A stretch of DNA of 63,608 nucleotides, counting the filler, from Hausera hauseri (lineage: Eukaryota), in assembly GCA_046269625.1 (NCBI GenBank). It is 13 parts of 13 records of this genome, joined end to end, with 100 filler letters (N's around TTAATTAATTAA, not from the genome) between each part and the next. Parts side by side here need not be neighbours in the genome. Positions count along the whole stretch, not along the records: positions 9,603 to 13,648 come from JBJURY010795979.1; 12 more parts are not named here. The stretch is one strand, 5' to 3'. This document shows, one piece after another, positions 1 to 63,608 of this stretch; within the stretch, counting starts at the first letter, position 1, and each line of letters starts with the position of its first letter. Under the pieces are notes generated by a model. It ran no database searches. It saw only the letters and a program-made list of their open reading frames with translations, and had not been told where the DNA came from. A program made the translations under genes and the position numbers.

Positions 1-129
1 CAGAGGGCGGGTATTTTAAAACCCTACCCCGGCTGGGCGGTGATGTGGACGGTGTGGATGCGCACGCAGCCAACATAAGTAATTTTAGGAGATATATTCA
101 AAACAATAAAATTCTATTCTATTTTCATA

Positions 130-1490
130 ACGATGAGGATAATATTTAGGATATCGATGTCCGCGACTATCACAGAGAATGAGCGGCTTGCCGCAATATC
201 CCACTTTCACATACTGCAGTTATTATATTCACAGTTCTTCGGAACATTTTACATGAATGGATTCTACAAGAAGAGGATTTTATTCGTTTTATCACAGACC
301 AAGGCGAAAATATTAAAGCTGCATAAAAGCCTTACAAGTCAACCTTGGTCCAATCCAAGACGATGACGATACAGAAAACGATGAGGAAAATATTTCTGAT
401 ATCGATGTCGAGGAAAATGTAGATGATTTTCTGGCAACTATCACAGAGAATGAGCGGACAATCCCAAAAAATCTCTTCTGTTATGCCCACGTGATGTGTA
501 CAGCATTTAGCATTATTCTTCACAGTCCTAACAGTCCTGTTCATAAACTGAAATGAAAAATACTACCACTAATGGGACATTTTTCAAAGTCTGGTAGGGC
601 ATCAGAGCAGTCGAAAAAGTTATCAGGGAAAAAATAACTCATTTTCGCTCAAATGCGTTGGAACTCCTTCTTCTATGTATGTAATCTATTGCTGCAGTTG
701 AAAAGCCATGTGATAAAAGTTCGTCGAGAAAGAAATATCCCGATTTTATTCCTGTGGACACAGGTCAAGAAGTTTGTGAAACTGATGAAGCCGATTTCAT
801 CACAGACAACACTACTTTAGAGTGATATGTACAGCACAATTTGTTCTGTACTGCCAGCTTTGTTGTCTATTATAGACCACCTGTCCGATCTTGATGCAGA
901 CAATGTTTATGGTGAAAACTACAAGTCATTAAGCGGTAAGCTTCATGCTGAGATTGATCGACGATTTAAACGCGTCCTATATCCACGTGCTGTAAATTTT
1001 GATCCCACTGGGCATATTTGTACAATATTGAGCCCAGATAACTTTAAAAAGTTGTCTCAATTTCTCTATTAAGCTGGAGTTAATGAGTTGAAGAAATTTT
1101 TCAATCACAATCGGCCTAAAGATTTAGATGAGAGCCAATGATATCTGCAGTTAAATGCACCCGCAGTACCTATAACCTAAGAACAACCTGAAGAAAAGCG
1201 TCGTCGTGCGATTGTAACACAGTCGCAATCAAACGCTAAGCGGCAAATCTCTGAAACTGAAAACTTTAAAGACGTTATTTCTCATCAGTTCTGGCAAAGC
1301 AATACAGATCGCTTCAGCACAATCTATCACCTGGCATTGCAAATGTTGTCAATTCCTGCAACAAGTACTCAAGTCGAGCGTTTATTTCCTGTCGCTGGGT
1401 TGGTGGCGAGTGGCAGAAGCACAAATATCGGACCACACTGGTCGAAGCAGAAATCCTAATAAGAATGATCGAGAAATTATTGAAATAACT
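130..1490 (+). mobile_element. hAT-family transposase remnant (stops, frameshifts, internal duplication)
   Basis: FITDQGENIKAA (~288-323) resembles the hAT TDN-x-x-N catalytic Asp region. FWQSNTDRFSTIYHLALQMLSIPATSTQVERLFPVAG (~1290-1400) is the hAT C-terminal dimerisation motif (SIPATS..ER.FS). The segment ~130-200 is duplicated at ~377-465. Confidence 0.8.
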
Positions 1491-1759
1491 AACTTCCTGT
1501 ACTTTGCATTGCATTTTCCAATTCACATTTGATGCAAAACTGTATTTTGTATTATTTGTGTACTAATTATATTTGTGTGGCTTGATTTGTAGTTTTGTCA
1601 ATTAATAGTGTCTGTCATTCCATTGTTAACCGCAAAATACCTAGTTTTTCATCAAATTATTTACCTACTTCAATAAAGAACTAGGTAAAATTCATTAGTT
1701 TATTAAATGAACTAGTAAAAATTCACATTACTAACCCATTTCCAGGAAAAACAGGCAGC

Positions 1760-2610
1760 ATTAATAGTAGCTATACAGTACCTTTCAAGCTTGATATATT
1801 CGCATTTGCCGAGGTTAATTCGAATCATGCTTCTGAAAGAAAATATAAAGTACATCGAAAACGTATCATGGAATGGAGAAACTAAGAATCAAACTTCTAA
1901 ATGCTTGTATATATTGACAGTACTAAAAGAAAGAGATTGGAAGGAAGTGGTATAAAGTGAAATTCGTTGAAATGGAGGATGTGCTGTATGAATGGATCGA
2001 TAAAGAACTCAAAGGAAAGCATCGTGTTACCCGAAAGATAATTAAAATAAAGGCTCTCGAGATTATTCGATCTGAGCGTGATGATGATGATGTTATGTTC
2101 GTGGTCTGTGAAGGATGGTTGTGGCGCTTTATGATGAGAAAAAATTTGAGCTTACGGAGAAAAGCTACTGTTTGTCAAACACCGCCTTCTAATTATGTCC
2201 ATAAATTAGTGAATTTCGTATTGATTGTCCGAAATTTACGTATTCAACATAAAAATTTATAAGCATGACTTTTGCTTGCGAAGAAACAGAGGTATGGTTG
2301 GATTGCTGAGGGTCAACAACAGTGAAGAAGACTGGTGCACGAGAAATTTCTATTAAAACGATCATTCACGAAAGGGTGAAAATCAGAGACATGCTTTGCG
2401 CAAAAAGTGATGGAACAAAGTTGCGACTTGACAGCGTCTAATTAAAGAATTGGAAAATTTTCACTCAGGTCTCGAAATGAAAAAAGTTGCATGGATCACG
2501 TCTTAGTTATGGAATTTTACATTGTCGTTTATTGATTTGGCAATATTCCTGGCGGGTGTACAAAATATATACAGGCTCCTAATGTTTCATGGAATAAGTC
2601 ATAGAAGAAC
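1760..2610 (+). mobile_element. pogo/Tigger-like transposase remnant
   Basis: N-terminal HTH (YTVPFKLDI..KYKVHRKRIMEW), CENP-B-type HTH in ORF 1957-2262 (EDVLYEWI..VTRKIIKIKA..GWLWRFMMRKNLSLRRKAT), and broken DDE_1 pieces (CAKSDGTKL; IPGGCTKYIQAPNVSWNK). Confidence 0.85.
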
Positions 2611-3658
2611 TAAAAGCTCCAGGTGTAATCATTTAACAAAAGCCTAATTGCATCTAGTTAGAAGACGATAGAGATGCCCAGTTTTTTTCGCAGATATTTG
2701 ACTAAACTTGAAATCTTGTCATGCCAGGTTGTAGGCGCTCTCTAATCTAAAGGGGAGCTATAATGTTTATTGGGCAGAAGCGTCCGGTATACTCATCGAG
2801 GTGTGTTGTATGTTGAGATTCTTACCATTGAAGAGAAACATAATGAAACTTAGTGTAAGCACTCGTGGTTGAGAAAATCTTAGTTAAGAATCTTCATGAA
2901 GTGTCCATCGTAGGCTAAATATGTCAATGATTTTCCAAAAATTCTGGTTCGTTGTAGTAACTTTTACAACAAATTTGCGCAACTTCTTGATTCTTTATGA
3001 TCATCCGCATTAACATGGATTGATCACTAGATATACCTCTGATGTGAGTTCAGCAATTCTAGTGAACAATATTTCAATTCAGCTTTATTTTCTTTCAACT
3101 ACAGATAAAAGAAATTTTGGGAAGTAGAAGATCAATGAAAATGTGACATTTCACTCATGCACAATGCTAAACACGATATGATCAAGCAAATAGCAACAAA
3201 CGATGGTTTACTGCATATAAACCAAATATAATGCTCTTCAAAATTACACTTCTACAGTATCCTCGTATTTCCTTTGTACTTTTGTTAATGTGCAAACGCC
3301 AAATAGGTGTACATTGAGATTTTTACGTAATTACGTAAACGGAAGAATGTGACCAAAAACCTCTGACATTTTGGGGTGTTGTTGTTTACCGCCGTATAAA
3401 TTGCAACACCCCAGTTTTCAAAATTCTGATGATAATAGGTGATTTTACATTTTCTATTTATACTTTAAAATAATACACTATTTAAAACTAAGATTAAATC
3501 AGGAGCTGCTGATGAACTGGTCGTTATTTAGTGAAAAAATGAGCTGCATTTTCACAGAATCATTGTCCATAAAGCCTGAAAACAATCAAGTAAAATACAT
3601 AAAGTTTTGATTTTATTGTGGAAAAGTTGCATTAGCTGAGTTTTGTGTTTTCTGTCAG

Positions 3659-3990
3659 AGATGCATCGAACTCAAACCAAATATGAAGACATGTTCATCC
3701 TCAAAGTTTTCATATTCCAGTTTGTGAACTTCTACTCAACTCCAGTCTACATCGCCTTCTTCAAAGGCAGGTGAGAGCTGCTCCCGCAAATCACAACGGG
3801 CCTCTAAGCTTCTTCCATGTAATATTTTTATCAAGTATTTGAGTGGTTCTGCTTCTAATCATAAAGTCGTTTGATTTTCTCCAAAGACTTGGCTTGTGTT
3901 TGTCCTAACAAGCTTGTTTGTCGGTGTCTCTTCAGTTTCGTTGGTTACCCTGGGATGTACAACACTCTGTTTGGAATTCGCAATGAAGAT
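3659..3990 (+). CDS. ANO7: two spliced exons (3659-3770, 3936-3990) of an anoctamin, ANO7-like; gene fragment
   Basis: Canonical cag|..|gtgag and ttcag|..|gtgagt boundaries. The spliced peptide (E)[55 protein letters not shown] closely matches vertebrate anoctamin-7 as I recall it. C-ending codons differ from neighbouring genes. Confidence 0.85.
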
Positions 3991-4009
3991 GTGAGTTTGT
4001 CTTTAATGT

Positions 4010-5347
4010 TTGAAAGAAAAACAAATATTTCCTTAATGAATCTCGAGCCATTGCTTTTTTTGACGCTTTAGCGGTATTTGGATTCTCTTTATACCGACTA
4101 CATTCGTAATATTCTGCTTGATGAGTCTTCCAATCTTGAAGGCACATCCAACAAAAATTATATTTACACTTGAAACACATCATATGATTACAGCCACCAT
4201 TTTTTTTAATACACACCCCACATTCCGGGCAATCTTTCGTATAGGCTGTGATGTAATTAGCTGTTTCCCAATCGTCCCGGCATTTTAAAAGCCATTGTTT
4301 GATAGTTTTACAACTGGTCGGTGCATGATATGCCAAACCACATTTGAAACAATATTCCGCTGAACATTTACTGCACTTAACACGCTTAGCTTTCGGATTT
4401 TCGGCGTAGACAATTATATTGTACTCATTGTTTATACAGAATCTCAGTTGAAGAAGACTCTCAACTATAATATTAAACTGGTATTTCTGAAACATATCTC
4501 GAAATTTTGAGCCAGTCAAAATATCCAAAATCATATCCTCCATCACCGCCAATTTACACTGATTACCCATACACTCAATCAGATCCTTATTCTCGAAATT
4601 CTGATCCAAATGAATCGAAAAGTAATTGAACCAACAAACATTACAGTACTGATGTCCACAAACCATTCCAACCAGAGGATTGTTAACGTCAGTGTTTAAA
4701 TAACAAATTTCACAAACGGTATTCTGGGAGTTGCACACGCCTGCCGGTAATGGATTGGGTTTTGTCGATTGAATTACAGATTCTACACACGGATAATACG
4801 ATTTCCATAAAAATTCTGATTTGGACTTTTGAGCGTCAATTATTAATTTAAGGCAATTTGGTAAAATTCTCGATCTGATAAAAACAGTGAATGTATTACT
4901 TTCATAATCTTTCACAACATCCTCAATAGACCAATTGTATGATATTAAAATTAATTTTGAAACCACAAGACTCATATTGATATTTTTTGATAATTCTTCA
5001 ACAGCCTTGTTCAATATGCTTTCAACGTCTTCCAATTGTAATTCTTCATATTTCAGATATTCAGGATCAATTTTAGGATCATTGGACTTTGAGAAATCAT
5101 CTTCACCATACAAATACTCCGTGTCTGAGAAAAGTTCTGTTTTGTAAAGCCCATCGAGATCTTGCATTAATGACGAAACAGCAGGCCTACTGTCGTTTGA
5201 TTGTTTATAAATATCCCTTAAAATGTTGATAGCAATTCTTGAGAGCGCTTGCAATTCTTTTTGTGACCAATTCGATACGAATTTGTAAAATAATTTCGTA
5301 TAATCCAAATTGTCTACTTTATCATCTGTAGACTTTTCTGACACCAT
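4010..5347 (-). pseudogene. ARIH2: Ariadne-2-like RBR E3 ubiquitin ligase, intronless, truncated at the start of the Ariadne domain
   Basis: RING1 (CEIC..CGHQYCNVCW..C), IBR, and RING2 ETANYITAYTKDCPECGVCIKKNGGCNHMMCFKCKYNFCWMCL..YYECSRYKENP. Homology ends at ARDSLRKYLFFFQ; the ORF tail is antisense ANO7 sequence. Confidence 0.9.
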
Positions 5348-5508
5348 TGTTAAATTTGTTGAAAGTGAGTAGATAATTCCAAATAGACCAAAAAAGATAA
5401 TATATAATTCAAATTAGACCAAACAAAGTCTTTATTGTTTTAAAATTAAAATTTCCAATAATTCATTAACAATAAACGATATGCATAATCATAGAAACAA
5501 ACAGATAA

Positions 5509-6290
5509 TTATACACTGCATATTACAATAGGTGGTTTGTACAAACTGAGATCGGGTTTATTCGCCGGAATTTGGTAAAGTTGATTATCGCTTTGACCAG
5601 TGATTTGGTTGGATTTATTCGCTAGAAACCTCAACTGCAACTGATCATATTCTTCATTGGGTTTTTGTTTATATAAACATTTCGATAACAAGAATTCTTT
5701 CAGATTAATTAATGTTTTCTTATTGCACCACATCCACATTGCTGACGTCGAGCCATTTATTTCATTGGTCTATGTTCACATAGTAGTACATTTGACATCC
5801 GATATAACAAATCATCGGCACTCCATAAACTCCACAAAATATCCCCGTTTTTGCAATAAACTTATCCAAACTCTGCTGGTTTTTTTTATGAATCCAACCA
5901 TAACGATAATTTATTATGAACGATATTCGTTCGAAGTATGAGTAAAGAATGAAACGAAATAGCCAGTAAAAACTGAACCTAACGTAAAGAAAACAATTCT
6001 TGGTACGAGAATAAATATTAGATTTGTCTTCGAATTTTGTCGTCCAATATAACAACTGCCCAACAATTCGTCAGCGTCAATTTTATGTAAAATCAGAGCC
6101 AATGTTGCCTGAATTGCGGGAATAGACCATGATACCATGTGCATGATGTTACTCACTCTTCACGATTCTTTAGAATTAAAAGTCTTCAAAGTCACTTTCT
6201 GTCTTTGCATGAATTTGCCAAAGAGCGTATCTCATGTACTTTGTTATTTTAGGAATATGGTGGTACACGAGCCCGCGGCACCACACTCGT
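5509..6290 (-). pseudogene. Frizzled (FZD4/9/10-like) 7TM C-terminal half, frameshifted, 5' truncated
   Basis: MHMVSWSIPAIQATLALILHKIDADELLGSCYIGRQN; LDKFIAKTGIFCGVYGVP; TSAMWMWCNKKT (degenerate KTxxxW region). No CRD. Confidence 0.85.
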
Positions 6291-6560
6291 TATTCTTTTT
6301 CATACTCAAGTTCTTCTCTTTCTGCTAAATTTCTGATAAGTACAGAACTGAAATTTTTAATGGTGGTTTCGATTTGCTCAATTGTGTTATATAGTTCTTT
6401 GGGAGTCTTATATTGCAGTTCTGAAACAGAACACAAATAAATCCGTTGTTGTTGTTCACCAACCCAATCATTATCACCGCTAATTGGAGAAGCATATTCA
6501 CCATTATCATCATCGCCATTATCAGATCCATTCATCTGTACAAATAAATAACCAAATTGA
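6290..6560 (-). pseudogene. FEZ1/FEZ2 (UNC-76)-like coiled-coil fragment
   Basis: ELYNTIEQIETTIKNFSSVLIRNLAEREELEYEKE matches the FEZ motif L..LA.RDELEFEKE. It stops abruptly and abuts the Frizzled piece. Confidence 0.7.
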
Positions 6561-6978
6561 ATAATTGGGATGAATGCCATGACAGCAATGTTCACATTCG
6601 TACACTTTTCAGGACTTTTTTGGTTGGTCTTGATTGCTTGGTGATGAGGTACTAACAGACGGACTGCTATTTGCAACAGTGATCGGAAGACGTCCTTTGT
6701 CATTATTGGAAGTAGATGAATTGTGAAAATCGAAATTGATAGCGTTGATTGAATAATCGGTAATGACTGTCGAGGATGAATCTTTGTTCAGAATTTGGTT
6801 TTCGCTTTTGAATTGATGACATACTAAAAATGGGAATTCGATTGACAGAATCGAGTATTATAATTGTTCGGACCTGAATTGTTCATGGGAAACAAATGAA
6901 ATTTTACATACACAGAATTTAAATAATTTTCTGTTTACATTCAGATATTAAAATCTTCTTTATTGCGGTGAAGAGTAG

Positions 6979-7280
6979 GAATATCGGAGCCCGCCTATGT
7001 GCCCGATGCGCCAGCAGTGGACGCCCGGCTGTGCCTAACCGAATGGGCTAGAGGGCGACAGTCGATGTGGGCACCACACAGACACTTTTTCGTTTTCCGA
7101 TTTTTTTCTCTGCGTCCCTTTTACCCTTTATAATTTTCTCTTTGCCACGGGGAGTGGGTAATGTGGTGCCCACAGCAGCCGGCGCCCTCTGGTCCATTTG
7201 GTTGGACACGGCCGGGTGTCCGTCGCCGTCGCATCGGGTACATAGTTGCGCCCGAGTCCCGGACTCGGAAATTTTACTAA
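6979..7280. repeat. GC-rich inverted-repeat element (about 84-bp arms 6995-7078 and 7162-7245, plus perfect hairpin 7252-7268); dispersed repeat
   Basis: The reverse complement of the right arm aligns ungapped to the left arm. A small palindrome CCGAGTCC-C-GGACTCGG follows. A homologue of the left arm occurs at 15307-15415. Confidence 0.85.
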
Positions 7281-7305
7281 ATTTGTTCAAATTTTGGATT
7301 GTGTT

Positions 7306-7899
7306 ATGAGCACAGGACGTGCTGCCCCGGGATCTACTGAACGATTCTAATATTTAGAACAGTTAATTTCCGAACACCAACAATTTGATCAATTTGATAA
7401 TCGAAACCAAATCGTTGCCAATCTTGAAAATTTTGTGTACGATTGTCGTAATCATCGAGATTTGGTTAGATTGAACGTCCTAGACGTATTTTTTCATTGT
7501 TTAATGCAACAGGACAGTACCGAGGACATTAAATTGCATTCCGTTATTGATATTTGCAACATTTGTGCAAATCAACTATATCATTCGATAATTTACAACA
7601 ACGACAATTTCTGGTCATTACTGAATTTTTTATCGTCACCACACTTTGCCATTATCATCATAGCAATCACCGCCTTCATTTATTTGTGCGACACCGACAT
7701 AGGCCGATGTTCAGTCCTCTTGCCGACCGTCGTCAAGACCTGTCGGAATTTGCATCAGTCAACGAATCCACGATTGCTGAACATTGCCACCATATTTCTC
7801 TATCATTGCGCTACATCGGACAGCCGTGCGATTTGCACGAATGACGATCCAATACTATTTCTGGCCGTTGCCGAATCACCCGCGCATTTGCCACTGTAA
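7306..7899 (+). pseudogene. ARMC7: Armadillo repeat-containing protein 7, intronless, one in-frame TAA (7348-7350)
   Basis: MSTGRAAPGSTERF*YLEQLISEHQ..QIVANLENFVYD..LNVLDVF..ICNIC..LSSP..AITAFIYL..NPRLLNIATIFL follows the ARMC7 pattern over 198 codons. Confidence 0.85.
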
Positions 7900-8940
7900 A
7901 CCGGTCGTCCGCGTTTTACCCGGTTTCGTCACGATTTTCTTGTTATTTGATGGCACTTCCGTGACAATTTTCCGTCCGGAATGTCTCCAGCCGACATGTG
8001 TTAGTGTGGATTACGTCCGTCATTCACTGAAGAAAATGTCCCCAGCTGATGTCGTTGTCAATGGGGAATTGTTTGTCGATTCTAAAAATCCACCATCACA
8101 AACTGTCGAGAATATCATGTCACACAGCGCACTCAATGCCGCGTTACCGTTGTCCCAGCAAATCGATATTTATTTGAAGCTCGGCAAAATCTGACTTACA
8201 CCTCTCGTAGTGCTGACTGCCTGCTGTGGCAGTCTCATGACCTCTAATACAATCGATCCATGGTTGTTGCTCATTGCCAGTGCCTGTACTTTGTCTACTA
8301 AGCTATCAGCGAATGCCTTCAATCAGGTCATGGAAATACCATTTGATTCCCAAATGGTTCGTACTCGAAATTGACCACTCGTAGTCGGCAAATTGAGCCC
8401 ATTACATGCCACACTATTTGCTACAACGAGATCGATTGTTGGCTTATCTCTACTGTTGTACTGTTCACCGTACTTATTTCTTATTGGTTTACTCAATTTG
8501 ATCCTTTATGTTATTATCTATACTCCACTGAAACGAATAACGATCTATAATACGTGGTTGGGTTCAATCGTTGGTGGGATACCACCACTCGTTGGTTGGT
8601 CTGCCATTACAGGTCACATAGATGCCGGTGGTTTGCTCATTGATGCGATTTTAATATTCTAGCAATTTCCCCATTTCATGGCTCTCAGTTGGAATTTACG
8701 GTCTGATTACGCACGAGCCGGTTATCAAATGGCACCGGCCGTCTGCCCGAGATTATGTAAACTATCTGCATTACGTCATTTCATTTTACTATCGAGTTTG
8801 TGTCCTTTATCGACCGTGGTTGGTTTGACAGATTGGTGTTTCCCATTGGAAATGCTGCCATTCAATGCTTTGTTGTGTTTACTTGCGTTCAGATTTTATC
8901 AAGATGCGAATAGCTTTACAAGTCGACATTTGTTTAAGTG
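7841..8940 (+). pseudogene. COX10: Protoheme IX farnesyltransferase (heme O synthase), intronless, 3 in-frame stops, 3' truncated
   Basis: ANAFNQVMEIPFDSQMVRTRN*PL; YTPLKRITIYNTWLGSIVGGIPPLVGW; *QFPHFMALSWNLRSDYARAGYQM. ORFs 7784, 8393 and 8678 share one frame. Start position is approximate. Confidence 0.92.
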
Positions 8941-9059
8941 TTTTAAAAATATACATATTTACAAACGTATTTTGAATTGTCACTTTGTGCCTTCATTTTA
9001 ATATTCTCATTATTTATCGCTGAACTTTATTTCGCTTATAATTTTTTTACAGTCTAGTT

Positions 9060-9502
9060 TATCGTTCGACTGGATTTAGTTCGTACAGCCGTCTACCGTT
9101 TATGATAACTACGAATTTTACACGGGAGTCCAAAACAACCCAACAGCGGAACAAAATAGTAATAATACCAGCGACATATTACAACTATTGGAAGATTAAA
9201 AACGCGGACACCGAATGTTTCAAGCGGGGAAAGAGGTATTAGTAAAAAAAGACCCAAAAAGAAAGAAAGATGGGGGTAGATACGAAGAACCATACCGAAT
9301 AATTAAATTTCTTACTCAACATCAGGCGGTACTACAATTTCCGAATAGATTGAAACCCAGGCGAATCGAGTGACTGAAAAGAGTGACGTCAAACTATAAA
9401 ACGGAGAGAGAGGGAAGTTAGAAAATGTGATAATTTGTTTAAATAATGTCAGTGTTATATTAGAAATATAAATTGATATGGAGTCTTCTAGTTCTCTTAC
9501 TG
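9060..9502 (+). mobile_element. probable LTR retrotransposon 3' end (integrase GPY/F tail, polypurine tract, start of LTR)
   Basis: Broken ..PYRIIKFLTQHQAVLQFPNRLKPRRIE*LKR, then the purine run GGAGAGAGAGGGAAG (~9403-9417). Confidence 0.4.
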
Positions 9503-9602
9503 NNNNNNNNNNNNNNNNNNNNNNNNNNNNNNNNNNNNNNNNNNNNTTAATTAATTAANNNNNNNNNNNNNNNNNNNNNNNNNNNNNNNNNNNNNNNNNN
9601 NN
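9503..9602. other. artificial contig linker (44N-TTAATTAATTAA-44N); identical linkers at 13649, 18333, 22602, 27299, 31623, 36006, 40551, 44960, 49055, 53717, 58496
   Basis: An identical 100-bp spacer with stops in all six frames occurs 12 times. Confidence 0.99.
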
Positions 9603-11362
9603 GAAGATTGTTGCCTAATTCAACGTGATGTTTGTTTGTGTTGGTCACACGTTGTTTGTTATGGTTTCAGTGAAAGTAAAGACGGTGTCAATTTCTGGGA
9701 ATGCGATAATTGTTCAAATAAAAATTCAAATGATGATAGCAAACCGCTCGAATGGTACAGGGATAATTGGTGCTTCCATTCGGTTCTGAAAAACGAGCTT
9801 CCTTGGCTTTCGATGGCCATTCCAAATTACAAGAGTAGCATGAAAAATATTTTTAAAATGCATTCTTCATTGTCATTATGTCAGAAAGTTTTCGAGACTA
9901 TTGTAAAGCACTTTGATAAGTTACCGTTCAAAAATCCAAATTATTCCAATAGTCAAAATGGATTAGATTTATTGAAGGAACTTTACGCTTACGGAAATCT
10001 TGAAGATATAAATAAAATCGAAGCTCTGTAATATTTGAATCCTGAACAAGATGAGATGTTTAGACTGTCAGATAATGGAAATAATTCCAATACTGTGCAT
10101 TTTCCAAGTAATGCTAAAACTGAAGCATCCCTTCCAACAGATTCTATCAATTCATCGTCGATTATTAATCAGTCCGACTTTTCCTTCAACGAAAGCCATT
10201 TTTCTAATTCAACGCCAAACAAGTGTATCAACAACGGTCACAAATCAGTCAATACAAGTCTCGATGGAATATTCGATTGTGATATACAAAAACTCGATAT
10301 TATTCCAAAAGCGGACTTCGATGCCTTAGTTAAAGATTTAAATTCCTGCGACGACATTTGCAAACAGTCAAATACAAAACACGATAGTAAATCCAGTCTG
10401 CTGGATTTATTCGACGACGGCATTCAACCAAGTGCCCAAAACAAAACGTCCGACAGTACAATAACCGTCGTCGATTCAGTAATGCCTTTCACAAAGCCTC
10501 ACTGTATTTATCAGCATCATGAAAATGATCATCATGAACCGATTATTGATATTTCTTCTGACGAATTGGATAGTTTTTTATTAGACAAAGAATCAGTGGA
10601 TCTGGATAAATCCGATTGTAGCACTATAACCAAAGTGCGTCAAGATTTGAAAGTTAGTAAAGATTCCGATAATGATTTCCTATTTGAATCTGAGAGTAAA
10701 AGAATGAAGCCAGTTTGTCAACCGAGACTTACCAAAAAGCGGAAAGAAGTGCTGCAAAGGCGAAGGATGCGACTAACAATTCACAGGAGCGCATTGTTAT
10801 CGCTGAAAATCTTTTCAAGAAATGGAACTTGGAATTTGAAAGGAGGAGGAATAGAAGAAATGTTATCAAGATGAATGTGCCAGTTCAACTTGGCAATATT
10901 AGAGAAGCGAAGTGGCATGTGAATCTGGATAAACGCTTTGAAGTAAAAGCGAAAGAGAATAGGACTGAGGAGGATAAAGAAAAGTGCCAAATGAGAAGAG
11001 AAATTGAGCAGTTGAAGTTACATAACGGACACTTGCAGTAGCGTTTGGAAGAGCAAGCAAAAGTAATTTTTCGGTTGAGGAAAGAGAAAATGACAATGAA
11101 TGCTTCCACGCAAATATGTGAAAGTTATGTTGTGTCAACTTTGAAATTACCACAGACAGAAGGTGTCAGTCAAACGGAAAAGATGATGGTCTGTGAAAAA
11201 TGGACAGAGACAGTAAATCAGAATAATTTGGTAGAAGCAACAAATCAAACGATGATGTATGAGATGGCAGATAAAGAAATACAGACTGTGAAGTTGCAAG
11301 AAATGCAGGCTTGTAATGTGTATAAAAATTGCAAAATTGTATATAAGAATTATTATAAATAG
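9603..11362 (+). pseudogene. PHD finger followed by a low-complexity and coiled-coil region; interrupted by stops and a frameshift
   Basis: CLIQRDVCLCWSHVVCYG..FWECDNC is the C-terminal part of a PHD finger. ORFs 9636/10035 and 10715/11045 are each in-frame pairs split by single stops. Confidence 0.55.
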
Positions 11363-12039
11363 TTGAATCGTTTTGAGAGGATTACGGGTCTTCCTTGCGT
11401 AATTGTTTTCATTTCGGTTTTAGTGTTCACATTCTGAAAATTTCTATAATCATGAAGATAAGACATTCACAACGTATGGATGGATATGTATTTTATATAG
11501 ATTATTAAGCTAAAAATCCTATATAAAAAGAATACAAAAATTAAGCAAAAACTATATACATGTTACTAAAAGTAGTAATTATTGATTGGCTTATTAGTTG
11601 TTTGAGTTATTTATTAATTTATTTTTTAGTGGATTATTTACATGGTTTGTTTCAATTTTTCTTTATTTTAGACATTTTAAACGCAGCATTGGAAATTAGA
11701 TAGGGATAAAAAGAAGAAGGATTTGTTGCGTGAAGCCTTGGAAAAGCGTATGTTAAATCGTTTCGAAAGAATCACGGGTGCTCCCTGTATGTTTTTTTAT
11801 TTGTTTACTGTTTTTTTAGAGTGCTCCGGCTAGTGAAAGTGTTAAGTACTTCCTTGGCTATAAGGAGAAAGGACCGGTTCAGAAATACTCCCCTGATAAT
11901 GCTTGCGACTCCTATACGCAGAAAAATATGTGAAACGTCTGTGCAGACTGGTAGTGACGCGGGTCCGTTTCTCTTTTCTTGTTTACCCGATAGTATTCTT
12001 TCTCGGTTACAATCGAAATATCGTAGTTGCGCAATAAAC

Positions 12040-12900
12040 ATGTTAAGTCATCCTGGGAGTCGTAATTTCAGGCATTTTCTTGCCGTTGGTTTGGTATCTT
12101 CTGTTAGGCCGTACGATATTTACCTATATTATGAGGATTATATAATAGAGAAATTCCGTTATTTTCTGGTTACAAAAGTAAGGGGTGGCGATGGCGTACT
12201 GTATTTTCATTCGACTTGTTATAACATAAATCCTATGCGTCTGGACAATTTCAAAAATGTGTTTAAACTCCAGTGGGTCATTCCTTTTACTGATGATTTG
12301 CAGTTCATATACCGTTCCCATGCTTTCGAGTGTGGCGACGATCTTTACTTTGTAAATTGGGGGGGGGGGTATGACCGGTAACTATTGTTGATAAGTGTTC
12401 GTTTGATGTTTTGTATAGGAATATGTCTGAGGCTCCTTTCCTCCAGACGGCTTTGAAGTTATGTACGATGGGAATCGGCGGGAATTCAGTAATTCGTATG
12501 GTTCCATCAGCAGGTTTATTGGGCAAAAATTTAGGCAAAAGACATCTTATCCGAAATCTTACGTGTTTCGAATACCCCCTGTTCAGTTTAATTTCAAAGC
12601 TCAGGTTATGTCTTGTATGATTTTCGGGTGTATCGGGTCTAGTAAGACCTCCTATGCCTTGTCTCATGAGGTCAATTCCCTAATTATTAATAACCTTAAT
12701 GAATTCCCGCCGATGTGGGATTTCCCGCATGATATAATTGTGTTTGACGATATATAATTTATATAAGCTTACTGATTTTGCTGCACTCTCACAAGCGGCA
12801 ACTTGTAAAGTTCTGTACCGCATTTTGTACTTTCCTGGAAATGTACTTAGGTTTTTTGTTTTAACAATGAATCGTTCTTTTGGCCAAAGGATCAGGATTC
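12040..12900 (+). mobile_element. degenerate geminivirus/genomovirus-like Rep (HUH endonuclease + SF3 helicase); endogenous CRESS-DNA viral element
   Basis: In order: motif I-like RHFLAV, motif II-like YFLVTKVRGGDGVLYFH, GRS-like NVFKL, GDDLYFVNWG, central helical domain, Walker A-like MIFGCIGSSKTSYA, Walker B IIVFDDI, and motif B'/C-like CKVLYRILYFPGNVLRFFV. Frameshifts near the G11 run (12359-12369) and after DDI. Confidence 0.6.
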
Positions 12901-13059
12901 CCTTAATCGGGATGCCTGTAATAGCAGAAGTCTTTTATTGCGGTTATGGAATAATAAGTTTTTTAACCCTGTTGAGGATGATATTGCTTGTGGGGGTCGT
13001 GAGCTCAACTTTCTGGAGATGGTAGCAGAGCAAAAGGCTATTTTGCGGTAATTTTTAGA

Positions 13060-13648
13060 TGCAATGGCAACCGTATAATTGTTTGTTTAATGGAAAAGGA
13101 AAACTTAGCAACAGTTCCAGCGACCTTAAAAACGGTTGCTGTCGATATTGCCCCGGTTGCTATGGTGAATGAAGTGCCTGCTGCTGGGTGTAGTTACCAC
13201 GTTGACCCTAGTTACGTGCTCCTAGCATCGGTTCCGGAGGGATCTTTGAATATCGATGCCGATGTTGTGTGCCATGACGAGATGAGTCAAAATGACCTCT
13301 CGATTGCCATGCCAACCGATACGTCCGATGTGCTTGGTTCGACATATCCTGGTTACGAGGTTCCGGTACCTTTTTTGTTGGTAACGATGTAATAACCATG
13401 TATGTTTACGTTGTAAAGGTAAAAAAAGTTGACCATAAGGTTGCCGTGGCAACCGATAGGTCGAATATTCGAATGGTGTGATCCCCTAGCTACAATTCCG
13501 AAGGGTCGAATTCAAGTTGCGAAATCATTACCGGGGTCATAGAAACTGCGACGGAAGTAACCAAAGAGGACTATTCGATTGCCATGGAAACCAATGGGTC
13601 CGAAATCGCGGGCTCGATATCGAAGGGCTTGACCGCCTCGACCATTAC
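13060..13648 (+). repeat. degenerate coding-type tandem repeat (GATTGCCATG..AACC..T..GTCCGA; peptide SIAM.T..S)
   Basis: Copies at ~13300, ~13440 and ~13575, with weaker ones at ~13062 and ~13155. Confidence 0.55.
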
Positions 13649-13748
13649 NNNNNNNNNNNNNNNNNNNNNNNNNNNNNNNNNNNNNNNNNNNNTTAATTAA
13701 TTAANNNNNNNNNNNNNNNNNNNNNNNNNNNNNNNNNNNNNNNNNNNN

Positions 13749-15310
13749 ATGCACCTGTGAAATGGCAGTGATCCTTGACTTTCCAATTTTCCTTGGTGAA
13801 GGACTTGTCACACAAGTAGCATGATATTGCCTTGTGCCATTCTTGTTCTTGTATCCAAGACATGCTCATGTCGTACTTATGCTGCTGCAACATATCGCCA
13901 AGTCTATGAGCCATGTCTTCAAGTCTCTTCATGAAATGTGCTGCTGCACCTAGACCCCTGAATAGATATGGTTCACTGTCCAATCCTTTGGCATACATAC
14001 AATACTATGATATTTCGTGATATTGGTATGCCGTTGTACTGCTATGTTGACGACTGGAACTGAATGTATGAATTGTCCTAAGAATGGCTTCAAAGTCGCA
14101 ATAGATGACAATTGGGATCTGGATCTTCTCGAATTCTTTAAATTCGATATAGTCCTCTTTGGGAAATTCTGACCTTACACAATAATTGTTGTTACAGTAT
14201 TTCTTATGCTCTTTAAGGTTGTCCACGGCTTCTCCACCACTGAAATAGGACAAGCATCGTTTGCATATTTCGATTCCGTGTTCATGATTTTTTATTTGTG
14301 ATCTGACTAGACGCTCAAAATTCTTTATCCAAACATAATATTTCTTATCACCGTTGTCTAGTAGGAGCAGATTCCTATGATCTTCCAATGCACCATCACA
14401 TATTTGTAATGGGTAGAATTTGTCCTCCTGATTGAATCCAAAGATATTGACGGACATGTTGTTGATGCGGCTGAACTTCTTGATTTTATCTATGGATGCA
14501 GGGAATGTGATTGACTGAAAGTCATAGTTGTGTTGGAGATCATTATATAGTGAAACACGGTAAGCATGATTTACATACATTACGAGTTTTGATAGAATGG
14601 CATATATGAAGCACATGTTGTCATTGTTTTGAACATTGACGCATGCTTTCTTATTAACAATCCATTCCGGAAGCTGTATATATGAACTGCCTCGCATGGG
14701 GGAGTATCTGTGTACATATATAAGCAGTCTCTTGATTGTTGCCAGAGCCCATCCACTCTTCTTATCCTGGCTCTCATCGGCTTCACGGATCAGCGTCGTA
14801 TGCTCTTCATGCAGTTATTCAGCTATAATTGTGTTTTTTAATATGGGCCTATTTTTGGTCTTAAAGGTCTTATTTGATTCTTCAGCATCGACATTGACGT
14901 ATGTGGCCTCAAGTTTCATATTAACCTTAAGGGCCTTGAGCTCAGTTATATTGTCCTGGAGGATCCTCTCTGTTTCTTCCTTTGCATATTCCAAAAACTC
15001 CTTGATGGTTCTTTGCCCAGCTGCATCAATGACATATTTGCTGACTTTTTTTAATGCAGCAGCATCTACTGGCCTCTGTCTTTGGCTTTTTGATGGAGCC
15101 GCTACACCGGCATCTGAGGGGCCTGATGGGCGTTTTACTTTTGCGGGCTGTACTGCGGACTGTACTATGGACTGCATTGCGGATTGTACTGTAAATTGCA
15201 TTGAGGACTGTACTGCGGACTGTGCAACTGGCCTATGCTCATTAAATATGATCTTCTTGGATTTTGGTGCTAAATCAGTCAGATGATTCTTATGATATTC
15301 ATAGAACTGT
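13749..15310 (-). pseudogene. Polinton/adintovirus-type protein-primed PolB, N-terminal part (subfamily A)
   Basis: SGWALATIKRL..KYSPMRGSSYIQLPEWIVNKKACVNVQNNDNMCFIYAIL; CKRC..H..YC zinc finger; IVIYCDFE exonuclease motif I; CYLC..KVKDHCHFTG endonuclease-VII-like insert. Confidence 0.9.
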
Positions 15311-15415
15311 GTGTGGTGCCCGCATCGATGATTCACCCTCGGCCCATTCGGTCGGGCATGGCCGGGTTTTCTGCTGCCCACGTGTCGGGCACATAGGCGG
15401 GTCCCGATTTTCCGC
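15307..15415 (-). repeat. second copy of the left arm of the GC-rich element at 6979-7081
   Basis: Reverse complement reads ATCGGGACCCGCCTATGTGCCCGA..CCCGGC..CCGAATGGGC..GAGGG..TCGATGCGGGCACCACACA, colinear with 6983-7080. Confidence 0.85.
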
Positions 15416-16006
15416 CTTGAAAATATCAACAACTCAAGCCATCATGAATATATTTTCCAGCATAACATGGCAACGGATGGGAATTTTCTATTCGTGTTGG
15501 ACAGCTATACAGTCGATTATCGTCAATTGTTACAAGCTTATTCGAGTATCGTATTGAGTTCGTTATGCCTTATATCCGTAATACATTCGGTGCTGCTACG
15601 ATTTCCAAGACGGTTTCAATTCCCGACGAATTGGATATTACATGTCATTGTGGTTGTCAGTGCAGAAACCATTATAGCACTACCATCTATGCAAACGTTT
15701 AAAATGACCTCTCAACGAATTGGGCTTACGCAATAATATCTGAAGGGATACCTAAACCCACGTTCTGTTACACAGTTTAAGTAATATTAATGGTCATGAT
15801 TTATCTTAGTCTTCGAAAAAAAAGTCAGTACCAAAAACCAAACTTTAGAGCGAAAAGTTATAACGACAAAAAACTATTCGTTGAACGAAACGTGTGAGTA
15901 CAACCAAATTTATTGTTAAAAATAAAAGCATGGATTCGAACCGTGGAAACATTGCATCGAAACCGGGAATATTAAAATTTTAACAGCCGATAGTCACGAA
16001 GTAAGT

Positions 16007-17503
16007 ATGGAAATGTCAACCAGTAAAGTGATGAAAATTACGAAATTTTTTCCTGATGATAAAAGCAAAGTTGTTCAAACTCTATACGAACCGAATGAAA
16101 CGTGTAAATCGGTATTATCGGATAATAATAGCCAAAAAGATTCTGACGAACCAGAAGAAAAAGTCATTCGAATAATCCCAACAACAGACGATTGCCCAAT
16201 TGAGAATAACATTATCGTTAAAACGGATTCTTCATCTGATGACAAACCAACTACCGAGGAGAATATCCTCTTTTACAAGCCGGATTCTGATGAATTCAAG
16301 CCGGTTGATGAAAATTCAACAAATAACGCCGGTGACTCATCGTATCAGCCGGATTCACCCAGTGATAAAAGCGATTACTCCTCAAAATCTTTATCTAAAG
16401 GTCCGACAGATTCATCGATAATGGCGCAGTTCAATCAAATAGCCCGGGCCAGAAAGACAACAGTACCCCGATGTAGGAGAACTGTATTACCGCACAAAAC
16501 AACAACACCACGCTACATGACTCAACCGGTTATTTCCGACAAACCTGGTAGCTCCGAATCACTCAGAGACCCGGATAATTTAAATTCATGCGATGCTGCA
16601 TGCACAAGTAGCGCACAAGATATGGCTTCTCTTCCGATGGAGGGTAAAAATAAATTCACGTTCGAAATTCATGGCCACGAATATCCAAATTTAAACAAAT
16701 ACTCTAGAACTCTGTCTGGAACAACAACATCCGCTCGGGATCTATTGGATACGTTAGAAAACGTTCCACTTCGACGAGAAACAGCCTTGGATGCTGATAA
16801 CAAATCAGACCGCAGTGCATACAGTGAAGACCTTTCAGCTAGTCCGGAGAATCTGTCCAGTGCTGTTTTCTCCGATGAAATAAAATTCGCCGGAAAACTC
16901 AGTGCCAAAACCGAACGACACATGTCGGGCGGGTCTCTTAGCGGTGCACAGAATTCTGGTAGAACGTTACAAACGAGTCTTCCGGGTACGTTGAAAAAAT
17001 CTGTACCCCAACACATTCGAATTCATAGTGACGAAGTTAAACCCCAACCAGAATCCATTGCAGATTTGACTTCCGATTATTTAAGTCGAAAAATTTCGAA
17101 AAGTGATAAAAAGGACACGGATCTTTTACAGTCGACTCAGTTGAGCTCGAGAGTTTCACCATTTAGACACGGCATTGAAACCGTTGGTTTCGATACTGCT
17201 GTGTTGAGATCGCCAAGTGCTTTGGCTCTTATGAAATCGACATTAAATCGAAGCAGATCTGGAATTGCAAATGTTTCACCTAATCAGAGATCAACAGAAT
17301 TGAGTTGCAATGATTCAGCAGATAGAAATAAAATTGAAGGAGGTATAAATTTATGCTTTTTAATTATTTTTATTTTGTTATGTCTACTTTGTCCTCCTTT
17401 ATGTTGCATTTTAATGGAGAAGGTAAAAATTGTAAAGACAAGTCTATTAATTATATCAATCAGTGTAAAAGAACAAAACAACTATGGACGGATAGCACCC
17501 TGA
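16007..17503 (+). CDS. large Ser/Asp/Thr-rich, probably disordered host exon of unknown function
   Basis: 498 stop-free codons in AT-rich DNA. Likely splice donor GAG|GTATAA at ~17344, after which the ORF tail looks intronic. No domain recognised. Confidence 0.55.
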   Translation: MEMSTSKVMKITKFFPDDKSKVVQTLYEPNETCKSVLSDNNSQKDSDEPEEKVIRIIPTTDDCPIENNIIVKTDSSSDDKPTTEENILFYKPDSDEFKPVDENSTNNAGDSSYQPDSPSDKSDYSSKSLSKGPTDSSIMAQFNQIARARKTTVPRCRRTVLPHKTTTPRYMTQPVISDKPGSSESLRDPDNLNSCDAACTSSAQDMASLPMEGKNKFTFEIHGHEYPNLNKYSRTLSGTTTSARDLLDTLENVPLRRETALDADNKSDRSAYSEDLSASPENLSSAVFSDEIKFAGKLSAKTERHMSGGSLSGAQNSGRTLQTSLPGTLKKSVPQHIRIHSDEVKPQPESIADLTSDYLSRKISKSDKKDTDLLQSTQLSSRVSPFRHGIETVGFDTAVLRSPSALALMKSTLNRSRSGIANVSPNQRSTELSCNDSADRNKIEGGINLCFLIIFILLCLLCPPLCCILMEKVKIVKTSLLIISISVKEQNNYGRIAP

Positions 17504-18114
17504 TGTATTCTAAAATTGAAGGTCAAAGACTTTTGTCGGTATTGGTTCTGCAATACCGAAATTTTGCTAAATGATTGAACATTTCTTTTATCAATGAAAC
17601 ATAAATGAAATATTAGTGGATCATTATTATTTAACAAGGGAACTATCATTGTAATGATATACATCTAACAGTGAAAATATTCATGTACATAGATAATGTC
17701 ATAGGGATGTCATATCTACAATCAGAAAGTGCTGAGAATGAAAATATGAAGAACTGAGGGACAATAAATATTTCACGGATTCTGTGTCAGACAACAAAAA
17801 ATTAATACAAATTTTGCTTAATTTTGAATGTATATAGTTAAATTATGATATGCACATATACATGTCACTAAAATATCAACAGCACATCCAATTGCTGGAA
17901 AATGTATTTTACAAAATGTCTAACAAAATATCCATGGAAATGACATTTACATGGTTCGGCCATTAAGTAATTAGACTCGACAAGAAATAATTGACATAAA
18001 AATGATATTTCAGGTGATCATACTTAAATATATATAGATAATGAAAAGTGTTTTTGTTTTTCTAAATTACTTTTGTTTTGACAAAAATTGCTCTATTTCA
18101 ATATTTCGTCATAA

Positions 18115-18247
18115 AATGCCAGATAATGTTGAGTTTCGAAGCGTCATAAAGTTTCTGATTTTGAAGAAAACTAGCAGCCAAGAAATTATTGCACAACCGC
18201 AGGACGTTTACAAGAGTGAGTGCCCTTGTGATAAGTTTATAGATTAA
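18115..18247 (+). mobile_element. mariner transposase N-terminal HTH fragment
   Basis: MPDNVEFRSVIKFLILKKTSSQEIIAQPQDVYKSECP fits the Mos1-type E.R.VIKF....EI...L..VYG pattern. Confidence 0.65.
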
Positions 18248-18432
18248 GATTATTTGTCTTACGACCTAAAAACTTATGCTGTTACTTTGGACTAAATAAA
18301 GTCTAGGGTTTCTCCTTCCCACTAGACCAGAANNNNNNNNNNNNNNNNNNNNNNNNNNNNNNNNNNNNNNNNNNNNTTAATTAATTAANNNNNNNNNNNN
18401 NNNNNNNNNNNNNNNNNNNNNNNNNNNNNNNN

Positions 18433-18620
18433 CACGACAAGTATTTCCTCACAACCAAGCCTACTTGATAGATGCATGTCATGATGCTACGAACAAACCG
18501 TATGGATATCTATTTATTAACTTTACACAACAGTGTCCCGATGACATGCGTGTGCAAACAGACATTTTCAATGTGAAAGGTGTATGTGTATATAAACAAA
18601 TTCGAAAATCGACGACATGA
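18433..18620 (+). CDS. Polinton A32/FtsK-like packaging ATPase, C-terminal end
   Basis: RQVFPHNQAYLIDACHDATNKPYGYLFINFTQQCPDDMRVQTDIF matches the Polinton ATPase tail AT..PYGYL.ID....R.RT.IF. Confidence 0.8.
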
Positions 18621-18814
18621 TTATGATAAAAAACGAAATGAAGAATTTCCGAAAAAGAATTGTTAAACGTAAACAATCTACTACTAAGCAGATGTCTGGA
18701 GGCAAGAAACGCGTATCAAAACGAACCACCGCTACAGTCAAGCGATTAATCAATTCTGTGCTTCGTCGAACAACAACGAGACACAAATTACCGTCTCAAT
18801 GGCAACGGTTATAA
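18617..18814 (+). CDS. small Arg/Lys/Thr-rich protein, candidate virion core DNA-condensing protein
   Basis: 65 aa, very basic. Contains MSGG|K, which fits the adenain-type cleavage consensus (M/L/I)xGG. ATG overlaps the ATPase stop (ATGA). Confidence 0.5.
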   Translation: MIMIKNEMKNFRKRIVKRKQSTTKQMSGGKKRVSKRTTATVKRLINSVLRRTTTRHKLPSQWQRL

Positions 18815-18854
18815 ACAACTACGACTCATCAGCATCAATACGTCCACAAAAAGC

Positions 18855-19190
18855 ATGAGATTCAAACGTAGTCAGCCGAACTTTATTGCTTTGCTCAAGG
18901 CATTTATGAGACATAAGCGAAACATGTTGCTATCATTCCCACAGTTTGTAGTAGACGATTTAATGGAAATTTTATACAATATCGTTGTGGGCCACGTTGA
19001 CATCGGTAGTGGAAAGCGAAATTTACTAAAGTATCGAAAACGACTCATTGGCCTTCCCAACGACCGTAGTAAACGACTGAAACGAGAAGTCATATACCAG
19101 AAAGACGGTGGATTCCTTGGTGCAATTCTACCGATTGTCACGTCATTACTGGGTGGACTCATTGGTTCTGCAGCACAGTATAAACAATGA
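18855..19190 (+). CDS. Polinton small core protein with C-terminal amphipathic helix (adenovirus protein VI-like)
   Basis: LMEILYNIVVGHV..QKDGGFLGAILPIVTSLLGGLIG has the Q.GGFL..L.P motif typical of Polinton/adintovirus small proteins. Confidence 0.7.
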   Translation: MRFKRSQPNFIALLKAFMRHKRNMLLSFPQFVVDDLMEILYNIVVGHVDIGSGKRNLLKYRKRLIGLPNDRSKRLKREVIYQKDGGFLGAILPIVTSLLGGLIGSAAQYKQ

Positions 19191-19289
19191 CGGTAAGTAT
19201 GTTATTATTCGGCGATATTGGTGCAAGGTTTTCATCATTTCGCCCCAGTTTACCGAATTTTTCATTTTCGTTTGGTTCAAATTGTTGTA

Positions 19290-20337
19290 ATGCAAGCAAA
19301 ACCGGTATCATCGACGACAACGATGGGTGACGTGTGGTTCGACCCGCATCATCCCGTCGGTTATATTGGCGTCGACAAACTGGCAAAGACCCCGATTTTG
19401 GATTGGGAAAGAGTTAGCATACAGCCTAAACAAACCGATAAAAAGGCAGTCTCCAACTCGTGCATACCATGCTGCCGGTGTAAATAACGTATGGCAAATG
19501 GATCTGATAGAAATGATTTTGTACGCCAGTATCAACGATGGGTATCGGTACGTGTTGACATGCGTTGATGTGTTTAGTCGTTTTGCACGTGCAATTGGTA
19601 TGAAATTTAAATCCGGTAAAGAGATTGCCGACACTGTTTAGACACTGATGCAACAATAACAACAAGAACAACAACCGAAGCATTTACAAACGGATTCGGG
19701 TAAGGAATTCTACAACGCCCAAGTTGCAGCGGTCTTCAAGCGGTTCGATGTAAACCACTACTCGGTGTTTTCACAATACAAGGCTGCACTCGTTGAACGA
19801 TTTAATCGAACATTTCGCGGTCGGCTAAACAAATTCTTCACAGAAAATGGCAAAAAACGCTGGGTAAATGTACTGCCGGATATTATTTATGCACACAATC
19901 ATTCGACACATCCTGGCATCAATGGATTACGGCCGGTTGACGTAATCGATAATTTGGACATGTGGCTTTATCAAAACCGACGGCTACGACCAACTAAACA
20001 CCAAAAATAAAAAATCGGTAATTATGTACGTATTTTAAAAATAAGTACAACGCTATTCATTAAAAATTTCAATAAGAACTGGAGCAATGAGGTTTTCCGC
20101 ATTTCGGCAATCAACACAAAACAAACACATGTAACGTACATTTTAGAGAATTAAAACGGCGAGGAAATACGCGGTAAATTCTATAAACAGGAACTGCAGG
20201 TACTGCCCGAGAAACCCGATGTATATAGTATTCAGGAAATTATACGTTCACGCGGCAAAGTTTCGAATAAACAATATCTCATCAAGTGGCACGGATACAC
20301 TACACCAAGTTGGATTTTTGCATCGCAGATTGAGTGA
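19290..20337 (+). pseudogene. Polinton retroviral-like (c-)integrase with C-terminal chromo-like domain
   Basis: WFDPHHPVGYIG; WQMDLIEM..YRYVLTCVDVFSRFA; HLQTDSGKEFYN; VERFNRT; NWSNEVF; IRGKFYKQELQ; YLIKWHGY. Several stops and a frameshift. Confidence 0.92.
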
Positions 20338-21395
20338 TGAGCATTTACTTGGTACTTGATAGTAGCAGATCATTATCACAACATGACGAAAATGACAACA
20401 ATACCGTTAGGCAGTTTACCGTGCATTTGGACCAACCGGTCTATTTACACCATAGATCCTGGGAAGTGGCTTTGACGGAATTCACATTTACATTTTCACC
20501 AATGACAATGGCAGAACAGTGGTATTTACTTTACCCTACAAGAAACATACTCTATTTCAAGTCGTTTGTGGACAATCCGACACAATAACCGACATATTCT
20601 TTGCAAATTCGCGAGAAAATTTCTCGGTTTATGCTTATTTTTCAAACAACTGTATGAAACTAATGCATCGAAGTCCCATTGAAATGCAGTTTAATTCTAT
20701 AGATGATGCTCAGACATGGGGTTTTTAATCAGTCAATGTACGCTCAAAACGTCTACAGCTAGGTGGAAATGTTATAATTGGTGAAAAATTGGACCTTTTA
20801 TCCAATGCGGAATCCGATATTATAGTAACGTGGACTAAGTCAGAATCAGTCTTCCGCTCATTATACCACACAATTTATTATTGGAAACAGAACTGGAATT
20901 GTCTGAGTACGTCAAGAAAACGGCTACATTAGCCGTAAAAACATGTGAAATAAACGCAGATGGTCATATTTCGATTATACTACATGACAAGGTTACGTAT
21001 TTTGCCTTTGATGAATTATTGGCTCGGAATCTGGGTTTTTCACAACGCGAGTTCTATCAAAACATTGTTGTACGATCTATTGTTGCCAAATACAAACCAC
21101 AACTCTATGGAGCATTTCACCGAATGAACATTTTAACGGACTTAACCGAATCCGTACTTGTTGGTGGAGAACGCAAACAACTGCTGGCTTCTATCGAACT
21201 GAATTCTAACACGTACAAAGCATCATCGGGTGAAACTGTTCGAGCTATTATGTTCAGACCCATGTACTTATCATTGTCTCACAATATTGTGCACAGTTTT
21301 CCGTGTATATGCTTGATGAATTTTGGAAACCCATTAAATATCTGTTTGGGTCAACGACGCACTTGACGTTACATTTTCGACGTCGTAAACGTTGA
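20337..21395 (+). pseudogene. Polinton minor capsid (penton, PX-like) copy 1
   Basis: MSIYLVLDSSRS..NTVRQFTVHLDQPVYL..WEVALTEF; ILTDLTESVLVGGERKQLL; C-terminal TLHFRRR. Confidence 0.8.
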
Positions 21396-21410
21396 TAATA
21401 AACAAACTGC

Positions 21411-21440
21411 GTCATCACCATCATCATCATCATCATCATC
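21411..21440. repeat. (CAT)n microsatellite in the spacer between the two minor capsid genes
   Basis: TCATCACCATCATCATCATCATCATCATC. Confidence 0.9.
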
Positions 21441-21446
21441 GAGATC

Positions 21447-22449
21447 ATGAGTATTTACATGATGTTGCCGAGCAAGAGTTGTCCGACGACTCGTCCGAAC
21501 AATTCCGCCAGTGAATACTTTCCATGTCCACCGGTGGCATTGAAAAGTAGTATAAAATAATGTACAGTAAGACTGTTCGTGAAACCAAAACACATTCTTG
21601 TCCTCTGACACTTATGAACAATAAAATAACAGTTGAAGAATCGGCCATTTGCACGACCGAAACAGATTCCGGTTCACACGGCAAAATCGGTGTTTATATT
21701 TTAGAGGAAAACTTAGTTTTTATGGCAAATTTTGAATTTACTGTTACTTTTCCATCCTCTGAGATGACGCAGAAATTTGGATTCAAAAATACAGAGTACA
21801 AAGATAATCATATTAAAAGTGAAAATATAGTTGCGCCAAGATTAAATCCCATATATTACAAGACAACGGTGAAATTTACCTATACAACATGAAGGGTGTC
21901 AACGTCATACGTATCGATTGGAGACAATGTCTATTGTGAATCTGTAGCACAACTCTGTCAAAACTTTTCAAATCAAAAGTACAAGGCTATATTTAAAGTT
22001 TTCGAGTAAGATGCGAATGGCTACGATAAATTTGAACTGGCTAAGGATATTGTCGACATTTCATTGGACAGAGCTTTGGCCATGTTATTGGGTTTTGAAA
22101 AACAGCGGTTTGCAGCGGCGGCGGTACATGTTGCAACACTCAAACCCAAATTGAAAACGGACTAAGTCAAATGTACATTTATGTGAATGTCACCGAACCG
22201 ATTTTGGTCGGTGGAGTACGTGTACCGCTACTCCGTGCAATTTATTTGGAAAGCAGCAAGTATACTACTGGCGACAATGTCACTGTCAAGCTCGATAATC
22301 CAGTGTACCTATCTGTGGCATCTATATCTATAAACAATGTTGAAGTGAATATCCGATGTGACGCGGGCTACCTTACTGAATTTACGTACGATATCACAAC
22401 CAGTCTAACTCTTCATTTCCGTCGAATCCAACAACAACAACATGATTGA
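21447..22449 (+). pseudogene. Polinton minor capsid (penton, PX-like) copy 2
   Basis: MSIYMMLPSKSCP; LAMLLGF; MYIYVNVTEPILVGGVRVPLLRAI..PVYLSV..INNVEVNIR..SLTLHFRR. Confidence 0.82.
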
Positions 22450-22601
22450 TACTGAAATCGTTTCCATTAACAGTAAACGGACGATAACATTGACATTCAA
22501 TTCAACATTGTGGCGTCAGACAATGAATACCTGGATTTGAACGATACGCTACTCTATGTAAAAGTCATTGTTAAAAAAGATGCATCAACGGTTCTCGCTG
22601 C
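22442..22601 (+). pseudogene. Polinton major capsid (double jelly-roll, PY) N-terminus, cut by contig end
   Basis: NEYLDLNDTLLYVKVIVKKD fits the MCP pattern Y.DL..T.L.VK..I.K.D and lies directly after the minor capsid. Confidence 0.65.
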
Positions 22602-22701
22602 NNNNNNNNNNNNNNNNNNNNNNNNNNNNNNNNNNNNNNNNNNNNTTAATTAATTAANNNNNNNNNNNNNNNNNNNNNNNNNNNNNNNNNNNNNNNNNNN
22701 N

Positions 22702-25700
22702 AATGTCTACTGATTTATTATTGATTTCCTTTGTTATATTTTCCACCTCGGATTTTATTTTTAGTAGTATAATGATTGTTATTTCTGTGAGTATTGTGAC
22801 GAGGATAGTTCGTCGCATGGTAATGTTGTAACTTAATCCACTTATGAGTTCCGATACTTGGATTATTAAAGAATACATGTGTCATTTGGAAACGCAATAG
22901 CATTTGTTTTCCTTTAATTCTGAATGTGCGACACAGATGGATCTGTATGATTCAAACAACGTTGCTGCTTCCTTTTCGTGTCCTATGGGTTTGTTTGTAT
23001 ATGCTATTATTAAACATTTCTTCTCAGGGCTATAATGGATAGATTCGTTAGTTATTCTTTAATTCGAATCTTGTATTTTTTGGTAGTTTCAAATAATCTC
23101 GAAATATGGTGCGTGATTTTCGTTCACTATAGTAAGTTGGAGTTAGATATAATTTCAATTGAGGTGTTGAGGTTATTTGTGTCAATAAACCTGGTATACA
23201 CATCGGTAATATACATCAGAATTTATATTTACATAAAGTTGTGCCCATCATAATCGTGAAAATATTGATGGTTATTAGTAGAGCTCTCTCGTGGTTCATG
23301 GAAATATATCTGTTAGTTTTGCTGCATAAGGTCTTTTCTGTCCATATTGAACCTATCTGATTCCTTAGGCATTCCGATTGTGGAAATAATTGTCTAATAT
23401 GATCAATTGTTGATTGTCTCGTAATTTCTTGGGGCTTTGCTGTTGACTGTGCCAATACATTGGTCATACATAATGCCAATGTACATGAAAATAGTACTGC
23501 TTGACTAAATTTCGGTTTCATGCCTTGATGGTTTATCGAAACCATTTCGCTACATGCATGATTATCTGATTCAGTGGGGTTTTTATTCGTAATGGATTCT
23601 TCTTTTGGCGTGGAATTTCATATAAGTTGACTTAGTTTATTAATATTTTTATCTACTTTTACCCAAGATTCCTTGTCTATGACGGGACCTATAAATTTAT
23701 TTCCCTTTTTCTTTAAGTGTCTGCTTATGTCCGTAATTTGCTTATGTATTTTTGTTAGATACTGCAGATAAGGCATTGTAGTCACAGGGATTTCTTCCGC
23801 TGGTAAGTCTATTAAATAATCTGTTAAATAATCTCCTTCATTCTGTAACAAGTCAACATGTGTCAATCCTAAATAAGCAGTGATTCTGCTGGTCCATCGG
23901 GCGCAGATTACTCCATTGGGGTTTGCTCCATATATTTTAGCAAGTGTATCCAATCTTGCATCATATAATTGTACTGATCGGTGGTAGATTTCTATGGCAT
24001 TTATTTGGGTTATTCCAATTATTTCGTCAGTTACTTTCATTCCTTTAGGTTGATCTCGTTTTCTATTGAAATTATAAAAGAGAACTTGGATCATATATTG
24101 TCGGATTCTTGCGTGTTGAATTCGGGTGCTAGGACAAAGTTATTAATGTAGAAGTGATCCACCATTCGTTGTAATAAGTTCTGTTTTTCGTATTCGTTAA
24201 GGTAATAGAAGTCGTTCAGGTATTGGCTTTTGATCCAATTATTTGTTCTTCTTGGTATATTCTTATGATTCAGGCCTAGTTCCCATATGACTTAGCATAT
24301 CTATCTCTCGATTTCTGGAGTTGGTTAGGATATTGTGTCTTGGCACCTACACAGAAGCTTTGTAAATAGGATTTTTCTATCAGTAATCCTTGTTGACGGC
24401 AGTTGCATACTCTGTGATTTGTTTGCACAACATATTTTAATTGGTTTGCTGGAGTCTTCTTCCGTGATCATTTTTCTCCGGATTAAAATATCTGAATAGT
24501 TATCGGCACATCTCTTCATCATACCATAGTAATGAAAGTCAAAGCGTAACACGGGATTATAAGATCGGTATTTTTCCATATCAAATAAATAATTTAGTAT
24601 AGCTTGTTTCTCTTTTAAGATTTCGAGGTTCCCTTCTCTTATACAATGGATAAACTGCCTTTGCCATTTCCTTTTGATGGTTTGCTCGCTTTCTAATTTG
24701 CTGACATTATGAAATATCCTAGGGTCATGTTTCGATATTTTATGCGTTTGGATCGGGGTTCTATTCAATGGTAATGGATAACTTTATTGGTTTTACCGGA
24801 AGGTTGATTGTAACCTGTATTGTAATCGTTAATTATTGTTTGCATTATTCGATTATAACGAGTGCATCTCGAATAGCCTTGGAACTCTAACTTAGTGTTA
24901 TTGAAGGCCATCAAACATGAGTGAATTTGTACGTACTGTTGAATGGTTTGTTTATACATTGTTACATAATGTAACAATCGGGTTGTCCAAATTTTATTTC
25001 TATATTCTTCTTTATCATAACCGCGTCTTACAGCCCAATATAGTAATTTTCCTATCGTATTATTTCCATATCCACAATCTATATATTGCTTCAGGGGATT
25101 GGCCTCTTTTGTACATTTCTTTTTCCATTGGTAAGTATGGAGCGTTGCAATTTGCGTTTGTTCATGTCTTATACTCTTTGGTTTCATCCATTCCCTGTCA
25201 AGATGTATAATTCCTAATGCTAGTTTATCTTTTAATTATTCATATAAAGTATTTTGACTCCGTGTCGTAATTCTTCTAGTATTTTCAGCTTTGATTTTAG
25301 CAATATTTTGAAATATTCGGTTTTCTCTTCAGGGTCGTTTTCAACATTTTGAATCTTCCGCGTCAAAAGTCCGTTAATTTCGTGATCAATGCCACAATCC
25401 TCCACTAGATAGTTGAGTATTTCTATGTCTTGAGTTGAGATTTCCGAATATTTAGGCTTATGTAAGACTATATTAAGCAGTTGAAAAACAGATGTATTCC
25501 ATGTGGTAAATGATGAAAAAAATTATGCATATAAATTGAGAGGGTTGGTTTTCAAATATTGTTGGGCCCCTAAGGCTATAATTTTAAAAGCATAAGCATC
25601 GCCTTGTGCGAAATATTGTTTTTCGACGTTATAAACAATTGTTTTTAAATAGTTGTAGTCTGGAGACTGTCGTTTACCTGGAGTTCTATTAATTTCCCAT

Positions 25701-27298
25701 AGGAATATGCGTAATCAGGTTAGCTTATGGCTCATTTCAACGTCTGATTTCGTTGATACTTCTCTAGTTGGTTCTATTTCAATGCTTTTAGTTTTCTGAT
25801 TTTGTAGATATTGTTGGCGAAGGGTATGATTTCATTTCGGTTTCGTTGTGGGTGTTGATCTTTTAGATTAGTAATTTCACATTCTATGTCCAAATCTTGA
25901 CTCAGTGACTTGTTTAACATTCGTAATAAATGCGTCATTTCATGTACTTCGATTAATCGGTCGACATTATTCTTCTTGTAAAGTTTGAATCTTTTTATTA
26001 CTGATGCTATATATTTGTATGACGAGCTGCCCCAGGTGTTTCCTTTCGCTGTCTCACTGTTTCCTATCGCATTGCATGATTTTGATAACAAGAATTTATC
26101 TTCTGCTGGCATTTCCTTGTAGGTTTTGCCGAATTCCAGCAGTATTGTATCAGTGACTTTTTAAATGTATTGTTCGCAGAAATGATATATTTATCTATTG
26201 CTATTCCATTTGTACTTCTCTATCTTCCATCCAGGGTATATCGTCTAATTCAACACTTGGCCATATACGACTCTTAACAGTTTCTTTTGTGGGAACAGTC
26301 GATGATTCCTCTGCAATTGTTGTATATGAGAGTCTTTTGACCATGGGTTCTCGGTCGTTTCTACTTCGGGTATCATGTAGTTTTGAATAATCTTTGGGGC
26401 TAATATGGTAGGTATTGTACTTAAAAATTCTTCCCTACTGGCTCGTTTTTTCTTTTCCCATTGCTGTGAATCGAATTAATTCGGTTAGTTGTTCAACAGT
26501 GTATATTGCTAATACGTATGATAGAAATTTTACATACTTCGAATAGCCTTGTTCACTTGAACTGACTGTTTGGGCAGTGCAATTTCCGATTAGACAATAT
26601 ATTACCAGGGTAGACAGAAGTATTGGGTTTGGTCTACCATAGTTTCCTTGGTTTTCCTCATAAATAGGAGATGGTGACTGTTTGGTTACCTTTTGATAAT
26701 ATTTTACTACTCGGCAATATTTATAAAATGTTACTACTATTAAATCGACTATAGTGCTGCTAGCTAAGCTTATTAGGAACATTAGCAACGGAAATGATAT
26801 ATAATCCACAAGTGGTAGGGTAGGTATTTTGGAGGCTATTCCTTATTGGCTGTTTCCACGTTTGACATTAGTTGCTTTCCTCTTATTACTTCTCTCCGTA
26901 TTTTATAATGTTTCTTGATTAGTACTGCAGTGTAGCTAGCTAGTGTGAAAAGAAATGATATTAGTAACATTAGTGATATTATGTCCCTTATTTGATTGTA
27001 CACATACGCTTCTTTGTTACATGTTCCAGCTTTAACAATAGGTATTAAGCTGCTTCCAATCATAAATCCACTGGTTGTTGGTAATATATCTCGCCCAGTG
27101 GAATTAAATTGTTTATATCGATTGACCTTCTTGTTGAAAAATATTATCGCACCTATTATAAGACTAACTAGAAGTGTCAATATTACTGCAGAAAGAGTGT
27201 ACTCTAGTATGGATGTTGAAGAGAATATTGGTTTATTTGCTCGTATTGTAATGTTGGTAGACGTTTCTGCGTCAGCTTTCTTAACTATAAGTGATGGC
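22702..27298 (-). other. decayed co-oriented orphan polyprotein region with repeated signal-peptide/TM segments; probably retroelement cargo
   Basis: Back-to-back minus-strand ORF pieces across 4.6 kb with an A-rich coding strand and no introns. Hydrophobic segments end in LIPIVKA|, LIGNCTA|Q and MTNVLA|Q. FN3-like VSELISGLSYNITM near 22800-22860. Confidence 0.5.
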
Positions 27299-29254
27299 NN
27301 NNNNNNNNNNNNNNNNNNNNNNNNNNNNNNNNNNNNNNNNNNTTAATTAATTAANNNNNNNNNNNNNNNNNNNNNNNNNNNNNNNNNNNNNNNNNNNNTT
27401 TCAGACATTTTAATTCCGAATGTCAATCTCAGCACATTTGAAACAGCAAACATATTGCGTTTGACCTAATCTAGCTAGTTGCTCAATTCCAGACAGATGG
27501 ACATATTTTGTTGAAATTCTTTCCGGTTGACATATGCTCAGTCAGATTTAGTAACGTTCTTAATTCGATCCTAATCCAATTTCTCAATTTGGTTCAACTG
27601 TTGGTGATTTAATTGACCTGATGATATAGTTATTTGTAGTCTGATTACGTAATTTAAAAGGGTTTTCAGTTAACCGTGTCATACCTTTGTATTTTTGCAT
27701 TAGCTCAATTTTTCAGTTTCTCATTTATCTACGGTTGTAAATTGGTGCGCAATACTCGAAATTGGTTCAGTTTCAGTTTTCAGATCAATGGAAAAGAGAA
27801 AATTAATCAATTTCACTCAAGAAATGAAATATTTTATTTAGTTTGAATTACTTGTTGAATTGCAAAATTTATGACAGATTTAACCGTTGTATTTTCTAAT
27901 TGTGCCTGGATGCCCTTGTTTCGTAATTTCGCACTTAACAACAAATAAATAAACAGGCTCCGTAATTTCAGGCTCATTGTGTACATAATAGACGAGTGCA
28001 GAGGTGCGTTGTACAGCCGATTTACCCGACATGTTTTCTTTAAAAAAACCTAAATGAAAATTTTGTTTTAATTCAAAAAAGGTTTTCTTTGAGTTTTTTA
28101 AACTCCATATTTCACCTTTTTTCGAAAAATAAATTTTAACCATATTCATTCAATTCTCTTCCCGGAGATAATTTTTCTACAGTGGATTTATTGGAATAAT
28201 GCAGGCGTTGAAAATCAAATCCCCCTCAATAATTTATGGTGGCATTATTGGGAGGAATGCGGCCCTTTTTGGAGGTGAATTAGATCTCCCAGTAAATCTT
28301 TTAGCGATTTTATTTTTCCAAACTAAATCAGTTAAGGAACAACCCGAATACAACGAAGAAAACCATAACACCAATCACGGAATTGATATTTATCGGAAAT
28401 ACTAAAGAAAAATACCACAAAACGTCAATTCCATCGATCGACGAATTACAACAATAAATATCATATATTACGCAATAAGAACAGTAAATATGGCAGAAAA
28501 ACTGAAATCGATAAAATTCAACATTGCCAGTTAACAATTTTCCTTGCGAATATTCAGACTAATGTGAACAAGCGCCGAAAATTGATACATTTTCTTATTT
28601 AAAATTTTAAAAATTTCGAAATGAATTTTTCTGTTTACAAAAATTTTATAGTTCTTTTTTTTGGAAGACATTTTGTTATCAATTCTATGATCACCATTAC
28701 CCGCAGGATTCAAAACCCATTCTCCGGTGATAACAAAATTGGGGGATTTGAGTCAGATTGCTATCAGGACGCAATCAACCCCCGAAAAGTCAGCGTTGGG
28801 TGCTCACAGAGCAGATAAAGGCGTCAGTGCAACATTAACCAACAAAGTAGATTAGAAAACGCCCCAGTGAACTAGATATTCCTAAATCAACCTTCATGAC
28901 TACATGAAAAGACTTAAAGCTTCATGCATTTCCTTCTATTTGTGTAAATGAATTATTTGATACTGATAATTTGTTTCAAGGCGTAATGCGTCTGAAAATT
29001 CATACCTTTCCTTTAAGAGGAAGTCATTTTTAGTGATGAGTGTGCAGTTTACCGCAGCATGATACCAATAAATGATTATTTTTGGGCAAAAACAACTCCG
29101 TTTACTTTGAATAGCTCGAATACAGCCCACCTCATGTAATGAATTTGGCAGCAATGAACAGTAAACATCTTTTTTACGAACCCGTCAACAAACAGTCATA
29201 TCTTCACATGCTGCAGACATGGTTTGTTCCACAACTTCGAGCAGTAAATATCAA

Positions 29255-29350
29255 TAAGCACCACTTCCAACGGAATGGTGCACCAGCCCATTACGGGAAT
29301 TAGGTACGTAATTATTTGAATGATACATTCATGACCCATAGGATATGGCG
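29255..29350 (+). mobile_element. Tc1/Tc3-type DDE transposase scrap
   Basis: FQRNGAPAHYGN*VRNYLNDTF resembles FQQDGAPAH...VR.YLN..F. Confidence 0.6.
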
Positions 29351-29819
29351 TCGTATTGTCAGGTGGTAGGAAAATGATGGTGTTCGTACAGATCCTATTG
29401 ATGTTTTGTCATTAACATTTAAATGAATGTCTGTTTTATTACTACTAATCTGTGTTGTAATTAAATTTGTTTCAATATTTAGTGCTAGATTTTATTTTCA
29501 AATTTTGGTACGGTAACAAAACATTTATAACATCCTTCAAGTAAATTTTTTAAAAAGTCAATTTTCCAATTATGGTTTTTGGAATCTTTTTTTTTTTTCA
29601 TGGAATTATTTTGTCAATGTTAGTATATTCAAATGAAATGGAAAATTGAATTGGGTGGGGGGGGTAGGGGGTAAATGCCTTGATTGGGTAAATATTTCGA
29701 CCCAACACTTTTTCGTGGAGTTTATAATCAGAAATTCTTGATCTGATTCAATGATCAATGTTAAAATTTTAACGCACATTTTATTATCGAAATTATAATT
29801 CCTACATATTTGCTGCATT

Positions 29820-29885
29820 TGCATGTGTGTGTGCATCTGTGTGTGTGCGCGTGTGTGTATGTATCTGTCTGCCTGCATGCATGCA
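29820..29885. repeat. degenerate (TG)n microsatellite
   Basis: TGCATGTGTGTGTGCATCTGTGTGTGTGCGCGTGTGTGTATG. Confidence 0.85.
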
Positions 29886-29994
29886 AATAAGTTAGTTTTG
29901 ATGAGTTTAGATTTTTGCTACTTTTCACATTCCCAACAAAATTCTCTTCATCGACCAAATATCGGATTTTTCTCGACAATTCTAAAAATTAAAT

Positions 29995-30997
29995 TCATTT
30001 ATTCCCCGCAATGGCATTTTTCAATTTGACTCCTCTGACCGTTCGGAATTTTTCATCCAATTTTCCTTGTTTTTTCTCTTTTCGTCGTTCTCTCTGAGCA
30101 TCTTTCACTTCTTGTTTACGATTTTTCTTTTCATCGAGTGTCTCATTTTTTGATCTGCCGACCTTTTGTGTCGGTTTCGTCGTCAATTCCTGCTCAGCTG
30201 TCTCGTCATTTTGTCCGCTGTCAGCTGAACTTTCCATCTCCTTTTTTAATTTCAATTCTTTCTTATAATTTTTCTTCATTCGTATCAAATTCGGTCGAAT
30301 ATTTTTAAACTGTTGAGTCATGCCGGTCAATGGGGCGAATGGGAGATGTTCAACGAAATTCGGATCACGAACTAATTGACGGAAATGTTCCAGGAAAGCT
30401 TTGTCGTCGATCGCTGACAAATGTCGAGGAATGTGGAGACCGAGAAACAGTTCCTCTGCATCTTTATTAATAATTCCTTAACAATTCGAAATGGCATTGC
30501 GCAGATTTGTATAAAATTCGACATTTGTATGATGGCAAATATCCAAATCGACAACGAATTCGAAAAATTTTTGTAACGAAAGAGTTTTGACGCCTTTCTT
30601 ACGGAAGAAATTGTTGACGTTGTAGCAATCATATCGGAGGAAATCAATGGCGCGTGGATGTTCGTGCTCGACACTTTGGGAAACGTCGATCATCCACACT
30701 TTGTCATTGAAATAAAGGAGATTGTATTCACTCAAATCGGCATGAATAAGACGGCATTCCTGAAATAAAATTCGAACATAAGAAACTACTTGCACATACA
30801 AATTCGTCCATTCCTCGACCGTCTCCAATTCGGTGTCTGCCAAACGAGGAGCGGCGTTCCCATCGCTACCAACGAGAGTCATCAACAGCACCATGCACTT
30901 CAATTTCAGAGGTTTCGGACAAGGAATTGCTCCATCGGTTTGATGAATACGCAACAGATTTCGGAATTCTTTCTCCGCCCATGTTTTGACTTTATTT
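29995..30997 (-). pseudogene. RIOK1: RIO1 atypical kinase, intronless, 5' truncated, one in-frame stop (30478-30480)
   Basis: KVKTWAEKEFRNLLR; LIHADLSEYNLLY; IDVSQSVEHEHP; basic tail KQEVKDAQRERRKEK. ORFs 30478 and 29995 share a frame. Confidence 0.92.
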
Positions 30998-31722
30998 GTG
31001 CTGTGCCTAATGAATACAGTTTGTTGTGACTGTGGTGCAGTGGTTTAGTTTCAGGTTGTGCCTTCAGACTGGCTGCTTCACATCATTAAAAAACATTTTT
31101 CTCCGTTAAAGTTTCCCCAAAATGGCCTTGGTTTCACATTTGAAAGTGCAGCAAGCACTTATCTTATTTTGAGTTCGTTTGAATATTTGGATATGAAAGT
31201 TAATGATGCACAGAGAATGTATGTGTAAAATACAAACAAATATACTAAGGGGTGAAATAAATAAATTATAGTTTAATAGTGACATTTAAAGTCACTCATA
31301 CAAAGAGGAAAAGACCCCGTATATGGGGTAATATAATGAGGAAATTAGGCACAAACCAAAGGGGTGGAATAAACGAAGAGAATGAGGACGTTGAAACGTT
31401 AGAAGAAATAGAAGAAAAGTGGCGGCTGTTGATTACACTGGTAAGAAAGACTGAATTAGAGTAGATTAAACCAAAGTTCAGCAGCAGGATAAGGAAATCA
31501 GAGTGATGAAGGCTCATGAGGACCCTTGCTGTTAGGATGAGAGGTGTCACCTTAAAGGCTGAAGGTATAAAAACACTTAACAAATATAGTAATTTGGTAG
31601 TAATTTCTATACTCTAGCTCAGNNNNNNNNNNNNNNNNNNNNNNNNNNNNNNNNNNNNNNNNNNNNTTAATTAATTAANNNNNNNNNNNNNNNNNNNNNN
31701 NNNNNNNNNNNNNNNNNNNNNN

Positions 31723-32095
31723 CCTCGGCCTTGTGGTAAGGGGCTTTGTCCTCTCGGAAGAATCCATCGTTGTTTGGGAAAACAGACGCCAACAACGAAT
31801 GTATCTGGTCCACAATGATATTCATGTAGTTCACAGCTTTCATTGCGCCGCCTACGATAACTACAGGGCCTAGGGCTGACCAGGTGAAGGTCCTCCACAG
31901 CATAACTGGGCGGCTGAGTTCTATCCGCCGTGCATTGCTCAGCACCAGGCAGCTCTTCAACTGGTAACAGAAGAATTCTGACCCTGCCATCGACATCGTG
32001 TAAGAGAAGTCGAGTTTCGTCTGACCAGGCAACACGTTTCCACTGTTCAGTGGTCCAATGGTGATACGTAGCCACTGCAAGCACGATGACGTGAC
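31723..32095 (-). mobile_element. Tc1-like transposase fragment (frameshifted)
   Basis: HWTTEQWKRVAWSDETRLLLHDVDGRVRI; VMLWRTFTWSALGPVV; FREDKAPYHKA (degenerate FQ.DNAP.H). Confidence 0.88.
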
Positions 32096-32099
32096 GTCA

Positions 32100-35000
32100 G
32101 CAACGGAACCTTCTTGGATCTTCGGCAGCAGAGTCCCGTATCTAATATTGTCTACTAAACTGCGTGTTTCGAAACATTTCTACTTTGTGTGGCTTCTTGT
32201 GGTTGATTCGTACAGATTCTTCTCTGTCCTTAGGCTTCGTTACTTGCTTAATTTCATCTGTATCTTGCTGCTTCTGTGTGTCTTCCTTTTTTCTACAATT
32301 AGTCATTTGTTTTAGCTGTTCAATTGTTACAAGTTTTTCTGCGTATTGATTCTCAATTTCCTTAGACTGCTTCTGTAACTCTTTTGTATACTCCTCTTTT
32401 ACCTGTATTCTCTCTTGCATTTCTTTCATATTAGTTACTGCTTGGCGTCTGAACTCTAATAATTCTTGCATTAACTTTTTCGTGTCTTCTACTTCTCTGT
32501 CTTTCTGCTGGACGATACTATTGATTTCTTTAATCTTTGCTTCTATTGCTACTTCTGCCTCTCTTTGTTTCTCTCTTATATCTTGCGTCTGTTTGTCTTT
32601 CATTATTCCATTCTCTGAATTTTTCTTTGCTAACAATTTTGTAACTGTTTTCTGATATTCTTCGTCTTCTGACGATATCTCTGGACTTCTTGTTCTGGTT
32701 GTGTTTATTCTACGGCTTCGCATGTGCATTTCTATAGTCTTAATCTGTTTTCTTCACCCTATGTGTTTCCCTTCAGTACCTTCAGGTATTTACGATTCTT
32801 TCTGGTTATCTTCCTTCACTTTCTTTGTTCACTTCTGTCTTAACGTAGCTTTCCTTGCTATTTTCGGTTTTGGTTCTTGGTCAGCCGAGGTGTTTGAGTC
32901 TCTGAGTCTTTTCAATCTTTTCACCATTTCTTCCATATCTGATGACTCTGTGTCAGCATCTTCTGCTTCACAACTTTCCTGATTTTCTTCTTTTTGTGAA
33001 CCTGGGTCATTTTCTTCTGCCTGCTGCTATAACTGCCGTTGTTCTCTATACTGTAACCTTTTCTTTCCTTCTATCAAATGAAGATCACTATCGTTCGATG
33101 AGCTACTTGTCGTTTCTTCTTCTTTTCAACTGTTGTTTCCGAGCTTCTTCAAATCTTCTTCTAGCTGCTGCTCTAGTATTCTGATACGGAGCTTCAATAT
33201 CAGTTTTTGTCTGTTGGTTTTCCATGTTGGACTCACTCTCTGCTCTGAACTCTGTTTTTCGTGTGCACTTCGGTAAAACTAGTGGTGGTATGACTAATCC
33301 GTATCTGGAGTCACTCTCATCATTGCCTGAATATTCTGCTCGACTTGTCTCGTTTGACGCTTCAGTCTCCCTGTTCTTTGGTGGTACGACATATCTATTG
33401 TTTCTTCTCAGCTGATCTGTTGTAACTTTCGCTTCCTGACCTGTAAGTTTGTTGGTAATTATATATGATATGAGACCTCTTTTTTCTGTGATGGTGTACC
33501 CTGGAATCCATTTGTTTTGCATTTTTGAACTCCTATGATGTTGTCTGTAACACACTTTATCTCTGATTTCAAACTTTTGATAGACTGCTTTGTTATCGCT
33601 TCGGTCTTTTCTTTTCTGGTAGGACTTTCGAACATTCGCTCACTTTAACCGTTATTTCAAATAATTTCTGCAGTAAATATTTATGGAAATCGCCTCCCTG
33701 ATATCGGAATCTAGGTTGCAATAACATATCCACCGGGAGTGTGGGTTCTCTGCCAAAGATCATCTCATACGGTGAGAATTTTCTGCACCCATTTTCCATC
33801 ATAAGTATCATCAAAGCGGCCTGATTCAGATACAAATCCCACTAAGCTACTTGATCGCTTGCGTATTTTGTTATAATGTCATATATCACCTTGTTTTGTC
33901 GTTCATTTACACCGTTGGCACCTGGGTTATAGAATCAAGTCGCTATATGTTTAATATTTAGCTCCTTCAACGTGTCTTTCATTGCTTTGTTTACAAACTC
34001 TGTGCCGTTATCTGTGATGATTTCTAAGGGGAATCCAAAAATAGGTATAAACTTTTCCAATAAGACATCTATGATATTCTCTGCTGCCTTATTCGATAAT
34101 TGGTGTAATTCTGGCCATCAACCGTATATATCGACTATATGTAGGATATAGGCAGTTCCTGATGCAGTTAACGGATGTGGTCCAGATAAATCAAGACTCA
34201 CTTTCTCGAATGGAAAATGTGCTTGTGTTGGTTCCTGCATGGGGTGTCTTAATATTTCCATATTTCGTAGACGACATGCTTGGCAGTTTTTAACATATTC
34301 AGCGACAGTTTTCTACATGTTTGACCAGTAGTACTTCCTATTTATAATTGCAAACGTGCGATCTCTACCGAGGTGTCCTAATTTATCATGGTACTGTTCC
34401 AACAACTTGTTTATCATATAACCTGGTACGCATAACTGAAACCTCCCTTCACCATCCAGTTTATATAACACGTTATTATCCAGCATATAATTTTTCCATT
34501 TTGCTAGGTTCTCTTCTTTCTTAGTTTGCAAATCGCTCATGATTTGTCGAAGTTCACTATCTTTCTCCTGCTCATCTTTCATAATTATACCTTCTATTTA
34601 CTTGGCTCAGACTCCATGTTACTGTGTGTCTCATACTGCTGTGGATCAGTGGTATTGATGACAGAAATCTGTAAGGTATGGTCATCAATGTTTGGTGTTC
34701 CATCCTTATTTTCTGGCTCTATTTCTATCTGAACCTTGTCTGGCATTTGTGATAACAGATCTGCGACTGTATTCTCGGGATCGGTTATATATTCGATCTG
34801 CATTTTGTATCCTTGCAAATTCAAAACCCATGGTTCAATGCGTTTATTTTGGACATCTTATCTCATCATTGCTTTTAATGGCATGTGGTTGGTTATAATT
34901 TTGAATTCACTATTATGTAAATAGAAATTGAGCTTCTGTAAGGTGAAATGAATTGCATAAGCTTCCTTTTCAGTCACTGACCTTTTCTTTTGGGGTTTCT

Positions 35001-36005
35001 TGAGCCTAAGAGATAAAAAGTATATGGGCTTCGCTTTTACTGTTAACTTTACTTTTTCCATTTCTTGTCCCTCTTCCTGAATTAGAACGGCGCCTATGGC
35101 ATCCGTATATAAAATGTATGGTTTATTTGGGTTCGGATACGCTAGCATCGGTACCACTGATAGGCTGTCTTTCAAGTAATTGATGGCTTTCTGGCAAGTA
35201 TAATCCCAATGAAAACGAGCAAATTTCTTTGTTAGAGCGACTATTGGTTCCACCATCGCCGAGAAATTTGGGATGAATCGTCTTTAATATTCGCATATTC
35301 CCAAAAATCCACGAACTTCTCTTGTGTTTTTCAGTGCACCCATTGATTTGATTGCCTGAACCTTTTCACTGTCTGCCTTAACCACTTTTTTCGTTATTAT
35401 GAACACTAGATACTTCGTTTCCGCATTTGCTGAGTTTTAAGCGAACTTTGTCTCAGCCTGTCGGACACTGTTTCGATATGCTGCAGGTGGTCTTTCATAT
35501 CACCTTTCGTGAATATCAGAATATCGTCTATACGAGAGCAAATGTTTGTAGTGCTTCAAGTACTCGGTTCATTAATGACATGTATGTTGCTGGGGATCCT
35601 TTTAGTCCAAATGGCATTACATTCCAAGTTTACAATCCCGAGTGTGTACAGAATGCGCTCTTTTCTTTGGCCACTGATGTCATCGGGATGCACCAAAATC
35701 CTGATCGGGCATCTAATGTAGTGAAGTACATTGATCCACCTAGCATACCCAAAATGTCATCAATTAATGATAAAGGAAAACTGACATTTGTCGTTATTGA
35801 ATTAAGCGATCGATAGTCAACACAAAATCTATGCGTGCCATCCTTCTTCTTGACGATTACCACTGGGAATGACCATTCAGAACGAGTTCGTCCGATGATG
35901 CCTGCTTGCAACATTTCCTCTATTGCTCTTTCAACAATGTCTCTGTTTCCTAACGGTGTTCTATAAGGTCTTAGACTTATAGGTGGGTGTTCTCCATATC
36001 GGACA
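32100..36005 (-). mobile_element. Ty3/Gypsy LTR retrotransposon pol remnant (RT-RNaseH-integrase) with a charged 3' extension
   Basis: RPYRTP..WSFPVVIVKKKDGTHRFCVDYRSLN; IDDILIF; LYTDA..EKEAYAI..ITNHMPL; HDKLGHLG..YYW zinc finger; ITDNGTEF; SPYEMIFGREP. Order RT-RH-IN is Gypsy. Confidence 0.93.
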
Positions 36006-36105
36006 NNNNNNNNNNNNNNNNNNNNNNNNNNNNNNNNNNNNNNNNNNNNTTAATTAATTAANNNNNNNNNNNNNNNNNNNNNNNNNNNNNNNNNNNNNNN
36101 NNNNN

Positions 36106-36412
36106 AATATCAAACCGGCGAAATATGATATCTTTCCGAAAAAGATCAGCGGCGATAATTTGGATACAATGGAAGACACAATTAGAAAAGTTGACAGTGA
36201 TTTAGTGTTTAGTAACGATATCCGAGATACATCATCGATTTTTCACAAAGGAAATATTGCAAAAATTGTCAGTTCACATGGCGGAGAAACAGCAGAGGCA
36301 GTTATGTCACTGGAAGGAGCTAAAGGCTACCTAACACTGAATTTCAAATGATTCAATGAAACGAGCGACGTCAAATCCCAATATGGAAAATGGGGAAGTT
36401 TACTATAATTTA
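36106..36412 (+). pseudogene. small conserved gene convergent with PolB subfamily B; possible OB-fold ssDNA-binding protein
   Basis: KKISGDNLDTM..DSDLVFSNDIRDTSS..KGYLTLNFK; homologous to 53340-53716. Confidence 0.55.
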
Positions 36413-36709
36413 ACTGACTTACTTTGTGTTTTTTGAGATTTATTTTTTCTCGGACCAATAAAAAAATGAATTCATGTTACATATTTTGTTTTCTCGTACA
36501 AGGTTGTTGTATTACTTTTACTTTTATCCTACTTGATAATATTAGGTTAAGTAAGTAACCGAAAGCAAAACACAAAAGACACTGAACAAAGTACATTATT
36601 AACATTTAAATAAAACAATTTACAAAAAATAATTGTCAATAATTGTCACAATATCAAGGCCATATTGAATTGCCTGTATCCCATCTGATCTGGCACCACC
36701 GAACGTGTT

Positions 36710-39700
36710 TTATTTCAACCTCCAATATCCATACGTCTAAGTATTATTTTGCCCGACCCATTTTCGCTTACCATTGCAACATGACAAAGCTACTTTCGCA
36801 ATATTTATTGTATGCAGCTGGTGCTGAATTGATCGGATGATCGTTCGAGACATAACAGCCTTTGATTGTCCTCCTGCTGCTGCTACTTTATATATACGGC
36901 GGTAATCACCGTGGCCGATTTTCGTCTGTCTCCGTTGGACTTCTTTTGCCCGCATTTCGGTCCACAGTCCGTCAGAAGACTGAAACACTTTGGACGTAGG
37001 AATATTTATTCTCGATACCGGATACGACCTACAATTTCATCCTTGAAGCAGCCGATTTTATTGGCTATGAAGCTGCTGTACAACGGATGATCCGGTGAGT
37101 AGTTAAACGTGTCCAGTAATCTATCTGACAATATTTGCTGTAGTAGCTGTTAGCGATTAACTCTTTTCAGTTGCAGAAAAAAACTGTCTGTGTCACAGGC
37201 AATTATGTCAATATTGTAGCCGTTAAACATTTGCCGGCAACGTGCCAAATCGCGATACTGTATCTCATAGATCCGCAACTTGCTCAGGTCCAATAATACT
37301 TGTTTGATGTAGCTTGGCCAGTCCAGAACGAATTTTTCCCTGTTTAATAGCACCGCAACCAATCCATCGGCAATGTGCATTGACCATCGAAACAGTGCCT
37401 TGCTGGTGTACGTATACAGTCGCTTTTCCGATTTCCATAGGCGCACATTGAGTTGCTTTTTCAGATTCCACACTGTTTTACCGAACATGGAATTGTTTTT
37501 CAGCTTGTCGTAGTCCTTTTTGAACTTTGTACAAGCTGTGACTCGTTTCTCCGAATTTCCATCTATGTACGCCTTGAGCATAGGAGTCTGAGCAGATCGG
37601 ATTACACGATACGGCTGTGTGACGCATACACCTAGCTGCATGTAGAACTGTAGCAGACGCCAATGGACCACGTACTTCAGCTTCTGTTCATGCGTTATGA
37701 GCAATTTCTTTACCTTTGAGTCTGGCGGACATAGGTTAAATGAATCGACCGCTAAATCGTCAAAAACTTCATGCAGCTCATCTGGTATCTCGATGCCATG
37801 CCGCCGCGAATACGAACATCAAACAGTCTGTACTTTTCCGGGTCTATCAGCAGCTCAGTGTCTCGATCCAGTGACATTAGAGCTGACGCCCAACTCATTC
37901 CCGGTATGGAATAAAAGTTGAGTGGCTCCAAGCTATCTTCCACTAGCAATAATCCAGCATGTAATCCAACGTGTTTTTACGGCCCAGCTCTGGCCAAGAT
38001 TCTTGTGATCTACGATATTCATTTTTTGCGATACCTGTCCATCACGGCGGTAATTCTTCTGCTGTCCGGAGTCGCCCATATGATGTTGCAAAGCCATATG
38101 GAAATATGCCTTTGCTGCGTGCAATATGTGCAGGAAATTGCGTCATTGCTACCGGTACATCTTGCAAGGCATTTACCAGCTTTACCAATTATTCATTGAG
38201 AAATTGCAATGAATCAAGGATGCGTACATGGAACCGGTTTATGCGTGCTGACAGGGACACGTACTTCTCTATCGTTGTTGGGATTATAGACAGTTTCCAG
38301 TGTGGATAGCCGTCAGTGGCTCATTTTAGAATATGGTGACAGTCATATCCTCAAAAATTATAAAAGATCACCGGCAGAAATGGTCGCACTCGTCTTGCTG
38401 AATGGCATGAATTGCATGCTCCTCCGAAATATCGACCGGTGAAATGGTCGTGATCCGGTATGAGCCGTTTCTGTGCATAAAACGGTATTATTTTTCTGCA
38501 TGGATAGCATTCATCGGTGACAGCGAAAAGCAATGGTTGATATTCGTCTGCCCAAATCAATGGCTTATTGCAATTGTCGCGATACCACTGTGCAATTTAC
38601 GTTTCCACTATGGTTTCCAACTGCTACAGGAAATCACGTACACAATTCTAACCATGGAAAACGTAATACTGCGGTTGTCCGGAGGCTTCTATTGGAACTA
38701 GAAACATACCGACGGCAATTAAAACATGCTTTTGATCGTATACATTGTGTTGTGGTAGAACTGCTTCTATATCGGCTTACATCACATATGCGCGACTGTC
38801 TGTTTTATACCAATCACTGAATCTGAGCTCCTTTTTGACAGGCATAACGTACATTGTTGTCCCTAATGCGTGTGCCTGCATAGCGTGATATGTTTCGCCC
38901 ACGTTGTTTCCGATATAAATCCATGCAGACATATAGAACGCCATTTGCATCGTATTCGCTTTTTGATGAAATGACCATGCTTCATGTTCAACAGTCTGTC
39001 CAGATTTGTCACTGCCACGTAATGAAATTTTTCAGTCTGCTCCAACGGCAAGAAATTTACCGAGCTTTCATTCGGGTTCGACTGAAATAAATTATGTCCA
39101 CATAGGAGTTCTTATAAATTTCCTCGTCTTCCGGTATTTCATCTACTGTGCTCTACAGGAAAATGTTGATTTACAGCGTCGGAATACGTCATTCAAAAGC
39201 AAGAATGGTTTACAGTTTCAACGGCATTCAGAATTCATCAAATTGCAATTCGGATAAATACTGCCGATACTGATTTAAACGATTTTCATGATATCTGTTC
39301 ACTTCGATGTACTTCAATACAGCCAGAATACTGTACAGAAAACGGTATTCGTCGTCGTCATTATTATGTACATTCACTACCGCCAGAAACTGCTTTAGAG
39401 ATGCAGGCGTCGGTATGAATGATCGTCCACACAAATATACCACGTCACTTTACTTTGGTATGATAAAGCCGAGTGTGACAATTCGTACAATTTGCCATCA
39501 ACTACCCTTTTCCGTATAGCTGGCGATTTTCTCCTCTAACTTTTCGCTTACATCGGCAATATATCTTCCCAATACGGTACGGCTCGATGTGATAGATACC
39601 ATTGTTTCCTGTCACCTTCAACGTTTTCAAATTATCAAGTGCATAATATTGCACTTTGCAGTTGTTGAGTTTGAATTTCGCCACTTCTATTTCCAACCGG

Positions 39701-40370
39701 CTGAGCATACCGGACAGAACATGACTCAACTGTAGTGTTGTTGTCCCCGACATGTTTACTTTCACGTCCATGTACGATTTGTTTAGATCGTAATAGACAG
39801 TAATGGAAGGTTTCTACTGTTTCATCTGCTCATGCCGCTGCTGTTGTTCGGTACTGTTTTGGGTTAAGTCCTCAAGATTTGCTGAGGCCTGACGTTTCTA
39901 CTTGTTGAGGGGATACTGGTTTTTCTTGTCGCCATCACTGTTTCCATTTTGGACCGCTGAAATCGGTTTAAATGGTCTGTGTGCTGGTTATAAGATTGTT
40001 TATAACTGATTTCATTAACTATAGAACAACCGGGACAAACGTAGGCCCGTTTACCGTGCCCCGTTTTGTCGCCATAGTACTGCTCCATTACACTATGGCA
40101 ACCATCAACGTCATGCTCTCTACTACTACTACTACAGTATCGCGTGTATGTGGGACAACGCACAACCATCATCCTCTTTGCTCGTGTAAACTGACCAAGA
40201 TTATGTTTGCATATCACGTAAAAGTCTGGATATGGACAAGGGGCCAAAATACTACCGCATGTTGGACACAAATATGAGTCCATGCCAACGGAGTAATATT
40301 AAGCCATATGCTGATGGCACTGCTCCTGCTCCACATGTATGCGCGAGACGCAATATATAGAATATTGGTT
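36710..40370 (-). pseudogene. Polinton-type protein-primed PolB, near full length (subfamily B)
   Basis: Two N-terminal Cys/His repeats; GRSFIPTP..VVNVHN; PDHDHFTGRYFGGACNSC; PVIFYNF..GYD; IRGG; KLKNNSMFGKT (motif B); DTDS (motif C); FLRPKCFS; KRKWV..YGYW end. The motif A region appears deleted. Confidence 0.9.
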
Positions 40371-40650
40371 ATACGTCTAAATTTAAACAAATTAACATTT
40401 AAAATAGATTAAAATTAAGATTAAAATAAATTAAAATACATAAACTCGTAAAATTAAACATTAAAAATAACCACAATGGTCTGCGAAAAATTGACTTACT
40501 CTGTTATAAACATTTATTCCCCATACTTCTTCTACTACTACTACTAATGANNNNNNNNNNNNNNNNNNNNNNNNNNNNNNNNNNNNNNNNNNNNTTAATT
40601 AATTAANNNNNNNNNNNNNNNNNNNNNNNNNNNNNNNNNNNNNNNNNNNN

Positions 40651-42830
40651 CACGCGGAGTAAAGAGTTCGTCCAAAATGATGTCTCCTTCAATATCCGTA
40701 ATGGTTAATTCTACGAGGGTTGTCTCTTTGTTACGTAATATGGTTAGAAGGAAAGCAGAATTTGTTGCCAGTATGGCTATCTGGTCCTTTGATTTAAGCG
40801 GAAATCTGGAGAAGGATATTCCGGCTGTGAGCTGATCACGATTAGGTAAATTTGATGGATATATCGGCTTTTCATATTTGATCTGAGGGAGGGTTTCTCT
40901 TCGCGTGACTTCGATGTATATTATCGGAGATGGGCTTCCATAAGTTCGTAAAATGATTGTCACATTTCGATAACACTTCTTATCAAAACGAATCGTAGTG
41001 TAAGCTGTGACATCTAAAGTGTCAATGAAATCATTTAAGTGTGCTCGACTTTTTATTTGAAGATTGCCTTTTGCTGTAGATACAAAGACTGACGTGGTTT
41101 GACTGGAGATGTCAATCAAATCTGAGAGTTTTGTAGAAGTGTTAGGCAGTTTCATTATCAATCCGGATCTTTGATGGAGAAGATGGCCTTTTAAGTTATT
41201 GGGTATGAGATTCGCCTTACCGTAGTAGACATAATCTTTGTTATCTGTTTGATTCAAGTTGCTAATAATGTTATAATAAAAAGATTTGGTTCTGTCCACA
41301 AGTTCGGATCCTTGATGATTTAGAGATGGGAATATAAATAATGGTATTCTTTAATTTAAAGGTTTTGTGGATCGCAAAAAATTTAGTGACTTTATTCTGT
41401 ATCTTTGTACAGTAACACAGTTATGTCTGTTGGTTGACAACCTTGTCGTTTGCTTGTTTGATTTTTATTAAGGAGACTTAATGGGCAGTCTTGCCATTCT
41501 GGGTTAGTCAGCTTTTTAGCCCATGGCTTTTGGGTTGACGGGCAATTTAGCCGTTTAGGAGTATGTGGAGTTTTATCTTTGGGCGCACTTATTTCCCCTG
41601 TTAACATATTTTGGGATTCTTCTTTTAAGAGTCTTAACTGGTTTATTATTTTTCTTATTTTGCGTCGTCGTTGTCTTGTTTTTGAATAATAGATTGTTAA
41701 AGGTAAAAATATTATTAATAGTATTAAAATAACACAGTATATTGATTAGGGGTTTCTCCTTGGATTGGTATGATAGTTGTTTTCATAACTTTCTTTGTGA
41801 CAGTCATATGTGATTTTAACGTTTTTTCTTTCTTTCTAAGAACTTGTAGGATTTGTCCGTCTTCGTCTAGCTCTGTTATCACAATCTTATAATTAGTGTC
41901 GGGTTCCAGGGGAATACAGGCCGATGTTGGTTCGTCCGGAGTTAATACTCCTTCACTGACTACTTTATGACTTGAATGACACTCAAATTTTATATTCGTA
42001 GTCTTTAAATCAGATGATGTAATAACCAATGAATAGGTTGTCTGTTGAATGAATATATCTAATTCTTTAATAGCTTTCTTGGATTCCGTTAGTGATATTA
42101 TTGAACTACTAGGTTGCATTGTCGAAATGGTCCTTTTCTTTGTTAAAGTGGTAATTTTGTTTGTTAGAGATCTTACTATTATTTCTGGACCAGGTTTGAC
42201 CATTGTACGTGGTCCAATAGTATATCGTATACTCTTTATCAAAGACAATAGGACAACATATATACGGATTTTGGTGGCTCGGTTGATAATATATGCTATT
42301 AGTTCCATCAAATATCTCGTATTTATGTAACGCGTCTCGTGATTGCAACATCGGGTTCCACTGTTACACAAGGTCCATTTTTCATGACCTTGGTGTAAAA
42401 TCAAATAAGGAAATATGGTTGATTAAAGTAATGAGTAATACCGGGATATGAAAAGTATGTTCTGTAACTTTGATCACTCTTTCCAATTGCATATTGCATC
42501 CTGTACGTTTTTCCAAACGAGAGCCCACAACAAATATGTATTGAATGATTGTGGTACAGATCGCAGTTTTCTGGTGTTGCTTTTTCTACTGTAAGTAGTT
42601 TTGATATGAATATATGTATATATTCATCTTTTGTTAAATTCCGATTAGCTGTAATTTTTATACAAGGGTATTTTCCAACTTGGACGGCCTTATATTTCAC
42701 ATCGAGGGTCTGAGCTGATACGCAAGTCACTAGACTTAACATCATGAGCGTTGCTATCAGTAATAGATTAGAATTTCCATTTCTTATTCTTGAATCCGTT
42801 GGTGCAGGCTTGCATCTATTTACATGGAAT
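40651..42830 (-). pseudogene. cargo region 3' of Gypsy integrase: signal peptide, FN3-like domains, TM + basic stop-transfer, cytoplasmic tail, possible DEDDh exonuclease start
   Basis: HVNRCKP..NLLLIATLMMLSLVTCVSA|QT in one frame; CGLSFGKTYRMQY and PLEPDTNYKIVITE; VILILLIIFLPLTIYY-SKTRQRRRK; LVELTITDIEGDIILDELFTP. Confidence 0.6.
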
Positions 42831-44959
42831 TTTATTGGGTGTATTTTTGTTTCTTTTATTCTTATTCAAATAGACGTTTGTTTTATCTACTTTTTGGATC
42901 ATATACAGACATTTATATGGTCTATATAATTTCGGCATCTTGCCTTTCATGCTCAGACGTGTGTATAACAAAACTTTGTCTCCAGGCTTAAAATTGTGTG
43001 ATTTAGCTTTTTCATCGTAACGTTTTTTTATATTCCTTTTGACATATTTTTGTATGGCGTGAAGCTAGATTCCATACATAACCAAGTTTTTCTTCCAATA
43101 ACTCTTTATACTCCATGTCTTTCAGGTGGGAGACGGGCATTTTAAAATCTATATCAACTGGCATGTGAGTATCCCTAAGATACATTAGGTAAAATGGAGT
43201 TTTTTTCATCGCAGGGTGAATTGTGTTTCTGATTGCAAATAAGCATAGTTTGATATATTCGTCCCAATCATCCTGTCGTTCATTGACCATTGTTGCCAAC
43301 ATATTGGTTAAAATTCCATTAAATCTTTCTACTGTTCCGTTGGTCTGCGGATGATGTGGAGTGGTTTTCAGTTGTAGTATTTGAAATATTTTTGAAATCT
43401 CTGCCATTACTTCTCCTGTGAAGTTTGGGGCTTGATCCGTTAATAATTTAGTAGGTGCTCCGTAATTAAACACAATTTCTTCGACAAACGCCTGGGCGAT
43501 TGTCTGAGCCTTTTGATCCGGTATTGGGACCACAACTGGCCATCTGGAGAATAGGTCGACAAATACTAACATGTATTTGTTTCCATTTATTGTCATAGGT
43601 AACGGTCCTAGAATGTCCATGGCCGAGAATTCCATTGGGGCTGGTGGACATTCTATTGGTTTAAGAGGAACTTTGATCTTTGAACCAGTATTCCTTCTAG
43701 TGGCACAAATTGGGCAACTCTTACACCAATCTTGAACGTCTTTAGTCATAGTGTGCCAATAATATTTTCTTTTTAGTCTTCCTAAGGTTCTTTTTAGTGA
43801 TTGATGACCTCCCGTCATGCCATCATGATATTGTGTCAATAACAACTTTATATCTTCTTAAGGAACAACTACAACTAGTTTTCCTTTATGGTTATAATAT
43901 AATACATCATCCCTTATTTTATAATTTTCAGCGAAGCTTTTTAAATTGGCGTAAAGATCTGTGTCATTCTGTATTACTTTTCCTTTCAAAAATTCTTTAA
44001 TTTGTTTAAGTTGTTCATCATTTTGCTGCCTTTGCAATAATGATTTCTCTTGTCCTGTGATGCTCCATATAGCTGCTATAACACCTGGTTTATCTATGGA
44101 TTTTCTTTCAGTTTGATCTATATCTTCTGGTATTCTAGACATATAATCCGCATTAGCATTCGCTTTTCCCATTTTATATTCAAATTGCAGATCATATGGC
44201 TGGAGCAGCATAACCCACTTCATTAGTCGACTATTCGGATTTTTGTAATTTTTCAACCACTGTAACGGTTTGTGATCAGTATAAATGATAATAGGTTTAG
44301 TTTCTGATAAGTATTGGCCATATTGTTCCAACGCGTAAACTATTGCAAGTAATTTACGTTCGATTGTTAATTAATTCTTCTCGTGTTTTCTTAACTTTCT
44401 TCCTCCGAACGATATCGGATGTTCTTATCCTTGATCATCCTTTTGTGATAGAACAACTCCTATTCCGACTTTGCTGGCATCCGTTGCTAAAAAATATGGC
44501 CTTGACATATCTGGATACGGTAATATAGGCGGAGCTAATAGATTATCTTTTAATTGTTGGCAAGCTTTTTGACATTCTTGAGTCCAAACAAGTTTAGAAT
44601 TTTCCTGTAGTAATGAATGCAATGGTGAAGCTATCTACTGATAATTTTTAACAAATTTTCGGTAATCGCCTGTGAGGCCAAGAAACTTGCGAACTCCCTT
44701 AACCGTCTTCGGGNNNNNNNNNNGACTGGAAAATCTTGAATTTTGTTTATCTTTCCTATTTGGGGACTAATGCATTCTCGGCTTACCGTATGGTCCAAAA
44801 AGTCTACTTTAGTTCCGGCAAAACAGCATTTCTTTAAACTAACTTTTATTCCTAGAAGTGCGCATCTCTGTGGCATATCCTTAAGATGTTCCTTGTGCTG
44901 TTTGTAATCAGTTAATGCGATTATTACATCATCTACATAACACATTATGTGTGGAGCAT
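42810..44959 (-). mobile_element. Ty3/Gypsy pol (RT YVDD, RNase H, integrase)
   Basis: CYVDDVII; LATDASKVGIGVVLSQ; YTDHKPL; HDGMTGGH..YYW..CKSCPIC; MDILGPLP; LTDQAPNF; HPQTNGTVERFN; SH3-like tail. 10-N internal gap at 44714-44723. Confidence 0.95.
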
Positions 44960-45059
44960 NNNNNNNNNNNNNNNNNNNNNNNNNNNNNNNNNNNNNNNNN
45001 NNNTTAATTAATTAANNNNNNNNNNNNNNNNNNNNNNNNNNNNNNNNNNNNNNNNNNNN

Positions 45060-45512
45060 ACAAACGTATCTGGATATATTTAGAACATCCTTGTACAGAT
45101 CGTCAAGATGTTTAGATGTGGCGGCGACTAGAAAGCTTTTGCACGTGTACTCGGATGCTAACCAGAATTCCCCGAGCTGATTTACAGATTTCTGATATAC
45201 TGACTGATAGTCAACGACATAAACAGAAGAATTGGGAAACGGCTTTCCAAGTTCAAGTACCTCAAGAGGTGTGTCTGCTACATCTTGAGTTTCAGTGATC
45301 CGATTATTTCGAAGCGCAGCCTTATCGTGATACACTGTCCTTAGGTAACTTGATTTTGGTATCTGCGGAAACAAACCCAACGTCCATGGGCTAACAATCT
45401 CAACTGAAAGGGTACATAACCCAAATTTTGCATCATCGAATATGTTCTGAAAATCTCGAATTAAAGCTTGATTTGGTCTGTTATTGACACAAACTGTTAG
45501 TGACTTAACCTT
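45060..45512 (-). CDS. DIP2: DIP2-like AMP-binding domain fragment (third part of fusion ORF)
   Basis: VKSLTVCVNNRPNQALIRDFQNIF..TVYHDKAALRNNRI..LELGKPFP..LGEFWLAS parallels DIP2 EERPRIAL..F..TVYVD..ALR.DRV..ESGK.LP..GEIWV.S. Confidence 0.65.
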
Positions 45513-46545
45513 TTCCTGGTTATAATTTATGTCGTAGACATATCTCATAGCAAACATTTTCCCTAATGTGCAATTCATAATAAAACCTAACACTGCCAAC
45601 ATAAAAGCATCATAAATAATGATTGGCCACAATCTGACATCTGGAACCATTGGTGTTGGCAAACCTTTCGGAATGGGTCCGACGATGTCAAATTTGAACC
45701 GACCATTGAGATTAGCAAAATAAGAAATAACGGTTGCGATAACAACCACGATAAACTGAATGGGAAATGGAAATTTCAGCTTTTTCTTGATAATAGGATT
45801 TATGTAATCCTGAAACACAGCTAGTAGTGCAATACAAATTGCTGCAGTTATGACTGTACCCCAATTGATTTTCGGAATATTCGCGCAGAACAGATATAAT
45901 TTATATGGTAATTCTCCAATATTATTATAGTTTTTAATTTTGTATCCAAGAAGAGAACTCAGTTGAGATAAAATGACATGGAACGCAGCACCTGTTGTAA
46001 AACCGCTAACAAGAACGTCAGACATGTAATTCATTATAAATCCCATTTGGAAAATGCCTAAACCAAGCTGAATAATACCAGCTAACAGTGTAGTGGCAAT
46101 AGAAACGGAAAGTTTTGCACTGTCATAGGTGTGCAAAGATCCATTTAAAGCCGTTGAATTATAGTATGATTGAACATAATTCGTTTCTCGGAAAACGGGA
46201 ATACTTGATAGCAACGACATTAATGAAAATGTACCTATTGAAAGATGTCTAGAAGTTCCAAAAAGCGCATATACCAAAGAAGGAAAAAATGACGAATACA
46301 ATCCATTTACCGGCTGCAATCCGGACAGCAATCCGTATGCTAATCCTTGAGGAATGTGAAAAACCAACATCGTAATGCCAGCAATAAAATCATTCACTAA
46401 AAACTTCCATTTATAATATGAACTTAAAATAAATGGAAACGGTAATATTAATCTGAATGTTGATGCAATCGAACAATCAGTACGGCTTATTTTTTTCTTA
46501 GCTGATTTGATAAAACTGAAGTGGTTGTCATTTTTGGGATAAATG
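45513..46545 (-). CDS. SLC26/prestin-like anion transporter TM domain, cut at NQE (second part of fusion ORF)
   Basis: DFIAGITMLVFHIPQGLAYGLL..GLYSSFFP..FGTSRHLSIGTF; GFTTGAAFHV..SQ; GPIPKGLPTP; YDINYNQE. The last TMs and STAS domain are missing. Confidence 0.92.
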
Positions 46546-47807
46546 AAACAACTGTTCAGCATATCATAGATGTCCACAATTGTGATAGTAAAATATTGAT
46601 TTTTGTACCCTACACCCAAAACCAAACGACGCACATCGTCTACGATCGTCCATCTGCAGGACGTCACTTCAATATCATGCATGCGCAAATATTCGACAAA
46701 ATAATCGTCATATGACATATCGGAATCTACAACAACTTCATTCTCATCTCCATCTCTTATTGTTATAGCGAATTTTTGACAAGACTTGGACGTATCTGTC
46801 AACGATTTGGAGAAACAGAGTCCGACAGAAAACACCGGCAAATCACAAAGACCTTCGTCAATTTCGTGGAACATCTGAACAATTTGCTGCGCAGGTGAAC
46901 AAGAGACGAAAAACGGTATGCGTTGATTTTCTGATTGTCTATTAAAAAGACAGATCGATTCAACGTCAATCTCATCGCTATCGTATTTCACAAGTCCATA
47001 CGAATCTTGATAACTCTCCTGGAACACGTAACACCTATCCCGTGAATTACAATCCTTAAATTGCGGTAATATCCACAGTTGGCCGACGATATAGTCGCTA
47101 ATGCAATTCATCCTAGCAGCATCATGCATTTGAATCCATTTGCCAATCCATGACGACACCCAGTAACAATTCCCACCAAAGTTTAATGTTTCAATGACGT
47201 TATTCTTATCCGATGATTGATAGTCAACAAATACATAAGTCCGAGAACCGTCTAATTCAAACCGCTTTTCCTGAGACCTGAAACCAGTTGGAATATAAGT
47301 TCGGTAAAGATCGGCATTGAATTGGCGAACATCAAATAAAACATAATTTGATTGTGCTGCCATTTCTTCGAGTTGCCATGAGTTACCGAATTCTCTATCT
47401 GCAACATCAATATTGGTTCCGGCTTGTCCTCGACAGAGACTGACACAAATAGAACCATTACTGGTAAGCAAACCGGATCCTCTAATACTTTTGAAAAAGT
47501 TTTTCAACAATTTTCTATTGAAGCTAATATTGCTTTTTCCACCAACATGCGGAAAATTAAAAATAATTAACTCGAATTCACATTCAAACATGGAATAGCT
47601 TAAGTCTGTTGCATCAACACAAAATTTAATAATACCTCCATCGTCCTGAATTGATGTGATATTTTGAGCAGCATTTTTATATTTATTAACAATTTCGTTA
47701 TATGTTTCCAAACAAGTGCAAATTACGTTTCTCGTAACAAATACTGATTGTTCGCATACACTTATACAGAATGAAAAATCTCCATTTCCAAGAATTAAAA
47801 TAGACAT
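46546..47807 (-). CDS. FDXACB1: FDXACB1-like (DUF2431/Bmt5-type rRNA methyltransferase domain), lacking the C-terminal FDX-ACB domain (first part of fusion ORF)
   Basis: MSILILGNGDFSF; VDATDL; IIFNFPHVGGKSNISFNRKLLKNFF; LCRGQAGT..NSWQLEEMAA; YIPTGFRSQEKRF. Confidence 0.85.
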
Positions 47808-49154
47808 GCTGTGCAGTTTTGAATTTGACAACGAAGAAAATACTATAGTAAAATCAACATGTGTATTGAGAAAAATGTTGTAATGAGAAAATTCGGTCAT
47901 TAGAGTTGATATTTGATGATTTACAACAAAATTTGGTCTATCAGTGGAATAAAAAAATAATTTGAATTTTATTCTACAGCATTTATAAATAACGTTGCTT
48001 TTTATATATTTATTTGTATGTATATATATTTGGGGAACATAAAAAAAACTGTGTGGAGTTCTATAAACAAAAACAGGACTCACCGTGCAATTCTGATAAA
48101 GCATTGACATAATGTCGAAAGTTTGATATGCCAAATGTATTTCCAAGACTGGACATCTTCGAGGAGCAAAATTCTGACACCAGTTGTTGGTTTTTGTTGC
48201 CAAAAAGTCCTTATTGAAGCAATACAATGTTTGGAAGAAGAATTTGAATCCAAATGGTGAACCTGACAGACTAAAAGCATAAAATAAATCCTATTGAGCA
48301 CTACACCCCGCTTAACTAAAAATCGATGAAATATACTCGGAATAATAAAGAATTTATTTAATGCACATCATTTATAAAAATGTAGATTTCCCATTTAGAT
48401 TTATCATTTAAGAACTATTCAAATACACATTAAAATTATTCTACTGAAAGAAAAATTACTAAAATAGACAAAATGTATTATAAAAATCCAAGAATTTAAT
48501 TAGTAATATACGTATTTATCGATCAAAAACCACTTAGAAAACATGAAAAAATTATTTTTGAAATTAATTTTGAAAAATGAATGAAGAAATACATGTCAGA
48601 GTCAATTCCATTTTCCACAGATATAGGTTAACGTCTCGTATGGAATTCTATTAGTATTGAAAAAATGGACAGTAACAGATTATAGAATTCAAATCCATAT
48701 TCAAACAAATTTTAACACAAGGACAGAACAACCTTCAGTCAGATATAAACTGATTCTTGGAAAACATGTTTTCAATGGTATGAAAGTATGTGATGCCTTC
48801 TATGACAGAGAAGAACATGATTTAGTGGTAAAACTGGACACGAATGATGTGGGAAAATGCGCAAACTCCATCGGCGTATTGGTCACATAATTGGATGTTT
48901 AAAGATACGTTTATTTGTATGAAATGTCATTAAAATTTAGTGTTTTATTAGTCTTTTTCATGTAATTGGCAAACACACACACAGTTATATATATTTATAT
49001 ATACATGTAAGATGGAATTATTTTACTTTTTAAAAATGTTTCAAACGCCAGACCNNNNNNNNNNNNNNNNNNNNNNNNNNNNNNNNNNNNNNNNNNNNTT
49101 AATTAATTAANNNNNNNNNNNNNNNNNNNNNNNNNNNNNNNNNNNNNNNNNNNN

Positions 49155-52100
49155 CCATATATTGTGTCTCTCGCATACATGTAGTGGATCAGTGCCATCA
49201 AGAGATGGTTAATTACTAAAGACTTGGCACGGACACGAATGTGTGTCGAACGTGTAGTGTTCCAACCCGTTGTCCGTACCCCGATTTTTATGAGGTGCAC
49301 AAGCATCATCTCGGACATTTACTCGGTTGCCTCGAATTGCCCCACATACCTGCGATACTGTTGTAATAGAATGCATGATGTTGATGGTTGCCATAGTGTA
49401 ATGGAGCAGTACTATGGTGCCACAACGGTGCACGGTAAACTGGCCCACGTTTGTGCCGGTTGTTCTATAGTTGATGAAATCAACTATGAACAATATTATA
49501 ATCTACACAAAGGCCACTTAAACCAGTTTAAGCGGTCGAAAAAACAACTAGTTATGGACTCAACCGGCAGCAGCAACATCTCCTCAATAACCAGTAGGAA
49601 ATGTCAGACCTCAACAAGCCTTAACGACTTAATCGAAAACAGTACCGTTCAACAGCATCAACAAGAAGAAGAAGAAGAACAACAACAACTACAACAACTG
49701 TAGCAACAGGATGCCAATCTGCCCATTATTACAGTCAAGCACGATCTGAGTAGATCGTACATGGACATAAAAGCGAACATGTCAGCGAAAGCATCAGCGC
49801 AATTAAGACATGTTCCGCAAAATGTGCGCAACCGGTTGGAATTAGAAGTGGAGAAATTCAAACACCACCTCTGAAAAGTGCAATATTATGCACTTACAGA
49901 ATTTGAAAACGCTGAAGGTGACAGGAAACAATGGTACCTATCACATCGAGCTGTACCGTATGCTAATGATTTTGTTGCCGACGTAGGCAAAAAGCTCTAG
50001 GAGAAAATCGTCAGTTACACGGAAAAGGGTAGTGGATGATGAATTATACGAATTGCCATCATCGGCTTTATCATAACAAAGTCTAGTGACATAATATATT
50101 TGTCTGGACGATCATTCATACCGACACCTGCAGCTTTGAAGCTCTGTGGCGGTAGTGAATGTAAAAAATACTAACGATGAATACTGTTTTATTTACATTA
50201 TTCTGGCGGTATTGAAATATGACGAAGTGGACAGACATAGTGCATCTCATTCAAAACAGTATCAGAAATATTTTTCCAAATTGGATTTTGATGAAAGCTG
50301 GATGCCAATGAAACTGAAATCAATTCCGGTTTTTAAACGGCGTATTCTGACATTGGAAATTAACGTGTTCCGGTACAGCACAATCGTAGAAATACCGGCG
50401 GATGGAAAAATTTAGAAAAATCCTCATGTGAATATAATCTATCGCAGTCGGAACCCAAATGGCCGCTGAGTAAATTTGTTGCCACTGGAACAAAAAGAAA
50501 AGTACCATTACGTATCAGTGACAAATCTGGACAGACTACTGAACATGGAGCATGCCCATTTCCTCCAAAAAGCGGATACAGTGTAAATGGTGTCCTGTAT
50601 GTCTTCACTGATTCAGGTCGAAAACAATATGGGAGAAACATGTGACTCTGTGCAGAAAAAATTCGTCGAAAATCACAATTTACATCATGTCCGTCAAACA
50701 GGAACGCAGGTTCACTTATTAGTCAAAAATAGACAGTCCGAAATATTTAGTATATGCCGATATCGAAGCTATCTTACCACGGCACAACATATATGACCAA
50801 AAATATGTTCCAGTTGCCGTCAATATGTTGGGTGTCCCAATAAAACCGCAGGTCAACCTCAATATTATGTTTTTCACGGATGGAATTGTGTATGCAATTT
50901 CTTGCAGCAGTTGCAAACCACAGTGGAAACTGAAATCGCACCCTTGTACAGTAGAAATAGCAATAAACCTTTGATGTGGACAGATGAAGATGAACGCATG
51001 ACATTTGCAGTCACATGTATGTTGCCTGTGCCACAAAATATTACCGTTTGATGCACAGGAACGGCTCGCACCGGATCATGACCATTTTACCGGTCGATAC
51101 CTCGGATCAGCATGTAATTCATGCAATTTGGCAAGGGGTGTACGGCCATTTCTACCGATGATATTATATAACTTTCGAGGTTATGTTTGACACCATATTT
51201 TGAAATGGGCCATAAGCGGATTTACGCACTGGGAACTATCCATAATTCCAACAACGATGGAGAAGTACTTGCCCCTATCGGCACGCATAAACCGGTTCTA
51301 AGTACAATTTCTTGACTCATTACAGTTCCTCAGTGAGTCTCTAGGAAAGCTCGTAAGTGCCTTGCCGGATGTGCCGATAACGCTGACGCAGTTCCCTGCG
51401 CATATTGCACGCAGCAAAGTCATATTCCCATATGACTTTGCTGTGTCGTACAAGCGGTTTCAGACAAGAGATGAATTGCCGCCACAATGGGCCGGAATAA
51501 CAAAGGACGAGTATCACAGAGCACAGGAAGCGTGAAAAGAGCTCGGTTGCAGGAACCTGTTGGATTGCATGCTCCAGTACCTGAAACTGGACATGTACTT
51601 CTTAGCCCATGTATTTCAGACATTTCGTACTAAGACGTTAGCGGAAGGTAGGCTGGAGCCGCTAAACCTTTACTCCATACCGGGGATGAGTTGGGCATCG
51701 GCACTAATGTCGCTGGACATGGAAATTGAACTGTTGCAAGACGCGGAAATGTACTGACTATTTGATGTTGGTATTTGTGGCGGCATGACATTTGTCAACA
51801 ACCATCACGTAACCAGTGATGACGATGATGATACAACGTCAATGTTGTACATCGATATTAATGACCTGTACGGCTGGGCCCTTTTGCAACCCTTGCCGTA
51901 CGGTTCATTTGAATGAATAATGGATAAACGAGAACTGCATATATTGCTGGACAGTCTGCTAGCAGCAGCAAACACGACAGAAAGCAGCTCAGTCGGCTAC
52001 CTAATGGAAGTCGATTTTTTGGTATCAGATGAGCTGCATGATGCTCTGGACGAATTACCCGTGGCACCAATCAGCCAATGTCCACCCGGCGGCTCAAAAG

Positions 52101-53105
52101 TAAAGAAACTGCTCACGACGCATGAACCCAAATCGAATTACGTGGTTTATTGGCGTCTACTGCAGTTTTACATGCAGCTTGGTGTACGCGTTACACAGCC
52201 GCATCGCGCAGTCTGCTTCAATCAGGCTCCGATATTCAAGGTGTACATTGATGGAAGAATAGGAGAAACGAACCTCAGCTTGTACAAATTTCGAAAAGGA
52301 CTATTACAAGCTTAAAAACAATTCACTGTACGGGAAAACAGTGGAGAATCTGAAGAAGCGGCTCAATGTGCGCCTGTGTAACAACGAAAAATGACTGGTT
52401 ACGTACACCAACAAGGCTCAGTTCAGGCGGTCAATGCACATTGCCGATGGATTGGTTGCTGTGCTGTTAAAGCGAGAAGAAGTCGTTCTGGACCGGCCAA
52501 GTTACATCGGACAAGTGGTATTGGACCTGAGCAAATTGCGATTGTACGAGCTCCAGTATCCCGACTTGACACGTCATCTGCAAATGTTCGACGGCTGTGA
52601 GATCAGTATCGTTTCCGGTGACACAGACATCTTTTTCCTTGAGCTGAAAAACATCAATCAAGACCAGCTGCTCCGACAAATGATGTCAGATGGACTGTTG
52701 GACACATCCAACTACCCATAGAACCATCCACTGTACAGTAGCGCGATAACAAACAAAATCGGCTGCTTCAAGGACGAAAGTGAAGGCCGGGTTTAATACA
52801 GGGAATGGATATTTTTGCGCTCAAAGTGCTACAGTCTTCTGACGGACTGAGGACCGAAAATGTGGGCAAAAGGCATCCAACTGAAACAGACGAAAATAAA
52901 TCACGGTGATTATCGCTGCGTTTATGATGGACAACAAGACGGAGAAGTAGGAAAGGCTGTTGTGTCTCAAACAACCATACGATCGATTGAGCACCAGCTT
53001 TATACCATCACAAATAAAACGGTTGCTTTTTCATGCAACGATGACAAGCGAAACTGGGTGGGGCGAAATAAGAGTTGGGCGTATGGGCATTGGCGCTTGA
53101 AGTAA
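49155..53105 (+). pseudogene. Polinton-type protein-primed PolB, near full length (subfamily B)
   Basis: Colinear with the reverse complement of 36710-40370. LVYADIE; DHDHFTGRYLGSACNSCNL; YIDINDLYGWA (motif A); KLKNNSLYGKT; GDTDI; AYGHW end. Confidence 0.92.
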
Positions 53106-53339
53106 AGCACATGCACAGTCAGTCAGCTCAGACGAAAACAGTCAGATCAGTACAATTTATAAACTGACTCTCTGTTATTTGATTTTGTAAATAATGTATA
53201 TTTGTTTCACGTATTTTGTTTTATCTTTTTAATTTAACGTATTATTATTATGTAAGGTGTTTAATAAAAATAACGAATTAAGAGAAAAGTAAAATCAATA
53301 ATTTATTAATGATAAAACACAAAAGGCAATTCAAATAAA

Positions 53340-53716
53340 ACTAAATTTACCCAATTTCCACATTGGCTATTTAACGCCACACAAGTCTTTGTAGCCTTTT
53401 AATTTCAGCCTCAGACAGCCTTTAGCATCTTCGGATGGCAACGTCGTCACTTCTGTTGTTGTTGTTTCGTCACCACTTGAACGGATAATTTTTTTCATAT
53501 TGCCCATGAGAAAAAAAGATGACGTATCCCTAATATCATTGGACAACACCAAATCACTGTCAACGTTTTCATCGTATCCAAATCACTGTCGCTGATTTTC
53601 TTTGCCAACAAACCGCATTTCACCTGTTTGAGTTTAACCGGTTGCGCCAATGATAATTGAATAGACGTTCGTAGGTAGTTCAATTTGTAGCCATTGTACA
53701 ACCGAGACGGTCTGAC
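53340..53716 (-). pseudogene. small conserved gene convergent with PolB subfamily B; possible OB-fold SSB
   Basis: KKISDSDLDTM..LVLSNDIRDTSS..KGCLRLKLKGYKDLCGVK*PMWKL; homologous to 36106-36412. Confidence 0.55.
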
Positions 53717-53816
53717 NNNNNNNNNNNNNNNNNNNNNNNNNNNNNNNNNNNNNNNNNNNNTTAATTAATTAANNNNNNNNNNNNNNNNNNNNNNNNNNNN
53801 NNNNNNNNNNNNNNNN

Positions 53817-54059
53817 AGGGCAACACTTGCCAATCACATAACATTTGAGGATTACGTGGATTGCCTTAGAAATGAGACAGTGTTGCTTTCATCAATGAAG
53901 TCCATCCAGTCCAACCGTCATTTTGTCTCCACAGTTGACCAGTATAAGAAATCCTTGAGTTCCTTTGATTACAAGAGACTGATATTACATGATGGCATAT
54001 GTACGCGAGCCCATGGACATTGTGATTCTCACGATGATGTACAGATTTGTGACTACTGA
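53817..54059 (+). pseudogene. C-terminal end of another Polinton-type PolB
   Basis: ATLANHITFEDYVDCL..SIQS..H...KKSLSSFDYKRLILHDGICTRAHGH is the typical PolB tail. Confidence 0.85.
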
Positions 54060-54227
54060 TTGTACAAAACAAGACTTCAGTGTTCTATATATTATTATCC
54101 TGTGAATAAATTTCAGTTGTTTAATGAGCATGTGAGCGTTACGTGATTGGTCAATTGCTGCGTGGGTGAACCCCCTCTCTGTACAAGACTGATCTTTTCC
54201 CATACTTACAGCTTCCGATTATGAAAT

Positions 54228-54595
54228 CAGATATTCGAATTCGAAAAAAATTTGACCGAATATCGAACTAAGCACTATTCGAAAAATCTGATGACTTCAT
54301 TGGATTCCCCATGTGCGAAAACCTCTGTAACCATTAAAATTATTCAATGAAAATGTACTATATAGTTAAAAATAAATAAAACGAATTAAGCAAAATGCAC
54401 ATTTTATGCTCAATGAAGCAGAAATCGGTAAATCTTTAAGCGTAGACAGATAGGAAACAATATATGAGGAATCGGAATAAGACGTCAGATATTTGAATAC
54501 TTAGATATTCGAACTCGAAACCTCGGTCAAACGTAAATTATTCGAAGAATCTGATCAGTCCATTATATTCTCCATATGCGAAAACCTACAAAAAA
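54228..54595. repeat. imperfect ~100-bp direct repeat pair (~54228-54330 and ~54502-54590)
   Basis: AGATATTCGAA.TCGAAA...TATTCGAA.AATCTGAT....CATT..ATTC.CCAT.TGCGAAAACCT occurs twice. Confidence 0.75.
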
Positions 54596-54734
54596 TCGAA
54601 ATTTGCACTGTGTAGCACATGGTTTTCAACTAAAACAAGGTTTTCCAATAAATTAAAATTATTTAAAAATCCATAAACGAGACAGTGTACGTTGACATGG
54701 TTATCTTTTATTATTTCAGAAATCACTTCCAAGA

Positions 54735-57700
54735 ATGGTGAGTTTTTAATTGTGCTCCAAAAATAATTGTGTTATTTCTAGAATTGCAAATTATACGAAG
54801 ACAGTGTGGCTCAGATTCATGATTCGCAGAATTGTCACAATGTGATGCAAAAGTATTTCAGTTACCATTACAACAGAACTAAATATAATGTATGTCCTAC
54901 ATGTGAGGTAGTGTGCAGAACCAGTTATGATGAATTCTACAATGCTCATAAACAACATCTGACTTCCTTTACCAAGTCGAAAAAGAGATTCAGCAAGAAT
55001 ATACCGATGACATCATATGCCCCTCAAAAAATTCAAAACTGCAGTTCATACGTGTATTGCACATCCACAGTACACAATCCGCAGAACTGCAATGATAGAA
55101 TGCAGCGCTACTACAGACAAATTCAACCGGATCCAATATATTTATCCAGGATGCGAGACTGTATGCAACACGGAATACACAAACTTTCATGAAAACCACA
55201 AAGCTCATTTGACTAACTTCAAGTCAAAGTCAAAGAGGACGATCTTCAATGAGCAGCATAATCCTGCTGTTGCAGCAGCACAGCTAGTTCCACACACTTC
55301 AACATAGCACACCTTGACGCAGCACACTGGATCATCAGCGTAGCAGCACACAGGATTAAAACGCGTAGCGGCAGACATTCCAAATACTCCACCAAAAAGT
55401 CAAAGGCACCGAGCAGTTGATATTGCAGTATTGAAGAAAAAAATCCGAAGATATGTCATATCTGCAATTGATCAAACAACGCTCCACTAGTTTCTGAAAT
55501 ATACGAAAAATGAAACCATGGGGATTCTCCAAGACAACATGATGGAGATCAAGACCCTTAAAGTCAACTTAAAATTAGAGGCCACATACCAATGTTGATG
55601 GCGAAGAATCAAATAGGACCTTCAAGACTAAAAATAGGCCAATATTGGAAACCACCAATATTTCAGAATGGTTGCATGAGGAACACGCGAACCTGGTACG
55701 TGAAGATGAGAAGAGCCAGGACAATAGGAGCGGATGTACTCTGGCAACCATAAAGAAATTGCTTGTCTTTGTGCACAAGTACTCCCCTATGCGAAACGAT
55801 CGTTAAGAAAAAAGCATGCATCAATGTCCATAATGATTGTGAAATGTGTTTCAAATACTCCATTCTTTCAAAACTCATACCGGATCAAAAACATGCATGT
55901 CATGTCTGGTTGTATAATGACCTACAGCACAATGATAACTTCCAATGTATTACGTTCCCACCATCCTTAGATAAAGTCAACAAATTTGGGCGAATCGACA
56001 GTATGTCTATCAATATCTTTGGATTGGATGAGGATAAATTCTATCCGCTACAAATATACGATGTCGAATTGGAAGATCATAGGCATCTGCTCCTGCTAGA
56101 CGATGGAGAAAAGAGGCATTTCATATGGATCAAGATATTCGAGCGTCTAGTGACATCCCGAATAACAAAAGATGACATTAGAATTGAGATCTGTAAAAGA
56201 TGTCTGTCCCATTTCAGTGGCAAGTTAGCTGTGCAGAAGCTTTCACGTCACAATATGTACTGCAACAACAACAATTAGTGTATCAGGACAGAATTTCCCA
56301 AGGAGGACCATATAGAATATAGAGTTTGAAAAGAAGCTCAAGGTTCCAATAGTCATCTATTGCGACTTTGAAGCAATCCTGAGTCCAATTCAGAGTTGCA
56401 GTCCGAATCCGCAACAAAGTAGCACAACAGTGTACCAATATAATGAACTCTCGTCATATTGTATGTATGCAAAATGACTGGACAAGGAGCCTTTTCTATT
56501 CATGGGTCTAAATGCAGCAGCACATTTTCTGAAGCGATTAGAAATGGCCCATAGGATCGAAGTTATGTTGAAGCAATAGAAAGATTTGGATAAAATGAGC
56601 ATGTTGAAGAAGGAACAAGAACGGAGCAAGGCAACAATATGCTACTTGTGCTCCAAATCCTTCACTAAGGAGTATCATAAAGTCATGGATCACTGCCATT
56701 TGCAGGCAAATATCGAGGCGCAGCCTGCAACAATTGCAATCTACGTTGCAGAACAGTTACATTTGTGCCTGTAGTATTCCATAATCTCAGTGGCTATGAT
56801 TCCCATTTCATAGTCCGAGAATTGAGAAACATTGAAGGTAACATCGACGTGATTCCCAACAGTGAGGAGACATGTCACCTTTACGAAACATGTTGGAAAA
56901 GTCAAACTCCGCTTCACAGACAGTTTCCGAGACGAAGCGGTTCTTTCCTACTACATTTGACTTGGTCAAAAGGAAAGTTTCCAGGGAACACTGGACGAAA
57001 CAGCATTGCTGGCCAAGAAAGGCTTTTACAGTCAGCTCTCAGACCGTGATATCAGCAATGCGGATTATCAACACGCTCAAAGGATCTGGGAAGCATTCAA
57101 ATGTAGGACAGTAGAATATAGCCACATATCTCCTTACGGATTTTCTGCTGCTGATAGATGTCTTTGAAAGCTTCCGGGATGTAACACTAGAAAGCCACAG
57201 GCTGGATCCAGCTCATTTCTTCACAGCTCGAGGACTGAGTTGGGCAGCTATGCTGTAATATACCGGTATTAGACGGCAGATCTTGAAGGATTATAATATG
57301 ATCCTCATGATCGAGAGGGGCATTAGAGGTGGAATATGCCAGGCCATTGACCAGTATAATGAAGCCAACAAGTGTATGGCCGAATATGACTCATCAAAGC
57401 TATCCTCATATATTACATACTTGGATGCAAACAACCTCTATGGATGGGCAATGAGCGCCCCATTGCCGTATGATAACTTCCAATGGGTCAAGCATCCCGA
57501 GGATATAGCAATGCAAGATGTAGATCCCAATGGAGATACGGGCCACGTACTGGAGGTGGATGTGGAATATGACCAGCCACCTTATCGAAAATTCAAAAAG
57601 CTACTGTCATCTGGAGAATAGGGAGATATGTAGCTCACTACATCAATCTCCAGCAAGCAATGAACAATGAACTCCGCATCACGAAGATCCATCGGTCCCT

Positions 57701-58486
57701 GCAGTTCATACAGTCCATGTGGCTGAAACTTGATATATACCTCAATAAGCAGCTGCAGGTCAATGCCAAAAACGATATCAAGAAAGATTAATTCAAGCTG
57801 TATAACAATAGAAACACCCAAAACAGGATCAACATCGAACTGGTCTGTGATTGGAAAGGGCCAAGCTGATTTCTAAGCCAAACTTCCATAGCAGCGTGAT
57901 ATATGCTGAAAACCTGATCAGTATTCATATGCTGAAAACATCGCTCGAATTCAACAAGCCAATTTATGTGGGCATTACGACATCATGGTTTCCACATTCA
58001 AGGAGCTGCAGCTTATGTATATGGATTCTGATAGCTTCATATATCAGATCCATACATATGACATCTTTGATGACTGCTCAATTGGCGCAGCATACGGATA
58101 CATCAGACAATCCGAAAGACCATAGGAACTTCTCTGTGAAGAACAAAAGGTCCTCGGGAAGTTCATGGATGAAGTCAATGGCAAGATAATAACAAGATTC
58201 GCGGCGCTCCGCTCCAAAATGTACGTCATTAATGTTAGTAGTCAAGTAAAGAAGCGGGCTAAGAGTGTGCAAAGAGCCACGTTAGCAAAGAAAATCAGCT
58301 TCGCTGACTACGTGAGAGTTCAGCAGGAGCAGACTGACAATATCAGAAATGAGGCGTATACAGTCTCATGACCATCAAATACAAACAGTAGCGCTGCAGA
58401 AGAGCTTGGATTGTTTCGAAGATGAACGGCACATTATGGACGACGGAATCTACACACTGCCTCACGGACATGCTGCATTATTGTAA
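54735..58486 (+). pseudogene. Polinton-type protein-primed PolB, near full length (subfamily A), with a predicted 44-nt intron after the ATG
   Basis: Two Cys/His repeats; IYCDFE; PVVFHNLSGYDSHFI; ERGIRGG; YLDANNLYGWAM; YMDSDS; ALRSKMY; TLPHGH end. Many lesions. Confidence 0.92.
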
Positions 58487-60085
58487 ATATTGACANNNNN
58501 NNNNNNNNNNNNNNNNNNNNNNNNNNNNNNNNNNNNNNNTTAATTAATTAANNNNNNNNNNNNNNNNNNNNNNNNNNNNNNNNNNNNNNNNNNNNTGTGT
58601 GTGGTACGGTTGAAAAAACGGGAATGTGATTAGAAAATGTAAATATATGTAAATATAAATGTGAAATTAAACTATGTGTTATGTAATCGTGACGTAACCA
58701 CCTGTAGACGTTTATGGAGACAAACAAGGTGGGAAATATACACGGCTATTTGTGTACATAAGAGGTATATAGATATGTATAGAAATGAAAGAGAAAAACG
58801 ATGATTATGAAAAATGAAATATATATAAATATTGCAAATTAATTAAAAATTAATGAAAAATTTAAAAATTTGAAAACCTTGATACTATGATAGAAAAAAT
58901 TATGATATTGTCTTTAATTATGCACAAGGAGTTAAAACGTTACGGACGGATGTTAATGATTGAAATATACAAATTCAATTCCAAGGAACAAACAAATGTT
59001 GAAAATTTATCGAAATGAGTTATAAATCATGGTGAGACAAAATTTAATTTGAAAGTAATGGAGAAGTTCAACATAATGCTTAAAAGATGGGTAATTTGGA
59101 ATTTATATCATATTAATGATGAAAAGATTTTCATGTTCATACTCTATACTGATAAAATAACTGAAGTTATGGTGCTGGTAGAAGAGTTGATGGAAGATTA
59201 TAAATCAGTGGAGGCTTTGTCGAGCCTCATTCAAAAACTCGAAATCTATGTCGTGGAAATCGTCTATCCTAAAAAGTTGTATACACCTCAAAAGAAACAG
59301 ACGGATTATATCGAAATTACTGCTTAGACATGGACTAATGCTTCAGAATAAGATGAGTCTTTTCGTTATTTGTTCTAATAAATTAAATGATGATTATGAG
59401 GGTTCCAGGTTCGTCTTTTAGAGTTCATTACACTCAATGACATCGAAATGTACAATATGGAAATGCCATAGGATTTCGTCAATCTCATGAAAAGGTCGTT
59501 ATTCGAAAACCTCTACGCGGTGGCGTGTGATTATCTGCACATTATTATTGACCGTCAGAGTAGAAGAGGAGTGTTATACAAAGTTGAAGGTATTATTTAT
59601 TACAATTATCCTTGTTGTTTCCCTTTGTCTTGCTCCCTGATCGTCGGTGGGGGTTAATAGCGGTACTTGAATGGATGTGTGTTTGAGTTGATAGATGATG
59701 GGGTACACATGAGAGGGACGGAAAATAAGCTGAGAGTTGTGAAGGGAATTTCATGTACTAATTGGTTCGAATTAGATGTGATATTGAATGGGATGGGGAA
59801 TGTATGACTGAAGAGGTCATGAAGGTTAGAGTGAAAAAGAGAAACAATAGGAGATGTTCTCCTTGTGCGAATAACGTCGCTCAAGGATTTAGGTCGGAAT
59901 TAAAATTAAAGTATATAACGATAAATGGGCCAGTGGGCAATCTGCGAGGAGGTTTTTCGATCATATAATAAAGGGACATGGTTTGAAGAACAAAATGATT
60001 AGCATTGAAAAAGAAATGTTAAATAATTTTTGTATAAATTCTCCAATGGCTACATATTTCATTATTTTAAACTTCACTTCCAAGA

Positions 60086-62600
60086 ATGGTGAGTGTTTTA
60101 ATTGTGCTCCTGAAATAATTGGTTGATTTGTAGATGTGCAACTTCTACAAATTTTGTATGGCACAGAAACATGAGGAAAAGAATTGACACATTGTAATGC
60201 AGCATTATTTTGGATACGAACATAATAGGACTCAATACTATGTGTGTCCTGCATGTGATGTAGTATGCCGGATCGGTTACGAAGAATTTTACAACCAGCA
60301 TAAACAGCATCTAGATTCATTCACAAAGTCGAAGAAAGAAATATTCAACAGTAATATGCCAATGACAACAAGTATCCCAAAAGCCAATCAGATGTGCGGT
60401 TCCTATGCTTAATGCACATCCAAAGCACATAATCCGCAACAGTGTCATGAAACGATGCAGCGGTATTGTGGATACAAATCCAAAAAGATCCATTATTATA
60501 TATGTCCAGGATGTGAGACTGTGTGCGGTGCAGACTACATACAGTTCTATTATGATCACAAACAACATTTGAGTCACTTCGAATCAAAGTCAAAGAAAAC
60601 CATCTTTAATGAGCAACATAATATTGATGTATCTGCTTCTCATTACGATGTTTCGCAGTATGATGCTTCGCATTATGCTGCTGGATCTGATGCAGCAGCT
60701 ACAAAACATCTTAATGAATTGAAACGCGCAGCTGCGTCACGCGCAGCAGCATCAGGCCCATTATGCACAGCAGCATCAGGCACGGTCACATCATACGCAC
60801 CGTCTCCATCAAAAAGCCAAAGACAGAGGCCGTTGATGCTGCAACATTAAAGAAAAAATGCCACAGATATGTTATTAATGCAACTGGTCAAACAACCATC
60901 CAATACTTCCTCTTATACACAAAGGACGAGACATAGAGAATTCTCCAGGACAACATAGCTGAGCTCAAAGCCCTTAAAGTGAATATGAAACTGGAGGCCA
61001 CATATATCAATAGAGCCTTTAAGACCAAAAATAGACCCTTATTGGGAAACACCGATACAGAAGAATGGATGCAAGTGGCACACGAGAAGCTGATTTACGA
61101 GGCTGAGGAGAGCCAGAATAAGAGGAGCGGATGGACTCTGGCAACCATCAAGAGATTGCTTGTGTATGTTCACAAGTACTCTCCCATGCGGGGTAGTTTA
61201 TATATTCAGCTCCCTGATTGGATCGCTAATAAAATGCATGTGTCAATGTCCATAATAACGACAACATGTGTTTCATGTATGCCATTCTATTAAAACTTGT
61301 ACCAGATCAAAATAGTGCTTCACCAGTTTGGCTATATAATGATGTGCAGCACAACTATGACTTCCCATGTATCACATTCCCTCCATCCTTAGATGAAATC
61401 AAGAAGTTCAGTCGACTCAACAATATATCAATCAATATCTTCGAATTGGATGAGGAGGACAAATTCTATCCCTTGCAGATATGTGATGCTGAATTGGAAG
61501 ACCACAGGGATCTGCTCTTACTAGATGATGGGAAAAAGAAACATTATGTTTGGATCAAGAACTTTGAACGTCTAGTCAGATCCCAAATTACGAAAAATCA
61601 TGGAAAAATTGAGATATGTAAGCGATACCTATCTCACTTCAGTGGTGATGCAGCAGTGGACAAGCTTGCAGAGCACAAAATGTACTGCAACAACAATTAT
61701 TGTGTAAGGCCAGAATTTCCCAAGGAAGACTATATTGAATTCAAGGAGTTCAAGAAGAAGATCAAGGTCCCAATAGTTATCTATTGTGACTTTGAGGATA
61801 TTCTGCGTCCAGTTCACAGCTGCACTCCCAGTAAGCGACGGCTTACCAATATCATGAACTCTCATTGTATTGCATGTATGCCAAAGGACTGGACAGGTGC
61901 AGCATCACATTTCATAAAAAGACTTGAAAACATGGCTCATAAAATTGAAAACATGCTTCAGCAGCATAAGGATAATATGAGCATGTCGTGAAAAAAAAGA
62001 AGAAAGGCGCAAGGCAACAACATGCTACTTGTGCGACAAGTCCTTCACTAAGAAGAATCATAAAGTCAGGGATCGCTGTCATTTTACAGGTGCATATCGA
62101 CACGCAGCATGCAACAACTGTAATCTTTGTTGCAAAATATGCATATATGTGCCTGTAGTGTTCCATAATCTCAGTGGCTATAATTCCCATTTCATAGTCC
62201 GAGAATTATGTAACATTGATGGTATTATAGATATGATCCCAAACAGTGAGGAGAAAAATATCACTTGCACTAAGCATGTTGGAAAAATTTGACTTTGATT
62301 CATGGACATCTTTCGTTTACTGTCGTCTTCACTGGACAGTTTGGTAAAGAACCTCCCTGCAGAAGAACTCAAGTAGACGAAGCGGTTCTTCCCCACTACC
62401 TTTGACCTCGTCAAGAGAAAAGGCGTGTTTCCCTATGACTATATAACTTCATGGGAAACACTGGATGAGACCTCATTGCCGGTCAAGAAGGACTTTTATA
62501 ATATCCTCTCTGATTGCGATATAAGTGATGCTGACTATTATCATGCTTATAATGCCTGGCATGCATTCCAATGCCAAACATTAGGGCAATATAGTGATAT
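60086..62600 (+). pseudogene. Polinton-type PolB subfamily A, N-terminal two thirds
   Basis: Same motifs as the 54735 copy, up to KGVFPYDY..TLGQYSDI; predicted intron 60089-60133. Confidence 0.92.
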
Positions 62601-63608
62601 TATATGGGTCTGCTCATACAGAACTCCACATAGTCCTCAAAATTGGTTTTATTGGCCAATGTAGCCCTTTGAACGCCCTTGTCTCTTTTTTTAATTTGGC
62701 CACATACATTTAGGGCATACATTTTAGACTTGAAAGCCACAAATCGTAGGATGATTGCTCCATTCACCTCGTCTTTGAATTTCCCAAGGACTTTCTTATT
62801 GAATAGTTGGGATGTTCCTTTGGATAGTCCAAGGTATCCATGTGTTGAGCCAACTGGGCAAAGTCCTGATAAATATCACCTGTATGGATCTGATAGTGAA
62901 ACTATCAGTATCCATATGCATAAGCTGCATGGACTTGAACTTGGGGAACATTATATCCTAATGGAATCTGTACATTAAGGTCTTTGATAGATCCAATATT
63001 GCCTTACCCACATATATGGGCTTGTTGAATACCAATGCTGTTTTCAGCATATGGCTGCTGACCACGTTCACAGTATATATGATGCTGCTATGAAAGTTAG
63101 GCTTGGCAATGAGTTTCTTTGCCCGCTTCCAGCCATATACTAGCTCAATATTGATCATATTGGGGATATTCTCCATGATCTTGCCAAAGGGCGAGTTCTT
63201 TTAAAGCTTCAGTTCGTCTTTCTCAAAGTCGTTATTGGCATTAGTCCGCAGCTTTGTATTGAGATCTATGAATGACTGCAGTCACATGGACTGACTGAAC
63301 TGTAGGCTCTATAGATCTTAATAATACGAAGTCCATGTTTAATTGCCTGCTGGAGTTTGATGTAGTGGACTACATACCTCTCCTTATTACCCAGATGAAC
63401 GAGCAGCTTTCTCTGTTTTCCATGGGGTGGAGGCCTGCTCTCACGAAGGAAAGGCAGTTTTTGATGCCTTGCGTGAATAAAAGCCGGATATTCCATATCT
63501 ACCTCTAGTATGTATCGCGTATCTCCAGTGGGATCTCCAATATAGGAATATTTTCAGGATTCTCGACCCATTCGAAGTTATAATATGGTAATGGGACACT
63601 CATTGTCC
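62595..63608 (-). pseudogene. Polinton-type PolB subfamily A, polymerase core, inverted relative to the N-terminal part
   Basis: Minus strand gives MSVPLPY, YVVHYIKLQQA, FGKIMEN, NKPIYVGKAILDLSKTLMY, YMDTDS, LGKFKDE, KSKMY. Confidence 0.9.

Follow-up and report, generated by a model that had tools for sequence, protein, structure and literature searches.

Host DNA is common in the genome assemblies of parasites (ParaRef, PMC12548146), and claims that salmonid repeats, mouse albumin and MHC sequences have been transferred from vertebrates to schistosomes have been refuted or contested as contamination (PMC13155389). Chimeric retrocopies made through LTR retroelements carry a short common sequence at the point of the switch, with a median length of 6 bp (Tan et al. 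2016, PMC5131818), and the chimeras that form during MDA join unrelated templates with 2–21 nt of complementarity (Lasken and Stockwell 2007, PMC1855051).

Here we describe a join between fish and invertebrate DNA in an assembly of Hausera hauseri (GenBank GCA_046269625.1). The window, by which we mean the whole stretch of DNA analysed (63,608 nucleotides), consists of contigs of about 4–5 kb separated by 12 spacers, each made up of N44, 12 bases and N44 (the first at 9503–9602), and there is a separate gap of 10 N at 44714–44723. The join lies in the first piece, 1–9502. Unlike the ParaRef cases, in so far as the available portion of that source describes them, the foreign piece is welded inside a contig, where it cuts a real gene (PMC12548146). 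As in the schistosome claims, vertebrate sequence of very high identity appears in flatworm data and was first read as host-to-parasite transfer; those claims came from EST libraries or PCR, however, whereas here there is a contig join with a measurable overlap of 20 nt (PMC13155389). As in LTR-mediated retrocopies, pieces of unrelated genes are joined at a short common sequence, but such retrocopies derive from a genome's own mRNAs, have lost their introns and share a median of 6 bp, whereas the piece here is foreign, keeps an intron and shares 20 nt (PMC5131818). The likeness to MDA chimeras, that unrelated templates are joined, is likewise limited, in that those chimeras are mostly local inversions within one genome (PMC1855051). 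No validated insertion of single-copy fish genomic DNA into a flatworm was found in the literature searched. We consider it probable that contaminating DNA of a livebearer fish (Poeciliidae) was joined to the invertebrate gene ARIH2 by assembly software through a 20-base overlap, and most likely no genome contains the weld.

Ten sequencing runs were listed by a run search, none of them an RNA run; X1–X6 were compared with the window and X7–X10 (shares of 0.05–0.06) were left out. All six compared runs were used as Logan contigs rather than raw reads, and rare variants are dropped from such contigs. Run X1 contains 0.69 of the words of 2500–6500 and carries the invertebrate flanks, whereas runs X2–X6, in which the gene region is present in genomic form, are termed fish-type. 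The features of the locus are these:

3096–3477: invertebrate left flank with a repeat-like tail; the last base in common with X1 is 3477
3478–3654, plus strand: stretch between the invertebrate and fish matches, CpG-poor and with a pyrimidine tract; probably fish ANO7 intron (3' part)
3659–3770, plus strand: poeciliid ANO7 exon A, 112 nt, with its acceptor CAG at 3656–3658
3771–3935, plus strand: fish ANO7 intron, GT-AG, 165 nt, present in runs X2–X6 with few differences
3936–3990, plus strand: poeciliid ANO7 exon B, 55 nt, with a GT donor directly after it
3991–4037, plus strand: first bases of the fish intron that follows; matches fish as far as 4037
4018–4037: the weld, an exact 20-nt overlap of the fish intron and the ARIH2 coding sequence
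4018–5347, minus strand: ARIH2 (ariadne-2 RBR ligase), invertebrate and intronless, with IBR domains; in the window alone, most of its Ariadne domain is missing
5762–9001: row of intronless gene pieces beside ARIH2 (frizzled, FEZ and a UbiA/COX10-like frame)

The preliminary description of this DNA had proposed two anoctamin exons with GT-AG sites around a 165-nt intron, with C-ending codons unlike those of the neighbouring genes, and both proposals are borne out. Spliced together, exons A and B give 55 codons in frame, in which C occupies the third position at a frequency of 0.40, as against 0.13–0.20 in all five neighbouring frames. Exon A matches the Pfam domain Anoctamin (PF04547, E 1.6e-12), and the solved structures of ANO6, ANO10 and ANO1 are weaker matches to the segment than ANO7. 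The CpG observed/expected ratio of 3478–4037 is 0.49, lower than in any of 196 windows taken from the flanks on this contig (minimum 0.64), although 5% of 1374 windows across the whole sequence are as low, and depletion alone is weak evidence. (Nine further CpG-poor stretches equal the fish piece in this respect, including 60801–63480, 17201–18120, 43521–44200 and 31001–31600.)

The peptide had also been placed close to vertebrate anoctamin-7, and it is ANO7 of livebearer fishes. A protein search gave 294 matches, of which the 120 listed were compared with the spliced peptide. The closest 20 among these 120 are all from Poeciliidae (genera Poecilia, Xiphophorus, Gambusia and Poeciliopsis), with 2–3 differences in 55 residues, and cluster look-ups yielded no additional poeciliid genus; P0157 of Xiphophorus maculatus and P0071 of Gambusia affinis, for example, have 53 of 55 residues in common with the window. 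Exon A is 100% identical over 38 residues to ANO7 of Gambusia and Xiphophorus, its best proteins being poeciliid and bearing the names anoctamin-7 or -7-like, and exon B is 100% identical over 17 residues to P0071 and 94% identical over 18 to P0157. Thr27, Met44 and Ile51 are found both in the window and in poeciliid ANO7, and the first of these is Ser in every non-poeciliid among the 45 compared rows listed. The codon that spans the splice encodes Ser in the window, whereas the listed poeciliid ANO7 proteins have Arg; the letter responsible is also present in runs X2 and X6 and is absent from X5.

At the level of DNA, 3655–4037, or most of it, is present in all five fish-type runs at about 99% identity, introns included, with 3–5 differences. 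X3 differs at 3 positions in 383 nt, X5 at 5 and X6 at 4; X2 has 3 differences in 342 nt and a further match, 3967–4037 (71 nt), with 0; and X4 has 3 in 281 nt, together with two 132-nt records with 0 (3906–4037) and 4. An intron match had been named beforehand as the check on the donor, and this one, taken with the poeciliid protein matches, upholds the proposal that the segment is vertebrate genomic DNA, not cDNA, and comes from a fish. The donor is a fish, narrowed to the Poeciliidae, and the segment is genuinely part of a known gene of fishes. Only a fragment is present, however: the window carries two exons of the poeciliid gene, residues about 507–565 of 876–891, rather than a complete ANO7 gene. 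That the exons might instead belong to the animal's own anoctamin gene is a reading to which we give almost no credence. Nothing beyond the shared contig speaks for it, and against it stand the uniformly poeciliid identity of the 20 closest listed matches and the outcome of a tblastn of four full-length ANO7 proteins from fish against the window, in which no other exon reached an E below 0.01. The match of the intron to the fish-type runs, at about 99% identity, refutes it.

In poeciliids two ANO7 proteins are encoded on a single scaffold (as in the pairs P0071/P0083, P0075/P0156, P0078/P0154, P0081/P0153 and P0074/P0157), and one fused poeciliid ANO7 model of 1511 residues was found. The two copies are nearly identical around the exons described here; in Poecilia the upstream exon, too, does not differ between them, a pattern that hints at gene conversion. 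In runs X2–X6 the contig depth of the fish segment is about twice that of other contigs. No paper on a duplication of ANO7 in poeciliids was found in the literature searched.

On the right-hand side of the fish piece, a 395-nt contig of X1 matches 4018–4165 with 0 differences and then carries 247 letters unlike the window before 4018. Thirty letters of this continuation, read by hand in the ARIH2 frame, give YYERYENHEL, and homologues have FERYENH, FERWENH or YERYENH at this site. The X1 contig thus reads on in the ARIH2 frame into the Ariadne domain, so that ARIH2 is uncut in X1. The fish contigs, for their part, leave the path of the window after 4037 with the same letters in X2, X3, X5 and X6 (four of the five fish-type runs; none is listed for X4). 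Since the X1 match begins at 4018 and the fish match stops at 4037, 4018–4037 is common to both sequences, with a mismatch immediately on either side of these 20 nt. The preliminary description had seen a gapless join at ~4010, exactly where ARIH2 is cut. The join is indeed gapless, there being no N in 1–9502, but its point is the overlap at 4018–4037; and the alignment of ARIH2 with seven homologues does hold only to codon 4021–4019, beyond which the Ariadne domain is missing in the window, but the gene carries on in X1. (Note that the best match of the ARIH2 frame is 43%, to Owenia ARIH2, and that no close relative was found among 1.84 billion representatives, the best full-length matches being at 39–51% and fragments at up to 70%. 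In a tree of ARIH2 the window sequence sits on a long unplaced branch.)

For a random join of unrelated sequences, at least 20 shared bases have a probability of about 8e-11 under an order-0 model, a rough figure. In the same type of model 5.5–16.7 positions of the 1330-nt ARIH2 stretch are expected by chance to share a 20-mer with a 700-Mb genome, and unrelated contigs of X3 have exact matches of 19–20 nt to the window contig at 1644–1663, 4015–4033 and 6923–6941. Because the overlap is improbable at a random join and yet expected genome-wide, the join looks as if it had been chosen by a search of the whole fish genome, which therefore fits assembly software and, less readily, mis-priming in the tube. 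The overlap is exact and of a size used by assemblers or in mis-priming; in de Bruijn assemblers 20 nt is k-1 for k=21, a value to which the weld might be linked. Were mis-priming responsible, the weld would be a real molecule, made in PCR or whole-genome amplification when the 3' end of ARIH2 mis-primed, by way of the 20-nt match, on contaminating DNA of the fish, and then kept by the assembler. We regard this origin as unlikely. It accounts for the parting of the X1 and fish contigs at the 20-nt overlap just as a misjoin does, and complementarity of 2 to 21 nt is seen at the junctions of MDA chimeras. An overlap of 20 nt lies at the upper end of that range, however; local inversions make up most MDA chimeras, and where the joined segments are more than 10 kb apart, complementarity occurs in only 28–35% of cases (PMC1855051). 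Moreover, there is no sign here of an amplified library.

On the left-hand side, a 462-nt contig of X1 matches 3096–3477 with 0 differences and then carries 80 letters unlike the window, and in all five fish-type runs the fish match starts at 3655, the preceding end of the intron differing from that of the window in five of five. The intervening 3478–3654 (177 nt) holds one CpG (observed/expected 0.24, as against 0.85–1.29 in the flanks), a pyrimidine tract closes it precisely where the exon begins, and its read-through resembles P0061 and Amphiprion gene models. On these three features the stretch probably belongs to an intron of fish ANO7, of which it would be the 3' part. It does not encode the upstream ANO7 exon, the best match being 5–6 of 29 residues. 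(X1 is without cover over 3488–4000, which is not counted as evidence given the record filter and the dropping of rare variants from contigs; nor do we count the finding that 3478–3654 occurs in the six runs only as bits of 31–38 nt with 5–6 differences or gaps.) Given the two near-identical poeciliid copies of ANO7, the window may hold a copy, or the DNA of a species, with a different upstream intron; alternatively, there may be a third join inside exon A. Between the ends of the piece there is no target-site duplication, terminal repeat, or pairing direct or inverted repeat.

In the assembler misjoin that we favour, poeciliid genomic DNA would have been sequenced with the invertebrate as a contaminant at a low level, presumably of low cover, and an assembler or gap-closer that accepts short exact overlaps would have crossed over between the two genomes. 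The join on the left, at 3477/3478, would have arisen by the same route, the ANO7 piece would be without function, and ARIH2 would not truly be cut here. Consistent with such a misjoin, the parent sequences part company with the window: past the right join X1 continues ARIH2 and four of the five fish-type runs continue differently, and past the left join X1 continues elsewhere. Run X2 carries fish ANO7 (contig depth 21) together with pieces of invertebrate ARIH2 and frizzled (depth 2–3, 0–3 differences), so that fish and invertebrate DNA do meet in one library, which infection and cross-library contamination fit alike; X4 contains bits of the invertebrate high-depth repeats. Against a misjoin, a single 560-nt piece is bounded by two joins, which calls for two coincidences, and X1 has at least two variants of ARIH2 at 4136–4180 and many variants over 6684–8821. 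The fish piece could be carried by a rare copy, given that rare variants are lost from contigs, or by a different individual, and the assembly may derive from X1 or from another sample. Of the two alternatives offered in the preliminary description, a chimera is nevertheless strongly favoured over host-to-parasite transfer, given that ARIH2 is uncut in X1 and that the overlap is an exact 20 nt.

A real and very recent insertion of fish DNA, or of unspliced fish RNA, confined to some copies or individuals and produced either by repair guided by microhomology or by an LTR retroelement that carries gene fragments and switches templates, is in our view highly improbable. The joins are gapless, the neighbouring gene pieces form an intronless and partly broken row of which X1 has many variants, and LTR template switches do use short common sequences (PMC5131818). 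Such switches share a median of 6 bp, however, against 20 here, and remove introns, whereas the 165-nt intron and the start of the next are kept; the piece is about 99% identical to a living fish, both X1 flank contigs continue elsewhere and no target-site duplication is present. The piece is of foreign origin, as a horizontal insertion would be, but marks of insertion and divergence from the donor are absent, and the earlier claims of transfer from vertebrates to schistosomes have been refuted or contested as contamination (PMC13155389). We would give equally scant weight to the broader proposal that a flatworm with gene-scavenging retroelements recently took unspliced livebearer ANO7 into one copy of ARIH2, as part of an ongoing transfer of single-copy, non-mobile DNA from vertebrates to flatworms.

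Beside ARIH2, the frizzled frame is shifted by one extra base in the window, at 5968, relative to X1 and X2, and the UbiA/COX10-like frame has two in-frame stops, with a sense codon in X1 at 8372. The many variants in X1 suggest that the gene block is probably multi-copy, in which case one copy could differ, and 5762–9001 is probably a decayed copy of it. By analogy with LTR-mediated retrocopies, the intronless neighbours of ARIH2 probably arose in that way. To the left of the fish piece lie relics of a hAT transposase (PF05699) and of a Tc5-type DNA-binding domain (PF03221), at 1181–1459 and 1927–2262, and high-depth repeats occupy 1–76, about 6980–7245 and 9123–9502. A 2070-nt contig of X4 matches 9123–9451 of the last repeat with 29 differences and has the variant letters of X1 and X2 at 9211, 9225 and 9256; this match is more likely to reflect trace invertebrate DNA than a shared element.

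Other contigs of the window bear on the identity of the animal. An intronless RIOK1 frame (29995–31044, minus strand) has one in-frame stop, and the best named matches of 30481–31044 are trematodes, at 59%. In a tree of 26 rows it groups with Macrostomum and trematodes (100/99) and falls outside the clade of the trematodes, as sister to a pair of unnamed proteins; the branches there are long and the bootstrap is unsettled. If all the contigs derive from a single animal, this grouping makes a flatworm other than a trematode the likely source. Elsewhere, an open frame of over 1000 codons (45060–48290, minus strand) seems, from its motifs, to combine an N-terminal portion of unrelated origin with a portion resembling an SLC26 transporter. 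Five contigs carry a related repeat family at 66–76% identity (13749–15101, 36705–40358, 49157–53110, 54703–58334 and 60054–63430), whose frames may be akin to those of protein-primed DNA polymerase elements.

As an artefact, the weld bears on this assembly only: fish DNA is welded inside its contigs, so that gene chimeras or truncations reported from the assembly need read support. If, on the other hand, the join were genomic, it would represent, in a field where earlier claims have been refuted or contested (PMC13155389), a rare entry of vertebrate single-copy DNA into a flatworm genome by a route that could be tested.

Follow-up and report, generated by a model that had tools for sequence, protein, structure and literature searches.

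Endogenous Rep genes of small circular single-stranded DNA (CRESS) viruses are well-known fossils of eukaryotic genomes. Liu et al. 2011 (PMC3198968) list 302 endogenous sequences of Rep and 3 of capsid from 35 eukaryotes, note that in some copies the flanks match each other as closely as the Reps do, which they read as segmental duplication, and propose that integrated Reps are able to act as selfish elements. Rep-only repeats are known in tobacco and yam, where the GRD and EGV elements have been amplified in the host (PMC5014472). Among the viruses themselves, Geminiviridae and Genomoviridae (virus group names after PMC6668415) encode a Rep in which an HUH nuclease, an oligomerisation domain and a superfamily 3 (SF3) helicase follow one another, and Rep chimerism has been described in unclassified CRESS viruses (PMC5923481). 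Replitrons and Helitrons are further examples of multi-copy DNA in eukaryotic genomes that encodes an HUH protein (PMC10288648).

Here we describe a Rep remnant that shares features with several of these systems. As in the endogenous CRESS Reps of Liu et al. (PMC3198968) and the circovirus-like elements of an isopod (PMC4231630), the Rep has no capsid gene, contains stops and frameshifts and occurs in several copies, and its flanks are about as diverged as the Rep. Unlike known endogenous CRESS Reps, it has a helicase of an unclassified group, with best free relatives only 26-29% identical. The helicase signature, the domain order and the length of about 300 amino acids are those of unclassified chimeric-Rep CRESS viruses (P0004 cluster, see below), from which the locus differs in being a remnant without capsid and origin hairpin, not circular and with broken frames. 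Its putative HUH, oligomerisation and SF3 domains follow in the same order as in the Reps of Geminiviridae and Genomoviridae; in contrast to these, the gemini-type nuclease profile scores at chance, there is no nonanucleotide hairpin and no intron is needed between the domains. As with the plant GRD and EGV elements (PMC5014472), a Rep without other viral genes has been multiplied in the host. The terminal inverted repeat (TIR) transposon of Tuber melanosporum likewise repeats an interrupted Rep together with non-viral genes (PMC3198968), whereas neither a transposase nor a terminal inverted repeat is seen on the contig described here. The locus is multi-copy and holds a putative HUH remnant, comparable to Replitrons and Helitrons, and its SF3 helicase rules out both: as described in PMC10288648, Replitrons have a Y1 Rep without fused helicase, and Helitrons a Y2 Rep with an SF1B helicase.

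Contig and Setting

The window, which is the whole stretch of DNA that was analysed (63,608 nucleotides), consists of unplaced contigs, mostly 4-5 kb long, joined by N-linkers. The Rep remnant lies on one unplaced contig of 4046 bp (9603-13648), bounded at both ends by assembly linkers (9503-9602 and 13649-13748); 12 such linkers, each made of N44, 12 bases and N44, occur in the window. Since the Rep sits on this single contig, the remaining window is no true neighbourhood. No second Rep copy was found within the window. The features of the contig are as follows.

9603..13648, no strand: Rep contig, delimited by the linkers at 9503-9602 and 13649-13748
9603..11362, plus strand: decayed PHD-like/coiled-coil gene (ORFs, read-through with X at stops, Pfam PHD_5)
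11362..11819, plus strand: splice-like region with a duplicate, T-rich acceptors and an intron candidate (from sequence only)
12040..12378, plus strand: putative HUH nuclease remnant, best fit circo/nano type (glocal aged-profile test)
12379..12430, plus strand: linker with the first frame break (frameshift-aware alignment)
12431..12757, plus strand: oligomerisation helices, Walker A and Walker B of the SF3 helicase (profile search, alignment)
12762..12851, plus strand: segment from Walker B to motif C, in a different frame (four-sequence profile)
12851..12970, plus strand: motif C, Arg-finger region and end of Rep homology (profile search, alignment)
13050..13648, no strand: diverged tandem array of 137-138 bp with a 14-nt palindromic core, running off the contig end

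Other contigs of the window carry eukaryotic genes (RIO1, an IBR/RING protein and a sulfate permease). Judging only from the genes on these contigs and from transposon debris recognised by eye, the host is probably an invertebrate animal. A repeat family with 66-76% identity is spread over five contigs (13749-15101, 36110-40358, 49157-53631, 54703-58334 and 60054-63430); by eye its ORFs look like decayed Polinton-type protein-primed DNA polymerase genes, and Pfam gave no match. At 45060-48290 (minus strand), a single open frame of 1077 codons matches both a BMT5-like methyltransferase (E 1.5e-37) and a sulfate permease (E 1.9e-72); with no stop between the domains, it is either a fusion or two neighbouring genes in frame. 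The AT-skewed contigs at 22702-27298 and 40651-44713 (-) carry, by eye, pieces resembling integrase and RNase H followed by ORFs without annotation, and are possibly retroelements with extra genes; four pieces taken from them had no Pfam match above the cut-off.

Helicase Half and Whole-Length Alignment

One frame was read through with X at stops and scored against 1.84 billion proteins (E <= 0.001). The helicase half has 4 matches, 3 of which are CRESS Reps with E-values of 6e-5 to 4e-4; these library-wide values are the unbiased figures for helicase homology. The three Reps are 26-29% identical to the query over 150-175 residues and carry Viral_Rep or Gemini_AL1 domains, and the P0004 cluster is named "Periparus ater CRESS-DNA-virus sp." (UniRef/nr). 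The fourth match (P0002, a serine racemase repeat) was dropped as a repeat artefact, and P0006 was left out of later sets as a member of P0004's cluster.

From the seed matches we gathered 72 natural Reps into a profile. Among 2602 window segments, the piece at 12431-12754 ranks first with this profile (E 6e-8), and the piece at 12851-13048, which falls where the profile predicts, ranks third (E 0.097); neither score was reached by any of 500 shuffles. The end piece with motif C is 46% identical to P0004 over 26 amino acids. The ORF piece holding 12762-12851 does not reach significance by itself, with 14-32 of 500 shuffles scoring as high, and this segment between Walker B and motif C is shorter than in relatives. 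The oligomerisation helices align to natural Reps, as do, in order, Walker A (12626-12649, with Ser at the Gly position), Walker B (12731-12751, followed by a stop at 12755), motif C (12851-12868) and the Arg-finger region (approximately 12914-12928); residues are altered in several of these motifs. Rep homology ends at approximately 12970, while the frame stays open to 13051.

A frameshift-aware alignment recovers a complete Rep of approximately 305 codons across 12040 to about 12970 on the plus strand, with three frame breaks. The 305 profile columns are placed on 12049-12967 as a colinear nuclease, oligomerisation and helicase arrangement of about 300 amino acids. Whole-length alignment scores are 31, 22 and 29 with three profiles, versus means of -45, -37 and -34 for 40 other stretches each, among which the best score is -21. 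With a four-sequence profile the frame breaks fall near 12360-12430, 12760 and 12851; the first lies between a G-run near 12359-12369 and 12430, and a stop at 12379 ends the nuclease piece. The helicase homology, the colinear full length and the breaks establish that the Rep is real and dead.

Several standard searches returned nothing further. The Rep pieces have no Rep family in Pfam or PHROGs and only chance matches among PDB sequences, and Rfam gave no match. For the piece at 12431-12754, a word-indexed search returned 19 candidates, none of which scored, and a search of plasmids 3 chance matches; its 28-residue match in viral contigs (L001) was taken as chance and kept out of later sets. 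Querying viral contigs with P0005 and P0004 gave no match.

We also observed a 19-nt inverted repeat inside the Rep (12474-12492 and 12696-12714; 18/19 complementary, arms 203 nt apart), which is matched by 1 of 150 triplet shuffles. Judged by eye, the second arm is a poor fit to the Rep profile; a template switch may therefore have left it there as a scar.

Putative Nuclease Half

The piece at 12040-12378 was missed by Pfam, PHROGs, PDB, Atlas (best score 0.85, an unnamed entry), local HMMs, hhalign (probability 0.2%) and fold search: AlphaFold without alignment reached pLDDT 50, and Foldseek of this low-confidence model found nothing at E <= 0.001. MAFFT placed the piece on the helicase of full-length Reps. 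We used a glocal test of our own, in which profile columns aged by neutral mutation are scored against codon shuffles and other window stretches. With a profile of 33 circo/nano-type domains the piece has a z of 3.6 (0 of 300 codon shuffles and 4 of 300 other window stretches as high), versus a chance-level z of 0.1 with a profile of 124 gemini/genomo-type nuclease domains (137 of 300 as high). The circo/nano-type profile gave z 2.1-4.0 against shuffles in all 9 of 9 settings, the gemini/genomo-type profile -0.1 to 0.7. When a first run of the test was made without ageing, the piece was matched by 2 of 60 shuffles and by 14 of 60 stretches taken elsewhere. Small clade profiles gave z 1.6 for the P0004 group and -0.1 for the P0005 group; a match to the P0005 nuclease seen by eye thus failed its own test. 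The circo-type alignment puts the tripeptide YFH on motif II (HxQ) of circo/nano-type nucleases. Conserved residues are lost in the motif II region (12178-12210), and the motif III Tyr lies at 12310 or 12319, according to the profile.

These scores weakly suggest a nuclease remnant at 12040-12378 that leans towards the circo/nano type. A Rep of gemini/genomo type is not supported by the profiles; decay may hide a match to a divergent gemini-type nuclease. The helicase cannot settle the nuclease type, because its relatives carry either one: among 47 scanned, 23 have Gemini_AL1, 16 Viral_Rep and 8 neither. According to Kazlauskas et al. (PMC5923481), approximately 71% of Reps among unclassified CRESS viruses are chimeric. 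Two observations count against the circo/nano type: P0005, the best single helicase match, has a gemini-like nuclease, and a quick tree of 71 rows and 105 columns, which took in no named gemini- or genomovirus helicases, places the window Rep near P0005 on a long unsupported branch.

The initial annotation had read the locus as a hidden geminivirus-like Rep with a full ordered motif set. The Rep itself is borne out by the helicase matches and the full-length alignment, and the order of the motifs by a colinear remnant that runs slightly past 12900; the oligomerisation helices, Walker A and B, motif C and the change of GKT to SKT were likewise recovered. The label "geminivirus-like" is not. A profile match was found for the SF3 half, and neither standard profiles, hhalign nor Foldseek found one for the HUH half, in which only the glocal test speaks weakly for a nuclease and YFH, taken as an altered HUH of gemini type, falls instead on the circo/nano motif.

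Upstream Gene, Splice Signals and Tandem Array

Upstream of the Rep, on the same strand as the annotation had it, lies a gene fragment (9603-11362) with a PHD-like finger, of which only the C-terminal half is present, cut by the contig start at 9603. Pfam PHD_5 matches the fragment with E 0.0064-0.03, below the curated cut-off. The gene also holds an acidic low-complexity linker and a coiled-coil-like stretch (judged by eye). Stops interrupt its frame at 10029 and 11039 and the frame shifts near 10750, which leaves it no less broken than the Rep. The top Atlas entry for it is a MULE/SWIM/PHD cluster, with a score of 0.76, which the calibration supplied with the tool puts at chance. The last ORF of the gene (11100-11300) has several TQT-like motifs reminiscent of dynein light chain binding sites. 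A short AT-rich stretch at 11317-11362 shows very high summed depth in the sequencing run X1, with loose ends on both sides, and is probably a small abundant repeat inside the 3' region of the PHD gene.

Splice-like signals occur between the two genes, in keeping with the short introns suggested earlier. A 47-nt exon-like segment is duplicated (11362-11408 and 11752-11798, 72% identical), T-rich acceptor candidates lie at 11629, 11671 and 11819, and there is a 33-nt GT-AG intron candidate at 11787-11819, whose removal creates a stop at the joint. Within the Rep we reject an intron. The linker between nuclease and helicase, about 28 codons by hand count, is as long as that of P0004, so that no intron is needed between the two; neither the second nor the third frame break is bridged by a GT-AG pair that has a pyrimidine tract, and splicing across the first from either of the two donors ahead of the stop at 12379 yields the wrong frame.

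Downstream of the Rep, the array at 13050-13648 contains a 14-nt palindromic core 4 times, versus 0.15 expected, and the core is found only there within the window. The core resembles the X-box of RFX. The 137-138-bp array is multi-copy in run X1.

Viral Parts and Relatives

No capsid gene was found on the contig, as the annotation had stated. We searched the contig with 886 non-Rep ORFs from the loci of relatives; the 6 matches at E < 0.01 per query, the best of them in the low-complexity linker, include none that is capsid-like by position. No match to the nonanucleotide motif patterns was found in a hairpin loop at 11300-12045 or 12960-13300. The contig shows no virus-host junction and, by Pfam, no transposase domain; it is cut at both ends, and no termini or target duplication are visible on it. 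Free relatives of the Rep are contigs of 2-5 kb, most of which have a second ORF whose Arg-rich start looks capsid-like by eye. When the longest additional ORF of each examined locus was read by eye, none of the loci showed the PHD-Rep layout. A metagenome scan returned 9 loci with 28-38% identity over the best segment and no close relative.

Copies of the Locus

Among public runs, X1 alone matches the stretch (55% of words) and may represent the source sample; there are no RNA runs among those that match. Of 132 X1 contigs aligned, 23 are at least 99% alike, 18 are 95-99%, 30 are 90-95% and 61 are less than 90% alike (91 below 95%). The 8 pieces listed of 133 aligned cover the PHD gene, the spacer and the Rep; 2 are near-identical and 6 are diverged by 7.7-15.2%, 5 of the 8 by 8-10%. 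The flanks are thus multi-copy at a divergence similar to that of the Rep. One piece, from a diverged contig (11835-12107), begins in the spacer, crosses into the start of the Rep and shares about 200 bases of non-Rep upstream sequence, so this junction is common to at least one other copy. No piece bridges the PHD gene and the Rep among the 8 of 133 listed, the longest aligned piece being 693 letters. Diverged copies of the locus therefore exist in X1, and the recurring PHD-Rep linkage that had been raised as a question was not seen among these pieces. Part of the variation among copies could stem from highly polymorphic alleles within a pooled sample.

Indels between the window and the other copies fall inside both genes, which means that the frame breaks are not all shared by the copies. 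Among 40 of 425 variant rows listed, 18 are coding differences, and 10 of these are synonymous versus 33% expected for transitions (p of approximately 0.04; 5/8 in the PHD gene and 5/10 in the Rep); the rows are few and not independent, with frames assigned by the analyst, and give a hint only.

Discussion

We consider it probable that the locus descends from an unclassified cressdnavirus whose Rep became endogenous, was amplified together with the flanking sequence and has since decayed. The old endogenous virus of the initial annotation accordingly survives as a CRESS Rep pseudogene, set between debris of a spliced gene and a tandem array. In this reading, the rep gene would have entered a eukaryote chromosome from a small circular virus with single-stranded DNA whose lineage is unclassified. 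By homology, the ancestral Rep may have worked like that of a circovirus or nanovirus: as in other members of the family, its Y1 HUH nuclease would nick and reseal the circular origin, its helical domain would build a hexamer and its SF3 helicase would unwind DNA (PMC10288648, PMC5923481). A block comprising the Rep, the PHD/coiled-coil gene and the 138-bp array would then have been copied a few times, passively, either by segmental duplication or as the passenger of a host repeat, and this copy would have decayed until it encoded no working Rep. The integration, the passive amplification and the host group are what we infer. The 10 of 18 synonymous differences count against a purely neutral duplication, which does not predict them.

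The synonymous differences are of more use to a different idea, that the locus is a dead copy of a self-mobile, capsid-less rolling-circle element in which an HUH-SF3 Rep travels with a PHD/coiled-coil gene that is spliced, and the palindrome-studded array serves as its origin or terminus. Such an element, in our judgement unlikely, could use its PHD gene to target chromatin. It would represent an undescribed family of elements in an animal genome, an improbable eukaryotic HUH transposon that, unlike Helitrons and Replitrons, keeps SF3. The PHD gene, spacer and Rep do lie on the same strand and have diverged to a similar extent (by 8-10% in 5 of the 8 pieces listed), one piece joins the spacer to the Rep start, the synonymous excess appears in both genes (5/8 and 5/10), the breaks within both are not all shared and the contig has no capsid. 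However, no PHD-Rep bridge is found among the 8 of 133 pieces listed, the longest of 693 letters; the contig is truncated on both sides and displays neither termini nor a target duplication; the count of synonymous changes rests on 18 of 425 rows with frames assigned by the analyst; and the layout is absent from the relatives examined, with no second copy in the window. Our literature search found no paper on a transposon joining a superfamily 3 helicase, HUH and a PHD finger. The earlier suggestion that the Rep is cargo of an undescribed element therefore keeps its multi-copy flanks of Rep-like divergence and lacks the linkage and the termini. If the Rep is cargo, the carrier might also be a known type of host DNA transposon, e.g., a MULE-like one with a PHD finger, whose transposase lies beyond the contig start; the cut PHD finger, the MULE/SWIM/PHD cluster as best Atlas row and the geminivirus-like Rep in the TIR transposon of Tuber melanosporum (PMC3198968) point this way, but a 0.76 in the Atlas is no better than chance and the contig is without transposase domain, and we give this carrier little credence.

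If closely related viruses had integrated several times independently, and the PHD gene and array were unrelated repeats that happen to lie next to this Rep, synonymous differences among Reps would likewise be expected; independent integrations of similar viruses have been described for the salmon louse and Varroa (PMC3198968). We regard such a history as very unlikely, given that the diverged contig at 11835-12107 shares about 200 non-Rep bases upstream of the Rep start and that the PHD gene has the same divergence and the same synonymous share. The least probable proposal, and to us a highly implausible one, is a domesticated Rep that serves the host in fusion with the PHD gene or spliced to it. 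The two genes are co-oriented with splice-like signals between them, but the three frame breaks and stops of the Rep, together with the broken PHD gene, disfavour domestication of this copy; its motif II and Walker A residues are altered, the intron candidate makes a stop at its joint, and the frame breaks find no suitable splice pair, the first-break donors being in the wrong frame.

As an endogenous Rep of an unclassified cressdnavirus, the locus adds to a well-known class of fossils one whose virus of origin belongs to an unclassified group. For the unclassified chimeric cressdnaviruses, which are known only from metagenomes, it will supply a single link to a host as soon as that host has been established. 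The finding would carry more weight if the PHD gene, the Rep and the array prove to move as a unit; it would then be a testable case, with the viral helicase retained, of the selfish integrated Reps proposed by Liu et al. (PMC3198968).

Follow-up and report, generated by a model that had tools for sequence, protein, structure and literature searches.

A repeated, decayed reading frame in Hausera hauseri is a candidate accessory polyprotein of a giant Ty3/Gypsy retrotransposon

The window analysed here (63,608 nucleotides from the Hausera hauseri assembly GCA_046269625.1) consists of 13 short contigs with N spacers between them. It contains two decayed Gypsy pol regions and host genes (RBR ligase, RIO1 and SLC26). 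Positions 22702-27298 are one whole contig of 4.6 kb (JBJURY010512350.1), which therefore has no true flanks. Frame-path analysis of this contig indicated a minus-strand coding signal: the lowest-cost path across stop codons and frameshifts scored 28.5, as compared with 82.5 +/- 5.6 for 40 dinucleotide shuffles (z -9.6), whereas the plus strand was at chance level in the same test (z +0.2). The two Gypsy contigs in the window gave comparable signals (z -10.3 and -9.1). The minus-strand path is made of 8 segments and 1,528 codons, with 11 in-frame stops and 7 frame switches (near 26843, 26476, 25832, 25236, 24784, 24140 and 23059), and it spans the full contig with no intron required. The initial annotation had described one-strand, intron-free coding debris, and both parts of that description held: the contig is real minus-strand coding debris.

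Table 1. Features of the 4.6 kb contig and of the neighbouring Gypsy contig, with positions along the window.
Feature	Position	Strand	Basis or remark
Decayed reading frame, ~1,528 codons	22702-27298	minus	Frame-path analysis; open at both contig ends
Strong transmembrane-like segment after Ser/Thr-rich stretch, basic tail next	27124-27216	minus	Kyte-Doolittle maximum 3.04
Second transmembrane-like segment, with basic tail	26914-26991	minus	Maximum 2.2
Third hydrophobic segment	26759-26821	minus	Maximum 1.97
Signal-peptide-like segment, putative cleavage end CTA|Q	26573-26626	minus	Pattern
Middle, 986 residues, free of hydrophobic segments	23510-26475	minus	Hydropathy; no family, structure or homolog found
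Signal-peptide-like segment, putative cleavage end VLA|Q	23447-23503	minus	Pattern
Transmembrane-like segment ~55 residues past the second signal-peptide-like segment	23231-23284	minus	Maximum 1.87
L.SGLSYNITM motif, FN3 assignment unsupported	22816-22848	minus	Pfam and clade-profile searches
Last hydrophobic segment, directly after the L.SGLSYNITM motif	22750-22815	minus	Maximum 2.44
Decayed Ty3/Gypsy pol: RT end, RNase H, integrase	43012-44959	minus	Separate contig; GAG-ENV-POL giant clade
Cargo behind integrase: signal-peptide-like segment, FN3-like ectodomain, anchor	41680-42772	minus	Separate contig
Signal-peptide-like segment VSA|Q	42713-42772	minus	Neighbour cargo, behind the integrase
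FN3-like ectodomain	41796-42086	minus	Neighbour cargo; profile match
Anchor	41680-41754	minus	Neighbour cargo
Downstream frame, terminating at the beginning of an exonuclease-like domain	40651-41350	minus	Separate contig; position as in L001; weak

Comparison with other copies of the sequence provided an explanation for the broken frame. Five of the 7 frame switches coincided with indel differences in other copies (within 6 nt of the switch interval, using 12 of 24 indel rows), a coincidence not matched once when 9 sites were placed at random 100,000 times. Most switches can therefore be attributed to decay of this particular copy; in the family, the frame was likely continuous, with 1,500 or more residues. 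Among 40 substitution places (of 1,049), 21 affected the second codon position, 11 the first and 8 the third, and one was found inside an in-frame stop. That 32 of the 40 lie at codon positions 1-2 is a modest sign that the other copies agree at constrained sites.

These copies were found in one sequencing run, which contains the contig sequence (share 0.46) and may be the source sample; no RNA dataset was listed as containing the contig. In this run, 4,802 contigs aligned to 22702-27298 at 80% identity or more: 232 at 99% and above, 478 at 95-99%, 1,524 at 90-95% and 2,568 under 90%. Together they covered 30 of 30 bins of the contig, no single one of those listed spanning the entire stretch. 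Differences among copies comprised 811 transition and 238 transversion places, and up to 67 contigs shared one identical difference at one place. The summed depth ranged from 222 to 2,989, a value that does not equal copy number, and all counts are contig counts from a single run, read without a single-copy reference gene for scale. Since over half of the 4,802 contigs are less than 90% identical and transitions far outnumber transversions, the contig belongs to a diverged repeat family and is not a single gene. The initial annotation had named a single-copy host gene as the outcome that would contradict it and had proposed a search for other copies; thousands of diverged contigs were found.

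Hydropathy analysis (Kyte-Doolittle threshold of 1.6 over 17 residues) identified 7 hydrophobic segments on the frame, against a mean of 2.3 expected, and only 7 of 1000 shuffles reached this number. The segments lie at both ends only, four within the first 730 nt of the frame (27216-26573) and three within the last 800 nt (23503-22750), leaving about two thirds of the frame without a membrane segment. The contig had been proposed to encode many serial membrane proteins along its whole length, as repeated units made of a signal sequence ending in AxA|Q, a short ectodomain, an anchor and a basic tail. The excess of hydrophobic segments agrees with this layout, but their confinement to the ends and the 986-residue middle do not. 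A strongly basic tail follows 2 of the 7 segments and not the others. Likewise, only 2 of 7 segments end like a signal peptide according to a simple pattern, with the sequences CTA|Q and VLA|Q instead of the AxA|Q series. None of 1000 shuffles reached the signal-peptide pattern score, which is no fair test because the pattern was written after the sequence was seen. Judged by their sequence, the CTA|Q and VLA|Q ends may be cleaved by signal peptidase. With a Cys content of 1.8% and 11 N-glycosylation sequons (8.3 expected), the middle displays no sign of a lumenal glycoprotein. As for the FN3-like end reported previously, the L.SGLSYNITM motif is present, but it was associated with no Pfam match at E<=1 and no match to the FN3-like profile described below.

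Database searches did not identify a relative of this frame. Pfam, NCBIfam and PHROGs returned sub-threshold matches only. Cargo domains of the Burro type (BIR, BCL2-like, MATH, ankyrin and ubiquitin-like) gave no Pfam match at E<=1 in any of the 8 segments, a scan that covers only 4.6 kb and hence a part of any element. Among Pfam viral domains, nothing was detected beyond weak matches of an anchor segment. No gag, env, PR-RT-RH-IN, LTR or primer site was found on the contig; the frame runs off both contig ends, so gag and pol could lie outside. With 23243-24139 as query, a word-index search of proteins 164-524 aa long confirmed none of 268 candidates, and phmmer with one frame (23243-26842, three of the eight segments) gave no match among 1.84 billion representatives. 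Viral contigs and metagenome contigs (one segment as query each) and the ESM atlas (two segments) gave no match.

Structural comparisons were similarly negative, with no accepted match of the segments to solved structures. A match to interferon-gamma was rejected: its E value of 0.0005 depended on adding up two weak stretches in a tandem construct, and a single copy gave 0.56. Two folds predicted from single sequences were of poor quality (pLDDT 45 and 38), and a fold search with the pLDDT 45 model returned generic helical bundles only (best Z 8.1, rmsd 5.5). Positions 24765-25235 matched the Trm44-like methyltransferase family PF07757 at E 0.051 and 14.2 bits, below the cut-off of 27. The low-confidence model of this region (pLDDT 38) is all-helical, where PF07757 would call for a Rossmann fold with a DxGxG motif, and the region had no match in the ESM atlas; with an E value of 0.05 among 14 proteins scanned, this identity is not claimed. 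A resemblance between the unit after VLA|Q and the Cys-rich ectodomain of two metagenomic proteins (P0010 and P0157) was discarded when a two-sequence profile test failed. On these searches the frame appears to remain an orphan.

A separate contig of the window offered a better-defined point of comparison. Its pol region (43012-44712) was used to search proteins of 994-2,835 aa and found 1,111 long proteins, 120 of which were examined. The 8 best-aligned relatives (43-47% identity, all from ENA assemblies) carry a tail of 408-1,439 aa behind the integrase; hydrophobic segments were present in the tail of all 8, compared with 1 of the other 112 listed. One cluster member, P0124, is a single frame of 3,735 aa. 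It contains, in order, a Ty3 capsid-like region, a zinc knuckle, a fusion glycoprotein (PF24664, E 1e-91) and proteases, followed by RT, RNase H, integrase, a signal-peptide-like segment, an ectodomain and an anchor. The C-terminal part of P0124 as a query retrieved further giants, and full members of this clade combine, in this order, Gag, the PF24664 fusion glycoprotein, pol, signal peptide, ectodomain and anchor in one frame of 2,600-4,100 aa. Clade members have one or two signal-ectodomain-anchor units besides env, which lies between gag and pol in relatives of the neighbour pol; ankyrin repeats occur in three cases. Two loci (L001 and L057) carry separate downstream frames for exonuclease, RING and ubiquitin-like proteins, which are soluble and 440-720 aa long.

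Phylogenetic analysis placed the neighbour pol, on a long branch, within a set of 22 rows with an SH-aLRT support of 99. This tree of 51 rows (the 34 best plus one in nine of the remainder, after removal of three near-duplicates) comes from a quick maximum-likelihood search, a careful search being unfinished. In this set, the tail of 19 of 21 relatives contains at least 2 hydrophobic segments, although a protease-like region contributes to some of these counts. The cargo behind the neighbour's integrase was matched by a profile of 15 FN3-like domains from the clade (E 1.5e-7) and by jackhmmer with non-pol clade windows (E 3.7e-15); its FN3 label comes from a motif and weak Pfam matches (E 0.04-0.15). 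The last frame, at 40651-41350, gave a weak exonuclease profile match (E 0.004) and a weak pairwise match (24% over 207 aa, E 0.016). The cargo profile match and the exonuclease-like last frame fit the plan of the clade, and membership of the neighbouring contig in the GAG-ENV-POL giant clade is well supported by these sequence comparisons. The clade alignment found no match in viral contigs and two short contigs in a genome contig collection. The same run also shows strong expansion of the neighbour's Gypsy family: 8,983 contigs of the run align to 40651-44713, and over the distal cargo of the neighbour the summed depth (326-2,234) falls within the range measured over the 4.6 kb contig.

The initial annotation had likened our contig to the cargo fused to Gypsy integrase at 40651-42830 while reporting no direct identity between the two, and indeed no nucleotide or protein similarity was found. 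Five approaches gave no match to 22702-27298: blastp and phmmer against all clade proteins collected; the 15-domain FN3-like profile, which matched the neighbour cargo; jackhmmer seeded with 339 of the 678 non-pol clade windows; two further clade profiles, which again matched the neighbour cargo; and tblastn against the collected clade loci. Homology to the FN3-like ectodomain of the clade or to other clade cargo was thus not detected. The neighbour's own cargo was undetected by blastp or phmmer and was seen only with profiles. Clade cargo therefore diverges fast, and a blank search is compatible with kinship.

Composition pointed in the direction of the Gypsy contigs. The coding-strand AT skew of the contig is 0.226, as compared with 0.195 (the contig at 40651) and 0.224 in the two Gypsy contigs, and its GC skew of -0.073 is close to the -0.077 of the contig at 40651, in agreement with the A-skew and compositional likeness noted earlier. 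Elsewhere in the window the AT skew was 0.06-0.14 in three Polinton-like contigs and -0.085 in a host gene contig. Codon usage correlated at 0.83 with the neighbour cargo, 0.81 with the neighbour pol and 0.60 with host genes. This match is not specific, as A also makes up 41% of the four-fold sites in a Polinton-like frame. The layout was also compared with the metagenomic clade (P0004-P0012 without P0009, P0124, P0130-P0160 in part, L001, L057 and L080). Its members share with our contig internal signal-peptide-like segments, type I anchors with tails, long single frames and an A-rich coding strand (AT skew 0.13-0.18). They differ in that no homology to it is detectable, membrane units are fewer and the ectodomains are recognisably FN3-like or Cys-rich, and none of those collected shows the layout of the contig. 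The analogy with integrase-fused cargo therefore stands insofar as the neighbour belongs to a giant clade with internal signal peptides, and fails for a sequence tie. Similarly, the proposal that the contig is the interior of a giant retroelement agrees with its repeated, polyprotein-like nature, but no sequence or physical link to the clade was found.

Alternative origins were considered. The contig could be cargo of another large mobile element or of an integrated DNA virus (a Polinton/adintovirus, a Helitron, a giant Penelope-like Terminon or a large dsDNA virus) and have been amplified with it. Several contigs of the window are putatively Polinton-like, and no LTR-element gene is present on the contig itself. 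However, its AT skew is above that of the three Polinton-like contigs and equal to that of the two Gypsy contigs, and a single frame of 1,500 or more codons filling 4.6 kb of one strand is less usual for Polinton cargo. Terminons do carry frames with transmembrane domains (PMC6431247), but neither the viral contigs (one segment as query) nor the representative proteins (one frame) contained a match. We regard such an origin as unlikely. An endogenised structural or accessory polyprotein of an RNA virus, captured and spread by a retroelement, appears still less probable. A single A-rich frame with signal and anchor segments in series is typical of flavivirus-, nidovirus- or bunyavirus-like viruses, and the related Gypsy clade already holds a mononegavirus-like fusion protein. 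Against this, the Pfam viral matches were limited to those of the anchor segment, the middle is neither Cys-rich nor sequon-rich, and a plain insertion would not yield thousands of diverged contigs. If a retroelement did the spreading, this explanation merges with a Ty3/Gypsy origin. A host origin, either as pseudogenes from a lineage-specific gene family that expanded or as allelic or strain diversity in a pooled sample, would account for the lack of homologs, as with orphan host genes, and for detection in one run read without a single-copy reference, but is improbable given that over half of the aligned contigs are under 90% identical, that up to 67 share one difference, that the frame is intron-free over 4.6 kb and that its codon usage is nearer to that of the Gypsy contig than to that of host genes.

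We therefore hypothesize, with moderate confidence, that the contig is a broken copy of an accessory polyprotein from a giant envelope-type Ty3/Gypsy retrotransposon, cut by signal peptidase. This reading follows from the repeat status, the skews near those of the neighbour, the codon usage and the similar internal signal-peptide ends; the case from copy number, composition and architecture is circumstantial and proceeds by analogy. According to this model, the element would be copied by a reverse transcriptase and an integrase encoded outside the contig. Translation would take place at the ER, where internal signal sequences would re-start insertion and signal peptidase, cleaving after small-x-Ala, would release a small number of short type I membrane proteins whose cytosolic tails are basic. 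The 986-residue middle would stay cytosolic as a large soluble part. By analogy with Burro, the products may act on the host cell, serving as surface decoys or affecting survival or the traffic of particles, instead of taking part in core replication. A more specific version, in which a separate accessory polyprotein of 1,500 or more residues gives rise to several small surface proteins and a large cytosolic effector of no known family, is put forward tentatively.

Invertebrate LTR elements are thought to require gag, pol and sometimes env only. If the model is correct, RNA-virus style polyprotein processing would occur in a retrotransposon and, like retroviruses, these elements would have accessory genes aimed at the cell surface, in this case via internal signal peptides. 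It would also add to a clade where the integrase itself terminates in a putatively cleavable type I membrane protein.

Among known systems, the contig might be likened to the accessory cargo of Burro and of GAG-ENV-POL giants. Burro (GYPSM1) elements are giant Ty3/Gypsy LTR elements of planarians with an interior of about 25 kb. Their polyprotein of 4,873-5,140 aa includes, in frame, a mononegavirus-like env placed between gag and pol; the elements also have ankyrin and ubiquitin-like domains as well as accessory frames, and D. japonica harbours decayed copies (PMC6431247). They are treated as planarian (PMC13238120, PMC13465017), and one Burro1 domain was reported to protect planarian stem cells (PMC13465017, citing another study). 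Burro thus exemplifies giants that add host-manipulating cargo. It has in common with relatives of the neighbour pol an env between gag and pol and, in three of them, ankyrin repeats. In contrast, none of the listed Burro domains was found on our contig at E<=1, and the likeness was drawn from descriptions of Burro. The accessible sections of the Burro account describe neither an integrase-fused signal-ectodomain-anchor unit nor a multi-anchor accessory polyprotein (PMC6431247).

Errantiviruses of the GAG-ENV-POL type with a gB-type env have been described in nematodes, bryozoans and flatworms, and their gene order and env class are those of the neighbour's clade (PMC13524379). Our contig differs from them in having no env, gag or pol. 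The accessible sections of that paper describe neither an integrase-fused membrane protein nor a multi-anchor accessory polyprotein, and its main text has no occurrence of 'fibronectin', 'exonuclease' or 'Burro', although its supplements may list the clade (PMC13524379). Kuafuorterviruses and Troyka, animal LTR elements also considered as a likeness, were set aside because the accessible sections describe them as mostly 5-6 kb with no large cargo (PMC11673190).

The firmer result of this analysis, and the firmer novelty, is the clade in which the integrase is fused to a signal peptide, an FN3-like ectodomain and an anchor. No description of such a unit was found in the open literature, outside supplements and subscription papers. 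This clade has intact natural members, so its membrane cargo can be tested experimentally.

A quick tree placed the Gypsy element at positions 40651-44959 (-) of the window within a Ty3/Gypsy clade (SH-aLRT 99), to which also belong the metagenomic proteins P0004-P0012 (except P0009), P0124 and part of P0130-P0160, as well as the loci L001, L057 and L080. Members of this clade encode Gag, a fusion glycoprotein (PF24664), repeated protease-like domains and pol, whose integrase is fused to a signal peptide, an FN3-like or Cys-rich ectodomain and an anchor. On L001 and L057, exonuclease, RING and ubiquitin-like frames were found downstream of the fused unit. Searches of the main texts of open-access papers returned no description of a clade carrying this fusion.

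P0008 contained a second signal-ectodomain-anchor unit (residues 44-235), located upstream of the protease, the position of env in other clade members. This unit weakly resembled the post-integrase unit (E 1e-5 to P0007). L080:1-4655, L081:1-1891 and P0158 belong to this animal-type retroelement clade and come from records labelled as bacterial MAGs, which likely reflects contamination.

Other elements and host genes in the window
Feature	Position	Strand
Second decayed Gypsy pol	31723-36005	-
Presumed Polinton fragments (capsid; DNA polymerase B)	18433-22601	+
Same	14005-14814; 55754-56278; 61233-61991	
Stop-free single frame, 1,077 aa	45060-48290	-
Ariadne-like RBR ligase	3932-5413	-
RIO1 kinase	30478-31044	-

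The second Gypsy pol fell outside the clade, on a long branch. Behind it lies a lysine/glutamate-rich, coiled-coil-like frame, and the contig ends in what we take to be a Tc1-type transposase fragment. The plus-strand Polinton-like contig is coding debris (z -4.6).

Among the host genes, the 1,077-aa frame carries two domains, one matching BMT5-like rRNA methyltransferases (E 1.5e-37) and the other SLC26 sulfate transporters (E 1.9e-72). This arrangement may represent a gene fusion, one gene nested in another, or introns that lack stops. Both the ligase and kinase genes have long exons.
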